The notes under the pieces: model-generated
Database searches by the model: none
Told to the model about the DNA's origin: nothing
The model's input: only the letters and a program-made list of their open reading frames with translations
Origin: a virus
IMG/VR virus record: IMGVR_UViG_3300029130_000025
Direction: 5' to 3' (one strand)
DNA: 38,375 nt
Part shown: piece by piece, positions 1-38,375 of the stretch
How positions within the stretch are numbered: the first letter of the stretch is position 1
Layout of the letters: every line of letters begins with the position of its first letter
Program-made: the position numbers and the translations under genes

Positions 1-99
1 AGCCGGTACTGTAACGATCGGCGGGGATACAGTCACGATAAAAGCCATCGACGGAAGCGTGACGTTGGACTGTGACACGCAGAATGCTTACAAGGGAGT
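1..99. repeat. 99-bp terminal direct repeat (copy 1), circular-assembly overlap
   Basis: Read by eye as identical to 38277..38375 (agccggtactgtaacgatcgg...caagggagt). Confidence 0.9.
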
Positions 100-223
100 G
101 GCAAATAAAAACGCATCGATCTATGCGCCAACCTTCCCACGGCTCACACGCGGAGATAATGTGGTGTCATGGACCGGCGGGGTGTCAAAGGTTGAGATTG
201 TACCAAGGTGGTGGACGATATGA
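1..223 (+). CDS. Distal tail protein (Dit), 3' part, continuing from 37795..38375 across the junction
   Basis: Frame starting at base 2 reads AGTVTIGGDTVTIKAIDGSVTLDCDTQNAYKGVANKNASIYAPTFPRLTRGDNVVSWTGGVSKVEIVPRWWTI*. TGA at 221..223 overlaps the next ATG (ATGA). Joined length is 705 nt, which is in frame. Confidence 0.7.
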   Translation, partial: AGTVTIGGDTVTIKAIDGSVTLDCDTQNAYKGVANKNASIYAPTFPRLTRGDNVVSWTGGVSKVEIVPRWWTI

Positions 224-1980
224 CACCTATACTGTACAATGCCAATGAGAGAGACTTTGACCACAACGGGATTGGGGCGCTGAGCGGCTGCGTCTCTGCC
301 ACCGCGATATGGAGCCGAAATGGCGAGATGGAGCTTGAACTGGTGTACCCAATGGATGGGATACACTTTGACGAGATAAAGCTGCGCAGAATCATCCTTG
401 CCGCCCCAGATCAGCAATCCAGAGCTCAGCCATACAGGGTGTACGACATCAGTAAGCCGCTTGACGGCTTGGTCACTGTGTATGCAAGGCATGTGGCCTA
501 CGACCTGATGGGGATTGTGGATCAACCGTACACGGCGGCCAGCGTGACGGCGGCGCTAAATGGCCTACGCACAAATGCTGTGACGGATTGCCCCTTTGAC
601 TTTTGGACAGACAAGGACACTGTCGCCAAGATGGAAGTGTCTGTGCCAACGTCCGCTTGGGAGCTGCTGGGAGGCACACAGGGCGGGATCCTTGACACAT
701 ACGGAGGGGAGTATGAGTTTGACCGGTGGACGGTCAAGCTACACAAGCAGAGAGGGTATGACCGTGGGGTGGCGATCCGATACGGTAAAAATATGACCAG
801 CTTGACGCAAGACCAAAGCTGCGAGGCTGTATACACCGGGGTATACCCTTTTTGGGCTGATGTGGATGGCAACATCGTGCAACTTGACGATAGGATCGTA
901 AGTGCGCCGGGGTCGTACGGATTTACAAGGATATACCCACTTGATCTGTCGGCGGAGTGGGAAGATGAACCGACAAAGGACCAGCTAAAGGCTAGAGCGG
1001 AGCGATATATCAAAGACAACAACATTGGGGTCCCAAAGGTCTCCTTGTCCGTCGCATTTTATCCGCTTGACCAGTCCGAGGACTACCAGGGTATCGCAAT
1101 GCTGGAGCAGGTCGGCCCCTGCGACACCGTTACGGTTGAGTTTCCAAGACTTGGTGTGTCGGCTGTCGCTAAGTGCGTCGGGATAAAGTATGATGTGCTC
1201 TCCGAGCGATACGACGAGCTAGAGATTGGAGATGCCAGGACAACCCTAGCTGATACAATCGTGGCTCAGGGCCAAGAGATACAGCAGCGCCCTAGCGACA
1301 GCACCATGCGTGCAGCGGTGATGCAGCTGACGGCGGCTATCCTCGGCGCGTCTGGTGGTGCGGTCCGGCTGCTGGACACCAACAACGACGGCATGCCGGA
1401 CGAGCTATACATCGCAGACAACGATGACCCGGCAAAGGCAAAAAAGGTGTGGCGTTGGAACTATGCCGGATGGGGTGCCAGTTCCAACGGCTACAACGGG
1501 CCATTTACACTCGGCGCAACGTTGGAAGGCGGCATTGTCGCAGACTTTATCACAACCGGGACACTTAACGCAAGTCTAATCCGCGCCGGGGTGCTCACCG
1601 ATGACCGGGGGAAGAACTTCTGGAACATGGAGACCGGGGAGTTTTCCACCTCCGGCACCATTTCCTCCTATGACAGCCCGGACGGCACCCTCAGCGGATA
1701 CCTTGGCTATATGACCGGCGCCACGGAATCCGGCACCACCAGCGGCATCGGCGTGGGCAACGCCTCCGGGGACTGCTATGCCATTGCCACAGGCTCCGGC
1801 ATCCGGCTTCAGGCCGGGGACTACAGCGTTTACGTCACAAAAACCGGGGTGGCGAAGCTCACGGGCAAGGCCGGAAGCGTGCTCATCACCTCCTCCGGGG
1901 ACAAGGGCGCCGGGGTGTATATCACCGGGCGGCTGTTCCGGAGGGGCAGCGAGGGGGACGAGTGGACGAATATTAGTTGA
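220..1980 (+). CDS. Tail-associated protein / prophage tail endopeptidase-type Tal (phage minor structural protein N-terminal region)
   Basis: ATG at 220 overlaps the Dit stop. The N-terminus MTPILYNANERDFDHNGIGALSGC...ELELVYPMDG is typical of siphovirus Tal/endopeptidase tail proteins. It sits directly after Dit. Confidence 0.75.
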   Translation: MTPILYNANERDFDHNGIGALSGCVSATAIWSRNGEMELELVYPMDGIHFDEIKLRRIILAAPDQQSRAQPYRVYDISKPLDGLVTVYARHVAYDLMGIVDQPYTAASVTAALNGLRTNAVTDCPFDFWTDKDTVAKMEVSVPTSAWELLGGTQGGILDTYGGEYEFDRWTVKLHKQRGYDRGVAIRYGKNMTSLTQDQSCEAVYTGVYPFWADVDGNIVQLDDRIVSAPGSYGFTRIYPLDLSAEWEDEPTKDQLKARAERYIKDNNIGVPKVSLSVAFYPLDQSEDYQGIAMLEQVGPCDTVTVEFPRLGVSAVAKCVGIKYDVLSERYDELEIGDARTTLADTIVAQGQEIQQRPSDSTMRAAVMQLTAAILGASGGAVRLLDTNNDGMPDELYIADNDDPAKAKKVWRWNYAGWGASSNGYNGPFTLGATLEGGIVADFITTGTLNASLIRAGVLTDDRGKNFWNMETGEFSTSGTISSYDSPDGTLSGYLGYMTGATESGTTSGIGVGNASGDCYAIATGSGIRLQAGDYSVYVTKTGVAKLTGKAGSVLITSSGDKGAGVYITGRLFRRGSEGDEWTNIS

Positions 1981-2075
1981 ATGGAGTACCGGGCCTGAGC
2001 AGAAAACGGAAACGGTAGGCAGTTTTGCACGGTACAGAGGCCCCTTTGTGTAAAGGGGGCTGTCAGCTTTCGGGG

Positions 2076-2111
2076 CCCCGGCGAAGCCCAGCGTCAGCGG
2101 GTTCGCCGGGG
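2076..2111 (+). promoter_or_regulatory. GC-rich 10-bp stem-loop abutting the RBS of the receptor-binding protein gene
   Basis: ccccggcgaa (2076..2085) pairs with ttcgccgggg (2102..2111). A second hairpin is cccctt/aagggg at 2041..2058. Both lie inside an unusual 145-bp gap in the tail operon. Confidence 0.4.
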
Positions 2112-2125
2112 AGAGGAGGAGCAGA

Positions 2126-3553
2126 ATGATAAATCAAAAATACAATCTTGACATGATCCCGGGTGGCAGCGTCCCGACCATAGTCCATGTGAGCCAATAT
2201 GATGCCGGGTCCAGACACCTGACTTTTGAGCTATACAGCGGCGGGATGCTATGGGATGTGCCGGAGGGGGCCACGGTCACCATTGATGGCACCAAAGCGG
2301 ACCACAAGGCATTTAGCTACATTGCGTCGGCTTCCGGCTCTACGGTGACAGTGACAGTGACCCAGCAGATGACGGCGGCAAAGGGCTTGGCGGAGTGCCA
2401 GCTGACAGTGACCAAGGGGGACTATGTCCTGGGAAGCGCGAACTTTGTTTTGGACGTGGAGTCTTCGGCCATGCCTGCTGACCCGGATCTTTCCCAGACG
2501 GAGATCAGCAGCTTCCAGCAGCTGAAAAACGCCGCCCAGACTGCCGCCTCCAACGCCGCCACCAGCGCCAATGCCGCCGCCGCCAGCGCCGCCGAGGCGG
2601 ACGCCTACAAGCGCTGGCTGATCCCCTACGGGGCATGGCGGCGCTACGATACTCAGGTTTCCACCAACGTCCTTGCCATTGCCACCGGGGAGGGTAACAC
2701 CCTGACTGCGGAGCAAAACCAGCCTGCCACCATCATGACCGAGGACGCCTCTACCCTGACGAACAGCCCCGTGACCTCCGGGGGCTTCTGGGCCCGGCGG
2801 ACGGTGTACCCGGTCAGCAATCCCACCGGCAGTGAGCACATCACCGTGGAGCTGGAGGAATACGAGCCGGTGCTGGGCCGCCGGTGGCTGCGCACCTACT
2901 ACGCCGCCACGGGGAAGTGGAGCGAGAAATGGGTGGAGATCAGCCCGGCCTCCCCGCTGGATCAGATGGTGTCCGGTTCGTCCGCGAACATCAATGACTA
3001 CACAGGCGCTGGGCTGTACTGGCTGAACAAGACCACGGTGACCAACACCCCAAACGGCGGCACCGGCATGCTGATTGTCACCACAAGCCCCACGGGCAAC
3101 GTGATCTATCAGACCTTCGTGAGCTTCAATACGGGCAGCGGCTATGTGGCCACCCGGTGCTACACCAACAGCCAGTGGTATGCATGGGATGAGCGCCCGG
3201 CACCGGCATCTTATGTCGTTCAGGAGGGCACCTCCGGGGCGTGGAGATACCGAATCTGGAGCGACGGCAAGAAGGAGTGCTGGCTCAGCACCTCAATCCA
3301 AACGGAGATTACGTCTGCCTCTGGTAGCCTGTTCTGCTCCGGCATCATCCCGTACCCCTACCCGGTGACATTTACCGGGCATCCAACGGCTTATGTTGGG
3401 GTACGCAGTGCCTACGCCAAGCCGATCTGGGGAATCCCGTCCACACCGTCCTCCGGGACGTCTGTCACCAAGAACGCCTATCTGGAGCTGGTGACAACCA
3501 CAAGCACAGCATCCTATAAAGGGGATATTTACATCTACGCCTGCGGCGTGTAA
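2126..3553 (+). CDS. BppU-N-like baseplate upper / receptor-binding (tail fibre) protein
   Basis: RBS gaggagga. The N-terminus MINQKYNLDMIPGGSVPTIVHVSQYDAGSRHLTFELYSGG resembles the BppU N-terminal Ig-like domain. An Ala-rich coiled linker is followed by a distinct C-terminal domain. It lies after Tal. Confidence 0.6.
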   Translation: MINQKYNLDMIPGGSVPTIVHVSQYDAGSRHLTFELYSGGMLWDVPEGATVTIDGTKADHKAFSYIASASGSTVTVTVTQQMTAAKGLAECQLTVTKGDYVLGSANFVLDVESSAMPADPDLSQTEISSFQQLKNAAQTAASNAATSANAAAASAAEADAYKRWLIPYGAWRRYDTQVSTNVLAIATGEGNTLTAEQNQPATIMTEDASTLTNSPVTSGGFWARRTVYPVSNPTGSEHITVELEEYEPVLGRRWLRTYYAATGKWSEKWVEISPASPLDQMVSGSSANINDYTGAGLYWLNKTTVTNTPNGGTGMLIVTTSPTGNVIYQTFVSFNTGSGYVATRCYTNSQWYAWDERPAPASYVVQEGTSGAWRYRIWSDGKKECWLSTSIQTEITSASGSLFCSGIIPYPYPVTFTGHPTAYVGVRSAYAKPIWGIPSTPSSGTSVTKNAYLELVTTTSTASYKGDIYIYACGV

Positions 3554-3565
3554 AGGGGGAAGCTT

Positions 3566-3838
3566 ATGATAATCCTGAATGAATCCATGGAAGAGATCAC
3601 CGAGTACGATGCCGCAAAGGGCAGCCTCACGGAGACTGTGCGCATCCGCCCGGATGCGGTGCCCATCGACAACGTGACCAAATTTGCTTATGCCGATGAG
3701 GACTATGAGGCCGTGATGATCTACACGCCATATGCGGCGGATGCTGCGCCCAGCACCGAGGACACCATACTGGAGCTGACGGCGGATCATGAGTACCGGC
3801 TGTGCATGCTGGAGCTGAATGGAGGTGAAACGTTATGA
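3566..3838 (+). CDS. Hypothetical tail-module protein (position of XkdW-type proteins)
   Basis: 90-aa ORF with RBS aaggggga. Its stop overlaps the next ATG (ATGA). No domain recognised. Confidence 0.5.
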   Translation: MIILNESMEEITEYDAAKGSLTETVRIRPDAVPIDNVTKFAYADEDYEAVMIYTPYAADAAPSTEDTILELTADHEYRLCMLELNGGETL

Positions 3839-3993
3839 CGAGTGTAAAAAATCTGTGCCTGCTGCTGATCTCGCGGGGGAAAACCGATGGGCTGCAGGAC
3901 AAAATGGACGCCTATCTGGCAGCTGACCGGCTGACCGCAGAAGAGTACACGGAGCTGGCAGAAAAGCTGGCGCAAAAGGAGGAAAACGCTTGA
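3835..3993 (+). CDS. XkdX-like small protein
   Basis: 52-aa ORF, not in the track: MTSVKNLCLLLISRGKTDGLQDKMDAYLAADRLTAEEYTELAEKLAQKEENA. The ...ITAEEY...L motif and its position before the lysis cassette fit the XkdX family. Both ends overlap neighbouring genes. Confidence 0.5.
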   Translation: MTSVKNLCLLLISRGKTDGLQDKMDAYLAADRLTAEEYTELAEKLAQKEENA

Positions 3994-4229
3994 GCGACGT
4001 TTTAAGCGCGGTTATCACGGCGGTTATCACCGGCGGTGTCACTCTGGTTGGCATCCTGATTTCCAACAGCAAAAGTCAGGCGGTCACGGAGACGAAAATT
4101 GACGAGCTGACCCGTGAGGTCAGGGAACACAACAATTTCGCACGGCGCGTGCCGGTGGTTGAGGAACAAATCAGGGTGATTAACCACCGAATCAAGGATT
4201 TAGAAGATGCAGAAAAACACAACGATTAA
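3990..4229 (+). CDS. XhlA-like membrane protein (lysis-associated)
   Basis: TTG start after aggagg. N-terminal TM segment (VLSAVITAVITGGVTLVGILI) followed by a coiled coil. It lies directly upstream of the holin. Confidence 0.5.
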   Translation: MSDVLSAVITAVITGGVTLVGILISNSKSQAVTETKIDELTREVREHNNFARRVPVVEEQIRVINHRIKDLEDAEKHND

Positions 4230-4242
4230 GGAGGGCAAAATC

Positions 4243-4506
4243 ATGGATTTCGGCATTGCGGGCGTGGCGGCTATCACCGTGCTCGCCTATCTGATCGGCC
4301 AGGGGGTTAAAGCCTCCGGGCTGGCTAACAAGTGGATCCCGGTTATTTGCGGAATTACGGGTCTGGTGCTTGGCATCACAGCTCTGTACATCATGCCGGA
4401 TTTCCCGGCGGACGATCCCATTACGGCGGCGGCGATCGGGGCTGTTTCTGGTTTTGCGGCCACCGGCATTAACCAAATTGCGAAGCAGGCCAAAAAGGAG
4501 GACTGA
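4243..4506 (+). CDS. Holin
   Basis: ATG at 4243 after aaggagg. The 87-aa product has three hydrophobic segments and a charged C-terminus (KQAKKED). It lies upstream of the endolysin. Confidence 0.7.
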   Translation: MDFGIAGVAAITVLAYLIGQGVKASGLANKWIPVICGITGLVLGITALYIMPDFPADDPITAAAIGAVSGFAATGINQIAKQAKKED

Positions 4507-4509
4507 CAT

Positions 4510-4689
4510 ATGAGCTACACACCTGAGATTATGGAGTCTATCAAGGCCATGGCCTACGGCGCTACTGACAACGACCTCGTGACCAACTGCGGCATGGATG
4601 CTGCTGAGGTGGCACGCATCCGCACGGAGTATGCCGCAGACATCGAGGCCCGGAGGGCCATTTTGAAGGAGGCCGGTTATAGTGGCTAA
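4510..4689 (+). CDS. Hypothetical small protein between holin and endolysin
   Basis: 59-aa ORF MSYTPEIMESIKAMAYGATDNDL...KEAGYSG. Its end overlaps the GTG start of the endolysin. Confidence 0.4.
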   Translation: MSYTPEIMESIKAMAYGATDNDLVTNCGMDAAEVARIRTEYAADIEARRAILKEAGYSG

Positions 4690-5704
4690 AATCATCGGCA
4701 TTGATGTTTCTGAGCATAACGGTGTGGTCAATTGGTCTGCGGCAAAAAAGGCCGGTATCGGATTCGCGGTAATCCGCACCGGCTATGGCACGAGCCATGT
4801 AGATAAACAGTTCGCGGCCAATATGGCAGGAGCTGCGGCGCAGGGTATTCCCATCGGCATCTATCATTTCTCCTACGCGCTGACCGCTGCAGGGGCAAAG
4901 CAGGAAGCCGACTATGTGATCAAGCTGCTGGCGGCCTATAAAAATCAAATTACGCTACCGGTGTTTTTTGATTTTGAATATGACACTGTTGATTACGCAA
5001 AAAAGCAGGGCGTGACGCTGGGCAAGGACGCATTTAATGCCCATACCGTGGCGTTTTGTGAGCGGATCAAGGCGGCGGGGTACACCCCCGGCACATACTA
5101 CAATCTGGACTATCTCCGCAAATATGTGGACATGGATCAAGTCGGCGGGTATGTACAGTGGTATGCCCAGTATTCCAGCACGGCCAGCGCGGCGGGGCAT
5201 GACATCTGGCAGTATTCCAGCAGCTACACCATTCCGGGCTGTTCCGGCAGGTTTGACGTCAATCTACTGGAAAACACGGCGCTGCTGGGGAAAAAATACA
5301 CCCTTGGCTGGCATCAGGACAGCAAGGGGTGGTGGTATGTGGATACCGAAACTACCTATTATAAGAGCCGCTGGGCGCAGATCGGCGGCGAATGGTACTA
5401 TTTTGACGAAAAGGGGTATATGTTGATGGATACATGGAAAGTGGACAGCACCGGCACTTATTATCTGGGAGAGGACGGCAAGATGATGACGAACCGGATC
5501 GTGGGACTGGGGGCAGACGGAAAGCTCCGGCCCATGGAGCGGTATTACCATCTGCTCTCCGATCTGCCGGACTACTACCGAAAGGAGATTGACCCCTTGA
5601 TCGCCGCCGGAAAGCTCAAGGGCAAGTCCGGCAAAGGAGAAAATCTGGTGCTGGATATGCCTGAAAGCACAGTGCGAGCTATGATCATATTTAATCGAGT
5701 GTAA
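4682..5704 (+). CDS. Endolysin: GH25 muramidase plus cell-wall-binding (choline-binding-like) repeats plus a C-terminal tail
   Basis: IIGIDVSEHNGVVNW...AVIRTGYG...FFDFEYD is a GH25 signature. Aromatic repeats follow: GWWYVD..., GGEWYYFDEKGYMLMDTW, GTYYLGEDGKMMTN. Confidence 0.9.
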   Translation: MAKIIGIDVSEHNGVVNWSAAKKAGIGFAVIRTGYGTSHVDKQFAANMAGAAAQGIPIGIYHFSYALTAAGAKQEADYVIKLLAAYKNQITLPVFFDFEYDTVDYAKKQGVTLGKDAFNAHTVAFCERIKAAGYTPGTYYNLDYLRKYVDMDQVGGYVQWYAQYSSTASAAGHDIWQYSSSYTIPGCSGRFDVNLLENTALLGKKYTLGWHQDSKGWWYVDTETTYYKSRWAQIGGEWYYFDEKGYMLMDTWKVDSTGTYYLGEDGKMMTNRIVGLGADGKLRPMERYYHLLSDLPDYYRKEIDPLIAAGKLKGKSGKGENLVLDMPESTVRAMIIFNRV

Positions 5705-5716
5705 TTGGAGGTAAAA

Positions 5717-5914
5717 ATGCAGATCAAAGACTACACAAAGCCGGAATTAGATAGATTTAGAAGTTTATGTAATTTTACAGACACGGAAATGGCGTTTTTT
5801 GATCTAAGGGCAAGCGGGGCTACGCTGGATGAATGCTGCGGAGAATTGGATTATTCCATGGGTGGAATCTGCAGAATTTCCGGGAAGGTAAAAAAGAAAA
5901 TAAACAGGATTTAG
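5717..5914 (+). CDS. Small sigma-70 region-4 / LuxR-type HTH-like protein
   Basis: ATG after ggagg. FTDTEMAFFDLRASGATLDECCGELDYSMGGICRISGKVKKKI resembles a region-4 HTH. Confidence 0.4.
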   Translation: MQIKDYTKPELDRFRSLCNFTDTEMAFFDLRASGATLDECCGELDYSMGGICRISGKVKKKINRI

Positions 5915-5920
5915 GAAAAT

Positions 5921-5950
5921 AGCGCTACCGTTTGGTAGCGCTATTTTTGT
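5921..5950. terminator. Bidirectional intrinsic terminator between the convergent lysis and moron operons
   Basis: agcgctacc-gttt-ggtagcgct is followed by atttttg on + and by attttcc on the - strand. Confidence 0.8.
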
Positions 5951-5966
5951 CTGCCAGCGGATACCA

Positions 5967-6152
5967 TTATCCGCTCAGCATCGTGTGTTCCACGGCGATC
6001 CGCAGGAGGTTGATCAAGTATGGCGGAGGGTTCCGCTCACCGCCCTCCCATTTTTGCAGTGTGCGTGGATAGATTCCAAACGCTGCGGCAAATTTAACCT
6101 GAGACAGTCCGGTGCTGGCCCGGATGGATTTGATCTGTTCAGCTGGGGTCAT
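5967..6152 (-). CDS. XRE-family HTH protein, last gene of the moron operon (Aca-like / antitoxin-like autoregulator candidate)
   Basis: MTPAEQIKSIRASTGLSQVKFAAAFGIYPRTLQKWEGGERNPPPYLINLL is a classic XRE HTH. I prefer the ATG at 6152 (aggaggtg 8 nt upstream) over the GTG at 6161 used by the track. Confidence 0.75.
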   Translation of the reverse strand: MTPAEQIKSIRASTGLSQVKFAAAFGIYPRTLQKWEGGERNPPPYLINLLRIAVEHTMLSG

Positions 6153-6167
6153 TTTGCGCACCTCCTG

Positions 6168-6548
6168 TTATGCCCACATATCCGGGGCGATAATCTTACG
6201 GCCATCTTTTAACGTGTACACATAGCCTTCATATTCAAAATCGTCCAGCTGCTCTAAAAACAGCCGTGGAAGGTCTCCATCCTCATCATATATGATGTCC
6301 AAATCCGTTCCCGCTTCTCCATCCTCCAACCAGATTCGGCCGGGAATTACGGTGCGGATGTCCTTAACCGCTGCCTCGGTCACATCCTCAAACACGTCAT
6401 CGGCCTCAGGCCACGGCATTGGGAGGCCGAGTGGGCTGAGTACCGGGATTTGGTTGTCATCACAATTCCCCCAGTTAAACACGCCGACGGTGTTGCCGCT
6501 GTAAACGATGATTCCTGCCTCGTGGTTAGTTAATTCCATTAGTGTCAT
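6168..6548 (-). CDS. Hypothetical, extremely acidic 126-aa protein
   Basis: RBS aggagg lies 7 nt upstream. By my count there are 27 D/E against 7 K/R. No domain recognised. Confidence 0.7.
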   Translation of the reverse strand: MTLMELTNHEAGIIVYSGNTVGVFNWGNCDDNQIPVLSPLGLPMPWPEADDVFEDVTEAAVKDIRTVIPGRIWLEDGEAGTDLDIIYDEDGDLPRLFLEQLDDFEYEGYVYTLKDGRKIIAPDMWA

Positions 6549-6594
6549 TTTGATTTCCTCCTATTGATGGTCTACGTTTTGATGTCCTGCTATA

Positions 6595-6942
6595 TCATTT
6601 GATTACTGCAACAACGACTGCATGGCTGATAATGACCTCCTGCGGGTCGTTTCCATATCCCTCGCCCTCTCCGGCGATCAGATACATGTGTGCGCCGTCA
6701 TAGTCCTGCTGACGCGCCAGCGCCTTGCGCACCTCATCAATGTCATCCTCGTCATACCAGAGGTAGCCAAAGCCGGTAGCGCAGGTGCCTGGGAGATAGG
6801 TTTCTTCTGTGTTTTCCCAGTACAGATCACGGGAGCACCCGAGCTCGTCCCCAACATTGAGCACACGGTCATCCGTGCGGAGGCCATACACACAGTATTT
6901 GTTGTTGTTCTCGATCAGCGCATTCAAAACCAGCTCTTCCAT
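6595..6942 (-). CDS. Hypothetical, strongly acidic 115-aa protein
   Basis: RBS ggggga upstream. By my count there are 23 D/E against 8 K/R. It is the first gene behind a consensus promoter. Confidence 0.7.
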   Translation of the reverse strand: MEELVLNALIENNNKYCVYGLRTDDRVLNVGDELGCSRDLYWENTEETYLPGTCATGFGYLWYDEDDIDEVRKALARQQDYDGAHMYLIAGEGEGYGNDPQEVIISHAVVVAVIK

Positions 6943-6973
6943 TTTTGGATCCCCCTTGTTATTAACTGTCTAT

Positions 6974-7002
6974 ATTATACCGCCCAATGGGCAGTATGTC
7001 AA
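6974..7002 (-). promoter_or_regulatory. Consensus sigma-A promoter of the moron operon, with a palindrome in the spacer
   Basis: The minus strand reads TTGACA (7002..6997), a 17-nt spacer, then TATAAT (6979..6974). The spacer contains GCCCA-N-TGGGC. An A-tract-rich UP-like sequence lies upstream. Confidence 0.75.
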
Positions 7003-7038
7003 GCCTTTTTTCGAGATTTTTTGAATATTTTTTGAGCA

Positions 7039-7066
7039 ATATCTGCGCATTCCGGTTGGCAGATAT
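7039..7066. promoter_or_regulatory. Inverted repeat upstream of the accessory operon
   Basis: atatctgc (7039..7046) and gcagatat (7059..7066) are 8-bp arms with a 12-nt spacer. The repeat lies about 35 nt upstream of the first gene's ATG. Confidence 0.4.
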
Positions 7067-7098
7067 ACGCGCTAACATTAAATCAGGAGGTGAGCAAT

Positions 7099-7473
7099 AT
7101 GGCCTATGGATATATGCCGTATGGCAATCAATATGGTGGCTATACAGGGTATGGCAACCAGTATGGCGGATACAACCAACAGCCACAGCGTACAGAGGTG
7201 ATCCACGTAAACGGCCAGAATGGAGCACAGGCGCTCCAAATGGCTCCAAATAGCAGCGCTATCGTGATGGATGATACTGCACCGCTGATTTGGCTCTGTC
7301 AGACCGACGGAGCCGGTTACAAAACGGTTAGAGCATTTGATATAGCTCCACACCAGGACGCACAGACGGCATCTGTCGGTGATTTGGAAAACCGAATTAA
7401 ACGATTGGAGGAAATTGTAAATGGTAAATCCGCTGAACCAGTTTCTGCCGCAAAGCCAAAACCGGCCAAATAA
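7099..7473 (+). CDS. Hypothetical protein with a Tyr/Gly/Gln/Asn-rich N-terminal low-complexity region
   Basis: ATG lies 8 nt after caggagg. The product starts MAYGYMPYGNQYGGYTGYGNQYGGYNQQPQ, continues as a globular region and ends in a coiled segment with a Lys/Pro/Ala tail. Confidence 0.65.
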   Translation: MAYGYMPYGNQYGGYTGYGNQYGGYNQQPQRTEVIHVNGQNGAQALQMAPNSSAIVMDDTAPLIWLCQTDGAGYKTVRAFDIAPHQDAQTASVGDLENRIKRLEEIVNGKSAEPVSAAKPKPAK

Positions 7474-7636
7474 CCCAATATCTATGATTTCCAAATTCCG
7501 CGAATTTGCAGCAGGAATGACGCCAGACAGCGCACGGAAACAGGTGGAGCAGCTACTAGCCTCTGGGCAAATGTCGCAGGAGCAATTTAATCAGCTCAAA
7601 TCGCAAGCGCAAGAATTTTCGAAATTTTTGAAATAA
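7421..7636 (+). CDS. Hypothetical small Gln-rich protein, overlapping the 3' end of the previous gene out of frame (alternative start 7484)
   Basis: ATG 7421 is preceded by ggagga at 9 nt, whereas ATG 7484 has no SD. Product: ...GMTPDSARKQVEQLLASGQMSQEQFNQLKSQAQEFSKFLK. Confidence 0.5.
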   Translation: MVNPLNQFLPQSQNRPNNPISMISKFREFAAGMTPDSARKQVEQLLASGQMSQEQFNQLKSQAQEFSKFLK

Positions 7637-7679
7637 CCCCGGTGCGCAACGGGATTATATAAATTACAAAAGGAGTGAT

Positions 7680-8318
7680 ATGATGGAAAATTATTCTCTG
7701 TCCGATCTCGCGGCTGTGACCAAGGACGCTGACGGAATGGCTGGTAACGGTGCATGGTGGATCATCATCCTGTTTCTGTTTGTCATCATGGGCGGAGGTT
7801 GGAGTGGGTTTAACCGCCAGGGAGAGTATGGACAGTACGCCACGGCGGCATCCCAGCAGGAGATCCTTTATGGACAGCAGTTTGGCCAGATCAATGACCG
7901 GCTGACAAATCTCGGCAACGGAATCTGCAACCTCGGGTATGAGATGCAGGGCAATATCGGGCAGCTCGGCAAGGAGGTCGCACTGGCGCAGGCTGGCACC
8001 AACACCACAATCATGCAGACCGGGAATGCCATCCAGTCTCAGATTGCTCAGTGCTGCTGCGAGAATCGGCTGGCCACCGCAAACCTGTCCGCACAAATTG
8101 ACCGGCAGACCTGCGACATCACTACGGCGATCCACGCCGAGGGTGAGCAGACCAGGGCACTGATGCAGGCAAACGAGATCCAGAGCCTGCGGGATAAGGT
8201 CTCTGCTCTGGAGGCTGACAACCGCATGTATGGTGTGGTTCGCTATCCCAACGGCTACACTTACACCGCCGGGCCTTCCCCGTTCTGCGGCTGCAATAGC
8301 GGCTGCGGGTGTGCATAA
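7680..8318 (+). CDS. Membrane protein with Q/N/G-rich coiled region, CCC motif and Cys-rich C-terminus
   Basis: RBS aaaggag. TM segment AWWIIILFLFVIMGGGW. It contains QCCCENRL...RQTCDIT and ends FCGCNSGCGCA. Confidence 0.7.
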   Translation: MMENYSLSDLAAVTKDADGMAGNGAWWIIILFLFVIMGGGWSGFNRQGEYGQYATAASQQEILYGQQFGQINDRLTNLGNGICNLGYEMQGNIGQLGKEVALAQAGTNTTIMQTGNAIQSQIAQCCCENRLATANLSAQIDRQTCDITTAIHAEGEQTRALMQANEIQSLRDKVSALEADNRMYGVVRYPNGYTYTAGPSPFCGCNSGCGCA

Positions 8319-8349
8319 CAACGTTCAAAAACCGCTCTAACAGCGATAA

Positions 8350-8373
8350 GCCCGGGGCGGATTTGCCCCGGGC
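8350..8373 (+). terminator. Stem-loop (weak terminator or processing site) inside the accessory operon
   Basis: gcccgggg-cggatttg-ccccgggc is followed by atttctg. Confidence 0.4.
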
Positions 8374-8393
8374 ATTTCTGAAAGGAGAACAAT

Positions 8394-8834
8394 ATGAGCT
8401 GCAACAGAAATCTTAAAAATCCCCACTATAAGAGCGCCCAGAACGCTTATAACGACGCATCACAGGCGTTTGTTGCCACCGGCACCCCCGTATCCGTGCT
8501 GGGCGTGCTCAACACTGATACCGGATGCTCTGTGGATACAGTCACAGGGGGCTTCCGGATCAACGCCTCTGGACTTTACCGCGTATCCTATGACGTGACC
8601 TTCACACCGTCAGCTGCTGGCGTGGCGGTGCTCCAGGGACTCAAGGACACGGCAACGCTCCCTTGCCTCAATGCGCAGGAAACGGTAGCCGCTGGCTCTG
8701 TGTACACGCTCCACGCAGAGACTACAATATATGTCCCAGTGTGCTGCAATGGCGCTCCAACAATCAGCGCGACGCTCGGCGGTGTAGCAGGCACGGTTTC
8801 CCATGTATGCGCAAGCGCCGTAAAGCTGGCGTGA
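8394..8834 (+). CDS. BclA C-terminal / C1q-TNF-like jelly-roll domain protein without a collagen stalk
   Basis: RBS aaaggag. FRINASGLYRVSYDVTF...VYTLHAETTIYV...SAVKLA resembles, from memory, the BclA C-terminal domain (FVISETGFYKITV...SIIIEKVA). Confidence 0.55.
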   Translation: MSCNRNLKNPHYKSAQNAYNDASQAFVATGTPVSVLGVLNTDTGCSVDTVTGGFRINASGLYRVSYDVTFTPSAAGVAVLQGLKDTATLPCLNAQETVAAGSVYTLHAETTIYVPVCCNGAPTISATLGGVAGTVSHVCASAVKLA

Positions 8835-8844
8835 GGTGATCGCC

Positions 8845-9321
8845 ATGAAATCCAAATTGAGCGAGTATAAATCCAAGTTGGAGCACGAATTGGCGGAATA
8901 CCTCGATCAGCCAATCGGGACTAGATCCATGGCCGCCGTTGATGCTATGATTGAGTGCTGGGAACACGTTAATGACATGGAACATTGTGTATGCCATAGT
9001 GAGAAGCTGGACGATCAAGCATTGGAGACATGGAATGCCAACATGAAAAACGATGATGGTAGCACCGGTGGACATTGGACAGTAGCCCAGACCACCGACG
9101 CGGCAAAAACCGCAGGGGTAGTAATGGAGCACATTACACCGAATGGATGGAATGCCGCCATGAATATGATGTACTCGGACTATTGCAGCGTGGCAACAAA
9201 GCACGGATGCAACAAGGTAGAGTTTTACGCCGACCTCGCAAAGGCGTTTTTGTTTGACAAGGACGGCCCGGGGCCGGAAGCCAAACTGGCAGCATACTAT
9301 CATGGGATTGTCGTGGGATAA
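8845..9321 (+). CDS. Conserved hypothetical phage protein
   Basis: ATG 8845 lies 6 nt after gaggtg (the track uses GTG 8836). Motifs NMKNDDGSTGGHWTVAQT and MNMMYSDY. No function recognised. Confidence 0.6.
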   Translation: MKSKLSEYKSKLEHELAEYLDQPIGTRSMAAVDAMIECWEHVNDMEHCVCHSEKLDDQALETWNANMKNDDGSTGGHWTVAQTTDAAKTAGVVMEHITPNGWNAAMNMMYSDYCSVATKHGCNKVEFYADLAKAFLFDKDGPGPEAKLAAYYHGIVVG

Positions 9322-9323
9322 GT

Positions 9324-9343
9324 GCTAACGATTACGCTAACAA
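9324..9343 (+). repeat. attP arm repeat gctaacgatt-N-gctaacaa (copy 1), candidate arm-type integrase site
   Basis: gctaacgattacgctaacaa. A near-identical copy, gctaacgatttgctaacaa, lies at 9576..9594 on the other side of the tRNA core. Confidence 0.5.
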
Positions 9344-9367
9344 TAGACTGTATTTTTGCCTGATTCA

Positions 9368-9417
9368 GCATGATCCTGCATGATTCCTCGTGGATTTTCA
9401 AAGCACAGATTTTCAAA
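9368..9417 (+). repeat. Short tandem direct repeats in the attP arm
   Basis: gcatgatcc / gcatgattcc at 9368..9387, and gattttcaaa twice (9393..9402 and 9408..9417). Confidence 0.45.
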
Positions 9418-9433
9418 CAAATACAGTAAAAAA

Positions 9434-9475
9434 GTACCGCATTTACACAAAACCAAGTGCAAATGCGGTACTTTT
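9434..9475. terminator. Bidirectional intrinsic terminator (ends the accessory operon on +; follows the tRNA 3' end on -)
   Basis: gtaccgcattt (9434..9444) pairs with aaatgcggtac (9461..9471). tttt follows on +, and tttttt follows on the - strand. Confidence 0.7.
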
Positions 9476-9538
9476 GGCGCGGAAGGAGGGATTTGAACCC
9501 TCGCGCCGGTTTCCCGGCCTACTCCCTTAGCAGGGGTG
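9475..9538 (-). other. attP core: 3' ~60 nt of a tRNA-Ser(GCU) gene (anticodon loop to CCA), not a complete tRNA
   Basis: The reverse complement reads cacccCTGCTAAgggag-taggccgggaaaccggcgc-gagggTTCAAATccctc-cttccgc-g-CCA. That gives anticodon loop CU-GCU-AA, a long variable arm, a T arm and the acceptor 3' strand. There is no 5' acceptor strand or D arm upstream. Confidence 0.75.
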
Positions 9539-9575
9539 AAAAAATCGTTGCAATTACAAGAAAAATTCGGGATAT

Positions 9576-9594
9576 GCTAACGATTTGCTAACAA
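9576..9594 (+). repeat. attP arm repeat (copy 2)
   Basis: gctaacgatttgctaacaa, matching 9324..9343. Confidence 0.5.
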
Positions 9595-9599
9595 CGATG

Positions 9600-10706
9600 C
9601 TACTCAGACGTTGCCGCCATCTGATTTACGGCGGCATGAGAAGCGGCGGTATCTGGATGGATATAGCGCTGTGTCGTTGTAAATTTGGTGTGGCGCATAA
9701 CCTCCTGAATTACGGACGGTGCAATATTGCCCAGAGCCAGCGCAGTTGCGGTGGTGTGGCGGCAGGAGTACGGCGGGAGGTCTCTGCATCCGGCATTTTT
9801 TACAGCTCTATGATATTCCAGATAGAACTTGTCACGATCCATGCAGAGGACGTAATCTTTCCGGCTCTTTGAGTAATCGCAGAGTTCGTGGAGCACGGGA
9901 GCGACGGACTGTGGAAATACCATGACCGTTTCCTTCCGCTTTCTGGTTTTGAGGCCAGCCCCCCGAATTTCACACTTGTTAAAATCTATCATATCCTTTT
10001 TCAGGATGAATAGTTCCCCCGGCATCATGCCCGTGTAGATCATCAGCAGGATGTAGCCCACAAACGTATCACCGGCGGTGTATGCCGCCCAGAATAGTTT
10101 AATCTCGTCCTCGGTGTACGGGGTCATCTCTTTTTCATCCAGCGGCGGTAGCTCAATATATTCCGCCAGATTTGCCCGGAGATGGCCCTCTGCAACGGCC
10201 ATTTTCAGGAGGTGGGACGCTACGGTTTTCATATCCCGTGCGGGGTAGTATGTGGAGGTCTCAGTGTCCACCTGTCCCTGCAAATCTCCAATGGATAGCT
10301 CGGTTATGGGTTTGTCGTATAGGCCCTCCCAACGCTTCCAAGCGATCTCATAGGCCGTTTGCTTAGATTTTCCAAGCTTGGTAAATGCAGATGAGTGCCA
10401 TGTTTTATGGTACTCGCGGAGTGTAGGCACTTTTACGACAGTTTCCGGAGGGCATGACGCATAGGCCAGCGCGGCCTTTTTTGTGGCAAATCCGCCCTTC
10501 CATTTCCGGGGATAATGGACTTTACCATCATCACCGATATAGCGCGGGGCAGACCATACGGCTGTCCACGTTTTCCCTCGCTTGATGGCCGTCCCCTGTC
10601 CGTTTCCACGGCTTTTTACGCTTGTGGTTACAGTTAATTTAGCCCCGCACTTTGGGCAGAAATTAGCCCCCTCCGGTGCCTCTGAATGGCATTTCCTGCA
10701 TTGCAT
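9600..10706 (-). CDS. int: Tyrosine integrase with an N-terminal zinc-ribbon
   Basis: MQCRKCHSEAPEGANFCPKCGAKL is a CxxC...CxxC ribbon. The C-terminus has ...YSCRHTTATALAL...VMRHTKFTTTQRYIH (R..H..R..Y catalytic pattern). It is adjacent to attP. Confidence 0.9.
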   Translation of the reverse strand: MQCRKCHSEAPEGANFCPKCGAKLTVTTSVKSRGNGQGTAIKRGKTWTAVWSAPRYIGDDGKVHYPRKWKGGFATKKAALAYASCPPETVVKVPTLREYHKTWHSSAFTKLGKSKQTAYEIAWKRWEGLYDKPITELSIGDLQGQVDTETSTYYPARDMKTVASHLLKMAVAEGHLRANLAEYIELPPLDEKEMTPYTEDEIKLFWAAYTAGDTFVGYILLMIYTGMMPGELFILKKDMIDFNKCEIRGAGLKTRKRKETVMVFPQSVAPVLHELCDYSKSRKDYVLCMDRDKFYLEYHRAVKNAGCRDLPPYSCRHTTATALALGNIAPSVIQEVMRHTKFTTTQRYIHPDTAASHAAVNQMAATSE

Positions 10707-10841
10707 AAAGTTCCTCCATCCTTATTGACAGTATGGAGGAACTGCGTTACAATAAATGCGCAGATTCCCTCCATATTTTTTGGATCCTCCCTTTGATCTG
10801 CATGATGTCCTCCCGGTTGGCACACTGGGGGGCATCTTTTT

Positions 10842-11354
10842 TTACTCAAACGCTCCGATCCCGGGATGCAACATATCCCAGATCATATAAGCAATCAGTC
10901 CGGCGGCAACTAGGACAAGAAGAACGGTTGCAGCTGCCGCCCATAAAATCATGATCTTTATGGTTCTGGATTTGCGTTTTATTTCCGCTTGCTGCTCCTC
11001 AATGGTGGTCTGCATCCGGTCTATCTGGGCGGATCGTGCATCAATTCCGCGCTGGCGCTCCCGGTCTGCGTCTTCTCTGACTGCCAGAAGCGCCCGAAGC
11101 GCTGCTATATCCTCCGGTGGCGTTACATCCGGGTTGTAGCCGTCACCGATTACGGCGCGCGCCACGGCTTGCAGGGTGGATACGCGGAATTCCTCGGCTC
11201 TTTCATCGTCCGCAGTAAAAATCCGGCGCACGGAAGACATGGAAACCGGTTCGCCGGCAAGTTCACACGCGTCTACGATATTCTGGTAGGTAAGCCCCTT
11301 TTGCTCCCGCATGACTTTTAGCTGACGGATCAGGGCTATCTGATTTCTGCTCAC
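10842..11354 (-). CDS. HTH (XRE-like) - coiled-coil - C-terminal TM anchor protein
   Basis: GTG 11354 lies 8 nt after agaggag (the track starts at TTG 11408). LTYQNIVDACELAGEPVSMSSVRRIF is the HTH. RERQRGIDARSAQIDRMQTTIEEQQAEIKRK is the coiled coil. IMILWAAAATVLLVLVAAGLIAYMIW is the TM segment. Confidence 0.65.
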   Translation of the reverse strand: MSRNQIALIRQLKVMREQKGLTYQNIVDACELAGEPVSMSSVRRIFTADDERAEEFRVSTLQAVARAVIGDGYNPDVTPPEDIAALRALLAVREDADRERQRGIDARSAQIDRMQTTIEEQQAEIKRKSRTIKIMILWAAAATVLLVLVAAGLIAYMIWDMLHPGIGAFE

Positions 11355-11416
11355 GTTATCATCTCCTCTGGCAATTTTTGAGCCGCAAAGAGCATCAAAA
11401 GAACACAAAAATGGTA

Positions 11417-11444
11417 TTGATTGGAAAAATAAGCGTGGTATACT
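11417..11444 (+). promoter_or_regulatory. Candidate sigma-A promoter for two micro-ORFs, divergent from the HTH-TM gene
   Basis: TTGATT (11417..11422), a 16-nt spacer, then TGgTATACT (extended -10, TATACT at 11439..11444). Confidence 0.45.
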
Positions 11445-11475
11445 CGAAGTATCAGCACTGCGGGAGGTGAGCGAG

Positions 11476-11562
11476 ATGATGCAGTGCCATGAGGATTATC
11501 CGCCGCCGGTGTTTGCGGAAAGAATTTACATAAGAAGACGGCTTATCCATAAAGTGCAGTGA
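11476..11562 (+). CDS. 28-aa micro-ORF
   Basis: Strong RBS gggaggtg 6 nt upstream. Product MMQCHEDYPPPVFAERIYIRRRLIHKVQ. Confidence 0.3.
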   Translation: MMQCHEDYPPPVFAERIYIRRRLIHKVQ

Positions 11563-11574
11563 CTGGAGGACAAA

Positions 11575-11682
11575 ATGAATGCGTACAAAGAGGAAATCAA
11601 GCGATTAGTTGATACGTGCGAAAATGAGCGGAGCCTGTGGTTGATCTTACGGTTTATCCAGCTGAGGCTTTCGGTTGAATAG
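11575..11682 (+). CDS. 35-aa micro-ORF
   Basis: RBS ctggagg. Product MNAYKEEIKRLVDTCENERSLWLILRFIQLRLSVE. A terminator follows. Confidence 0.35.
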   Translation: MNAYKEEIKRLVDTCENERSLWLILRFIQLRLSVE

Positions 11683-11688
11683 TTAAAA

Positions 11689-11714
11689 GGAGCGGGAATC
11701 CCGCTCCTTTTTTT
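11689..11714. terminator. Bidirectional intrinsic terminator
   Basis: ggagcggg-aat-cccgctcc is followed by ttttttt on +. An A-tract on the other side serves the minus-strand SLH-Ltp gene. Confidence 0.8.
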
Positions 11715-11719
11715 ACGGG

Positions 11720-12799
11720 TTACTGGTAGGTTTGATTGGCGGCGTAAACCGCCTGGTCGTAGGTAAACCCTTCAAACTCCAGCTGGGACACCAGTCCGTC
11801 ATAAGAAAAGGACGTGTAATCAAGATAATCCTTCGCTTTCTTCACAGCCTGCTCATACCAGTCTGCCCCACAATTGTCAGCGCCATAGACAGCTTGATCG
11901 TGCGTGAACTTGGAATACTCCAGTTGCTCAATCAGGCCGGTATAAGAAAAAGATGAACTCCGCAAATAGCTCTGTGCTTTTTTTAGTGCCTGTTCATACC
12001 AATCTGCACCACAATTGTCTGAAGCATAGGTCGCATCCTCCGTCGAATACCCCTCATATTCCAGCTGCTCAATCAGGCCAGTCCGGGAAAATGCAGATAC
12101 ACGCAAGTAGGATTTTGCCCGTTCCAGTGCATTCTTCTGGGACTGTGTGGGGTCCGTAGGAGTTGCAGAAGGCTGGATCTGCTGCACGAGGCGAACCAGC
12201 ACCGCAGTGCCTTCGATGCGCGTCATATTTTTCTTCGGGTTGAAATTGCCGTTGTTGTCACCATTTACGATCCCAAGGGTACGGAGCAGCTCAACACTGG
12301 GCTGTGCATATCCAGAGATCGCAGAAGCATCCTGAAAGCCGTCTGCAATCTTATCTCCTGCGGCAACGTTCAGACCGAGATTACCGATGGCACGGCCAAC
12401 GATGGTTGCCATGTCCTGACGAGTGATGGGGGAATTGGGGGAAAAGGTCGTATCGCCGGTGCCGTTAATAATGCCGTTATCAACGCCCCAGTAGAGGTAC
12501 GGGATATAGTAGGCGCTATTGTCTACATCGGCAAACTTATATGTATTGGTTCCGCTGCCGGCCATAGCACGGCCAAAGACCGCAATAAACTGGGAACGTG
12601 TCATGGTATCATAGGGCGCAAAGGTGGTAGCAGATTTACCATTGACCATTGAGTGATCCACGGCATAGGTCAATGTATCGCCATACCATGCATCCAGATT
12701 TACATCCGTAAAATCGCTTGCCGATGCGGCAAATACGGACGTGGTGAGCATCAACACTGTAAGCAGCGCCGATGTGATTTTTGCCAGTTGCTTTTTCAT
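11720..12799 (-). CDS. Secreted SLH-anchored protein with three Ltp (host cell surface-exposed lipoprotein, PF07553-type) repeats; candidate superinfection-exclusion protein
   Basis: Signal peptide MKKQLAKITSALLTVLMLTTSVFAASA. Three SLH-like units follow (FTDV...W..., FADVDNSAYY..., FQDASAISGYA...). Then come three repeats ALxxAKSYL..S.FS..GLI.QLE...F....A.Y.....GADW, matching the TP-J34 Ltp repeat as I remember it. Confidence 0.8.
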   Translation of the reverse strand: MKKQLAKITSALLTVLMLTTSVFAASASDFTDVNLDAWYGDTLTYAVDHSMVNGKSATTFAPYDTMTRSQFIAVFGRAMAGSGTNTYKFADVDNSAYYIPYLYWGVDNGIINGTGDTTFSPNSPITRQDMATIVGRAIGNLGLNVAAGDKIADGFQDASAISGYAQPSVELLRTLGIVNGDNNGNFNPKKNMTRIEGTAVLVRLVQQIQPSATPTDPTQSQKNALERAKSYLRVSAFSRTGLIEQLEYEGYSTEDATYASDNCGADWYEQALKKAQSYLRSSSFSYTGLIEQLEYSKFTHDQAVYGADNCGADWYEQAVKKAKDYLDYTSFSYDGLVSQLEFEGFTYDQAVYAANQTYQ

Positions 12800-12851
12800 A
12801 GGGATTTCCTCCTTTTATTTTACACCTTACAGTGTAGATTACATTAAAACC

Positions 12852-12880
12852 ATCATACTATTCAGGCAAGCGATTTTCAA
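12852..12880 (-). promoter_or_regulatory. Candidate own promoter of the SLH-Ltp gene
   Basis: The minus strand reads TTGAAA (12880..12875), a 17-nt spacer, then TATGAT (12857..12852). It lies downstream of the repressor terminator. Confidence 0.4.
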
Positions 12881-12910
12881 GTAATTGGCGCAAAATGACA
12901 CAAATTCAAT

Positions 12911-12941
12911 GCAAAAGGAGCAGGGGGGAAGCCCCTACTCC
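12911..12941 (-). terminator. Intrinsic terminator of the repressor gene, overlapping its stop codon
   Basis: The minus strand reads ggagtagggg-cttcc-cccctgctcc, a 10-bp stem with one G-U pair, followed by ttttgc. Confidence 0.7.
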
Positions 12942-13318
12942 TTTCCTTTTGTCAACTCAACAACCAATTGTGCCATGGCCTGCCAGCTTGCTTCCGATAA
13001 TTTCGACAATTTGTAAACAAACTGCCGACGGAATGATTCCGGTTCGTCCTGTAATACGTCGTTGAAGAACTCCATGATTTCCTCATCCTTGGACTTTTTA
13101 ACGTACATATCGCCCTCACCGGTACGGAGCCAATGCTCCGACACGCCGAAGACTCGGCAAATAGACAGGACGGTCTGGTTGGATGGGTTTGTTTTCCCGT
13201 TCTCAATGTTTGACAGTGCTGTTGGCGTAATGCCTATTTTGTCCCCAAGCTGTTGCAAGGTCATTCCGGCGCTTTTCCTGATTTTTTTTATCCTTGCGTT
13301 TATGGTATCACCTCCCAT
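12935..13318 (-). CDS. CI-like repressor (XRE HTH, no S24 peptidase domain)
   Basis: INARIKKIRKSAGMTLQQLGDKIGITPTALSNIENGKTNPSNQTVLSICRVFGVSEHWL. It is divergent from the early operon. Confidence 0.8.
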   Translation of the reverse strand: MGGDTINARIKKIRKSAGMTLQQLGDKIGITPTALSNIENGKTNPSNQTVLSICRVFGVSEHWLRTGEGDMYVKKSKDEEIMEFFNDVLQDEPESFRRQFVYKLSKLSEASWQAMAQLVVELTKGKE

Positions 13319-13332
13319 TTGTCCACGACACC

Positions 13333-13360
13333 ATTATACCACGATGATAAAATAAATCAA
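13333..13360 (-). promoter_or_regulatory. Candidate repressor-maintenance promoter giving a nearly leaderless mRNA
   Basis: The minus strand reads TTGATT (13360..13355), a 16-nt spacer, then TATAAT (13338..13333). Only 14 nt separate the -10 from the ATG at 13318, and there is no SD upstream. Confidence 0.5.
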
Positions 13361-13391
13361 GATAATTTTTTAATTAAGTTCAAAAAATACC

Positions 13392-13420
13392 TTGACATTT
13401 GAATGTAATTGATATAATAT
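13392..13420 (+). promoter_or_regulatory. Early lytic promoter (PR-like) with a palindromic operator candidate
   Basis: TTGACA at 13392..13397. Extended -10 TGaTATAAT, with TATAAT at 13413..13418. The palindrome ACATT-TG-AATGT at 13395..13406 overlaps the -35 and spacer. Confidence 0.6.
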
Positions 13421-13459
13421 ATAACCACGTTAAAACACAGGGGCAAGGGGGCAAATCGA

Positions 13460-13663
13460 ATGGAAATGACACTGGAATGGCTGTTGAAGAACACGGATCG
13501 TCTGATTCTTGACAGTACAAAGATTGTCATATTCTACACCGGGCACCAGGTGGTCAGTGGATCGTGGTTTGAAGATTCGGTTCTAGGATATGCAGATCGA
13601 AACATTCTGAAATTTGAATATTCCGCAGAGACCGACACCATGCGCATTTGGTTGGAGCAATAG
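13460..13663 (+). CDS. Hypothetical first early protein (Cro position but no recognisable HTH)
   Basis: 67-aa ORF with RBS aaggggg. Confidence 0.55.
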   Translation: MEMTLEWLLKNTDRLILDSTKIVIFYTGHQVVSGSWFEDSVLGYADRNILKFEYSAETDTMRIWLEQ

Positions 13664-13743
13664 GCCCTGGGCGGTGGGTGTGGCGCTCCTCATACATGTA
13701 AAAACGAGAGGATAAATCGACAACAACGAAAGGGGGACACACG

Positions 13744-13893
13744 ATGTCTGAAATTGAAAAGAAAATGGCAGAGACCATCAAGGAAGGACTGCCGAAGCTG
13801 AGCGAGTTTGACAAGGGCTATTTTTACCGGGCACTGGAGGAAGCCGCAAACCGTGACGAGAAGAAGGAAAAGGAGGAAAAGGACGATGACTGA
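13744..13893 (+). CDS. Hypothetical 49-aa acidic/lysine-rich protein
   Basis: RBS aaaggggga. Product MSEIEKKMAETIKEGLPKLSEFDKGYFYRALEEAANRDEKKEKEEKDDD. Not in the ORF track. Confidence 0.4.
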   Translation: MSEIEKKMAETIKEGLPKLSEFDKGYFYRALEEAANRDEKKEKEEKDDD

Positions 13894-14101
13894 CGCGGAA
13901 CTGCTTGAGGAAATCAAGGGGCTTGACAAGGCAAACCTGACACCGGCAGAGGCCGCACAGGTGATGCATTGTAGCCCGGATTTGATCCGAGTGGCAGCCA
14001 GGCAGAAGCCAGAACTGCTTCATTTCCCTGTTTCCGTTGTTGGGAACAGGACGAAGATACCGAGGATTCCTTTCCTCCGGGCTTACGGGGTGGACGTATG
14101 A
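13886..14101 (+). CDS. Excisionase/MerR-type HTH DNA-binding protein (Xis or Cro-like candidate)
   Basis: ATG 13886 is in frame with track ORF 13808. LTPAEAAQVMHCSPDLIRVAARQ...VGNRTKIPRIPFL is typical of the excisionase-family HTH. Confidence 0.55.
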   Translation: MTDAELLEEIKGLDKANLTPAEAAQVMHCSPDLIRVAARQKPELLHFPVSVVGNRTKIPRIPFLRAYGVDV

Positions 14102-14274
14102 ATGCACCCTGTAAGAATTGCCCGGAACGTCACACCCTGTGTCACAGTGACTGCTTGAAATACATAGCATTCCGAGAGGAGCGGGACAGAATCAACCGGG
14201 AGAAAGACCGTGATAACCGAGTATATCGGAATCATAAACGGTGGATACCACGGCACATAGATGGTGAGCAATAG
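14098..14274 (+). CDS. Small Cys-rich (zinc-finger-like) protein
   Basis: ATGA overlap with the previous gene. Product MNAPCKNCPERHTLCHSDCLKY... (58 aa). Confidence 0.4.
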   Translation: MNAPCKNCPERHTLCHSDCLKYIAFREERDRINREKDRDNRVYRNHKRWIPRHIDGEQ

Positions 14275-14288
14275 GAGGTAACGAGAAA

Positions 14289-14636
14289 ATGGAATACACA
14301 GATCTCCCGCACAACCATATTACATTCAGAAAGGAAATGACAACTATGGACAAGAAGCAGAAATACATCGTGAGATGTGACCGAAGTGGCATCTTCTACG
14401 GGGAGATCGCAGGCCGCAACGGGCAGGAGGTTCAGATGGAGAATGTCCGGTGCCTCTGGTACTGGAGCGGGGCGGCATCTCTGCTGGAGCTGGCAAAGAG
14501 CGGCGTTAAAAACACGGCAAGATGCAAATTCACGGTGAGTGTAGACAGCATCACGCTGCTCGACGCAATTGAGCTGCTGCCCTGCACGCCGGAAGCGGAG
14601 CGGAGCATTGATGGGGTGGAAGAATGGAAAGCTTGA
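14289..14636 (+). CDS. Conserved hypothetical phage protein
   Basis: RBS aggagg. YIVRCDRSGIFYGEI...VRCLWYWSGAASLLELAKSG is a motif I recall from many phage hypothetical proteins. Confidence 0.6.
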   Translation: MEYTDLPHNHITFRKEMTTMDKKQKYIVRCDRSGIFYGEIAGRNGQEVQMENVRCLWYWSGAASLLELAKSGVKNTARCKFTVSVDSITLLDAIELLPCTPEAERSIDGVEEWKA

Positions 14637-15382
14637 ATCTTTCTGACAAAATCGCCGAGTTCCTGAATCCCGGCAACGGCTACGGCGACGGCTACGGCTC
14701 CGGCTACGGCGACGGCTACGGCTCCGGCTACGGCTACGGCTCCGGCGACGGCTACGGCTCCGGCGACGGCTACGGCTACGGCGACGGCTACGGCTACGGC
14801 TACGGCTCCGGCTCCGGCTACGGCTCCGGCGACGGCTACGGCGACGGCGACGGCTACGGCTACGGCTACGGCTCCGGCTACGGCTCCGGCTACGGCAACG
14901 GCGACGGCCCAGACGTTTTTTGTGGAAAGAAGGTATTCCGCATTGATGGAATCAGAACAATCATGTCAGCCGTACACGGGAACGTTGCAGTTGGTGAAAT
15001 CCTGCACAGCGATTTCACCACCGAGAAAACATACATCGTAAAGCACGGTGCACTGTTTGCACACGGGAGAACCCTGCATGAAGCACGGGATGCGCTGCTG
15101 GAAAAGATGTTTGATGATATGCCGGAACCGGAGCGAATTGAGAAATTTGTAGATGCTCACAGCATCGATGGCACATACCCGAACATAGATTTCTTCAACT
15201 GGCATCACCGGTTGACCGGGAGCTGCGAGCAGGGCCGCAAGGCGTTCGCAATGGATCATGGAATCGACCTGAGCGGAAGCATGACGACCTCTGAATTTTT
15301 GGAACTGACCAAGGACGACTATGGCGGCGACATTATCAAGCGGGTGATCGAGACATATAAGAATGGCAACAAGGAGGTGTGA
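14624..15382 (+). CDS. Protein with a ~75-aa (G-Y-G-D/S)n low-complexity region plus a conserved phage C-terminal domain
   Basis: GNGYGDGYGSGYGDGYGSGYGYGSGDGYG...GYGNGDG is followed by a globular part (...FAHGRTLHEARDAL...WHHRLTGSCEQGRKAF...). Confidence 0.7.
   Translation: MESLNLSDKIAEFLNPGNGYGDGYGSGYGDGYGSGYGYGSGDGYGSGDGYGYGDGYGYGYGSGSGYGSGDGYGDGDGYGYGYGSGYGSGYGNGDGPDVFCGKKVFRIDGIRTIMSAVHGNVAVGEILHSDFTTEKTYIVKHGALFAHGRTLHEARDALLEKMFDDMPEPERIEKFVDAHSIDGTYPNIDFFNWHHRLTGSCEQGRKAFAMDHGIDLSGSMTTSEFLELTKDDYGGDIIKRVIETYKNGNKEV
14672..14908 (+). repeat. In-frame tandem ggctacggc(gac/tcc) repeats
   Basis: Visible perfect and near-perfect 9- to 15-nt units across about 235 nt, encoding the Gly-Tyr repeat. 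Confidence 0.9.
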
Positions 15383-15384
15383 AC

Positions 15385-15627
15385 ATGGCAAACAGTGTAA
15401 AGCTCAAAACTCGGTATGAAAGGCCGAGCTGCGTAGTGCACATCAACCCGGAAGCGGTGAAGGTGCTGGACAAACTGGAAAAGGTCACCGGGCAGCCACG
15501 TTCTTATCTTGCAAGCCAGCTTATTATTCAGGGCAGTCAGTTCATTGAGTTCTGCCCTGAGGAATGCGACGGCTGCGAGTTCAGGGAGCGGTGTGACAAG
15601 ATCAGCTATGAGAGGAGAAATTCATAA
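15385..15627 (+). CDS. Hypothetical protein (possible ribbon-helix-helix; Cys cluster at the C-terminus)
   Basis: ATG 15385 lies 7 nt after aaggagg. Product ...VLDKLEKVTGQPRSYLASQLII...CPEECDGCEFRERC. Confidence 0.5.
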   Translation: MANSVKLKTRYERPSCVVHINPEAVKVLDKLEKVTGQPRSYLASQLIIQGSQFIEFCPEECDGCEFRERCDKISYERRNS

Positions 15628-15983
15628 TGGCAACAGCATCTGAGCTGCTGATAGAGCTTGGCGTCAATGTCAGCTCCAAGGGAGGCCGGCAGTTGACACG
15701 CTGCGTGGAGCTTGCTGCCGATGACCCGACGCTGACGGACTCCATTGTAAAGGTACTATACCCAATGGTTGCAGATGCCTCCGGAACATCCGCCAAGGCA
15801 ACGGAGCGAATTATCATCCGGGAGCTGCGACTGGTCACTGGGTATCCAAGCTGGGGCGACAGGCTTGCATCGTTTGAGTCCCGGCATGGATGCAAAGGCC
15901 TATTCTCAGGCTACGAACATCAGACGTTAAAGCCGTTCATCCAGAAAGTCGCCTACATATTAAACAAGGAGAGACCGAGATGA
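15627..15983 (+). CDS. Spo0A C-terminal (DNA-binding effector) domain-like protein without a receiver domain
   Basis: ELGVNVSSKGGRQL...IVKVLYPMVADASGTSAKATERIIIRELR...LFSGYEHQTLKPFIQKVAYIL aligns by eye with B. subtilis Spo0A-C (EIGVPAHIKGYLYL...[29 protein letters not shown]...LFGYT...KPTNSEFIAMVADKL). Confidence 0.65.
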   Translation: MATASELLIELGVNVSSKGGRQLTRCVELAADDPTLTDSIVKVLYPMVADASGTSAKATERIIIRELRLVTGYPSWGDRLASFESRHGCKGLFSGYEHQTLKPFIQKVAYILNKERPR

Positions 15984-16336
15984 AGTTCCACATAGAGTCC
16001 AACACGCTGGTGCTCAGCAACGTTGGAGAATACTATGACGCAATTGCCGCAACCGGGCAGTTCAAGTGGAACAGGCGGACAAAGACGCTGGAAAGCCCGG
16101 TCACTGCGGAAAGCCTGACAGCGCTGCGGGATGCCGTTGGTCGGCTTCCGGAGCTGCTGGCCATGACGCTGCAGGATCTGCAAAAAAAAGATGTCCTGCT
16201 GCAAGAGCAGAGGGAAAGTCTGGACAAAGATCCAAAGCCACTGTTTCACTACCCGGTAAAGGCAAACCTTATGCGGCACCAGATCGCCGGGGCAAACATG
16301 GCAATGATCGTATTCGGAGAAACAGGAGGATTATAA
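15980..16336 (+). CDS. Hypothetical protein
   Basis: ATGA overlap with the previous gene (ATG 15980, in frame with track ORF 15890). 118 aa. Confidence 0.5.
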   Translation: MKFHIESNTLVLSNVGEYYDAIAATGQFKWNRRTKTLESPVTAESLTALRDAVGRLPELLAMTLQDLQKKDVLLQEQRESLDKDPKPLFHYPVKANLMRHQIAGANMAMIVFGETGGL

Positions 16337-16338
16337 TC

Positions 16339-16701
16339 ATGAGAATCGAGACGCCAATTGACCGGGCACAGAACCGGAGCAGAAGAGCTGCACTGCTGCT
16401 GGAACGGCAGGAAGCGGCGAAGAAGGAAAACGAGGGGATCCTAGGAAATCCCGAGGCATGGAACCTGGCATTTGAGCGGGCGCTTGCCCAGCGTAATCAG
16501 GAGCTTGCCGACCAGCAGGATGCGGTGGTGATCCCGGCGGAGATCATCAAGCGCACGGGGACAGAAGAAGTGCCGACGGACGGAAAGTTGGAACGGCGGA
16601 TCAGCAGAGAACTGGCAAGGTTTCTGAACGGCATGAGCCTCGGGGCCGTTTCGGCGGCGGTGATCCTGTGGGCCATCATGATTGCGGCGGGGGTGTTGTG
16701 A
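16339..16701 (+). CDS. Hypothetical tail-anchored membrane protein
   Basis: ATG 16339 after aggagga. Coiled/charged N-terminus and a C-terminal TM segment (LGAVSAAVILWAIMIAAGVL). Confidence 0.5.
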   Translation: MRIETPIDRAQNRSRRAALLLERQEAAKKENEGILGNPEAWNLAFERALAQRNQELADQQDAVVIPAEIIKRTGTEEVPTDGKLERRISRELARFLNGMSLGAVSAAVILWAIMIAAGVL

Positions 16702-17352
16702 TTGCAGGTACTGGTTGCGTGCGAGGAATCCCAAGCCGTATGCAAGGCGTTCCGGGAGCGCGGACACGAAGCGTACTCCTGCGATATACAGGAGCCAAGT
16801 GGCGGACACCCTGAGTGGCACATCTTGGGGGATGCGCTGGAAGCCATGAGGGGGGAACAGATAACCACCATGGACGGACAGACACATGATATCCCCGGAT
16901 GGGATTTGATGATAGCGCATCCACCGTGTACATATCTCAGCAATGCTGGAGCTCGGCACTTGTGGAAAGGGCACCAGCTACAAGCTGATCGGGTGATACA
17001 GGGAATCAAGGCGCGCGATTTCTTCATGGCGTTTTACAACTCTAATATTCCCAAGGTGGCGATTGAAAATCCAGTCCCCAGCAAGGTGTTTGCAATGCCA
17101 GCATATACGCAAACCGTCCAGCCGTGGCAATTCGGACACCCGTACACAAAAAGGACGTGCTTATGGCTTAAAGGGCTGCCCCCGTTGGTTCCAACGGATA
17201 TTGTAGAGCCAAAAGCCACATGGTGCCCGAGCGGAAGCTATAGCCATAAACACGGAGCAGAGCACAGGGGAATGTTTACAACGGACCGTGCGAAGAACAG
17301 AAGTAAATCATTTCCCGGGATCGCCAGGGCGATGGCGGAACAGTGGGGATAG
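16702..17352 (+). CDS. DNA cytosine-C5 methyltransferase-like protein (short phage family)
   Basis: VLVACEESQAVCKAFRERGHEAYSCD...WDLMIAHPPCTYLSNAG...VAIENPV...QPWQFGHPYTKRTCLWLKGLPPL...FPGIARAMAEQWG. The PPC and ENP motifs are arranged as in the phage Dcm-like family. Confidence 0.65.
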   Translation: MQVLVACEESQAVCKAFRERGHEAYSCDIQEPSGGHPEWHILGDALEAMRGEQITTMDGQTHDIPGWDLMIAHPPCTYLSNAGARHLWKGHQLQADRVIQGIKARDFFMAFYNSNIPKVAIENPVPSKVFAMPAYTQTVQPWQFGHPYTKRTCLWLKGLPPLVPTDIVEPKATWCPSGSYSHKHGAEHRGMFTTDRAKNRSKSFPGIARAMAEQWG

Positions 17353-17462
17353 AAAAGCCGCCTTCGGGGCGGAATCCCGACGGCGGCAAATGCTGGGGTA
17401 AGCTTACATGGACATTGTAAGGTATATCCCTTAATTTGTCAATCTTTTTAGGAGGTGTTTCT
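17353..17462 (+). promoter_or_regulatory. Intergenic cassette A: GC hairpin + TAAGCTTAC + TTGTAA-17-GTCAAT + RBS (paralogous to 18590..18706)
   Basis: gccgcc...ggcggcaaatgc at 17357..17394. taagcttac at 17399..17407. ttgtaa at 17415..17420. gtcaat at 17438..17443. The 12-mer aatttgtcaatc is shared with cassette B. Confidence 0.55.
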
Positions 17463-17837
17463 ATGGAAAATGATTTGAGAACGTCCCTGATCGACATGGC
17501 CAACGGCGGCTTCAAGGAAGTAATCGACTATGAAGTCAACAAGGTCATGGATAACATCTGGGATGTCAACACAAAGGCCACTGCAAAGCGGAAAGTCACT
17601 GTTACCATGGAGTTTATCCCAGATGACAGCAGAGCCAATATTCGAGTGGCTACTACGGTGAAAACGGCACTGGCTACGGTGAATCCTGTCACTACCACCT
17701 TGTACATTGCTGGCGAAGATCACACCGGTGAGCTTCGGGTCGTCGAAATGACGCCGCAGGTGCCCGGGCAGGTCGATATAAACGGAATTGAGCAGACGGC
17801 AGCGCCGGTGCTGAAGCTGATCGGCGCTGCGGTATAA
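17463..17837 (+). CDS. Hypothetical early protein
   Basis: ATG 17463 after aggagg. 124 aa. Confidence 0.55.
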   Translation: MENDLRTSLIDMANGGFKEVIDYEVNKVMDNIWDVNTKATAKRKVTVTMEFIPDDSRANIRVATTVKTALATVNPVTTTLYIAGEDHTGELRVVEMTPQVPGQVDINGIEQTAAPVLKLIGAAV

Positions 17838-17857
17838 GTCAAAAGGAGGACAAGTTT

Positions 17858-18589
17858 ATGTTAAAAGAAGCTATTGAAAAAATCGCCGATCTGGCAACGC
17901 CGAGACTGGAGAGCGTAGAGAAACGCACCTACATGATTGGGCCCAATGGAGCTGAAGAACTCCGCCCGGAGCTGGACCGAATCGTCACTATCACGCTGAA
18001 CAGCCTGGACGCCCTGGTGAAGATGGTGAAAAAGGAGCTGGACAAGACCTATGCTGGCCCACTGTTCATCCAGATCCCCAGCCATATGAAGGTGATCGCA
18101 TTCACTATGCCTGACCTCACCGCAAGATGCCTCCGGATCATGCCCTATGAGGTAAAGGCCACGGACGTACCCGGCTGGGAAGCTGAAACGCTGATGGGTT
18201 TTGAAGAAGCCATGATCGCGCTGCGAGCACGGTTTCAGGAGACTGAGGATACAACATATGCGCTGAAGCTTCTAAGCGATATTACCACCGGAAGCAAGGT
18301 CACATACAACGACAACGGAATCGCTACCTCTGTGGTGACCCAGAGCGGTGTGGCGCTTCAGCGGAATGCCAACATTCGGCCCATTATCAATCTGCGCCCG
18401 TACCGCACATTTCAGGAGGTCGAACAGCCGGAAAGCCGTTTTCTGATCCGTGTGACGGAGCGTGGCATTAAGTTTGTAGAGGCTGACGGCGGCATGTGGA
18501 AGCTTGCAGCCCGTCAGGCGATTAAGGATTGGCTGGAGGATAAGCTTGCTTCCGAAGCTGGGAGCGGAAAGGTGATTATCTCCCTTTAA
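17858..18589 (+). CDS. Hypothetical early protein (possibly DUF2303/YfdQ-like; weak recollection)
   Basis: 243-aa ORF with RBS aaaggagga. Confidence 0.5.
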   Translation: MLKEAIEKIADLATPRLESVEKRTYMIGPNGAEELRPELDRIVTITLNSLDALVKMVKKELDKTYAGPLFIQIPSHMKVIAFTMPDLTARCLRIMPYEVKATDVPGWEAETLMGFEEAMIALRARFQETEDTTYALKLLSDITTGSKVTYNDNGIATSVVTQSGVALQRNANIRPIINLRPYRTFQEVEQPESRFLIRVTERGIKFVEADGGMWKLAARQAIKDWLEDKLASEAGSGKVIISL

Positions 18590-18706
18590 TCAAAAACGCC
18601 GCCTCCGGTTGCACCCGGAGGCGGCAATGCAGGGATAAACATAAGCTTACGGTTTGATTGTAGCGCTTATACATCAATTTGTCAATCAAAATCAGGAGGA
18701 ACCAAT
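18590..18706 (+). promoter_or_regulatory. Intergenic cassette B: GC hairpin + TAAGCTTAC + TTGTAG-17-GTCAAT + RBS
   Basis: gccgcctccgg/ccggaggcggc at 18598..18625, then caatgc. taagcttac at 18642..18650. ttgtag at 18658..18663. gtcaat at 18681..18686. Confidence 0.55.
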
Positions 18707-19366
18707 ATGAAAAAATATGAGCTTACATCTGAAACTAAAATGGTGTGCGGAATCACGCTGCACCGAATCCGTGCGCTGATTGATATTAAGCGTTGGGACG
18801 TAAAATCCGGAGATATGGGAGGCTGGATCGAAAGTGAAGCCAACCTGGATCAGGAGCATGATGCGTGGGTGTCCGACGAGGCGTTGGTGTACGGCAAGGC
18901 GCGGGTGTCCGACGAGGCGTTGGTGTACGACGAGGCGTGGGTGTTCGACAAGGCGTTGGTGTCCGGCAAGGCGTTGGTGTCCGGCAAGGCGCGGGTGTTC
19001 GACGAGGCGTTGGTGTCCGGCGATGCCCGGGTGTCCGGCAAGGCGTGGGTGTACGGCAAGGCCCGGGTGTACGGCAAGGCGTTGGTGTCCGGCGATGCCC
19101 GGGTGTCCGACGAGGCGCGGGTGTACAAAACAGCCCATGTATTGACTGTCGGACCGATCGGCAGCCGTGATGATACGACCACATTCTTCCGCGTAAAGTT
19201 TTCGGATGGCTTTACTATCTCCGTTTGCTGCGGATGTTTCCATGGCACGGTGGATGAGTTCCGCGCGAAGGTCAAGCAGACCCACGGTGACGATAAACAC
19301 GGTAAGGCATATCAGCTTGCCGCAGACCTTGCAGAGGCTCAGATTGAGCTCGGGGAGGAAGGATAA
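18707..19366 (+). CDS. Beta-helix (hexapeptide-like) repeat protein
   Basis: About 15 consecutive 6-aa units (AWVSDE ALVYGK ARVSDE ALVYDE AWVFDK ALVSGK ...), flanked by non-repetitive N- and C-terminal domains. Confidence 0.7.
   Translation: MKKYELTSETKMVCGITLHRIRALIDIKRWDVKSGDMGGWIESEANLDQEHDAWVSDEALVYGKARVSDEALVYDEAWVFDKALVSGKALVSGKARVFDEALVSGDARVSGKAWVYGKARVYGKALVSGDARVSDEARVYKTAHVLTVGPIGSRDDTTTFFRVKFSDGFTISVCCGCFHGTVDEFRAKVKQTHGDDKHGKAYQLAADLAEAQIELGEEG
18860..19126 (+). repeat. In-frame 18-nt tandem repeats encoding the hexapeptide units
   Basis: Units are variants of g(c/a)(g/t)(t/c)gggtgt(c/a)cg(a/g)c(g/a)a(g/t)gc. These repeats explain the stack of six-frame ORFs at 18786..19275. 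Confidence 0.85.
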
Positions 19367-19593
19367 TGTTTCGATATTATTCTGCCGACCCCATTGCGGA
19401 CTTTAACCGTTGGGACAAGAAAAACACCGATTGGCTGAACAGCCGCCCACGGTGCTATGCGTGTGGGGAGGCGATCACATCAGATTTTGCGTACCGCTGG
19501 GATGATGCATGGTACTGCAAGACGTGCAAGGATGATCTGGCAGAGAATATTCTGCAAGAGATCTATCAGCCGCTGCCGGAGGTGCCCGTATGA
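19366..19593 (+). CDS. Small zinc-finger protein
   Basis: CYACGE...CKTCKD (CxxC...CxxC). 75 aa, with overlapping starts and stops. Confidence 0.5.
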   Translation: MFRYYSADPIADFNRWDKKNTDWLNSRPRCYACGEAITSDFAYRWDDAWYCKTCKDDLAENILQEIYQPLPEVPV

Positions 19594-20564
19594 TTACTAA
19601 AATCAAGACCAGTGACATGAGCCGTTCCGCTTGGCTTGCAGAGCGTCGGAAGTCCATTGGCGGCTCTGAGGTGGGGGCTATACTCGGGCTAAACAAATAT
19701 GCATCGGCTTATTCCGTCTGGGCCAACAAAACCGGCCAGGTGCCTGACATAGAGCCAAATGAGGCAATGCGCCAGGGCACCGACCTGGAGGACTATGTTG
19801 CCCACCGCTTTGCGGAGCTGTCCGGATGGAAGGTTGCACGGGAAAACTACATCCTACGCAACAGTGACTACCCCCATCTTCACGCCAACATTGACCGGCG
19901 AGTTATCGGGTTTAGAGCTGGACTGGAGTGTAAAACAGCATCTGCATATAGTGCAAGCCGCTTTGTTGACGGCAATTTTCCCGAAAGCTACTATGCGCAG
20001 TGTGTGACCTATATGGCAATCACCGGGTATCCATACTGGTACTTGGCCGTGGTGGTACTCGGGAAAGAATTCAAGGTATTCCAGCTTACCACTGTGTCGG
20101 ATGCCGCTACACCTGAATGGTGTGAGGGCTCTACATACGTCAGTCCAGCGGAATTCGTCGCAATCCGGGATGCTGCGGCTGAGTTCTGGCATTACATCGA
20201 GACGGATACTGAGCCTCCCGCAGATAGCGGAGCGGGAACGGCAGAAGCCTTGCTGGCAGTACACCCCCATTCCGATGGTACCACCATTGACCTATTCGGC
20301 TGTGACCGTCTCGTTGAGGATTACCTGTCTGCAAAAGAGCGCTCCAAAGCAGCTGCGCAGGAAGCCGATGCAATCGCCAATCAGCTCAAGCGGCGGCTTG
20401 GAGATGCAGAGTGCGGTACCTGTTCCGACTTTGCTGTAAGCTGGAAAAGCCAGAGCCGCCGGAGTCTGGATACCAAACAGCTTCAGGCGGCACACCCTGA
20501 ATTAAATCTGAGTGACTACTACCATACCACCGAATATAGAAAATTTGAGGTAAAGGAGATTTGA
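19590..20564 (+). CDS. YqaJ-type recombination exonuclease (lambda Exo-like PD-(D/E)XK)
   Basis: RSAWLAERRKSIGGSEVGAILGLNKYASAYSVWANKTG is the classic YqaJ N-terminus. It is followed by RecT. Confidence 0.85.
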   Translation: MITKIKTSDMSRSAWLAERRKSIGGSEVGAILGLNKYASAYSVWANKTGQVPDIEPNEAMRQGTDLEDYVAHRFAELSGWKVARENYILRNSDYPHLHANIDRRVIGFRAGLECKTASAYSASRFVDGNFPESYYAQCVTYMAITGYPYWYLAVVVLGKEFKVFQLTTVSDAATPEWCEGSTYVSPAEFVAIRDAAAEFWHYIETDTEPPADSGAGTAEALLAVHPHSDGTTIDLFGCDRLVEDYLSAKERSKAAAQEADAIANQLKRRLGDAECGTCSDFAVSWKSQSRRSLDTKQLQAAHPELNLSDYYHTTEYRKFEVKEI

Positions 20565-20566
20565 AT

Positions 20567-21373
20567 ATGAACGAAGGTATTATTTCTAAGGCCCAGGAGC
20601 AAAAGGCCGTTGCCGCAAGTAAACAGCCCAAGGGCATCCGCTCCTTGATTAAGAGCATGGAGGGAGAAATCGCTAAAGCGCTCCCCTCTGTCATTACGCC
20701 GGAACGTTTCACCCGGATTACGCTTTCCGCGCTTAGCACCAACCCAAAGCTGTCAGAATGCAGCGCGAACAGCTTCCTCGGTGCTATGATGACTGCCGCC
20801 CAGCTTGGCGTTGAGCCTAACACACCCCTTGGACAGGCTTACCTCATTCCCTACCGCAATCACGGACGACTGGAATGCCAGTTCCAGTTGGGCTACAAGG
20901 GCTTGATTGATTTGGCCTATCGTTCTGGCGAAGTCAAGATGATTCAGGCCCACACCGTCTACGAAAACGACGATTTTACCTATGAGTTGGGCCTGGAACC
21001 TAAACTGCATCACATTCCTGCAAAATCTGATCGCGGTGCCCCTATCTTTTTCTATGCCGTATTCCATACCAAAGACGACGGATACGGATTCGAAGTTATG
21101 TCCATTGAGGATGTACAAACTCACGCGCAGAAATATTCCAAGTCCTACGGAAATGGGCCTTGGCAGACCAATTTTGAGGAAATGGCAAAAAAGACTGTCC
21201 TTAAACGTGTGCTCAAATACGCCCCGCTGAAATCCGATTTTGTCAGAGCCATCAGCACCGACGAAACCATCAAGGACACCATTTCGGACGATATGTTCGC
21301 CGAGCCTGACGTAACGATCGTGGATTCCGAGACGGGCGAGGTTGTAGCCGCTTCTGAGGGCGGTGAAACCTGA
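20567..21373 (+). CDS. recT: RecT-family single-strand annealing protein
   Basis: ATG 20567 lies 8 nt after aaaggag. RFTRITLSALSTNPKLSECSANSFLGAMMTAAQLGVEPNTPLGQAYLIPY...FQLGYKGLIDLAYRSG. Confidence 0.9.
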   Translation: MNEGIISKAQEQKAVAASKQPKGIRSLIKSMEGEIAKALPSVITPERFTRITLSALSTNPKLSECSANSFLGAMMTAAQLGVEPNTPLGQAYLIPYRNHGRLECQFQLGYKGLIDLAYRSGEVKMIQAHTVYENDDFTYELGLEPKLHHIPAKSDRGAPIFFYAVFHTKDDGYGFEVMSIEDVQTHAQKYSKSYGNGPWQTNFEEMAKKTVLKRVLKYAPLKSDFVRAISTDETIKDTISDDMFAEPDVTIVDSETGEVVAASEGGET

Positions 21374-29658: not shown

Positions 29659-30217
29659 CTTCCAGACCAGGAGCGCTGAGGAGGGACAGGAGCTGTGGGT
29701 CGAGGGCTATGCGGTAGTGTTTAACCGTGAGACTGTCCTTTTCGAGATGGACGGGAATGAGTACAAGGAGGAGATTTCCCCGGACGCTTTTGCCGATACA
29801 CGCATGGACGATGTGATTTTTAATTACAACCATCAGGGCAAGGTTATGGCGCGGACGCGCAATCATACGCTGACCCTCAGCGTGGATGATAAGGGCCTGT
29901 TTATCCGGGCCAGACTGGACGGCACTCAGGAGGGCCGGGAACTGTATGAGGAGATTCAGGGCGGGTATGTAGACCGCATGAGTTTCCAGTTTACGGTCGC
30001 GGAAGAATCCTATGACCGCGAGGCCCGAAAATGGACCATCAGACGAGTCAAAAGGCTTTATGATGTCTCTGCTGTGAGCATCCCGGCCTATGACGATACA
30101 TCCATCAGCGCAAGACGAGACGCGGCCCTGGAGGCGGACGCTCAGGCGCGGCGCGTGGAGGTGGCGGAAGCTGCCCTTGCCAGAGCGCGGGTGGAAATCA
30201 AACTGAAACTTAGCTAA
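29624..30217 (+). CDS. Prohead protease (HK97 / S78 family)
   Basis: WVEGYAVVFN...FNYNHQGKVMART...LFIRARL...VDRMSFQF...VSAVSIPAY. Confidence 0.85.
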   Translation: MVRPESQTRQFDFQTRSAEEGQELWVEGYAVVFNRETVLFEMDGNEYKEEISPDAFADTRMDDVIFNYNHQGKVMARTRNHTLTLSVDDKGLFIRARLDGTQEGRELYEEIQGGYVDRMSFQFTVAEESYDREARKWTIRRVKRLYDVSAVSIPAYDDTSISARRDAALEADAQARRVEVAEAALARARVEIKLKLS

Positions 30218-30228
30218 AGGAGAAAAAC

Positions 30229-31362
30229 ATGAACGAAAAGAGATTGCTTGAAATCCAGGCCAGAAAGGCCGAGATCCTTTCCGAGTTGCCCGACGCCACC
30301 ACTGAGCGCTGTGCCGAGCTGAATGCAGAGGCGGACGAGCTCATCAAGGAGGAGACCGCCCTCCGGGCGAAGACCAACCTCGCAGACAAGCTGGGCCAGG
30401 TGGTGCCGACCCCGACCAACGCTAACAAGGAGCGGGCGAAGCGGTTTATGGAGTGCCGCCGTGCGCAGTTCCAGACCCGCTCTCTCCTGCTGTCCGGCGG
30501 GAAAATCGCACAGCCCACCGAGGTGAGCGGCATTAACGGCCTGTATGAGACCCAGGTCTCCAGCCTGATCGACCTTATCAAGGTCACCGACTGCACCGGG
30601 ATGGGAACCTACCGGGTGGCTTACCAGAAGGACGGCATTGCCGCCGCTGGCGCTAAGACTGAGGGCACCGCACCCACCGAGGCGGACGTAACCGATATGT
30701 TTGCCTATGTGGATCTGACCCCTACCATGTACGCTACCCTTGCCTATGTGTCTAAGGACATCCGCAGACAGTCCCCTCTAGACTATGAGGGCAAGGTTGT
30801 GGCGGCTGTCCGGGACGCGCTGCGCAAAAAGGCCAGCGAGGTTGCCGTAACCAATATCCTGGCCTCCACCCTGAATCAGTCTCTGGATGTAACTACCATC
30901 GACAAGGACACCCTGGAGAATATTGTCCTAGGCTATGGCGGTGACGAGGGTATCGAAGGAGCTGCCTATCTTTTCCTCAATAAGAAGGATCTGCTTGCCT
31001 TCGGCGAGATCAAGGGCAAAAACGAGTATCTGCCGGTGTATACCATCGTACCAGACACCCTAAACCCAAACACTGGCACTATCAAGGTCAACAACGGCCT
31101 GAGCTGCCGCTATTGCCTCAACAAAAATATCAAGGCTCTGACTGGCACCACCGCCAGCGCCTCGGCAGCTACTAAAACGATGTTTTATGGCAACCCCCAG
31201 ACCGCCGAAATGGCACTGTTTGGCGATACGACCGTGGAGGACAGCGACGGCTACAAGTTTGCCGAGGGCCTCATTACCATCCGGGGCGAGACCAGCGCGG
31301 ACATTGACGTGACCACCTGGCACGGCTTTACCGTGGTCAATCTGCCCAAGACCGGCGGCTAA
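30229..31362 (+). CDS. Major capsid protein (HK97 fold) with an N-terminal delta/scaffold-like coiled coil
   Basis: 377 aa after the protease, with a coiled N-terminal ~100 aa. Size and position fit. Confidence 0.85.
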   Translation: MNEKRLLEIQARKAEILSELPDATTERCAELNAEADELIKEETALRAKTNLADKLGQVVPTPTNANKERAKRFMECRRAQFQTRSLLLSGGKIAQPTEVSGINGLYETQVSSLIDLIKVTDCTGMGTYRVAYQKDGIAAAGAKTEGTAPTEADVTDMFAYVDLTPTMYATLAYVSKDIRRQSPLDYEGKVVAAVRDALRKKASEVAVTNILASTLNQSLDVTTIDKDTLENIVLGYGGDEGIEGAAYLFLNKKDLLAFGEIKGKNEYLPVYTIVPDTLNPNTGTIKVNNGLSCRYCLNKNIKALTGTTASASAATKTMFYGNPQTAEMALFGDTTVEDSDGYKFAEGLITIRGETSADIDVTTWHGFTVVNLPKTGG

Positions 31363-31364
31363 TT

Positions 31365-31658
31365 ATGAGTGCGGGGATGATGGCCGAGATGGTGGCCCGG
31401 TGTAAAAAAAATCTCCGCATATCGCACGAGCTCCTGGACAGCGAGATACAGATGGCGATTAAGGCTGCCTGTCAAGCCATGCAGCGGGCAGGCGTGTCTG
31501 AGGCCTACATCAAGGACCCGGACCCGGTTACGCAGGAGGCCATCATCGCGTATGTGATGTACCGCCATGCCGACGGAGACAACGACGGCTATTTTGCGTC
31601 ATGGCAGTATCAGACGGACTGCATCCGGAGACATCGGGAGGCTGGCAATGCGGAATGA
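31365..31658 (+). CDS. Head-tail connector (gp6-like)
   Basis: 97 aa. KKNLRISHELLDSEIQMAIKAACQAMQRAGV. It lies after the capsid gene. Confidence 0.6.
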   Translation: MSAGMMAEMVARCKKNLRISHELLDSEIQMAIKAACQAMQRAGVSEAYIKDPDPVTQEAIIAYVMYRHADGDNDGYFASWQYQTDCIRRHREAGNAE

Positions 31659-31959
31659 TTTGCTGACGCTGATCCGGGAGACGAGCGCGAATAACGAGTA
31701 CGGCGTACCGATCCGGAGCGACGCAGAAAGGACTACGGTTTTTTGCCGGGTCAAATCTGTGGAGCGGCAAGAGTACTATGAGGCCGGACAGGGCGGGACG
31801 AAACCCGCGCTAAAGTTTATCGTCTGCTCAGACGAATACGACGGCCAGCAGATTGCCGAATATGACGGCAGACGGTATGCCATATACCGGACGTACCAGA
31901 CCGGAGAGACGGTGGAGCTATATGCGGAGGTAAAGATTGGCACGCACAATAGAGGTTAA
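31648..31959 (+). CDS. Head closure / head-tail adaptor protein
   Basis: ATG 31648 (track M28). Product ...TVFCRVKSVERQEYYEAGQGGTKPALKFIV...YAIYRTYQTGETVELYAE. Confidence 0.6.
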   Translation: MRNDLLTLIRETSANNEYGVPIRSDAERTTVFCRVKSVERQEYYEAGQGGTKPALKFIVCSDEYDGQQIAEYDGRRYAIYRTYQTGETVELYAEVKIGTHNRG

Positions 31960-32320
31960 AATCGGCGGCCTGAGTGACGCACTAAACGCCATTTTGGACG
32001 AGTACGGAGACAAAGCAATCTATGCAATCCAGGACGCCGCCGCAAAGGTCGGGAAGGAAACCGCAAAAACATTAAGAAGCACGTCACCAAAAGACACCGG
32101 GGATTATGCCAAAGGATGGATTACAAAGACAGAGACAGAGCGGACACACTCTAGCACAGTGGTGTATAACCGCATCAAGCCGGGGCTGACACATCTGCTG
32201 GAGCATGGGCACGCTAACCACACGGGAGGCCGCACCCCTGCACATGTCCACATTGCGCCAGCCAATGACGAGGCCCAGAAGCGTTTTCTCGGGCTGGTGG
32301 AGGAGGCACTTGAGGGATGA
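31937..32320 (+). CDS. HK97 gp10-family neck/tail-completion protein
   Basis: TTG start after ggagg. Product ...AKTLRSTSPKDTGDYAKGW...YNRIKPGLTHLLEHGH. Confidence 0.65.
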   Translation: MARTIEVKIGGLSDALNAILDEYGDKAIYAIQDAAAKVGKETAKTLRSTSPKDTGDYAKGWITKTETERTHSSTVVYNRIKPGLTHLLEHGHANHTGGRTPAHVHIAPANDEAQKRFLGLVEEALEG

Positions 32321-32658
32321 CCTATCAGGAGATCAACCACATGGTCGGAGATGTGGCTGCCGCTATAGGTGGACGGCACACTTACTACCAATTCCCTGTG
32401 GGGCAAGCCCCAACACCGCCATACGCCATTTTTTACTTTCCCGGTGACAACCCAGTGTATGCCGATGGCAAAAATTATAAAAAAATTGAGACCCTGATTA
32501 TTGAGCTATACCTCCCCAACAAGGACTTCCGCGCGGAACAGCTGGCAGAGGCCGCGATGGCCAAGTATGGCATGAGCTGGGCGAGGTATGAGAGCTACAT
32601 CGACGATGAGCAGATGTATCAGGAGCGCTATGAGATGGAGGTTATGTTAGATGGCTAA
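32317..32658 (+). CDS. Tail terminator / tail-completion protein (by position)
   Basis: 113-aa ORF between the gp10-like gene and the major tail protein, with overlapping starts and stops. Confidence 0.45.
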
Positions 32659-33241
32659 CAAAGTTAAATACAACCTGCGGAACGTCCACTGGGCAAAAGC
32701 CACGATCGGAGAGGACGGCACCGCGACTTATGGAGATGTCAAGGCTTGGCCCGGTGCGGTGTCGCTGTCCCTTGACGCCCAGGGCGACAGCACCCCGTTT
32801 TACGCCGACGGAATCGTATACTTTAACTCTGCTGCAAACAGCGGATATGAGGGCGATTTTGAGAGCGCAATCATCCCCGAGGACTTCCGCGTTGAAATTC
32901 TCGGCGAGGCAAAAGACGGCAAAAACGTAATGATCGAGGACACCGAGGTTAAAACCAACGTCTTTGCCCTCCTCTTTGAGTTTGAGGGCGACGTCAAGGC
33001 GATCCGGCATGTGCTGTATAGATGCACCGCCGCACGGCCATCTGTGTCTGGACAGACCAACGAGGACACAATCGAGCCTCAGACCGAGAGCATGACGATC
33101 ACCGCGACCAGCGTGTATGACGATGCGCTGAAGAAAAACATCGTCAAGGCGCGGACATCTGATGCCACGACCAACGGCACGGACGACACCACCTACAACG
33201 GCTGGTATACCAAGGTCTACCAGCCTACCGCCTCGGCATAA
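32651..33241 (+). CDS. Major tail protein (phi13/TP901-1-like)
   Basis: [58 protein letters not shown] is typical of this family. It lies before the chaperone and TMP. Confidence 0.7.
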
Positions 33242-33253
33242 TAGGAGGGCAGT

Positions 33254-33613
33254 ATGCGGGATATTGTTAAAATTGGCGATGTCGCAGTAGATATGCTGGC
33301 CAACGCCGCCACGCCGTACCTGTTCCGCCGGGTATTCCATCTGGACATATTGCGCTTTTTTGCAAAGAGCGCATCGGATGACATGGACGATGCGACGGCT
33401 ACGGAGATGATCACGCGGCTTGGGTACGTCATGGCTCGTCAGGCCGACGGCGTGATTGACGCTGCCGGGGAGGATGACATGATAGACTGGCTGGCCCAGT
33501 TTGCTCCAAACGACATCAGCGCTGCACTCGCGGATGTGATGGCATTGTATAATCGTCAGTCTGTGACCACGTCAACCTCAAAAAAAAAGGCCGGGGGACA
33601 GACCGAGAGATAA
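33254..33613 (+). CDS. Tail assembly chaperone (G-like, zero-frame product)
   Basis: 119-aa acidic protein between the major tail protein and TMP. It ends just after a slippery A-run. Confidence 0.7.
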   Translation: MRDIVKIGDVAVDMLANAATPYLFRRVFHLDILRFFAKSASDDMDDATATEMITRLGYVMARQADGVIDAAGEDDMIDWLAQFAPNDISAALADVMALYNRQSVTTSTSKKKAGGQTER

Positions 33614-33774
33614 ACGCTGCGGTATACCTGCTGCGGGCGCTCCAGATTGGCCTATCTATGGCGGATTTGGAGCGCCTGGAGGTGGGTATGGTGATGGACT
33701 TAATCACGGAAAGCTCAAACGACCGTGAGGACTACACGCCCGTTGCCAACCAGGCGGATTTTGATAGATTTTAG
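33254..33774 (+). CDS. Tail assembly chaperone GT-like fusion via -1 frameshift at 33583..33589
   Basis: The -1 frame stays open from the A-run to TAG at 33772..33774. It encodes ...NAAVYLLRALQIGLSMADLERLEVGMVMDLITESSNDREDYTPVANQADFDRF. Confidence 0.6.
33583..33589 (+). promoter_or_regulatory. A AAA AAG slippery heptamer (programmed -1 ribosomal frameshift site)
   Basis: A run of 9 A residues (33580..33588) followed by G. In the zero frame it reads tca aaa aaa aag. Confidence 0.6.
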
Positions 33775-33785
33775 GAGGGCAAGAG

Positions 33786-36700
33786 ATGGCAAACCGAATA
33801 AAAGGCATTACCGTCGAGATCGACGGCAATACCACAAAACTTACTGACGCCCTCAGAAAAGTCAATACCCAGGTAAGCCGCACATCCACAGCCCTAAAGG
33901 ATGTGGAGCGGCTGTTGAAGCTGGACCCGACCAACACGGAGCTACTGCGGCAGAAACAGCAGCTGCTGGCCGAGAGCATCACCGCGACAAAGGACAAGCT
34001 GGAGGAGCTCCACAAAGCCGAGAAACAGGCCAAGGAGCAGATGGAAAACGGCAAGATGAGCACCGACCAGTATCGGGCCATCCAGCGGGAGATTGTCGAT
34101 ACAGAGCAAAAGCTCAAAAAGCTGGAGGAGCAGGCCACGAGCGCGGCAAAGTCTCTCGGTGATAAGATGCAGGAGGCCGGGGAGAAGGTCAAAAAGGCCG
34201 GGAAGGCAGTAAGCGACGCCGGGGACAAGATTAGCAGCGTCGGCAAGGGCCTGACCAAGAGCCTGACTGTACCACTTGCTGCCGCTGGGACGGCCGCTGT
34301 AAAATTTGCATCGGATTATGAGGAAAACCTGAACAAGGTAGAGGCGTCGTTTAAGGGTAATGCTAGAGAGGTCAAGGAGTGGGCCAAAACGGCAACGGAA
34401 AGCTTTGGCATGTCTGAGAGTGCCGCCCTTGAGGCTACGTCGCTCTTTGGGGACATGGGCACATCTATGGGCCTTACAACCGAAGAGGCGGCGAGCATGT
34501 CTACAAGCCTCGCTGGGCTTGCCGGTGATCTGTCCAGCTTTAAAAATATCGGCATCGACGAGGCAATGACCGCCCTCAAGGGGGTGTTTACCGGGGAGAC
34601 GGAGTCTCTCAAGACCCTCGGCGTGGTCATGACGGAGACCAACCTCAAGCAATTTGCCTCGGACTTCGGTCTCGTGTACGACGGCATGAGCCAGGCGGAA
34701 AAGGTCACGCTCCGCTATAACTACGTTTTGGCAAAGACCAAAAACGCACAAGGCGACTACAAAAACACGGCAGACGGCACGGCAAACTCCATTCGGACTC
34801 TGCAAGCTGAGGCGGCCAACCTCGCCGCCACCTTTGGCCGTGAGATGCTCCCCTCCATCACGCCGCTGATCCAGGGCGCAACGGAGATGGTTAAAAAATT
34901 TGGGAAGCTTGATAGTGCTACCAAGCAAGGAATCATCAAGGCTGGCGCACTTGTGGCAGCCATTGGCCCCGTGACTACAGCCATTGGGGCTGCGACGAGC
35001 GGTGTTGGTAAGCTCGTCAACGTCGCCGGGAGCGGGATTGCGACTGCCGGTAAATTTACAAACGCATTAGCCGGAGGGTCTGGGTTGGCGTCAGCTCTCG
35101 GGGCAGCGCTCGGCCCTGCCGGTGCGGCAGGATTGGCCGTCGCTGGTGCCGCTGCGGCAACAACCGGCGTAATCGCACTTTCAGACGCAATCCACAAGGC
35201 TACTGACCCTGCAATCCAGATCAAAAAGCACATGGAAGCCATGTCGGCTGCGGAGGAAAAAATTGGGCAAGCTGACAACATCATCACACTTGCAAATCGG
35301 TACGATGAGTTGCGGGAGAAACTGCAAGAATCAAGCCTTACGGCAGAGCAGTACGCGGAAATCCAAGACGAGATGTCTGAGGTCCGGTCTGAGCTGGCCG
35401 ATGCAACGGGTGGAGCGGTAACAGCTGAGGGGGAGTACAACTCCGAGCTTGATAAGACCGTCAATACGCAGCGTGAGCTGGCCGAACTCGAGAAGGAGCG
35501 CTCCAATCAGGATTTATATGCAGAGGTAATTGCTGGGGCAAAGGACTACAGGAAATCGCTAGAGGACCAAAAGGATCAGCAAGACCAAATCGAAAAAACG
35601 AAAAAAAGATTGGTGGATGCCGAGAACAGGCTAGAGAGCGCTATGGCAAGCGTCACGGCTGAGACAAAAAAGAATGGGGAGGCAACCGCTAGCAGCAATA
35701 TTGAGCTGGAAGACGCGTCTATTTGTGCCGATGGCACTAGAGATAGCTACAACGACCTTGTTGATGCGCTTGCGGAAATGCAAGCGGAAACGACTGCATA
35801 TGAAAAAAAGGTTATTAGCCTTGTAAACAGCGGTTTCCTCCCAGCTAAGGATGCGGCAACACTGCTTGGGGTGTCAGAGGACGTCCTTGCCAGAAAGATG
35901 ACCGCGTACTGGAATGAGACACACAATGCCGAGACTGGGACAATGGCACTAGCAGAGGACCAGCTTGAGGCGGCAGAGGCGGCGGAGCAACAGGCCAACG
36001 CGGAGGCGGCCGCCACGAAGTCCCTCGCTGATGTCGGGGCGGCGGCGTATGATGCGATTAACGCTGGCGGTGATCTTACGGCGGCATACGAGGACCTGTC
36101 AAAGCAAGCTGAACAGTATACTGACACGGCAAATGCACAGACTGTTGCAGACACGGAGCGAGCGCTTAAAATGCTGGAGGTTGCCGCGACCACTCAGGAG
36201 CTCGGGAAGGCATACGGGGAGATGGGCGTCGAGATTGACGGCACCCTATCTGATATGGCTGCATATCTGGTCGAGACCGGCACCAGCGTTGACGAGTTCG
36301 CCTCCGGCGTCCAGTCCATGCGGGACAGTGTTGTTAATAACTTCCAGAGCATCAAGAATGAAAATGCCCTGACGGCAGACGAGATCGTGTCCAACCTGGA
36401 GTACAACCTCCAGGCACAGCAGCAGTGGAGCCAAAACCTCTCGGACATGTGGGCACAGGCGTACGCAGACCAAAACACCAATGTGATGGCGTACATCAAC
36501 TATCTCGCGCAGATGGGGCCGGAGTATGCGGCAGAGGTCCAGAGCTTTGCCAATGCCGGGTACTCCAAACTGCAAGAGGCCGCTGACATCTGGAGCCAGA
36601 TCGGCGAGCAGTCAACCAGCGACTATGCCGCCGGTATATATATGCAGCAGTATCTGGCCGGAGAGGCCGGTACGGCAATCGGGCAGGAGGCTCTGACTGC

Positions 36701-37802
36701 GGCGGGCAACCAGAGCTATGACGATGTAGGCCAGCAAATCGCCGGTGGCACTGCCAGCGCGATCACGTCACAATCCGGCGTCGTGGCGGCAGCGGGTAAA
36801 GACCTCGGCATGGCGGCCCACTCCGCAGTGGCCAGCATCAGCTGGACTAATCTGGGAGACGCAATCGCAACCGGTATCTCTAACGGCATCACAAGTGGAG
36901 AGGGACAAGTGACCGGGGCCGCCCAGGACCTGGCCACCGCTACCACGTCTGTATGGATGAGCAACGGCGGGAAATTTCAAAATTCGGGGTCTACTGCGGT
37001 CGCCCGCATCCGAGCCGGTATGATGTCTCAGTCCGGCAGCATCCGGCAAGCTGGGCAGACCCTGGCGACGGCGGTCAACACCATTTGGGCAGGACAAGCT
37101 GGACGATTCCAGCAGTCTGGCCGTAATGCCGGGACAAGGATACGAGCAGGGCTGCTGTCTCTGACCGGTGATATACGGGCCGCTGGGCAGACCCTGGCAA
37201 CATCCGTGCAGAGCGCGTGGGAGGCCATGATGGGCACGTTTTACGCCGAGGGCAACAGCGCTGCGGTAAACCTGGCAAACGGCATCTACTCCGGGCGCGG
37301 CACCGTCACCGGAGCGGCAAGCAATGTGATTTATGCTGCCCGTGGCGCTATGCAGATTGGCGGCTGGTACGATCTTGGGTACAACATCTCCGCTGGCGTG
37401 GCCGATGGTGTACGCGGCGGCAGCTACCTTATCACCCAGGCAGCCAATGCGGCGGCACAGAATGCACTGGCGTCAGCAAAGAGAAGTTTGGGCGTACACT
37501 CCCCGTCCAGAGTTTTCCGGGATGAGGTAGGCAAGATGATCTCCGCTGGTATGGCGGAGGGCATCACGGACAACGAGAGCATGGTGTCCAAAGCAATCAG
37601 AGCCCTAAACACCAAGATCACTGGCGGCGTCGGGACCGGGGGCATGGCAGCACTCGGGCCATCTGGGAGCTGTAAAAACACAACCATTGCACCTGTGATT
37701 AACGTGTATGGTGCATCCGGCCAAAATGTCAACGACATCGCGGACGCTGTGGCAGATAGGCTGAGCAGGCTGGTACGGAGGGGGGCGGCGGCACTTGCGT
37801 AA
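33786..37802 (+). CDS. Tail tape measure protein
   Basis: 1338 aa, with a coiled-coil N-terminus, Gly/Ala-rich TM-like core and internal repeats (GSIRQAGQTLATAVNTIWAG / GDIRAAGQTLATSVQSAWEA). Position fits. Confidence 0.9.
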   Translation: MANRIKGITVEIDGNTTKLTDALRKVNTQVSRTSTALKDVERLLKLDPTNTELLRQKQQLLAESITATKDKLEELHKAEKQAKEQMENGKMSTDQYRAIQREIVDTEQKLKKLEEQATSAAKSLGDKMQEAGEKVKKAGKAVSDAGDKISSVGKGLTKSLTVPLAAAGTAAVKFASDYEENLNKVEASFKGNAREVKEWAKTATESFGMSESAALEATSLFGDMGTSMGLTTEEAASMSTSLAGLAGDLSSFKNIGIDEAMTALKGVFTGETESLKTLGVVMTETNLKQFASDFGLVYDGMSQAEKVTLRYNYVLAKTKNAQGDYKNTADGTANSIRTLQAEAANLAATFGREMLPSITPLIQGATEMVKKFGKLDSATKQGIIKAGALVAAIGPVTTAIGAATSGVGKLVNVAGSGIATAGKFTNALAGGSGLASALGAALGPAGAAGLAVAGAAAATTGVIALSDAIHKATDPAIQIKKHMEAMSAAEEKIGQADNIITLANRYDELREKLQESSLTAEQYAEIQDEMSEVRSELADATGGAVTAEGEYNSELDKTVNTQRELAELEKERSNQDLYAEVIAGAKDYRKSLEDQKDQQDQIEKTKKRLVDAENRLESAMASVTAETKKNGEATASSNIELEDASICADGTRDSYNDLVDALAEMQAETTAYEKKVISLVNSGFLPAKDAATLLGVSEDVLARKMTAYWNETHNAETGTMALAEDQLEAAEAAEQQANAEAAATKSLADVGAAAYDAINAGGDLTAAYEDLSKQAEQYTDTANAQTVADTERALKMLEVAATTQELGKAYGEMGVEIDGTLSDMAAYLVETGTSVDEFASGVQSMRDSVVNNFQSIKNENALTADEIVSNLEYNLQAQQQWSQNLSDMWAQAYADQNTNVMAYINYLAQMGPEYAAEVQSFANAGYSKLQEAADIWSQIGEQSTSDYAAGIYMQQYLAGEAGTAIGQEALTAAGNQSYDDVGQQIAGGTASAITSQSGVVAAAGKDLGMAAHSAVASISWTNLGDAIATGISNGITSGEGQVTGAAQDLATATTSVWMSNGGKFQNSGSTAVARIRAGMMSQSGSIRQAGQTLATAVNTIWAGQAGRFQQSGRNAGTRIRAGLLSLTGDIRAAGQTLATSVQSAWEAMMGTFYAEGNSAAVNLANGIYSGRGTVTGAASNVIYAARGAMQIGGWYDLGYNISAGVADGVRGGSYLITQAANAAAQNALASAKRSLGVHSPSRVFRDEVGKMISAGMAEGITDNESMVSKAIRALNTKITGGVGTGGMAALGPSGSCKNTTIAPVINVYGASGQNVNDIADAVADRLSRLVRRGAAALA

Positions 37803-38375
37803 AAAATTTATTTTTGACGGCGTCTCAACGTCGGATTATGGGATCATCATTTCCGGCGACGGAGTTTTCCCGAGGGCGGAGCGAGACGTGTCATATGTCA
37901 ACATCCCTGGCCGGGATGGCGCCTTGATGTATGACAATGGACGATTTCACAACGTTACCGTGTCGTATACCTGCGGGATTGAGCGGGATTTTGCACAAAA
38001 GTTTAGCGCTTTTTGCGCTGCGCTGCCTCCGACTGGGTACCACAGACTTGAGGACACCTACCACCCTGACGAGTATCGGCTGGCGGCTATGGTCGGAGAG
38101 CTGGCCCCGGAAAGGCTTGGCGCAAACTGGGCGGCGGGAGAATTTGAAATAAAATTTGATTGCAAACCACAACGATTTTTAAAATCCGGGGAAATCCCCG
38201 TGGAGTTCACCGTGCCATCCACTCTGCGCAATGTGTGGATGGATGCTTTGCCGCTGGTCACCGTGTACGGGACTGGAGCCGGTACTGTAACGATCGGCGG
38301 GGATACAGTCACGATAAAAGCCATCGACGGAAGCGTGACGTTGGACTGTGACACGCAGAATGCTTACAAGGGAGT
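37795..38375 (+). CDS. Distal tail protein (Dit), 5' part, continuing at 100..223 across the circular junction
   Basis: TTG 37795 overlaps the TMP stop. Product KFIFDGVSTSDYGIIISGDGVFPRAERDVSYVNIPGRDGALMYDNGRFHNVTVSYTC... is typical of siphovirus Dit/tail-component proteins. Confidence 0.7.
   Translation, partial: MRKKFIFDGVSTSDYGIIISGDGVFPRAERDVSYVNIPGRDGALMYDNGRFHNVTVSYTCGIERDFAQKFSAFCAALPPTGYHRLEDTYHPDEYRLAAMVGELAPERLGANWAAGEFEIKFDCKPQRFLKSGEIPVEFTVPSTLRNVWMDALPLVTVYGTGAGTVTIGGDTVTIKAIDGSVTLDCDTQNAYKG
38277..38375. repeat. 99-bp terminal direct repeat (copy 2), circular-assembly overlap
   Basis: Identical to 1..99 and lies inside the Dit coding frame. Confidence 0.9.

Follow-up and report, generated by a model that had tools for sequence, protein, structure and literature searches.

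Which function does a temperate phage of gut Firmicutes (Oscillospiraceae-type) encode in a three-gene cassette set on the minus strand beside its lysis genes, and does its control machinery belong to a known class? The window analysed here is the whole 38,375-nt stretch of viral DNA of IMG/VR record IMGVR_UViG_3300029130_000025, in which the cassette occupies positions 5967-7002 (Table 1). An earlier note on this DNA had proposed an acr-aca-like anti-defence operon or, alternatively, a prophage-expressed immunity or defence module. Re-inspection of the sequence recovered every feature that it had described, and its acr-aca reading holds, sharpened to an Aca10-like helix-turn-helix (HTH) protein and an Aca10-type operator in the promoter spacer. 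We consider that the cassette is probably an acr-aca-type anti-defence operon under an Aca10-like repressor. The regulatory part of this reading (an Aca10-type repressor and its operator) is well supported by sequence comparison; the inhibitor function of the two cargo genes, g1 and g2, is putative and argued from association, and both are good candidates for new inhibitors of bacterial immunity.

Table 1. Coordinates of the cassette, of its control elements and of the adjoining lysis genes in the window.
Feature	Position	Strand	Description
Holin	4207-4506		convergent with the cassette
GH25 endolysin	4682-5704		convergent with the cassette
69-aa ORF	5705-5914		convergent with the cassette
Terminator	5916-5947		bidirectional, intrinsic; common to the cassette and the convergent 69-aa ORF/lysis genes; perfect 14-bp inverted repeat (5916-5929 and 5934-5947, 4-nt loop)
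g3	5967-6152	minus	61-aa XRE-type HTH, putative Aca10-like autorepressor (HTH_3, comparison with Aca10)
g2	6168-6548	minus	second cargo gene; 126-aa acidic beta-rich protein, candidate anti-defence protein
g1	6595-6942	minus	first cargo gene; 115-aa acidic protein, candidate anti-defence protein
Promoter	6974-7002	minus	sigma-70 consensus TTGACA-17-TATAAT, 12/12 match
Promoter elements	7002-6997; 6996-6980; 6979-6974	minus	-35 TTGACA; 17-nt spacer; -10 TATAAT (read from sequence)
Operator	6978-6996		9+1+9 palindrome TACTGCCCA-T-TGGGCGGTA, fills the spacer and extends into the -10; 8/9 arm positions pair
A-tracts	7006-7033	minus	three phased A6 tracts upstream of the -35, starting at 7033, 7022 and 7011 (11-nt period; read from sequence)

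The cassette has two cargo genes directly upstream of an aca-like gene, a single strong promoter, a single terminator and short intergenic gaps (46 nt between g1 and g2, 15 nt between g2 and g3). Its convergent orientation was confirmed against the holin, the GH25 endolysin and the 69-aa ORF, and it is situated between lysis genes and integrase, adjoining other accessory genes. In Listeria prophages, acrIIA loci adjoin the lysis module, a setting that the window locus, likewise from a temperate phage of Firmicutes, shares. The perfect consensus promoter announced by the earlier note stands alone as a 12/12 match in the 38-kb window, where 0.007 would be expected from base composition, and it is conserved in sister phages. 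The A-tracts claimed upstream proved to be three A6 tracts spaced exactly 11 nt apart, which resemble an UP element or a stretch of curved DNA and may act as such. The bidirectional terminator attributed to the cassette is a 14-bp perfect stem set between an A-run and a T-run, with a fold energy of -21.6 kcal/mol (z = -4.5 against shuffles). The spacer palindrome GCCCA-N-TGGGC is also present, as GCCCA-T-TGGGC, and is in fact longer than previously described, its 9+1+9 architecture showing eight complementary arm positions out of nine at a fixed site (chance ~1e-4). No further operator copies beyond chance were found in the window, Rfam returned nothing in the cassette or in five related loci, and the operator core strings GCCCAATGGGC and GCCCATTGGGC, looked up in the full-text literature, led to unrelated papers only.

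The assignment of g3 to the XRE-type HTH proteins is sustained by a Pfam HTH_3 match above the cut-off (E 4.6e-6, 27 bits; cut-off 23). Its start was placed at the ATG that follows AGGAGG; the alternative GTG (64 aa) falls inside that ribosome-binding site. The two top sequence matches of g3 among solved structures are HigA-2 (E 3e-4) and Aca10 (PDB 7XI5), the latter a weak phmmer match (E 6e-4 over 49 residues) tied with the former, and the identity to Aca10 is only ~33-35%. Comparison of the Firmicutes g3 group with the Aca10 group by hhalign gave a probability of 98.4% (E 9e-15), a value that discriminates poorly because probabilities between XRE-type HTH families, which cross-match easily, are generally high. 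At the residue level, Aca10 contacts DNA through Q22, R34, Q37, Q38 and the critical R44 (PMC9410881), and four of these five are kept in g3 (Q22=Q18, R34=R30, Q37=Q33, R44=R40), the fifth being replaced (Q38=K34). The dimer-interface residue G49, whose mutation to tyrosine (G49Y) abolishes Aca10 dimerisation (PMC9410881), is not kept and aligns with Y45 of g3, so that the dimer interface must differ, if g3 dimerises. An Aca2 identity was rejected for g3, which has no Aca2_YdiL Pfam match; the Aca2 operator core is TTCG-N6-CGAA.

The operator adds to this comparison. The EMSA-validated operator of Aca10 is a 9+1+9 palindrome within the promoter, ATACGCTCA-T-TGAGCGTAT, and the published minimal site is ATACGCTCATTGAGCGTAT (PMC9410881). 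Placement is identical in the window and five of the six inner positions agree, giving a shared core CGC(T/C)CA-N-TG(A/G)GCG, whereas the half-sites diverge at their three outer bases and the spacer measures 17 nt in the window against 16 for Aca10. The likeness supports the spacer palindrome as a putative operator of the Aca10 IR2 type, and g3 would be an Aca10-like repressor, a distant relative of Aca10. The resemblance extends to the acrIC7-acrIC6-aca10 operon of Pseudomonas citronellolis (PDB 7XI5; PMC9410881, PMC7913775), in which an HTH protein of ~60-65 aa is also encoded last, behind small cargo genes and a strong sigma-70-like promoter containing a single 9+1+9 palindrome that reaches the -10. 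The two loci differ in their hosts, Firmicutes versus Pseudomonas, and in their cargo, that of the window being unrelated to AcrIC6 and AcrIC7; moreover, the conserved leader hairpin of the proteobacterial loci has no counterpart in the 5' UTR of the window.

This regulatory design is widespread. Pattern scans of three collections yielded 45 distinct promoter instances in which the operator core occupies the identical promoter position, and the bases flanking the core keep their symmetry across loci (C:G, G:C, T:A). Together with an Aca10-like HTH, the promoter/operator recurs in ~40 unrelated metagenomic loci spanning Firmicutes and Proteobacteria, with cargo that is small and different each time. 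When at least seven of the nine arm positions are paired and the contig continues (~26 instances), a g3/Aca10-like HTH lies downstream on the same strand in 20, and the remaining instances are mostly second promoters adjoining such an HTH. Operators of the C-GCCCA class pair with WQ(H/K)WE or LQKWE recognition helices, and those of the G-GCCCA class with RKYxGGE helices (5/5 cases). Operator class thus co-varies with HTH class, and this co-variation, with the conserved pairing of HTH and operator, lends comparative support to the proposed binding and repression by g3. The operator of L043 (ATACGCCCA-T-TGGGCGTAT) is one base per half-site off the Aca10 site, and the HTH of L085 matches Aca10 with an E of 1.7e-12. 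Covariation in the Aca10 DNA motif, and the regulation of neighbouring anti-defence operons by Aca proteins, have both been reported (PMC13551039).

The cargo of the cassette is exchangeable. The earlier note had suggested checking whether the HTH recurs beside variable small genes in related prophages, and this guilt-by-association check was clearly positive: in addition to the ~40 unrelated loci, sister phages swap cargo in the very same slot, where seven other genes replace g1 or g2 or stand beside them. At least nine different cargo genes were thus seen at this hot spot beside the lysis genes, including g1 accompanied by a 96/97-aa gene that replaces g2, a 64-aa gene accompanied by g2 and a leftover 3' remnant of g1, and genes of 107, 117, 205 and 270 aa, under the same promoter/operator. 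A 223-aa gene of sister phages has HNH-endonuclease PHROG matches and no Pfam AP2/HNH model match, and a ParB-N-like assignment of cargo in L048 and L057 was dropped, Pfam giving no confirmation. None of the sister-phage cargo genes searched for is present in the window, and no known acr gene was found within its 38 kb.

One of the exchanged genes links the slot to a validated inhibitor family. AcrIC5 is an acidic inhibitor of DNA binding by the type I-C Cascade. In the sister phage L079, a 65-aa protein matches Pfam AcrIC5 (PF22147) with an E of 3.2e-18 (66 bits; cut-off 27), and its gene stands under the same promoter/operator type and is followed by an HTH paralogous to g3. The association of locus and regulator with a validated Acr family is therefore found in L079, not within the window. 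Homologues of AcrIC5 have been described from both Firmicutes and Actinobacteria, and one from a Bifidobacterium prophage is active (PMC7913775, PMC10651486). Similarly to AcrIC5, g1 and g2 are small and strongly acidic, but they are about twice its size and do not match PF22147. L079 also illuminates the origin of g3, the 5' part of which matches L079 HTH1; its last ~35 nt (from ~6000) and ~60 nt downstream, terminator included, are identical to L079 HTH2, and what follows acrIC5 in L079 is collinear with window DNA that begins at the 3' end of g3 and takes in the terminator. On these alignments, g3 reads as a chimera of two paralogous HTH genes present in sister phages, and the window version seems to derive from a deletion. 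An HNH-like gene, a second promoter/operator copy and the acrIC5 homologue, all three of which sister phages retain, would have been lost when the two tandem HTH paralogues recombined.

What, then, are g1 and g2? The acidity counts of the earlier note were exact, with 23 D/E versus 8 K/R in g1 (net charge -15, pI 4.15) and 27 versus 7 in g2 (net -20, pI 4.05), that is -13 and -16 per 100 aa, against -7 to +3.5 for the other proteins of the window. This character is shared by their families, whose median net charges are -16 for g1 (n=118) and -19 for g2 (n=29). In agreement with the claim that neither contains a recognisable domain, none was found in Pfam or NCBIfam, and across Pfam, NCBIfam, PADLOC and PHROGs the sole match of the two was that of g1 to phrog_18666, of unknown function. 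Searches of GenBank phages and PLSDB plasmids by blastn and tblastn gave no match to either gene.

The family of g1 comprises at least 147 clusters at 90% identity, all of ~105-135 aa and all named "hypothetical protein" at source, and it occurs on phages as well as on a relaxase-bearing (conjugative-type) element. Its AlphaFold model (pLDDT 82.6) is mixed alpha/beta. Across distant members, ~10 residues are invariant or nearly so (G20, S37, G52, Y96, G97, D99 and E102, plus R22, G31 and G91), and a specific active or binding site therefore looks likelier than a loose charge mimic. In Flavonifractor-type phages, g1 heads a second type of cassette with a different perfect promoter, the palindrome GCTAATATTAGC and a different HTH. 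Acr families show the same pattern, one cargo family being served by different regulators, hence we count this second context in favour of the anti-defence reading. Furthermore, g1 is often accompanied by Zn-ribbon or HNH-like proteins, a company in which another function could be possible.

The g2 family counts 246 representatives at 50% identity, and the AlphaFold model of the window protein has a pLDDT of 96.9, its single match in BFVD being an uncharacterised homologue. It occurs alone in other phages, and its domain is also fused to DNA-binding domains: to a g3-like HTH in P0026, P0216, P0226 and P0196, the last of which keeps the gene order of the window, and to an RHH in P0241 above the Pfam cut-off and, more weakly, in P0255, P0256, P0314 and an L034 protein. 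Such a layout is that of self-regulating Acr-Aca fusions, for instance AcrIIA1 and AcrIF24 (cited in PMC9410881). Although these relatives of g2 resemble the fusions (AcrIIA1, AcrIIA13-15, AcrIF24) in carrying an HTH or RHH domain, g2 and g3 are separate genes in the window and have no likeness in sequence or fold to AcrIIA1 or the others.

The more specific suggestion that g1 and g2 are DNA mimics found no structural backing. Both are comparable to Ocr and ArdA in size (~115-165 aa) and very low pI, but no solved structure, Ocr, ArdA, AcrIIA4 and AcrF2 included, is similar to either AlphaFold model, g2 being beta-rich and g1 mixed alpha/beta, with conserved non-acidic motifs. A profile search of the PDB with both proteins returned nothing below E 0.1, and Foldseek against the PDB gave nothing significant (best E 0.12 for g1 and 1.2 for g2); Ocr-, ArdA- and Acr-like folds were rejected on these grounds. 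By sequence or fold, g1 and g2 thus fall outside the known inhibitors (AcrIC5, Ocr, ArdA, AcrIIA4, AcrF2 and others).

Three other explanations deserve to be weighed against the anti-defence reading. The cassette may be a prophage moron that benefits the lysogen through superinfection exclusion, defence or other host modulation under HTH control, without inhibiting immunity. Its place between the lysis genes and the integrase, beside accessory genes and with its own promoter and terminator, would suit a moron, as would the frequent link of g1 to Zn-ribbon/HNH-like proteins. Aca-type regulators also control non-inhibitor genes, and Aca-regulated operons hold restriction-modification systems, helicases and DNA-modification genes (PMC13551039). 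However, the defence module that the earlier note offered as its alternative draws no support from PADLOC, in which g1 and g2 have no match and g3 has generic HTH matches only; the two cargo proteins have neither a membrane segment nor any Pfam/NCBIfam domain; small acidic single-domain proteins and autorepressor fusions are typical of inhibitors; and the slot is occupied by an AcrIC5 homologue in a sister phage. We hold the moron explanation to be unlikely. It is also conceivable, with a still lower probability, that g1 and/or g2 target a host process other than immunity, for example by taking over transcription, replication or metabolism, or that g1 works as a small enzyme; the Aca10-like switch would then be a generic controller of an early burst. 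The invariant polar residues of g1 (S37, Y96, D99, E102 and R22) would fit this explanation, and neither protein resembles a known anti-defence protein. The top fold match of g1, Arr-2 ADP-ribosyltransferase (Foldseek against the PDB), points the same way, but weakly (probability 0.51), and a TM-score of 0.40 with an E of 0.15 is not a meaningful match between the model and this structure. Moreover, an arms-race payload accounts better than a core takeover function for the patchy distribution, the free swapping and the occurrence on both phages and a conjugative-type element.

The most improbable of these explanations, which we rejected, is a module of the type II toxin-antitoxin or abortive-infection kind, with g3 as an MqsA/HigA2-like antitoxin and g2 (or g1) as the toxin, encoded first as in higBA and mqsRA. 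Toxin-antitoxin operons are autoregulated at promoter palindromes, an upstream gene followed by an HTH is the order of higBA, and g3 matches the C-terminal HTH of MqsA (TIGR03830 E 4.7e-11; Pfam MqsA_antitoxin E 9e-5) as well as HigA-2 structures, sharing with these antitoxins the HTH subtype and a W-E-x-G-x-R motif after the recognition helix. Yet the MqsA and HigA matches lie below the curated cut-offs (42.6 versus 61.8 and 23 versus 30 bits for MqsA) and cover the HTH only, and at 61 aa g3 leaves no room for a toxin-binding N-terminal domain. By contrast with antitoxins, it has no toxin partner, and its neighbours are interchangeable: HTHs 93-97% identical adjoin unrelated proteins, namely g2 (window) and a 96-aa protein (L011 and L079). 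The high acidity of g1 and g2, the absence of any match to toxin families in Pfam, NCBIfam and PADLOC, and the solitary occurrence of g2 in other phages also stand against a toxin.

Under the anti-defence reading, the consensus promoter would fire strongly upon entry of the phage DNA, probably helped by the phased A-tracts, and one transcript would carry g1, g2 and g3 and end at the terminator hairpin (5947-5916). As g3 builds up, presumably as a dimer, it would bind the 19-bp palindrome, which occupies the whole spacer between -35 and -10 and runs into the latter, blocking RNA polymerase and keeping the operon at a low level, including in the lysogen. The payload, g1 and g2, both small, strongly acidic and structured, would most likely bind and block a component of host immunity, with a CRISPR-Cas complex such as type I-C, a restriction protein or another nucleic-acid-binding defence protein as candidate targets. 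The locus itself would be a recombination hot spot, set between the lysis genes and the integrase-proximal accessory genes, at which payloads are exchanged. On a broader proposal our confidence is evenly balanced: g1 and g2 would found two inhibitor families with unseen folds that are widespread among the phages and conjugative elements in Oscillospiraceae of the human gut and block type I-C CRISPR-Cas or restriction or other nucleic-acid-sensing defence; g2 would be a module repeatedly fused to HTH/RHH autorepressors, and the Aca10-type promoter/operator, traceable from Proteobacteria to Firmicutes, would provide a cross-phylum search handle for anti-defence genes.

The anti-defence repertoire of gut Firmicutes phages is poorly mapped; validated Acr/Aca families come mostly from Pseudomonas, Listeria, Streptococcus and enterobacteria. 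In this context, the Aca10-like regulator/operator pair is recognisable across phyla by DNA pattern alone, the locus offers a defined hot spot of payload exchange beside the lysis genes, and g1 and g2 represent two abundant, structured and very acidic families without known relatives. If either of them inhibits CRISPR-Cas or restriction, it would bring a new inhibitor fold and a possible control tool in gut anaerobes. Should neither do so, the locus would still show how far the Aca10 control module has spread.

The window, ~38 kb, has the look of a whole temperate phage, in which tail, terminase, portal and tape-measure genes are also found, and where the minus-strand cassette under study (promoter, the cargo genes g1 and g2, the HTH gene g3 and a terminator) sits between lysis genes on one side and the integrase on the other. 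The anatomy that an earlier note had read from the sequence alone held on every point. Its perfect TTGACA-17-TATAAT promoter lies at 7002-6974 and is the only perfect sigma-70 consensus of the window (0.007 expected by composition), preceded by the announced A-tracts; the three genes have the sizes claimed, and the acidity counts were exact, with 23 D/E vs 8 K/R for g1 (pI 4.15) and 27 vs 7 for g2 (pI 4.05). The bidirectional terminator was recovered as a stable hairpin (-21.6 kcal/mol, z = -4.5), g3 as an XRE-type HTH (Pfam HTH_3, above cut-off), and the spacer palindrome, TACTGCCCA-T-TGGGCGGTA, proved longer than claimed, with 8 of 9 arm positions pairing and an extension into the -10.

Around the cassette, the 69-aa ORF that follows the endolysin uses the same bidirectional terminator and is kept in all sister phages, with no match in Pfam or PHROG. 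The accessory block between cassette and integrase is kept in three relatives (L001, L002, L115) and its products might be surface or spore-associated proteins, while the integrase carries an N-terminal zinc-ribbon (Zn_Ribbon_1, E 2.7e-7).

Coordinates of the features discussed, in the window unless another locus is named
Feature	Coordinates	Strand	Description
Holin gene	4207-4506		Hol44-type
Endolysin gene	4682-5704		GH25, choline-binding repeats
ORF	5705-5914	+	69 aa; begins at endolysin stop codon
Terminator	5947-5916		perfect 14-bp hairpin; A-run on one side, T-run on the other
g3	6152-5967	-	61 aa; start is the ATG after AGGAGG
g2	6548-6168	-	126 aa
g1	6942-6595	-	115 aa
-10 TATAAT	6979-6974	-	
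-35 TTGACA	7002-6997	-	17-nt spacer to -10
A6 tracts			three, upstream of promoter; exact 11-nt period
Accessory genes	within 7090-9321	+	127 aa (N-terminus Y/G/N/Q-rich); 71 aa; 212 aa (C-terminus Cys-rich); 146 aa (weak BclA_C, E 9e-5, below cut-off); 161 aa (DUF7841, E 1e-20)
Tyrosine integrase gene	9600-10706	-	
HNH-like gene, L010	4884-5555		
HNH-like gene, L074	2092-2763		
HNH-like gene, L079	about 1110-1830		
P0058-type cassette, L109	3900-5012		
g1 homologue, L003/L004	4052-4459		135 aa
Distant locus, L034	3965-5914		

Among solved structures, the top two sequence matches of g3 were the antitoxin HigA-2 (E 3e-4) and PDB 7XI5 (E 6e-4), and sub-threshold matches were obtained with the C-terminal HTH of MqsA. 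PDB 7XI5 is Aca10, the anti-CRISPR-associated repressor from the Pseudomonas citronellolis operon acrIC7-acrIC6-aca10, whose minimal site is ATACGCTCA-T-TGAGCGTAT (PMC9410881). This operator has its layout and position in common with that of the window, and 5 of the 6 inner half-site bases agree, CGC(T/C)CA. On alignment, Q22, R34, Q37 and the critical R44 of Aca10 are kept in g3 as Q18, R30, Q33 and R40, whereas Q38 and the dimer-interface G49 are not.

The pairing of this HTH with this operator extends well beyond the window. In public collections, the pattern TTGACA-N4-GCCCA-N-TGGGC, scanned for both with a -10-like hexamer and without one, gave 45 distinct instances, of which about six, with poorly paired arms, look like chance matches; the others are full promoters with the palindrome within the spacer, on unrelated contigs including metagenome-assembled genomes of Oscillospiraceae, Clostridiales, Rhodocyclales and Rhizobium. 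In 20 of the ~26 instances whose contig extends further, a small g3/Aca10-like HTH follows on the same strand, usually preceded by one or two unrelated small genes, and most exceptions are second promoters lying <2 kb from such an HTH. In the Proteobacteria, the HTHs are clearly homologous to Aca10 (L085 vs 7XI5, E 1.7e-12), with promoters nearly identical to that of Aca10 (L043, ATACGCCCA-T-TGGGCGTAT). Furthermore, the base beside GCCCA varies symmetrically among loci (C:G, G:C or T:A), and the G:C operator class always co-occurs with a distinct recognition-helix variant, RKYxGGE (5/5). A 2026 survey independently reported covariation of the Aca10 DNA motif, the presence of an RNA motif in the 5' UTR of aca10 operons, and regulation of neighbouring operons by Aca proteins (PMC13551039). 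Seven proteobacterial promoters of the Aca10 type (L044, L047, L048, L058, L082, L099, L104) have in common a conserved 5' UTR segment, CCGCGCCTCGGGGAT(T)CAGGGGCTGGAG, ~30-60 nt downstream of the -10, able to form a short GC hairpin directly before the ribosome-binding site; it has no match in Rfam, is probably the RNA motif of that survey, and is absent from the window's own 5' UTR. From the alignment, the operator and this recurrent pairing, we take g3 to be an Aca10-like autorepressor, predicted to bind and act at 6996-6978.

In sister phages, the endolysin, the 69-aa ORF and the downstream accessory genes are the same as in the window and the cassette varies; the association of the HTH with variable small genes, which the earlier note proposed to look for, was indeed seen. 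The window has a single operon, g1 - g2 - HTH, with no second promoter/operator. L010 and L011 carry g1, a 96/97-aa gene, the HTH and an HNH-like gene (223 aa, truncated in L011), and L108 has g1, a 96-aa gene, the HTH and a truncated HNH-like gene, with a second promoter/operator preceding a 117-aa gene. L033 and L074 present a 64-aa gene, a 3' remnant of g1, g2, the HTH and the HNH-like gene, with a 107-aa gene under the second promoter/operator. No second promoter/operator was seen in L115 (205-aa gene, fused HTH-g2 protein) or L055 (270-aa gene, 173-aa HTH fusion). Finally, L079 combines g1, a 97-aa gene, the HTH and the HNH-like gene with a second promoter/operator serving a 65-aa gene and a second HTH (59 aa). 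Along its entire length, this 65-aa protein is matched by the Pfam AcrIC5 model (66 bits against a cut-off of 27; E 3.2e-18). AcrIC5 is an acidic inhibitor that stops type I-C Cascade from binding DNA, with orthologues in Firmicutes and Actinobacteria and an active homologue in a Bifidobacterium prophage (PMC7913775, PMC10651486). The locus is therefore a cargo-exchange site able to hold a known anti-CRISPR. The HNH-like product, absent from the window, is basic, measures 223-239 aa and contains repeats of the motif GQRYGRLT...WxCxCDCG; it matches HNH-endonuclease PHROGs (phrog_374, E 2e-45) and no Pfam model, and may be homing-endonuclease-like and aid turnover of the cassette. Loci with acr genes reportedly often include AP2/HNH-type genes (PMC10732046).

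A three-way DNA alignment (window 5967-6012 with L079 930-1180 and 2185-2470) identifies g3 as a chimera of two tandem paralogous HTH genes of sister phages. Its first ~150 nt follow the first HTH of L079 with three mismatches (93.6% identity over the whole gene), and its last ~35 nt, from about 6000, are identical to the second HTH, behind acrIC5, as are the ~60 nt aligned 3' of g3, terminator included. The crossover falls within a stretch common to both genes, CTCCTGCGGATCGCCGT. The window cassette thus looks like a deletion between these paralogues, in which the HNH-like gene, the second promoter/operator and the acrIC5 homologue would have been lost; none of the alternative cargo genes of sister phages occurs elsewhere in the window.

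Both cargo families are acidic. The g1 family comprises at least 147 clusters at 90% identity of single-domain proteins (~105-135 aa; median net charge -16, n = 118), all named hypothetical, with no Pfam domain in any cluster and conserved G20, R22, S37, G52, Y96, G97, D99 and E102. It occurs in gut-metagenome phages, Flavonifractor plautii genomes and a relaxase-bearing element also encoding NikA, ParA and an ArdC-N protein. In an abundant subfamily (P0058; L109-L114), a g1-like gene (107 aa) precedes HTH_3 (93 aa) and Zn-ribbon (136 aa) genes behind another perfect TTGACA-17-TATAAT promoter, with a palindrome unlike the window's, GCTAATATTAGC, present in the spacer as well as upstream of the promoter. 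At least two regulator/operator systems thus serve this one cargo family, the usual situation among Acr families. These conserved P0058-type cassettes adjoin Bro-N/ANT genes in phages with differing terminases. On the plasmid- or ICE-like contig L003/L004, a g1 homologue adjoins a divergent HTH_26 gene close to relaxase and NikA genes, with ParA, a resolvase and an ArdC-N/YodL polyvalent protein also present, a placement consistent with a conjugative element's leading region.

The g2 family (246 representatives at 50% identity; median net charge -19) is mostly standalone, at 110-150 aa, and is found, with neither g1 nor g3, in several phage contexts that are unrelated. Certain members carry a fused g3-like HTH, N-terminal or in an N-terminal extension (P0026, P0216, P0226) or C-terminal, in the gene order of the window (P0196); others are fused to RHH, above the Pfam cut-off (P0241) or by weaker evidence (P0255, P0256, P0314 and a 240-aa protein of L034 with a weak, NikA-like RHH N-terminus and a g2-like C-terminus). 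These fusions mirror self-regulating Acr-Aca proteins. At the distant L034 locus, a g1-like gene and a 136-aa gene accompany this 240-aa protein and an HNH endonuclease (Pfam-significant); g1 and g2 are therefore together again, in an unrelated GC-rich phage. AlphaFold models were good (pLDDT 82.6 for g1, 96.9 for g2), and neither they in the PDB nor sequence profile searches gave a significant match. In fold, g1 and g2 are unlike Ocr, ArdA, AcrIIA4 and AcrF2, with which the earlier note proposed to compare them; DNA mimicry as such is neither favoured nor disfavoured by these models.

As a whole, the cassette is probably an Aca10-type anti-defence operon, whose consensus promoter would give an early burst of expression before g3, acting at the spacer palindrome, shuts it, and whose products g1 and g2 would inhibit some host defence component. 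Repression by g3 through the operator is very likely, and the balance tips slightly towards an immune-inhibitor role for one or both of the cargo proteins. A gene set for lysogen benefit or defence under the same switch appears unlikely, and a host takeover or enzymatic role not related to immunity somewhat more so. A toxin-antitoxin module is highly improbable, since the size of g3 leaves room for the HTH only, its neighbours are interchangeable, and g1 and g2 are acidic and devoid of any toxin signature.

Systems of this kind are familiar, and the regulator/operator type is already characterised as Aca10. What appears new is the Aca10-like module in Oscillospiraceae-type phages, a documented hot spot holding AcrIC5, and two uncharacterised cargo families. 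The cassette is a sound candidate that lends itself to testing, and not a surprising one.

Follow-up and report, generated by a model that had tools for sequence, protein, structure and literature searches.

Five plus-strand genes beside the integrase of a phage (IMG/VR record IMGVR_UViG_3300029130_000025), here called p1-p5, are real, constrained, and always linked in one order. We consider it probable that they make up a conserved and autonomous cassette that is not specific to spores and whose products assemble into a membrane-anchored complex. Taken as a whole, our best explanation, which is possible and which we put forward tentatively, is a moron-like cassette whose products form a membrane-tethered complex with an anti-phage role. 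Throughout, the window is the whole 38,375-nucleotide stretch of DNA that was analyzed.

Organization of the Locus

The block lies between the endolysin and a tRNA-Ser attP core beside the integrase. Each of the five genes has a Shine-Dalgarno (SD) sequence 7-9 nt 5' of its ATG, which confirms the five co-oriented genes with good ribosome-binding sites described in an earlier sequence-only reading. The features of the locus are as follows:

4682-5704, GH25/choline-binding endolysin, upstream of p1-p5 (domain match)
5705..5914, plus strand, HTH gene of 69 aa, sigma-70 region-4/GerE-like, directly 3' of the endolysin
6168-6942, minus strand, two genes between the HTH gene and p1
7039-7046 and 7059-7066, inverted repeat ATATCTGC-N12-GCAGATAT with 8-bp arms, in the divergent intergenic region upstream of p1
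7099..7473, plus strand, p1, 124 aa, SD AGGAGG
7421..7636, plus strand, p2, 71 aa, SD GGAGG
7680..8318, plus strand, p3, 212 aa, SD AGGAG
8349..8375, plus strand, GC-rich hairpin GCCCGGGGC-N6-GCCCCGGGC between p3 and p4, read from the sequence
8394..8834, plus strand, p4, 146 aa, SD AGGAG
8845..9321, plus strand, p5, 158 aa, SD GAGGTG
9430..9475, hairpin with 19-bp arms and an 8-nt loop, 95% complementary, at the end of the operon and directly abutting the att core
about 9476..9537, minus strand, 3' fragment of a tRNA-Ser gene, next to the integrase
9600-10706, minus strand, zinc-ribbon tyrosine integrase (domain matches)

The ATG at 8845 is taken as the start of p5 because p5 homologues are 158 aa long; the GTG starts at 7090 and 8836, given by mechanical ORF calling, are probably unused. 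The hairpin at 9430..9475 is likely a terminator, and the one at 8349..8375 is possibly an attenuator or an RNA-stabilizing element. The tRNA-Ser fragment is the probable attP core: it shares 88-96% identity with phage sequences over about 55-60 nt, and 94-96% with annotated phage tRNA-Ser genes; one matching record pair (Lactobacillus phage LfeInf, 94.5% over 55 nt) is annotated as tRNA-Ser, and no complete tRNA was found in the window.

The position previously claimed for the operon, after the lysis genes and next to attP, stands in part, as the attP core and integrase do adjoin the block, but the HTH gene and two minus-strand genes separate the lysin from p1. A location at the prophage end after integration is borne out by the integrated relative L105, where the block is the last prophage segment, ~170 nt from attR. 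Being attP-proximal is true of the window phage lineage but is no property of the module itself. The inverted repeat reported before the operon is present but carries little weight and is weak evidence for function, since an equally good repeat arises in 6% of shuffles of this intergenic region and the element is disrupted without compensation in the close relatives L024 and L011.

The HTH gene is a candidate regulator of the cassette, judged by sequence, and its membership in the cassette is uncertain. It shares 31% identity over 51 aa with the 80-aa gene that precedes p1 in L105, which itself has a faint Pfam GerE match; the counterpart in L007 matches Sigma70_r4_2 (E 6e-6), and many relatives have a similar HTH gene ahead of the block.

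Most relatives carry a strong GC-rich hairpin followed by a T-run 30-100 nt upstream of p1, and a loose terminator detector responded in 67 of 70 regions upstream of p1 versus 12 of 70 control regions inside p3. Housekeeping -10 boxes occur upstream of p1 in 29 of 54 distinct relatives, compared to 12.7 +/- 3.0 in shuffles. As possible signs of moron-type insulation, relatives have a terminator and a -10 box before p1, and the window has the downstream hairpin but no convincing housekeeping promoter on the plus strand upstream of p1.

Constraint, Linkage, and the Five Proteins

Purifying selection acts on all five genes, with dN/dS values of 0.04-0.24. The order p1-p2-p3-p4 is kept in 12/12 genome loci, so that the block recurs as a unit in other phages, a check that the sequence-only reading had proposed; p1-p2-p3 stand in one order in 80/80 viral loci, with type-A p4 in 78. 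The four-gene order is also found in C. perfringens phages, Dulem virus 36, MT835537, and MT835524, and the cassette occurs in hundreds of gut phages. As previously stated, none of the five is recognizable as a virion, lysis, or replication gene: Pfam, PHROGs, NCBIfam, and PADLOC returned no such family. The sole anti-phage defense match was to a ZorA coiled-coil tail (PADLOC E 0.038; ZorA in NCBIfam E 0.002, 16.5 bits versus a cut-off of 190). We found no homologue of established function supporting any role for the cassette, and our literature search, like the earlier reading, turned up no described system of this composition. Hydrophobic N-terminal segments, other signal-peptide-like features, and lipoboxes are absent from p1, p2, p4, and p5. 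The individual proteins have the following characteristics:

(i) p1 (phrog_21718, E 1.4e-7) begins with a stretch, residues 1-31, that is 77% Y/G/N/Q, followed in the family alignment by a conserved small globular segment, a short coiled coil (RLEEIVNG), and a basic tail. Its former description as a Tyr/Gly/Gln-rich low-complexity protein therefore holds for the N-terminus but not for the conserved remainder. An ORF with an aromatic/G/N/Q-rich N-terminus is found at this position in 80/80 viral loci (dN/dS about 0.24); p1 has no sequence match in the PDB.

(ii) p2 (phrog_22984, E 1.2e-11) is small and Gln-rich, as noted before (71 aa, 15% Gln), with an NP-motif N-terminus and a Gln-rich helical C-terminus. 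It starts 53 nt inside p1 in the +1 frame, its SD and ATG lying within the p1 codons for RLEEIVNG, and is present in 80/80 viral loci (dN/dS 0.11-0.18). Both p1 and p2 diverge much faster than p3.

(iii) p3 (phrog_16490, E 8e-14) anchors the cassette and is its best-conserved gene (dN/dS 0.04); its product is predicted to cross the membrane once and to bear a long helical domain that contains Cys residues. After an acidic N-tail, a single transmembrane segment covers about residues 20-42 (Kyte-Doolittle 1.91 at residues 20-38); a long helical region rich in Q/N/A, with the motifs LCNLGYE and QCCCEN, and a Cys/Gly C-terminal tail follow. Its nine Cys residues include C125-C127 and those of the CGCNSGCGCA tail, in agreement with the single-pass protein with a CCC motif and this tail seen previously. 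We collected 4259 homologues at E <= 1e-3, which fall into 907 clusters at 50% identity. Among 95 full-length family representatives, 68 have a segment with hydropathy >= 1.6 near residue 23 and 71 have the CCC. The family N-tail averages 0.7 K+R versus 3.5 D+E, the C-flank averages 1.2 K+R, and among the sequences listed an Arg usually follows closely on the segment (GNR/NR).

(iv) p4 is a stand-alone TNF/C1q-fold jelly roll with six Cys residues (dN/dS 0.07-0.12), whose AF2 monomer (pLDDT 90.7, pTM 0.83) is modeled with the ten strands of a TNF-like jelly roll. Foldseek returned 305 PDB matches at E <= 0.001, led by BxpB (8d02; E 1.2e-9, TM 0.72), BclA-CTD, ExsFA, C1QL, and EDA. The predicted structure thus agrees with the proposed resemblance to the BclA C-terminal (C1q/TNF-like) domain. 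By sequence, p4 falls below the Pfam cut-offs for BclA_C (PF18573; E 9e-5, 22.8 bits versus 38) and C1q (E 0.014) and matches adiponectin at E 0.0025; its relatives score E 1e-6 to 2e-4 against PF18573, likewise under the cut-off, and some homologues carry a precomputed PF18573 match. The p4 slot of relatives holds type A, type A', or type B; A' is related to A (hhalign 97.9%), whereas B is not (0.65%).

(v) p5, formerly listed as a conserved hypothetical protein, is indeed conserved across its homologues but is assignable to a family: it is a phage-specific helical DUF7841 protein (PF25223; 74.6 bits versus a cut-off of 25.2, E 1e-20), and PF25223 is found in 120/120 homologues among the matches listed. 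An N-terminal Cys-bearing helical hairpin precedes the DUF7841 helical domain, and the AF2 model (pLDDT 91.5) is all-helical with seven helices. The fold has no PDB match (best E 1.3); in BFVD it matches DUF7841 proteins from phages, crAss-like ones among them, and hhalign pairs p5 with gp22 of crAss phage cr52_1 at 99.5%. The dN/dS of p5 is 0.06-0.07. In relatives, the fifth slot holds either DUF7841 or a half-ferritin of about 100 aa, which is absent from the window. The half-ferritin keeps the E-x6-Y...ExxH ferroxidase residues, with E14, Y21, E46, and H49 invariant; its profile matches BfrB (E 2e-4) with these residues aligned, and it matches Pfam Rubrerythrin at E 0.003.

Occurrence in Other Phages

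In phages of both Firmicutes and Bacteroidota, p3 homologues are accompanied by p5 homologues. In crAss-like Suoliviridae and Bacteroides phage C3_41T2LP, a p3-like gene, a small beta protein in the p4 position, and DUF7841 occur together; the crAss cassettes use the type-B small beta protein and have no recognizable p1 or p2. In about 140 Vibrio phages the p3-like gene, whose product has a short hydrophobic segment, is paired with a small gene of another kind, encoding 62-66 aa. The Bacteroides and Vibrio phage homologues also match phrog_16490, and the p3 profile matches the C3_41T2LP protein at 98.8%.

The surroundings of the cassette differ between phage groups. In C. perfringens phages its neighbors are early and recombination genes, and the stretch examined around it contains no integrase; in C3_41T2LP they are early or replication genes. 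In vibriophage 1.238.B the cassette runs antisense between structural genes, and in Dulem virus 36 and cr273_1 the p3-like genes follow receptor-binding or LRR tail genes. Lysis genes lie within about 0.1-4.5 kb in several unrelated groups: the cassette follows the holin/endolysin by 0.1-1.4 kb in the window lineage, and in C. perfringens phages about 3.5 kb separate it from these genes. The distance is 1.4 kb to a lysozyme in Vibrio phage 19E33.1 and about 2 kb to the cr273_1 endolysin, and in cr52_1 the cassette adjoins a 'LysB/FtsL-like' gene.

Weighing the Possible Roles

The sequence-only reading saw in the operon a spore or exosporium (or cell-surface) conversion module, by which a lysogen of sporulating Clostridia would build p4, p3, and p1 into its outer spore layers. 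The best structural matches of p4 are the exosporium proteins BxpB, ExsFA, and BclA-CTD; a set of Cys-rich, Tyr/Gly-rich, and ferritin-like proteins is reminiscent of the spore coat and exosporium; and signal peptides are absent, as in proteins assembled in the mother cell. The block lies at the prophage end beside a GerE/sigma-r4-like HTH gene, and we confirmed that the phage encodes a receiver-less Spo0A_C protein (15627-15983). Against this, p3, DUF7841, and the small beta protein occur together in crAss-like/Bacteroides phages, and p3 in the Vibrio phages, all with non-sporulating hosts, and the setting in C. perfringens phages is one of early genes. The proposed search for sigE/sigK-type promoters found these -10 motifs (CATA[CT]A.T, CATA...TA; Bacillus/Clostridium consensus) upstream of p1 in 0/54 distinct relatives, where housekeeping -10 boxes are enriched instead, and none was seen in the window region upstream of p1. 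The jelly roll of p4 starts at about residue 15 and has neither GXY collagen repeats nor an exosporium leader, so that its identity as BclA proper, the exosporium nap glycoprotein, is rejected; TNF-like knobs are also common in phage fibers. Spore-surface remodeling finds no support as a general account of the cassette, and we regard it as very unlikely.

The same fold could instead belong to a virion fiber or needle-like structure, or to its assembly factors, with a trimeric p3 coiled-coil stalk bearing a p4 knob. Foldseek matches of p4 include a chain of the cyanophage A4 tail complex, the receptor-binding domain of the A-1(L) short fiber, and the Sf6 and HS1 tail-needle knobs (E about 2e-6). 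The tail-gene neighbors in Dulem virus 36 and cr273_1 point the same way, as do the crAss annotations 'spike / viral fiber' and, in C3_41T2LP, the C-terminus of the beta plus coiled-coil partner, which matches phrog_473 'virion structural protein' (E 1.4e-8). However, the hydrophobic membrane segment at the p3 N-terminus is genuine, the operon is set apart from the structural genes, lying behind a terminator and downstream of the lysis genes, and its low-complexity and ferritin-like partners are not fiber-like. The antisense orientation in 1.238.B and the early or replication setting in C. perfringens phages and C3_41T2LP also argue against a structural role, and the crAss labels are automated remote-homology names. 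We consider a place in the virion quite unlikely.

A lysis-linked accessory, in which p3 would regulate or effect lysis as a large single-pass protein and the cytoplasmic partners would tune the timing or completeness of lysis, is unlikely as well. The recurring distances to lysis genes and the 'LysB/FtsL-like' neighbor in cr52_1 favor such a role. Bitopic proteins that combine a coiled coil with cysteines have the layout of an i-spanin or class III holin, and the architecture of p3 is reminiscent of T4 holin T or i-spanins. Yet the cassette appears to be a separate transcription unit, set behind a terminator in relatives, the phages already have a canonical holin and endolysin, p3 has a predicted topology opposite to that of T4 T, and there is no Pfam or PHROG lysis match; the ends of late operons are where morons accumulate anyway. 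A lipoprotein partner that would complete a spanin pair is missing, and Gram-positive hosts have no outer membrane; the GH25 choline-binding endolysin and SLH domains of the window phage point to a Gram-positive-type wall. A two-component spanin was therefore rejected.

A Proposed Membrane-Tethered Accessory Complex

In the explanation that we prefer, p1-p5 would be a horizontally mobile 'moron' with its own transcription unit at the edge of the late region, and its products would form a multi-protein complex tethered to the cytoplasmic membrane; a complex of all five proteins is suggested by synteny alone. We propose that p3 inserts N-out/C-in because its N-tail is acidic and nearly Lys/Arg-free and a conserved Arg follows the membrane segment, which would leave the coiled-coil stalk, the CCC knot, and the Cys/Gly tail facing the cytoplasm. 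We hold this topology, drawn from charge statistics only, to be evenly balanced with its opposite, and a Cys-rich coiled coil fits an oxidizing extracytoplasmic location equally well. The cytoplasmic part of p3 would recruit a p4 trimer as a peptide-docking adaptor like ExsF, together with the soluble partners p1, p2, and p5, and the complex may be held by cysteine-metal or, after oxidation, disulfide links.

The cassette would work against other phages at the membrane of its infected or lysogenic host cell: the conserved p3 anchor would engage this membrane, and specificity would come from p4 and p1, the parts that are exchanged rapidly. Modular exchange of this kind, in the p4 slot, the fifth slot, and the fast p1 and p2, is typical of conflict systems. 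Superinfection exclusion or a related envelope conversion is our leading guess for the role, though a doubtful one, weakened by the fact that the window phage already carries an Ltp homologue (superinfection exclusion) at 11720-12799. If the upstream HTH gene is expressed late, the cassette could serve at a very late lytic stage rather than in the lysogen, and the nearness to lysis genes in several phage groups also fits a lysis-linked role.

Comparison with Known Systems

With its anchor, stalk, TNF-like head, and Cys- and Tyr/Gly-rich partners, the proposed complex would resemble the exosporium nap and basal layer in building principle, but the cassette is not spore-specific. The p4 fold is close to BxpB (8d02), BclA-CTD (3tyj/1wck), and ExsFA (7r1m), with TM 0.69-0.75 and E 1e-9 to 1e-8, and p4, like exosporium proteins, has no signal peptide. 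It differs in being phage-encoded, in having 13-17% sequence identity to these proteins, in being replaced by an unrelated small beta protein in related cassettes, and in belonging to a cassette that phages of non-sporulating hosts also carry. ExsF trimers serve as docking sites for extended N-terminal peptides from their partners (PMC12357932), which offers, by analogy, a plausible model for p4 binding p3 or p1.

The Sf6/HS1 tail-needle knobs and C1q-like fiber tips have a TNF-like trimeric head ending a trimeric coiled coil, as p4 and p3 would together. In those needles and fibers, stalk and knob are one polypeptide, encoded in the tail operon without a membrane segment, whereas here the stalk (p3) and head (p4) are two genes of a separate operon, with a transmembrane anchor on p3.

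Ltp, Sie2009, T4 Imm, and HK97 gp15 are membrane-anchored, accessory, fast-evolving, and near lysogeny or late-operon boundaries, as is the cassette. Known superinfection-exclusion proteins are usually single small proteins, as these four are, and the cassette has no sequence or fold similarity to them; the resemblance may be functional, which is a conjecture by analogy.

Like the morons lambda bor/lom and the toxin genes of staphylococcal and streptococcal phages, the cassette lies after lysis genes and next to att, has terminator-like flanks and, in relatives, promoter-like elements of its own, and moves between unrelated phage backbones. It differs in comprising five genes rather than one or two and in having a core also present in apparently virulent phages (crAss-like, N4-like). 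The crAss-like phrog_16490 and DUF7841 proteins carry automated remote-homology names ('spike protein/glycoprotein' and 'RNA polymerase sigma factor/ubiquitin-like protein'), but they are true homologues of p3 and p5 and are adjacent there too.

Genome and layout of the locus

The window, at 38.4 kb, is a complete, circularly permuted genome of a temperate siphophage with tail genes at its left end and HTH repressor-type genes; a megablast search found no close relative of its backbone among isolated phages. The five plus-strand genes of the accessory cassette (p1–p5) are arranged with the other features discussed here as follows:

4682–5704: GH25/choline-binding endolysin, upstream of the cassette
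5705–5914 (+): small sigma-70 region-4/GerE-like HTH gene, 69 aa
6168–6548 (−) and 6595–6942 (−): two small acidic genes, one of which matches phrog_18666
7099–7473 (+): p1, 124 aa
7421–7636 (+): p2, 71 aa
7680–8318 (+): p3, 212 aa
8394–8834 (+): p4, 146 aa
8845–9321 (+): p5, 158 aa
9430–9475: hairpin with 19-bp arms, 3′ of p5
~9476–9537: 3′ fragment of a tRNA-Ser gene, directly after the hairpin
9600–10706 (−): zinc-ribbon tyrosine integrase
11720–12799 (−): SLH/Ltp lipoprotein, 359 aa (three SLH domains, three Ltp repeats)
12935–13318: HTH_3 repressor-type gene
15627–15983 (+): Spo0A_C protein, 118 aa
33786–37802: tape-measure gene

A sequence-only reading had described five co-oriented genes with good ribosome-binding sites, placed after the lysis cassette and next to attP. 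The genes are as described, each ATG having a Shine–Dalgarno (SD) sequence 7–9 nt before it, and the cassette does lie between endolysin and integrase, but it does not adjoin the lysin, since three genes intervene: the HTH gene and the minus-strand pair (6168–6942). The proximity to attP holds, with the tRNA-Ser fragment and then the integrase following the p5 hairpin; the fragment is the expected attP core, and a tRNA search found no full tRNA anywhere in the window.

The minus-strand pair separates the lysis genes from the cassette in antisense orientation, is present in only some close relatives, and is predicted to be driven by a perfect consensus sigma-70 promoter (TTGACA-17-TATAAT, 7002..6974, minus strand). 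The 8-bp-arm inverted repeat reported ahead of the operon exists, but an equally good one arises in 6% of shuffles and it is not conserved; broken without compensation in close relatives, it was rejected as an operator. An Rfam search of 6900–9700 gave no match. Within the 75-nt gap between p3 and p4 lies a 9-bp GC-rich hairpin (GCCCGGGGC / GCCCCGGGC, 8349–8375), which could attenuate or stabilise the transcript, uncoupling expression of p1–p3 from that of p4–p5.

Two further genes bear on the host. The SLH/Ltp protein, of the "host cell surface-exposed lipoprotein" superinfection-exclusion family, belongs to the lysogeny region, where it sits between the end of the integrase and the HTH_3 gene, and its SLH domains imply that the host has an S-layer-type wall polymer. 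The receiver-less Spo0A domain noticed earlier is real: the protein consists of Spo0A_C alone (Pfam E 2.5e-10; 40.7 bits, cut-off 25) and, by mimicking the effector domain, could disturb sporulation of the host or regulation through 0A boxes.

The cassette proteins

The first 31 residues of p1 are 77% Y/G/N/Q, and the remainder consists of a globular part with conserved sequence (…VNGxNGAxA…PNSS…W…TDGAGY…), then a short coiled coil and lastly a basic tail; the protein matches phrog_21718. p2 (phrog_22984) is helical and rich in Gln, with NP motifs near its N-terminus. It overlaps the last 53 nt of p1 in the +1 frame (7421–7473), and the codons of the conserved p1 motif RLEEIVNG encode its SD (GGAGG) and ATG. 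The overlap measures 53–59 nt with an identical frame relation in the three relatives that were frame-checked (L007, L010, L014), has a similar length in other members of the window lineage, and is just 4–8 nt in Clostridium perfringens phages and Dulem virus 36.

p3 was correctly recognised as a single-pass membrane protein with a CCC motif and a Cys-rich tail: it has one hydrophobic segment (residues 20–38, Kyte–Doolittle 1.91) and ends in CGCNSGCGCA. Its N-tail is acidic, its long Q/N/A-rich helical region carries LCNLGYE and QCCCEN, and it holds nine Cys in total; it matches phrog_16490. p5 is a clear member of DUF7841. Its predicted model (pLDDT 91.5) has seven helices and no structural neighbour in the PDB (best E 1.3), and its matches in a viral structure library are other DUF7841 proteins only, mostly from crAss-like phages. 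The idea that p5 might be a ferritin-like protein in disguise was not confirmed, because its fold lacks a PDB match.

A hydrophobic N-terminal segment is absent from p1, p2, p4 and p5, and therefore none of these looks secreted. Searches of the five proteins and their counterparts against Pfam, NCBIfam, PHROGs and PADLOC returned only DUF7841, sub-threshold BclA_C/C1q and PHROGs of unknown function, with no PADLOC defence-system profile matched by the five, and sequence or profile searches of the PDB gave nothing useful for p1, p3 or p5.

For p4, Pfam matches are likewise sub-threshold (BclA_C, E 9e-5; C1q, E 0.014), and the sequence match in the PDB is adiponectin (E 0.0025); tblastn against a phage collection found no match. 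An AlphaFold2 model built from 50 homologues (pLDDT 90.7, pTM 0.83) is closest in the PDB to Bacillus anthracis BxpB (8d02, E 1.2e-9, TM 0.72), with BclA-CTD, B. cereus ExsFA and the ExsF/F-Anchor complex also among the best matches, followed by C1q-like proteins, EDA/TNF ligands, cyanophage tail fibre domains and Sf6/HS1 tail-needle knobs. Because BxpB, BclA-CTD and ExsFA lead the structural matches, the earlier C1q/BclA-like assignment is correct at the level of the fold. A virion fibre or needle-like role is a rival explanation here, favoured by the combination of a TNF knob with a coiled coil.

Conservation of the cassette and exchange of its parts

The block recurs as a unit in genome, viral-contig and isolated-phage loci. 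A single-protein search of a species-representative genome collection found 12 relatives, mostly MAG contigs of phage size with the labels Oscillospiraceae, Clostridiales, Lachnospiraceae or Ruminiclostridium, and the order p1-p2-p3-p4 is kept in 12/12. Among 286 confirmed relatives in a viral-contig collection, 80 were looked at; all 80 carry p1, p2 and p3, and 78 carry a p4 of the window's kind (type A). Dulem virus 36 and two uncultured human-gut phages share this four-gene order, as do three C. perfringens phages (HMD-PC1, vB_CpeS-17DYC and vB_CpeP_PMQ04).

At the fifth position stands either DUF7841 or a half-ferritin of ~100 aa, the latter in roughly half of the cassettes (loci L008, L010, L012, L013, L015, L016, L018 and L019). 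In the half-ferritin E14, Y21, E46 and H49 are invariant (E-x6-Y, ExxH), and its profile matches Mycobacterium tuberculosis BfrB (E 2e-4) with the ferroxidase residues of helices A and B aligned exactly. A ferritin-like fifth gene would link iron or redox chemistry to the Cys-rich proteins. Larger ferritin-like proteins (phrog_17879) occur in the region in the C. perfringens phages and Dulem virus 36.

Three kinds of protein occupy the p4 position: type A, a diverged type A′ (hhalign 97.9%) and type B, a small beta protein often with an N-terminal CxxC. Type B was rejected as a type-A homologue, with no detectable homology (hhalign 0.65%), and its profile found only cerebellin in the PDB, at a non-significant E of 0.4.

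All five window genes are under purifying selection, with dN/dS of 0.04 for p3, 0.06–0.07 for p5, 0.07–0.12 for p4, 0.11–0.18 for p2 and ~0.24 for p1; p1 and p2 diverge much faster than p3.

Transcription and the prophage end

Most relatives have a strong intrinsic terminator (10–14-bp GC-rich stem and T-run) 30–100 nt upstream of p1, closing off either the lysis operon or the small HTH gene. Scored with a loose detector, terminators appear in 67/70 regions upstream of p1 versus 12/70 control regions inside p3. The stretch from terminator to SD is enriched in −10 boxes (29 of 54 distinct regions versus 12.7 ± 3.0 in shuffles) and in extended −10 elements (11 versus 5.2 ± 2.1), and direct repeats often stand in place of the −35. 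The sigE- and sigK-type −10 motifs, a search for which had been suggested earlier, each occur upstream of p1 in 0/54 regions. Because terminators precede it, −10 boxes are enriched and sigE/sigK motifs are absent, the cassette appears to be an insulated unit with housekeeping-type promoters, possibly activator-dependent. The window instead has a divergent promoter region upstream of p1, in which no convincing plus-strand promoter was found.

The small HTH gene (69–90 aa; 4059–4331 in the related locus L007 and 8367–8609 in the integrated relative L105) is the last gene after holin and endolysin, usually precedes the cassette in relatives, where the terminator and then the p1 promoter region follow, and is a possible candidate for its dedicated activator. 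Closeness to lysis genes recurs in unrelated phages and speaks for a rival, lysis-linked role.

After integration the cassette does lie at the prophage end, as had been anticipated: in L105, on a 799-kb contig, it is the last prophage segment, ~170 nt from attR, which derives from tRNA-Ala; integrase and att type are unlike the window's. Two assemblies (L106, ~690–11140, and L107) hold a 10.4-kb element bounded by tRNA-Ala att repeats that keeps integrase, resolvase, a portal fragment, a holin fragment, the HTH gene and intact p1–p5, the head and tail genes having been lost. Two readings are offered: a deletion derivative of recent origin, or a satellite-like element. Since it is ~100% identical to intact L105 over the cassette stretch (0–1 mismatch in ~12 kb), it was rejected as evidence of long-term cassette retention.

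Reach of the p3 family

In a protein collection clustered at 90% identity, p3 has 4259 homologues at E ≤ 1e-3, and the family comprises at least 907 clusters at 50% identity; members are typically 160–250 aa long, and the best 150 representatives include no domain fusion. Beyond Firmicute phages, homologues share the G-rich hydrophobic segment, the CCC (even QCCCENRLA.AN) and the C-terminal region …QTANIVNQxRP.P.PAY..C.PY…. They occur in Suoliviridae crAss-like phages, in Bacteroides uniformis phage C3_41T2LP (hhalign 98.8%, E 6e-17) and in ~140 Vibrio phages, both siphoviruses and N4-like Schitoviridae, all assigned to phrog_16490; a Methanomassiliicoccales virus gave a weak match (E 4e-4).

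In the crAss-like phage cr52_1 the p3 homologue is grouped with a DUF7841 protein (hhalign 99.5% to p5, E 5e-23), a type-B small beta protein and a beta plus coiled-coil protein, and C3_41T2LP carries the same set. Vibriophages have a reduced cassette of p3 and an acidic protein of 62–66 aa; in vibriophage 1.238.B this cassette is inserted antisense between structural genes. Neither the Bacteroides-phage beta plus coiled-coil partner nor the Vibrio partner could be related to p1; an F(I/V)PAVE motif was suggestive, without a significant match. Reverse transcriptase genes, probably of diversity-generating retroelements, lie by tail-fibre-like genes a few kb upstream of the cassette in cr52_1 (L021, 3744–4769) and L105 (4930–6027).

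Given its presence in crAss-like, Bacteroides and Vibrio phages, the cassette core is not confined to spore-formers, temperate phages or an attP-proximal position. The proposal that the operon remodels the spore surface was not upheld: a host range that includes non-spore-formers and promoter regions without sigE/sigK −10 motifs both weaken it, and a spore-surface role, though unlikely, is conceivable for the Clostridial subset.

Topology, assembly and role

Across 85 family representatives, the p3 N-tail before the membrane segment averages 0.7 Lys+Arg and 3.5 Asp+Glu, and the C-flank 1.2 Lys+Arg, with an Arg usually close behind the segment. Read by the positive-inside rule, such charges favour an N-out/C-in topology, which would place the coiled coil and cysteines in the cytoplasm alongside p1, p2, p4 and p5, none of which has a signal peptide. 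The Q/N-rich heptads of p3 weakly match a trimeric autotransporter stalk and TNF-fold proteins are trimeric, which together suggest, by analogy, a trimeric stalk with a trimeric head. The inter-subunit clefts of ExsF dock extended N-terminal peptides (PMC12357932), and, as ExsF is among its closest structural neighbours, p4 could in the same way bind the p3 tail or the p1/p2 N-termini.

Our preferred reading is an autonomous accessory cassette working at the cell membrane. As for its role, our leading but weak guess is superinfection exclusion or envelope conversion, on four grounds:

(i) The architecture is moron-like.

(ii) The cassette sits at operon and prophage boundaries.

(iii) A conserved anchor goes with fast-evolving partners that are swapped as modules.

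(iv) Both temperate and virulent phages carry it.

Conservatively, the cassette can be classed as a phage moron or accessory cassette, its parts being named uncharacterised families (phrog_16490, phrog_21718, phrog_22984, DUF7841) and a known TNF/C1q fold. We consider it rather unlikely that it is the Firmicute version of an unrecognised, very widespread system of gut Clostridia siphophages, Suoliviridae crAss-like phages and vibriophages that makes a cross-linked Cys/Tyr-rich membrane layer. Such a system would be centred on the phrog_16490 membrane protein, with the TNF-fold adaptor and DUF7841 or half-ferritin as accessory or redox partner, and an exosporium-like or keratin-like layer would form on the membrane of infected cells or lysogens; if true, phages would have a novel way of remodelling the envelope. 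That the cassette represents a truly new, widespread phage system is similarly doubtful.

The p3 family links abundant human-gut phages (Oscillospiraceae-type siphophages and crAss-like phages) with marine vibriophages. Because it is shared over such distances, under strong purifying selection and in an insulated cassette, the module probably serves a general step of phage–host or phage–phage interaction at the membrane. Knowing what it does would give an annotation to thousands of "hypothetical" genes and could reveal a new mechanism of exclusion, lysis control or envelope remodelling.

Comparison with known systems

As a system the cassette is undescribed, in agreement with the earlier remark that nothing of such composition was known: a literature search found no report on phage-encoded BclA/BxpB-like cassettes and no mention of DUF7841 or the cassette PHROGs. 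The BxpB/BclA-type TNF fold is best known from exosporia, and the cassette shows that phages employ it as a free-standing subunit. p4 resembles BxpB in being a free-standing domain, and differs from BclA in lacking collagen repeats and a leader. With its Cys-rich coiled coil, Gly/Tyr-rich partner, TNF-fold adaptor and optional ferritin-like protein, the cassette resembles in composition the cross-linked materials of the exosporium or of the keratin/KAP type, and this likeness is the grain of truth in the spore analogy first drawn for it.

What the first reader, a model, noticed from the sequence alone, without database searches (positions are those of the whole stretch)
11720..12799. Ltp-type superinfection exclusion domains re-anchored by SLH domains and triplicated
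What the sequence shows: a Sec signal peptide without a lipobox Cys, three SLH-like modules, a Pro/Thr/Gln linker, then three tandem copies of the repeat AL..AK.YL....FS..GLI.QLE...F....A.Y.....GADW.

Established knowledge: this repeat defines the Ltp family (PF07553). In Streptococcus phage TP-J34, Ltp is a lipoprotein with two repeats. It blocks DNA injection by targeting the tape measure protein of incoming phages.

Inference: here the exclusion module is tethered to the cell wall by SLH domains instead of a lipid anchor, and it has three repeats. The gene has its own candidate promoter and terminator next to the repressor. It also indicates a host with an SLH-binding secondary cell-wall polymer.
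Basis: partly seen in the sequence, partly recalled or inferred. Interest (0 to 1): 0.65.

Follow-up and report, generated by a model that had tools for sequence, protein, structure and literature searches.

The report
Wall-anchored Ltp phage-exclusion protein
A temperate gut phage carries a secreted protein that joins a cell-wall anchor (three SLH domains) to three copies of the Ltp module, which in a dairy phage blocks DNA injection by rival phages; the architecture is real but is a recurrent, so far undescribed, variant of a known family, not a one-off.

Summary
ORF 11720..12799 (-) encodes a 359-aa protein with these parts:
- a signal peptide with no lipobox Cys;
- three SLH domains (Pfam E 4.5e-32);
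- a 14-residue Pro/Thr/Gln linker;
- three Ltp repeats (Pfam E 9e-40).

An AlphaFold model (pLDDT 86) superposes on the Sap and SpaA SLH trimers and on TP-J34 Ltp (rmsd 1.0 Å).

The window is a complete circular temperate siphophage genome. The gene sits between the integrase and the CI-like repressor, as ltp does in TP-J34. It has its own promoter, ribosome-binding site (RBS) and flanking terminator hairpins.

It is not unique:
- 24 of the top 120 database clusters share SLH+Ltp.
- About ten 50%-identity representative clusters are full length.
- The gene lies in the lysogeny module of five other phage backbones.
- Homologues commonly have 3–6 Ltp repeats.
- Ltp repeats are also fused to CWB2, PG_binding_1, Flg_new and choline-binding anchors (CbpL).

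The SLH module is a portable cassette. It is 95% identical at nucleotide level to a gene in another phage that carries a different C-terminal cargo.

The most likely function is superinfection exclusion in the wall zone. This is inferred, not shown. I found no paper describing SLH–Ltp. I rate it a new variant of a known kind, of moderate interest.

The parts
11720..12799 (-). Complete CDS of the SLH-Ltp protein (359 aa plus stop codon)
   Evidence: ORF list. Pfam SLH x3 and Lipoprotein_Ltp x3. The identical protein is called on 7 contigs.
12719..12799 (-). Signal peptide, aa 1-27. Lys-rich n-region, hydrophobic core, then VFA/ASA signal peptidase I-type sites. No Cys, so no lipobox.
   Evidence: Hydropathy and Cys positions. 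pLDDT below 50 for aa 1-21. The cleavage site is my reading of the sequence.
12182..12718 (-). Three SLH domains, aa 28-206. HMM cores at aa 30-71, 89-130 and 155-196. Motifs: SMVNG..TRSQ, GIING..TRQD, GIVNG..TRIE.
   Evidence: Pfam E 4.5e-32. PDB sequence hits to Sap SLH 3pyw, 6bt4 and 9g93. Foldseek TM 0.78-0.79 to 3pyw and 6bt4, plus SpaA-SLH. The Gly and Arg of each module are invariant in 19 homologues. Their ligand-binding role is described in PMC6081394.
12140..12181 (-). Flexible Pro/Thr/Gln linker QIQPSATPTDPTQS, aa 207-220. It is also the recombination breakpoint of the SLH cassette.
   Evidence: pLDDT below 50 at aa 211-213. Linker length varies roughly five-fold among homologues. 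Nucleotide homology to L111 stops at 12171.
12002..12139 (-). Ltp repeat 1, aa 221-266
   Evidence: Repeat HMM E 4e-26. Three helices in the model.
11861..12001 (-). Ltp repeat 2, aa 267-313
   Evidence: Repeat HMM E 3e-30. Repeats 2 and 3 align to TP-J34 Ltp 4eqq: sequence E 2e-9, Foldseek rmsd 1.0 Å over 90 columns.
11723..11860 (-). Ltp repeat 3, aa 314-359. It lacks the inter-repeat NCGADW motif because it is the last repeat.
   Evidence: Repeat HMM E 2e-24. Alignment A1.
12852..12880 (-). Candidate sigma-70-type promoter TTGAAA-17 nt-TATGAT, about 52 nt upstream of the ATG
   Evidence: Consensus scan, 10 of 12 matches. This is a consensus match only; transcription was not shown.
12808..12812 (-). 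Ribosome-binding site GGAGG, 8 nt before the ATG
   Evidence: Read directly from the sequence.
12913..12945 (-). Terminator-like hairpin at the end of the repressor gene. It separates repressor and ltp transcription.
   Evidence: RNAfold -24.7 kcal/mol, followed by TTTT.
11685..11711 (.). GC-rich hairpin just after the ltp stop codon, flanked by an A-run and a T-run. It could act in both directions, and it also closes the convergent 35-aa ORF at 11575..11682 (+).
   Evidence: RNAfold -20.1 kcal/mol. Sequence. The simple terminator scan did not list it.
12935..13318 (-). CI-like HTH_3 repressor, the upstream neighbour in the lysogeny module
   Evidence: Pfam HTH_3 E 9e-19. PHROG transcriptional repressor families.
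9600..10706 (-). Tyrosine integrase with an N-terminal zinc ribbon, at the downstream end of the lysogeny module
   Evidence: Pfam Phage_integrase E 6e-17. PHROG 1 integrase E 1e-38.

Best explanation
The gene encodes a secreted Ltp-family protein that is not a lipoprotein. A temperate siphophage expresses it from its lysogeny module as a self-contained transcription unit.

Proposed mechanism:
1. The protein is exported by Sec and the signal peptide is cleaved by signal peptidase I.
2. The three SLH domains fold into the usual pseudo-trimer and bind a pyruvylated secondary cell-wall polymer. This holds the protein non-covalently in the peptidoglycan layer of the lysogen.
3. A short flexible linker presents an acidic rod of three Ltp three-helix units (pI 4.5).
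4. By analogy with TP-J34 Ltp, these units intercept the tape measure protein or tail tip of an incoming siphophage as it crosses the wall. DNA entry is blocked after adsorption, which is superinfection exclusion.

Shown here:
- the architecture and the fold;
- conservation of the ligand-binding residues;
- the genomic position and expression signals;
- recurrence of the gene in other temperate phages.

Inferred:
- wall localisation;
- expression during lysogeny;
- the exclusion activity and its target.
For: Domain identity and fold:
- Pfam, PHROG and PDB matches.
- AlphaFold model with pLDDT 86.2. It matches the Sap and SpaA SLH trimers solved with pyruvylated SCWP ligands, and TP-J34 Ltp at rmsd 1.0 Å.

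Anchor and cargo properties:
- SLH-Gly29 and SLH-Arg43 equivalents are present in all three modules and invariant in 19 homologues. Their roles are described in PMC6081394.
- The Ltp region is acidic, like the family: pI 4.49, against a median of 4.43 over 119 proteins (PMC5137146).

Genomic setting:
- The synteny is the same as TP-J34: int - ltp - repressor (PMC3952083).
- The gene has its own promoter, RBS and flanking hairpins.
- Homologues at 38-47% identity lie beside CI/LexA-type repressors, and in most cases also the integrase, in five other phage backbones.
- The phage itself is a siphovirus with a 1338-aa tape measure protein.

Precedent from the literature:
- The lipid anchor is dispensable. 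Secreted UsLtp1 excludes all tested 936 and P335 phages to below 1e-9 (PMC3952083 Table 6).
- A wall-anchored protein that blocks DNA injection exists: CwpV (PMC4737114).
Against: - No experiment on this protein or on any SLH-Ltp protein was found.
- Even for TP-J34, direct Ltp-TMP binding has not been demonstrated (PMC4737114).
- The one studied wall-anchored Ltp-domain protein, CbpL, is host-encoded and linked to virulence, not to phage defence.
- The host, and therefore the presence of a pyruvylated SCWP, could not be identified.
- The Ltp half is more conserved across the family (52-64%) than the SLH half (30-38%). Excess variation in Ltp among close relatives is not significant, p = 0.08. 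There is therefore no clear arms-race signature.
- One homologue, in Planococcus, is chromosomal with no obvious prophage around it.
Confidence: 0.6

Rival explanations
1. Lysogenic-conversion surface protein that benefits the host in ways unrelated to phages. The Ltp rod would bind a host or environmental ligand, for adhesion, immune evasion or wall organisation, as proposed for the Ltp domain of pneumococcal CbpL.
For: CbpL is a wall-anchored, non-lipoprotein Ltp-domain protein with virulence phenotypes, and its authors propose protein-protein interactions with host factors (PMC5137146). The Planococcus homologue lies outside any recognisable prophage. The Ltp half is strongly conserved across distant hosts, which fits a conserved ligand.
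Against: In six independent phage backbones the gene sits in the lysogeny module, usually between repressor and integrase, which is the classic place for exclusion genes. Sequence and fold are closest to the experimentally validated exclusion protein. The role of the CbpL Ltp domain itself was never resolved.
Confidence: 0.15
2. Adsorption block instead of injection block. The SLH-anchored protein would coat or compete for the pyruvylated wall polymer or S-layer sites that incoming phages use as receptors, so that superinfecting phages cannot bind.
For: SLH trimers occupy SCWP sites in the wall (PMC6081394). The same SLH cassette is exchanged between phages with different cargos, which could mean the anchor itself matters.
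Against: The Ltp repeats are the most conserved part of the protein. In TP-J34 they are the active exclusion domain, acting after adsorption. An SLH trimer alone would suffice for receptor masking, yet three to five Ltp repeats are always kept in the full-length subfamily.
Confidence: 0.12
3. A lytic-cycle or structural accessory, for example a wall-targeting factor that helps lysis or virion release, and not a lysogeny-expressed gene.
For: PHROG hits for the SLH part include endolysins and tail proteins that carry SLH domains. SLH-bearing endolysins exist (PMC12285257).
Against: No catalytic domain was detected. The gene is on the lysogeny strand, next to the repressor and apart from the lysis cassette at 4-6 kb. 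That cassette has its own GH25 endolysin with choline-binding repeats. The gene also has its own promoter and terminators.
Confidence: 0.04

Closest known systems
Ltp of Streptococcus thermophilus phage TP-J34 (PF07553; PDB 4eqq)
   Same: Same repeat family: Pfam E 9e-40, 37% identity, Foldseek rmsd 1.0 Å over two repeats. Both have tandem three-helix units and an acidic surface. Both have the layout secretion signal - spacer - repeats. Both genes lie between integrase and repressor of a temperate siphophage.
   Different: The window protein has no lipobox or lipid anchor. It has three SLH domains instead. It has three repeats, not two. Its linker is Pro/Thr/Gln-rich, not Ser-rich. At 359 aa it is much longer than the 142-aa Ltp. 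Its predicted location is the wall polymer layer, not the outer face of the membrane. Its function is untested.
CbpL of Streptococcus pneumoniae (choline-binding protein with a C-terminal Ltp domain)
   Same: An Ltp domain without a lipobox, held non-covalently on a wall polymer by a repeat-type anchor and joined through a disordered linker (PMC5137146).
   Different: The anchor is a choline-binding module on teichoic acid, not SLH on a pyruvylated SCWP. CbpL has a single Ltp repeat and an extra Excalibur domain. It is chromosomal and host-encoded, and was studied for virulence, not phage exclusion.
CwpV of Clostridioides difficile
   Same: It works in a similar way. It is a wall-anchored surface protein (CWB2 x3 anchor) whose C-terminal repeats block siphophage DNA injection after adsorption (PMC4737114). 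A direct CWB2 x3 + Ltp x4 fusion also exists among the homologues: P0037.
   Different: There is no sequence relationship between the CwpV repeats and Ltp. CwpV is host-encoded and phase-variable, and its anchor is CWB2, not SLH.
SLH-anchored surface proteins (B. anthracis Sap, P. alvei SpaA; PF00395)
   Same: N-terminal signal peptide followed by three SLH domains forming a pseudo-trimer. The GIIxG Gly and the TRAE-type Arg are conserved in every module. The closest cellular scaffolds, at about 50% identity, are on GH5 cellulases.
   Different: The cargo is a phage exclusion module, not an S-layer lattice domain or an enzyme. The gene is phage-borne.

Membership tests
Ltp family (PF07553, TP-J34-type superinfection exclusion proteins) | Sequence match to the Ltp repeat profile above the curated threshold | tested here: met
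   135 bits against a cut-off of 23.2, three stretches. PHROG 4980 E 5e-52.
Ltp family (PF07553, TP-J34-type superinfection exclusion proteins) | Tandem three-helix (HTH-like) repeat fold as in PDB 4eqq | tested here: met
   AlphaFold model with nine helices in aa 218-357. Foldseek to 4eqq_A gives TM 0.82 and rmsd 1.0 Å. This is a predicted structure, not a solved one.
Ltp family (PF07553, TP-J34-type superinfection exclusion proteins) | Acidic repeat domain | tested here: met
   pI 4.49 and charge -9 for aa 221-359. The criterion is taken from PMC5137146.
Ltp family (PF07553, TP-J34-type superinfection exclusion proteins) | N-terminal lipobox Cys and lipid anchoring to the membrane | tested here: not met
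   No Cys before residue 263. The protein belongs to the domain family but is not an Ltp lipoprotein in the strict sense.
Ltp family (PF07553, TP-J34-type superinfection exclusion proteins) | Encoded in the lysogeny module of a temperate phage, between integrase and repressor | tested here: met
   Integrase at 9600..10706, repressor at 12935..13318, all on the minus strand. TP-J34 gene order from PMC3952083.
Ltp family (PF07553, TP-J34-type superinfection exclusion proteins) | Transcribed in the prophage state | not testable with these tools
   Only a consensus promoter and terminator hairpins were found.
Ltp family (PF07553, TP-J34-type superinfection exclusion proteins) | Blocks DNA injection of superinfecting phages, with escape mutations in the tape measure protein | not testable with these tools
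   This needs phage challenge experiments.
SLH-domain cell-wall-anchored proteins (PF00395) | Three SLH modules matching the profile | tested here: met
   110 bits against a cut-off of 20.8, three stretches.
SLH-domain cell-wall-anchored proteins (PF00395) | Pseudo-threefold SLH trimer fold | tested here: met
   Foldseek to 3pyw and 6bt4 gives TM 0.78-0.79 over 178-182 columns, and the model also matches SpaA-SLH.
SLH-domain cell-wall-anchored proteins (PF00395) | Ligand-binding residues: SLH-Gly29 (GIIxG), SLH-Arg43 (TRAE motif) and SLH-Trp13 | tested here: met
   G54/R68, G113/R127 and G180/R194 are all present and invariant in 19 homologues. Trp is present in module 1 (W38) and replaced by Tyr in modules 2 and 3, by my reading of the alignment. 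The residue roles are described in PMC6081394.
SLH-domain cell-wall-anchored proteins (PF00395) | Host makes a pyruvylated secondary cell-wall polymer (CsaB-dependent), and the protein binds wall sacculi | not testable with these tools
   The host was not identified. The only indirect support is that scaffolds about 50% identical occur on GH5 cellulases.
CwpV-type wall-anchored exclusion proteins | CWB2 anchor and CwpV-type C-terminal repeats | tested here: not met
   Pfam finds no CW_binding_2 in the window protein. The resemblance is functional only.

The most novel reading that the evidence does not exclude
The SLH triple is a portable wall-display cassette that temperate phages of Clostridia exchange by recombination in the linker. 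It would be used to mount interchangeable anti-phage cargos in the wall of the lysogen: Ltp repeats, a small His/Cys-rich domain, or both. On this reading the Ltp family is not a family of membrane lipoproteins. It is an envelope-zone interceptor whose anchor is matched to each host's wall chemistry: lipid, SLH, CWB2, PG_binding_1 or choline-binding. The Cys-rich domain would then be a new exclusion effector.
Probability: 0.3. Interest if true: 0.55.

Novelty: new variant of a known kind. Interest (0 to 1): 0.35.

Why it matters
Ltp is one of the few Gram-positive superinfection-exclusion proteins with a solved structure and a proposed target. The literature treats it as a membrane lipoprotein, and the CbpL paper calls a non-lipid anchor unique in the family.

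The data here show that in gut Clostridia phages the same module is routinely hung on wall-binding anchors and usually has three or more repeats. If SLH-Ltp excludes phages, interception can happen inside the wall, before the tail reaches the membrane. That would fit the stronger and broader activity of secreted Ltp.

There are also two practical uses:
- SLH-Ltp marks phages whose hosts probably use SLH/SCWP anchoring.
- The 95%-identical SLH cassette with swapped cargo gives a natural experiment for separating anchor function from effector function.

The advance is incremental: a new architecture class within a known family, not a new mechanism.

Tried and rejected
Host identification failed in four ways:
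- A homology search with the host-flank FAD/Fer4 protein of the integrated copy L102 returned no organism names.
- A search with the SLH half alone returned only four unnamed hits.
- ARAGORN found no complete tRNA at the att junction.
It therefore mostly returned Ltp-only proteins, with full-length hits only in an Oscillospiraceae MAG and a Muricomes MAG.

Searches that found nothing useful:
- Deposited phage genomes (INPHARED): 144 records match only the Ltp part, and none covers 80% or more of the query.
- PADLOC has no model that hits the protein.
- Literature searches for SLH together with Ltp or superinfection exclusion, and for PF07553, found no description of this architecture.

Arms-race test:
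- Variable sites among 16 close relatives are enriched in repeat 2 (23% against 6.7% in SLH).
- SLH against Ltp overall is not significant (Fisher p = 0.08).
- At long range the Ltp half is the more conserved one. I make no such claim.

Other points:
- The His/Cys-rich alternative cargo has no Pfam hit and only a non-significant resemblance to the Ada N-terminal zinc domain (E 0.02).
- I rejected the idea that window 1..9500 is host flank. It holds tail, holin and endolysin genes of the same circular genome.
- I rejected recent triplication, because the repeats are only 45-61% identical in DNA.
Full report
**1. The observation**

The ORF is at 11720..12799 on the minus strand and encodes 359 aa.

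- Pfam gives Lipoprotein_Ltp (PF07553) at E 9.1e-40 and SLH (PF00395) at E 4.5e-32. Each has three matched stretches, and both are far above the curated cut-offs.
- PHROGs places the C-terminal part in two 'superinfection exclusion' families, at E 5e-52 and 5e-42.
- The N-terminus, MKKQLAKITSALLTVLMLTTSVFAASA, is a typical signal peptide.
- The only cysteines are C263 and C310, inside the repeats, so there is no lipobox.
- My repeat HMM places the Ltp units at aa 221-266, 267-313 and 314-359, and the SLH cores at aa 30-71, 89-130 and 155-196.
- The units are 37-59% identical in protein and 45-61% in DNA, so the multiplication is old.
- The linker QIQPSATPTDPTQS joins the two halves.

**2. Structure**

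- A sequence search of the PDB finds the B. anthracis Sap SLH trimer (3pyw, 6bt4, 9g93; E 4e-12 to 1e-10) for aa 29-211. It finds TP-J34 Ltp (4eqq; E 2e-9) for aa 268-354.
- An AlphaFold2 model built on 19 homologues has mean pLDDT 86.2. Only the signal peptide and aa 211-213 of the linker are of low confidence. Aa 218-357 form nine helices, that is three three-helix units.
- Foldseek against the PDB returns Sap SLH (TM 0.78-0.79, including 6bt4, the complex with a pyruvylated SCWP unit) and the P. alvei SpaA-SLH complexes.
- It also returns 4eqq at rmsd 1.0-1.2 Å over 90 columns (37% identity).
- The whole three-repeat rod resembles RecX only weakly.
- In SLH domains, the Gly of the GIIxG motif and the Arg of the TRAE motif contact the pyruvate of the wall polymer (PMC6081394).
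- The window protein has SMVNG..TRSQ, GIING..TRQD and GIVNG..TRIE. All three Gly and all three Arg are invariant in the 19-sequence alignment.
- The Ltp region is acidic: pI 4.49 and charge -9. The median pI over 119 Ltp-containing hits is 4.43.

**3. Context**

The window is an entire 38,375-bp metagenomic contig with an exact 99-bp repeat at its two ends, so it is a circular assembly. It is not a prophage with host flanks.

- The left 9.5 kb holds tail genes (Prophage_tail, BppU_N), a holin and a GH25 endolysin with choline-binding repeats.
- The right part holds terminase, portal, capsid, major tail protein and a 1338-aa tape measure protein.
- The lysogeny genes are all on the minus strand:
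  - integrase at 9600..10706;
  - an HTH-plus-transmembrane ORF at 10842..11408;
  - the SLH-Ltp gene;
  - an HTH_3 CI-like repressor at 12935..13318.
- This is the TP-J34 arrangement, int - ltp - orf3 - crh (PMC3952083).
- The gene looks like a separate unit. There is a -24.7 kcal/mol hairpin at the end of the repressor gene and a TTGAAA-17-TATGAT promoter match at 12880..12852. GGAGG lies 8 nt before the ATG, and a -20.1 kcal/mol hairpin at 11685..11711 follows the stop codon.
- Its GC content is slightly below that of the genome, 0.502 against 0.537.
- The same phage is found integrated in a 141-kb contig, L102. Homology to the circular form ends exactly at a tRNA-like 3' end, and host genes follow.

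**4. How common is it?**

- The homology search gave 4827 hits at E 1e-10 or better. Of the 120 best clusters, 24 carry both PF07553 and PF00395. By my own HMMs, 15 of these are SLH x3 + Ltp x3 and 5 are SLH x3 + Ltp x4.
- The cluster at 90% identity that holds the window protein has 120 member sequences on many contigs.
- An exhaustive phmmer search of 1.84 billion representatives found about ten 50%-identity clusters with full-length coverage among the top 150. It found 1450 representatives at E 1e-30 or better, mostly Ltp multi-repeat proteins.
- One homologue is a RefSeq protein of Planococcus kocurii, annotated only as 'S-layer homology domain-containing protein'.
- Species-representative genomes with the full architecture are an Oscillospiraceae MAG and a Muricomes MAG.
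- No deposited phage genome in INPHARED has it.
- I found no paper describing it.

**5. Contexts of homologues**

| Homologue | Identity to the window protein | Gene order |
|---|---|---|
| P0013 | 47% | HTH repressor - SLH-Ltp - Zn-ribbon ORF - serine recombinase; on contigs in 117 blocks of the collection |
| P0032 (Oscillospiraceae MAG) | 44% | HTH+Peptidase_S24 repressor - SLH-Ltp - serine recombinase - host trmD/rimM/ffh |
| P0008 | 48% | repressor - DUF4236 - SLH-Ltp - tyrosine integrase - host recJ/relA |
| P0027 | 44% | lysogeny-like module with HicB; no integrase on the contig |
| L084 (Muricomes) | 39% | LexA-like repressor - ORF - SLH-Ltp - ORF - integrase - host genes |

The gene is therefore a recurrent lysogeny-module moron (an add-on gene with its own expression signals) across unrelated backbones. 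The Planococcus copy is the exception: it is chromosomal and lies next to a UmuC/YolD pair.

**6. Neither feature is special within the family**

- Among the 120 best clusters, every Ltp-bearing protein has 3-6 repeats: 20 have three, 90 have four, 7 have five and 2 have six. The ranking favours proteins with many repeats.
- Only 31 clusters have a lipobox-like motif.
- Pfam coordinates show Ltp repeats C-terminal to several other N-terminal modules:
  - CWB2 x3 (P0037);
  - PG_binding_1 x3 or x1 (P0047, P0052);
  - Flg_new x3 (P0014);
  - Cu_amine_oxidN1 (P0043);
  - Zn-ribbon N-termini (P0061);
  - an Mrr nuclease domain (P0068).
- A wall-anchored Ltp domain that is not a lipoprotein has been published. 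Pneumococcal CbpL uses a choline-binding module, and its authors described this as unique in the family (PMC5137146).

**7. The SLH module is a cassette**

- P0003 and P0137 (278 aa) share the first ~215 residues with the window protein at 94-97% identity. They end in a ~55-residue His/Cys-rich domain in place of the Ltp repeats.
- At DNA level, window 12845..12171 is 95.4% identical to L111 1593-2267. The similarity starts 46 nt before the ATG, so it includes the ribosome-binding site. It stops at about codon 210, in the linker, with no similarity on either side.
- In L111 the gene lies in a different lysogeny module: HTH repressor - Peptidase_M78 - SLH protein - Bro-N - integrase.
- The same type of Cys-rich domain follows the Ltp repeats in P0007, P0028 and P0058.
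- The domain has no family assignment.
- The nearest other SLH scaffolds, at 46-53% identity, are N-terminal anchors of GH5 cellulases. This suggests a cellular origin and a host lineage that uses SLH anchoring.

**8. Mechanism**

Best-supported reading:
1. The protein is exported by Sec and cleaved by signal peptidase I.
2. The SLH trimer docks on a pyruvylated wall polymer.
3. The acidic Ltp rod, held on a short tether, intercepts the tape measure protein or tail tip of incoming siphophages inside the wall.

The key support from the literature:
- Lipid anchoring is not needed. Secreted UsLtp1 excluded every 936 and P335 phage tested to below 1e-9, a broader range than the lipoprotein (PMC3952083 Table 6).
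- CwpV shows that a wall-anchored protein can block DNA injection (PMC4737114).

The caveats:
- The Ltp-TMP interaction itself is inferred from escape mutants only.
- There is no clear diversifying signature in the Ltp half.
- The host is unidentified.
- Nothing has been tested experimentally.

Rival readings are kept at lower probability: a host-benefit surface protein like CbpL, an adsorption block by occupying the SCWP, and a lytic accessory.

**9. Verdict**

This is a member of a recurrent SLH-anchored subfamily of Ltp proteins that has not been characterised, within a family whose anchors are generally interchangeable. I rate it a new variant of a known kind, with interest 0.35. The most novel part is the evidence for an exchangeable SLH display cassette with alternative cargos.

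Noticed in passing
window 1-99 and 38277-38375: An exact 99-bp direct repeat at the two contig ends. The window is a complete, circularly assembled temperate siphophage genome of about 38.3 kb, and the tail and lysis genes at 1..9500 continue from the tape measure gene at the right end.
   Followed up: yes
window 9475..9540 (- strand); L102 13262-13327: attP carries the 3' part of a class-II tRNA: a long variable arm and the anticodon loop CTGCTAA, which I read as tRNA-Ser(GCU). Homology between the circular form and the integrated form stops exactly at the ...CCGCGCCA end. ARAGORN calls no full tRNA there.
   Followed up: partly
window 12171..12845 vs L111 1593-2267: The RBS + signal peptide + SLH x3 block is 95.4% identical in DNA to a gene in a different phage's lysogeny module. 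There the C-terminal cargo is a ~55-aa His/Cys-rich domain instead of Ltp repeats. The breakpoint lies in the linker.
   Followed up: yes
P0003/P0137/P0060 C-termini; P0007/P0028/P0058 C-termini: A small His/Cys-rich domain (…KYHxxxxCS…PCxRC…) either replaces the Ltp repeats or follows them on SLH scaffolds. It has no Pfam hit and only a non-significant resemblance to the Ada N-terminal zinc domain. Its function is unknown.
   Followed up: partly
window 15627..15983 (+): An early-region ORF of 118 aa with a Spo0A C-terminal-like DNA-binding domain (Pfam Spo0A_C on record; TIGR02875 E 1e-6). This hints at a spore-forming Firmicute host and possible interference with sporulation control.
   Followed up: no
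window 10842..11408 (-): A lysogeny-module ORF between the integrase and ltp with a weak N-terminal HTH, a coiled-coil stretch and a C-terminal transmembrane helix. It matches no family in Pfam, PHROGs, NCBIfam or PADLOC. Other contigs call it as 170 aa.
   Followed up: partly
window 11575..11682 (+): A 35-aa ORF that converges on ltp and shares the hairpin at 11685..11711. It is called as a gene in every related contig.
   Followed up: no
window 4682..5704 (+): The endolysin is GH25 plus choline-binding-type repeats. The same phage therefore uses two different wall-targeting modules: choline-binding repeats for lysis and SLH for the Ltp protein.
   Followed up: no
P0068 (563 aa), P0037 (520 aa): Unusual Ltp fusions. 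P0068 is an Mrr-type restriction endonuclease domain plus Ltp x4, a puzzling topology. P0037 is CWB2 x3 plus Ltp x4, a direct architectural parallel to C. difficile CwpV.
   Followed up: no
P0356, P0313: The closest SLH scaffolds outside the phage proteins, at 46-53% identity over aa 1-~220, are N-terminal anchors of GH5 cellulases. This suggests the phage cassette came from wall-anchored enzymes of fibrolytic Clostridia.
   Followed up: partly
aa 221-359 of the model m26b086dad7eb: The three-repeat Ltp rod resembles RecX, which is also built of three three-helix repeats (Foldseek E 0.036, TM 0.63). JGI annotates several Ltp proteins as 'OraA/RecX'. This is probably a source of misannotation.
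   Followed up: no

Follow-up and report, generated by a model that had tools for sequence, protein, structure and literature searches.

Spo0A is the master switch of bacterial sporulation. Spo0A proper carries an N-terminal CheY-like phospho-receiver, and its C-terminal effector domain, as seen in the G. stearothermophilus structure (1FC3) and in the B. subtilis DNA complex (1LQ1), has six helices, of which C and D form the helix-turn-helix (HTH). Phosphorylation is not needed for the isolated DNA-binding domain to bind legitimate targets (PMC3485338), and the existence and importance of a sigma-A activator region of Spo0A have been described (PMC4690370). Effector-only spo0A homologues have been reported from human-gut phages (Schwartz et al. 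2023, mBio; PMC10294663), from which the authors drew the same inference as a preliminary description of the locus studied here, namely that such a phage protein may mimic or compete with host Spo0A. That description had also remarked that phage-borne sporulation regulators are noted in surveys. This is correct, as exactly such a truncation is found in Schwartz et al. 2023 (PMC10294663), and the phage-encoded receiver-less Spo0A gene is thus a type already known from phage surveys. The evidence on phage 'spo0A' is solely bioinformatic (PMC10294663), and no experimental follow-up of a phage Spo0A-C was found in the literature searched. The present case bears on whether phages steer the sporulation of gut Firmicutes.

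The window, that is, the whole 38,375-nucleotide (38.4-kb) stretch of DNA that was analysed, is a complete temperate siphovirus-like phage. It encodes an integrase, a CI-like repressor, YqaJ, RecT, SSB, terminase, portal, capsid, tape measure and tail proteins, and an endolysin. Scanned for Rfam families and tRNAs, the window gave no match. The phage is present as contigs of about 38.3-38.4 kb in several gut metagenomes and is also integrated in a 141-kb scaffold. One protein of the host flank shares 96% identity with a protein from the MAG of an uncultured Oscillospiraceae. The host of this phage is an uncultured gut Oscillospiraceae.

The CI-like HTH_3 repressor gene (12935..13318, minus strand; Pfam HTH_3 E 8.6e-19, with a weak match to Phage_CI_repr) is transcribed divergently and marks the site of the lysogeny/lysis switch ahead of the early operon. 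A promoter-like site on the plus strand (13392..13420; TTGACA, 17 nt spacer, TAATAT; 10/12 matches in a consensus scan) heads this rightward operon, and the Spo0A_C-like gene lies about 2.2 kb downstream of it. A weaker promoter-like site with 9/12 consensus matches is at 13325-13353 on the same strand. The scan of the plus strand from 12800 to 17500 gave no stronger promoter-like site and no terminator-like site, and thus neither kind of signal lies on that strand between 13392-13420 and 15627. YqaJ, RecT, SSB and a replication initiator are encoded downstream of the Spo0A_C-like gene. With the promoter-like site and the divergent repressor upstream and these genes downstream, the placement in the early operon that had been proposed holds. 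PHROGs and Pfam searches of about 40 ORFs outside the head and tail structural genes (26744-37802) recognised no late-gene activator (ArpU, RinA, sigma).

The Spo0A_C-like gene (15627..15983, plus strand) starts with ATG and encodes 118 aa, exactly as first described. Judged from the sequence, its ribosome-binding site is AGGAG at 15613..15617 on the plus strand, 9 nt before the ATG. The stop codon of the upstream gene up82 (15379..15627, plus strand, 82 aa) overlaps its start codon in TAATG, and its own stop codon overlaps the start codon of the downstream gene dn118 (15980..16336, plus strand, 118 aa) in ATGA. The gene is translationally coupled to both neighbours. It is under purifying selection, with dN/dS of 0.14-0.25 against three homologues at a dS near saturation. 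Pfam matched nothing besides Spo0A_C in the protein and no response regulator in the two ORFs upstream, and the ORF cannot be extended upstream because ORF calling takes the earliest start codon that follows a stop. Therefore the protein has no receiver on its polypeptide, as had been claimed, and differs in this from Spo0A proper.

The 118-aa protein matches Pfam Spo0A_C (PF08769) with 40.7 bits (E 2.5e-10; gathering cut-off 25 bits), but this alignment is limited to residues 6-63, or profile positions 3-60 of 104. In a phmmer search of the PDB, residues 4-68 aligned without gaps to chain residues 10-74 of 1LQ1 and 1FC3 (E ~2e-4). A profile built from 11 subfamily members reached the C-terminal half that Pfam leaves unaligned, pairing residues 4-115 with 1FC3 chain residues 10-113 (E 3e-12). 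The AF2 model (pLDDT 90.4, pTM 0.84) has six predicted helices (4-10, 18-32, 34-52, 56-71, 76-87, and 101-115), of which 56-71 is the recognition helix. With this model, Foldseek found significant PDB matches only to 1FC3 and 1LQ1 (TM 0.80 over 117 columns and rmsd 2.4 A to 1FC3; identity 27-30% for 1FC3/1LQ1), and identity to B. subtilis Spo0A-C is 26%. By its score and by its full six-helix fold including the HTH, the protein belongs to Spo0A_C, confirming that it is a true, strongly diverged homologue of the Spo0A C-terminal effector domain.

Both the domain identity and the whole-length alignment that had been made by eye are borne out by these profiles, and in the phmmer alignment the motif pairs E-GV...KG, IVKVLYP/ITKVLYP and TSAKATERIIIREL stand in the register claimed for them against Spo0A. 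The C-terminal pairing has to be corrected: the common 'KP' was out of register, and the true pair is FIQKVAYIL with FIAMVADKL, which makes A109 the equivalent of Spo0A Ala257. The alignment is ungapped across the HTH, and four extra residues are present in each of the D-E and E-F loops. Residues shared with the Spo0A C-domain are G12, G19, L23, K42, L44-Y45-P46, A49, E60-R61, I63, T100, and F104-I105.

The divergence is substantial. The protein retains 14 of the 32 Spo0A-conserved positions, while other receiver-less proteins retain 20-28. Against the NCBIfam Spo0A equivalog TIGR02875 it scored 28 bits, over model positions 153-212 only, which is below the equivalog cut-off of 200 bits; receiver-less P0014 scored 150 bits and full-length P0044 183 bits. 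The recognition helix (TSAKATERIIIRELR) is identical to that of Spo0A at 5/15 positions. The equivalents of Spo0A E213 and R214, which reportedly make base contacts in the 1LQ1 complex, are retained as E60-R61, but Ile replaces Arg217, a residue invariant among all the reference sequences of Spo0A, and K, A, and R stand in place of S210, R211, and H218. With conservation among Spo0A sequences serving as a proxy for DNA contact, the E213, R214, R217 set of the Spo0A recognition helix is thus apparently incomplete. V212, W224, G227, F236, K246, P247, N249, and E251 are all substituted (G227 by D; F236 by G or H depending on the aligner, equivalences in helix E being alignment-dependent, with MAFFT and HMMER one position apart there). 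The FGYT and KPTNSEF motifs are missing, and the KPTNSEFI signature reads HQTLKPFI.

What remains is the HTH core (K42, L44-Y45-P46, A49, E60-R61, I63), together with T54 and a basic i/i+4 stripe on the recognition helix (K57, R61, R65, R68). The pI of the protein is 9.0. Because the core is kept, the stripe is present and the pI is basic, a signal-independent DNA-binding role is plausible.

Variation within the subfamily is concentrated where Spo0A is most constant. Of all segments, the recognition helix varies most in the subfamily (entropy 1.75) and least in canonical Spo0A-type sequences (1.09), and helices E and F are less conserved in canonical Spo0A than in the subfamily; the comparison covers 10 and 15 sequences, all chosen by likeness to the query profile. 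A fixed host target would be expected to give the opposite pattern. Such changes in the recognition helix point to a phage regulator that has targets of its own, and not to a protein that faithfully mimics Spo0A.

These data bear on two ways in which the protein could act on the host programme. It could be an always-on effector that activates the Spo0A regulon and thereby brings the phage genome into spores. The fold is identical in type, the inhibitory receiver is missing, and receiver-deleted Spo0A variants are reportedly constitutively active in B. subtilis, for which PMC10294663 cites Ireton et al. 1993. However, the sigma-A-activating region and KPTNSEFI are not conserved, with only 14 of the 32 positions kept, the gene sits in a lytic early operon and is not a lysogenic moron, and the phage promoters are without 0A boxes. 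We regard such an activator as very improbable.

The box counts were as follows. TGTCGAA occurs twice in the phage genome against 3.97 expected, both times within genes, and TGNCGAA occurs 15 times against 21.8 expected. Thus neither form of the box is over-represented in the phage, no 0A box is found at phage promoters, and the suggestion that the phage couples its promoters to Spo0A-type sites is unsupported. Enrichment of intergenic 7-mers was also tried as a source of operators, and it yielded ribosome-binding sites, terminator palindromes and one repeat array. This array (24042-24443), the sole one found in the phage, is more likely a replication origin than a set of regulator sites, and the 7-mer enrichment in the phage genome gave no regulator-type site array linked to the Spo0A_C-like protein.

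The other possibility is that the protein occupies host Spo0A sites and blocks sporulation or other Spo0A programmes during lytic replication. Having neither a receiver nor a sigma-A-activating surface, it would occupy these sites and not activate them. The isolated Spo0A domain, as mentioned above, binds legitimate targets unphosphorylated (PMC3485338), a similar hypothesis has been published for phage spo0A truncations (PMC10294663), and the gene lies within an early lytic operon. E60-R61 corresponds to the invariant E213-R214, T54, K42 and the LYP motif are kept, and the activating-region residues are the ones that are lost. Opposed to this are the Ile in place of invariant R217, the changes at S210, R211 and H218, and the TIGR02875 score of just 28 bits. 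Moreover, the recognition helix of close relatives varies freely, while the 0A box is one fixed Firmicutes target. Canonical receiver-less proteins (P0012, P0014, P0047) keep the 12-residue Spo0A motif, and therefore losing the receiver does not oblige a protein to diverge as the 118-aa protein has. Blocking of host Spo0A sites is, in our view, unlikely. Since the Glu-Arg core of the recognition helix survives, some overlap with 0A-like sites, and hence competition there, may be possible. Of the preliminary interpretation, the receiver-less effector homologue in the early operon stands, and the mimicry of or competition with host Spo0A at 0A boxes is unsupported by the sequence, given the 5/15 helix identity, the R217 replacement, the 28 bits and the variable recognition helix.

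The neighbouring genes provide further information. The upstream protein up82 has a weak ribbon-helix-helix-like N-terminus (RHH_1 E 0.042, below threshold) and a cysteine cluster at its C-terminus (CPEECDGCEFRERC). Its homologues in L027, L029, and L034 are 60-80% identical and encoded directly upstream of the Spo0A_C-like gene, and the one in L028 is 40% identical and two genes upstream. The downstream protein dn118 has 15 homologue clusters and is strictly co-inherited: the Spo0A_C-like gene is 0-1 genes upstream of dn118 in 9/9 contexts. Across these contexts the Spo0A_C-like partners range from ~27% to 70% identity, while dn118 keeps 49-87%. The dN/dS of dn118 is 0.08-0.17, and it ends in an invariant tail (YPVKAxLMRHQIxGANMAMIVFGE). 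This tail is predicted to be disordered (AF2 pLDDT below 50, against 71 for dn118). Searches of Pfam, PHROG and PDB sequences returned nothing for dn118, whose best fold match, the XPB N-terminal domain, is not significant (E 0.41) and which is unmentioned in the literature searched. In sister phages, an HTH_17 gene joins the module. P0011 has a repressor-type HTH_3 gene on one side and, on the other, an Xis-like HTH_17 gene with an integrase after it.

A further possibility is that the Spo0A-C fold serves as a protein-binding scaffold for dn118, host Spo0A or the sigma subunit of RNA polymerase, in which case the variable 'recognition helix' would mirror co-evolution with a protein partner. 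The nine shared contexts, a predicted disordered invariant tail of the sort typical of docking peptides, and the better conservation of helices E and F than in canonical Spo0A are consistent with this. However, dn118 is conserved while the supposed interface helix is variable, the protein keeps the HTH core residues and the basic stripe along its recognition helix, and a pI of 9.0 suits a nucleic-acid binder. A purely protein-binding function therefore seems quite unlikely.

We favour, at about an even chance of being right, a putative phosphorylation-independent DNA-binding regulator whose specificity has been retargeted and which likely acts with dn118. Helix 56-71 would bind DNA with no need for a phosphorylation signal, and its sequence specificity would have shifted away from the canonical 0A box. 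Spo0A's sigma-A-activating surface appears to be absent. Given this shift and this absence, the protein most likely serves as an early regulator specific to the phage, and it probably works by occupying or occluding sites in phage DNA, host DNA or both. Joint action with the co-inherited dn118 is probable, and in sister phages with the HTH_17 protein as well. We infer DNA binding, altered specificity, the dn118 partnership, and a repressor-like rather than activator-like action.

A more specific and rather doubtful extension is that, in a lineage specific to phages, the effector fold of Spo0A was adopted as the variable subunit that sets DNA specificity within a conserved early-gene module, with dn118 coupling it to a machine. 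The order of this proposed module would be up82, the Spo0A_C-like gene, an optional HTH_17 gene, and dn118. The constant dn118, with an N-terminal domain faintly like XPB-DRD (a non-significant resemblance) followed by the LMRHQ...GANMAMIVFGE tail, would connect the DNA-bound Spo0A_C-like protein with some conserved machine of the host or of the phage. If true, uncultured gut Oscillospiraceae would harbour either a new type of phage switch, acting on transcription or replication, or an anti-Spo0A device made of two parts.

Relatives were also searched for in several other collections. None was found in GTDB species genomes, in IMG/VR, in JGI metagenome contigs (a collection evidently without the window's own sample), or in INPHARED by megablast; tblastn against INPHARED gave just three weak, unannotated matches. 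PHROG matches were weak (phrog_24603 and phrog_37855, E 2e-5). The best structural neighbours in BFVD are labelled 'Sporulation initiation factor Spo0A C terminal', with matches of E 0.013 or weaker and 15-20% identity.

The label 'phage Spo0A' thus covers at least two things. Near-canonical effector domains, in which the helix for reading 0A boxes is kept, may credibly mimic Spo0A, and they are the suitable choice for work on sporulation hijacking. The diverged subfamily that includes the 118-aa protein has a hypervariable DNA-reading helix and is locked to a conserved partner gene; it may show how phages re-use a master-regulator domain of the host in a regulator of their own. In annotation pipelines, a Pfam match to Spo0A_C on a phage should be taken for a sporulation auxiliary gene only after the recognition helix has been checked.

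Among known systems, the homologues of Schwartz et al. 2023 are likewise phage-encoded, consist of the effector domain only and come from phages of gut Firmicutes. The canonical receiver-less proteins P0012, P0014, and P0047 keep the 12-residue Spo0A motif and KPTNSEFI, whereas our protein and its subfamily of about ten clusters do not. Early regulators of the Cro/CI/Xis type are likewise small basic HTH proteins encoded beside small DNA-binding genes in an early operon, and their DNA-reading helix diversifies between related phages as it does in the Spo0A_C-like subfamily. For the latter, such neighbours include the RHH-like up82, HTH_17 in sister phages, and the repressor and Xis genes on either side of P0011. 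The five-helix fold of Cro/CI and the winged-helix fold of Xis differ from the six helices of Spo0A-C, and the likeness is therefore one of working mode and not of membership.

The 118-aa Spo0A_C-like protein is encoded at 15627-15983 (+) from an ATG start codon, preceded by the ribosome-binding site AGGAG at 15613-15617 (+). In the sequence, the start codon overlaps the stop codon of the preceding 82-aa ORF (up82, 15379-15627, +) as TAATG; its own stop codon and the start of the next ORF (dn118, 118 aa, 15980-16336, +) overlap as ATGA. Because of these overlaps, the gene lies in an operon and is translationally coupled on both sides. The ORF cannot be extended upstream and neither of the two ORFs upstream of it matched a response regulator, in agreement with the preliminary description of the protein as lacking a receiver domain. 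The gene is under selection, with a dN/dS of 0.14-0.25 against three homologues, which is approximate as dS was near saturation.

The resemblance to Spo0A, first proposed from alignment by eye, is real and extends over the whole protein. Pfam Spo0A_C (PF08769), which had been named as a check, matched with an E value of 2.5e-10 and 40.7 bits (gathering cut-off 25), with the HMM alignment limited to residues 6-63 (profile positions 3-60 of 104). The only biologically meaningful phmmer matches among PDB sequences were the Spo0A C-domains 1LQ1 (B. subtilis, DNA complex) and 1FC3 (G. stearothermophilus), at E values of about 2e-4 and ungapped from residues 4-68 to chain residues 10-74. They reproduced the motif pairs seen by eye (E-GV..KG, IVKVLYP/ITKVLYP and the recognition helix). 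A profile of 11 subfamily members aligned residues 4-115 to residues 10-113 of 1FC3 (E 3e-12), including the C-terminal half. In this half the proposed homology stands while its register does not: FIQKVAYIL pairs correctly with FIAMVADKL, and the common 'KP' is out of register. The AlphaFold2 model (pLDDT 90.4, pTM 0.84) has six helices, and its significant Foldseek matches in the PDB were 1FC3 and 1LQ1 chains only (TM 0.80/0.80, rmsd 2.4 Å, 117 columns, 27-30% identity), the next matches having E >= 2.

Judged by its sequence, the phage protein is nevertheless not very Spo0A-like. We aligned it by MAFFT with the B. subtilis Spo0A C-domain and five full-length Spo0A from an exhaustive homologue search; the B. 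subtilis reference was taken in part from the phmmer match and was validated by known mutant positions. Residue j of the phage protein corresponds to B. subtilis Spo0A residue j+153, an offset checked against the classical mutant positions H162, L174, E213, R214, G227, S233, F236, V240, and A257. Identity to the B. subtilis domain was 26%. Among the 32 positions that are the same in at least five of the six references, 14 are kept, compared with 20-28 in the other receiver-less proteins of the same search. The retained residues (G165, G172, L176, K195, L197-Y198-P199, A202, E213, R214, I216, T248, and F252-I253) belong mostly to the core and the HTH scaffold. The invariant R217 is replaced by Ile, and V212, W224, G227, F236, K246, P247, N249, and E251 are also lost. 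The recognition helix TSAKATERIIIRELR is identical to that of Spo0A at 5 of 15 residues, and the Spo0A signature KPTNSEFI reads HQTLKPFI. On TIGR02875, NCBI's Spo0A equivalog model (cut-off 200 bits), the protein scored 28 bits, and P0014, a canonical receiver-less form, reached 150 bits with its C-domain alone. Helix E, the segment of sigma-A-activating residues, is unrecognisable, and each of the two loops on either side of it has a 4-residue insertion. The importance of this segment in Spo0A has been described (PMC4690370). The Spo0A activating surface would be absent from the phage protein, and it is highly improbable that the protein forces sporulation as a constitutive mimic of Spo0A.

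The window is a complete, circularly permuted genome of a temperate phage, with tail genes and a GH25/choline-binding endolysin at its start and the tape measure at its end. On the - strand are a tyrosine integrase with an N-terminal zinc-ribbon domain (9600-10706), a lysogeny-module lipoprotein in which three Ltp repeats are fused to three SLH domains (11720-12799), and a CI-like HTH_3 repressor (12935-13318). Ltp is a superinfection-exclusion-type lipoprotein, and the SLH domains suggest that the host has an S-layer. A promoter-like site at 13392-13420 (+) heads the rightward early operon, in which YqaJ, RecT, SSB, a PDDEXK nuclease, and the replication initiator follow in this order, with two DNA methyltransferases; HNH, terminase, portal, protease, and capsid genes come later. 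Between the early promoter and the Spo0A_C-like gene no promoter-like or terminator-like site was found on the + strand, which supports the early-operon placement made previously. Thus this is an early lytic gene and no obvious lysogenic moron.

Several neighbouring features were also recorded. The 252-aa protein at 14624-15382 (+), which follows a DUF6948 gene, begins with about 90 aa of low-complexity Gly-Tyr-Gly-Asp/Ser repeats (GYGDGYGSGYG...), and its globular C-terminal half is 85% identical in contig L027. A 216-aa DNA methyltransferase (phrog_757, TTG start, 16702-17352, +) is present in the window and most sibling contigs (compare L007, L008, and L009); the integrated copy L007 has a gene-call gap at its position, perhaps through a polymorphism in presence/absence or in gene calling. 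The 400-bp non-coding stretch 24042-24443, between the replication genes and the second methyltransferase (N6_N4_Mtase, 24444-25238), contains an iteron-like array whose repeats all lie on the + strand, with six GCAAYGG copies (about 0.13 expected per 300 bp) and four GAATTGCGAMG-type copies spaced by 72, 31, and 63 nt. It had no Rfam match and may be the origin of phage replication or a set of binding sites for a regulator.

The identical protein was seen on at least 23 contigs, one of them the window itself (JGI 3300045988 Ga0495776_008911). Sibling contigs that carry it, from other human-gut metagenomes, are close to the window in length (38,280-38,403 bp). The integrated copy (L007) lies in a 141-kb scaffold, next to two genes of an uncultured Oscillospiraceae, for an ABC transporter and an FAD/Fe-S oxidoreductase; one protein of the host flank shares 96% identity with a protein from an uncultured Oscillospiraceae MAG. 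The phage had no match in INPHARED, IMG/VR, or GTDB representative genomes.

The Spo0A_C-like gene appears to be locked to a conserved partner gene, dn118, a pairing that is apparently new. Searches of Pfam, PHROG, and PDB sequences gave no match to dn118, and it has 15 homologue clusters with 49-97% identity. In all nine contexts examined (the window family, L027, L028, L029/L030, L031, L032, L033, L034, and L035), a Spo0A_C-like gene is directly upstream of dn118 or one gene further, often with an HTH_17 (Xis/MerR-like) gene between them. Across these contexts dn118 is 49-87% identical, and the identity of its partner falls from 70% to about 27-30%; in L032 the partner is a canonical-type Spo0A_C sequence (IRHAIEVAW...GKP). 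The dn118 model (pLDDT 71) has a beta-beta-alpha-beta-beta-alpha N-terminal domain followed by a long helix, and disorder is predicted for the invariant tail at its C-terminus, YPVKAxLMRHQIxGANMAMIVFGE. The best fold match, the XPB N-terminal domain (XPB-DRD-like), was not significant (E 0.41). By eye, the tail is like the residues that immediately precede motif I in SF2/SNF2 helicases. Upstream, the N-terminus of up82 weakly resembles a ribbon-helix-helix domain (RHH_1, E 0.042), and the C-terminal part has the Cys cluster CPEECDGCEFRERC. In L027, L029, and L034 the gene is syntenic, immediately ahead of the Spo0A_C-like gene (60-80% identity), and a homologue with 40% identity is two genes upstream in L028. 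P0011, a distant subfamily member (31% identity; L001 8001-8381), is encoded in an integrative element in the order repressor-type HTH_3, Spo0A_C-like, HTH_17, and two integrases, indicating that another mobile element, too, has the Spo0A_C-like/HTH_17 pairing in its lysogeny/integration module. This element also carries an SNF2 helicase.

As previously stated, phage sporulation regulators have been noted in surveys: Schwartz et al. (2023, mBio, PMC10294663) reported gut-phage spo0A homologues truncated to the effector domain and proposed that they may function independently of host signals. The finding of the preliminary description is therefore a published class rediscovered in a new phage. 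No experimental follow-up of a phage effector-only Spo0A was found in the literature searched. What appears to be new is that the protein falls in a strongly diverged and rare subfamily, which failed on all Spo0A-specific features tested. HMMER, run exhaustively against 1.84 billion cluster representatives, returned 53 matches at E <= 1e-3 and two at E <= 1e-10, including true Spo0A (about 250 aa, matched in the C-domain) and many free-standing proteins of 110-170 aa; in an indexed search the divergent subfamily had about ten clusters. No relatives were found in GTDB genomes, IMG/VR, or a JGI contig collection, the last evidently without the window's own sample. INPHARED tblastn gave three weak unannotated matches, and the PHROG matches (phrog_24603, phrog_37855) are annotated as unknown function. 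Structural neighbours in BFVD were virome proteins already labelled 'Sporulation initiation factor Spo0A C terminal', matched at E 0.013 at best, with 15-20% identity. The main import is caution against taking every phage Spo0A_C match as a sporulation hijacker.

A scan for 0A boxes, also proposed earlier, revealed no enrichment in the phage genome: TGTCGAA occurred twice (3.97 expected), both times within genes, and the looser TGNCGAA 15 times (21.8 expected). We compared a divergent set (n=10: the window's protein, P0002, P0003, P0011, P0029, P0039, P0056, P0059, and the members in L029 and L033) with a canonical-type set (n=15: 10 receiver-less proteins and five full-length Spo0A). In the canonical set the recognition helix is the most conserved segment (mean column entropy 1.09, others 1.6-2.0), with E213, R214, and R217 invariant. 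In the divergent subfamily it is the most variable (1.75, others 1.40-1.65), R61 (= R214) being its sole invariant residue, and L44 and K102 are invariant outside it; helices E and F are more conserved than in the canonical set. Both sets are small, their members having been chosen for similarity to the phage protein, so that the reversal of the pattern is indicative and not conclusive. Hypervariability of this helix within the subfamily appears not to have been described before.

Retention of the Glu-Arg core of the recognition helix is consistent with an anti-Spo0A competitor at 0A-like sites. A protein reading the universal host 0A box would be expected to have a recognition helix as constrained as that of Spo0A, and the observed helix is diversified; we consider a competitor unlikely. 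We would give about an even chance to a protein made early in lytic development that binds DNA through its HTH independently of phosphorylation, with a specificity that has moved off the 0A box, and that probably works together with dn118. There is a slender chance that it serves instead as a protein-binding adaptor. Given altered specificity and no activating surface, an early DNA-binding protein of the favoured kind would more likely occupy or occlude sites than activate in the manner of Spo0A. It may be a case of a host master-regulator domain turned phage regulator. The recognition helix of its subfamily diversifies like the specificity helix of phage regulators, unlike the constrained helix of Spo0A.
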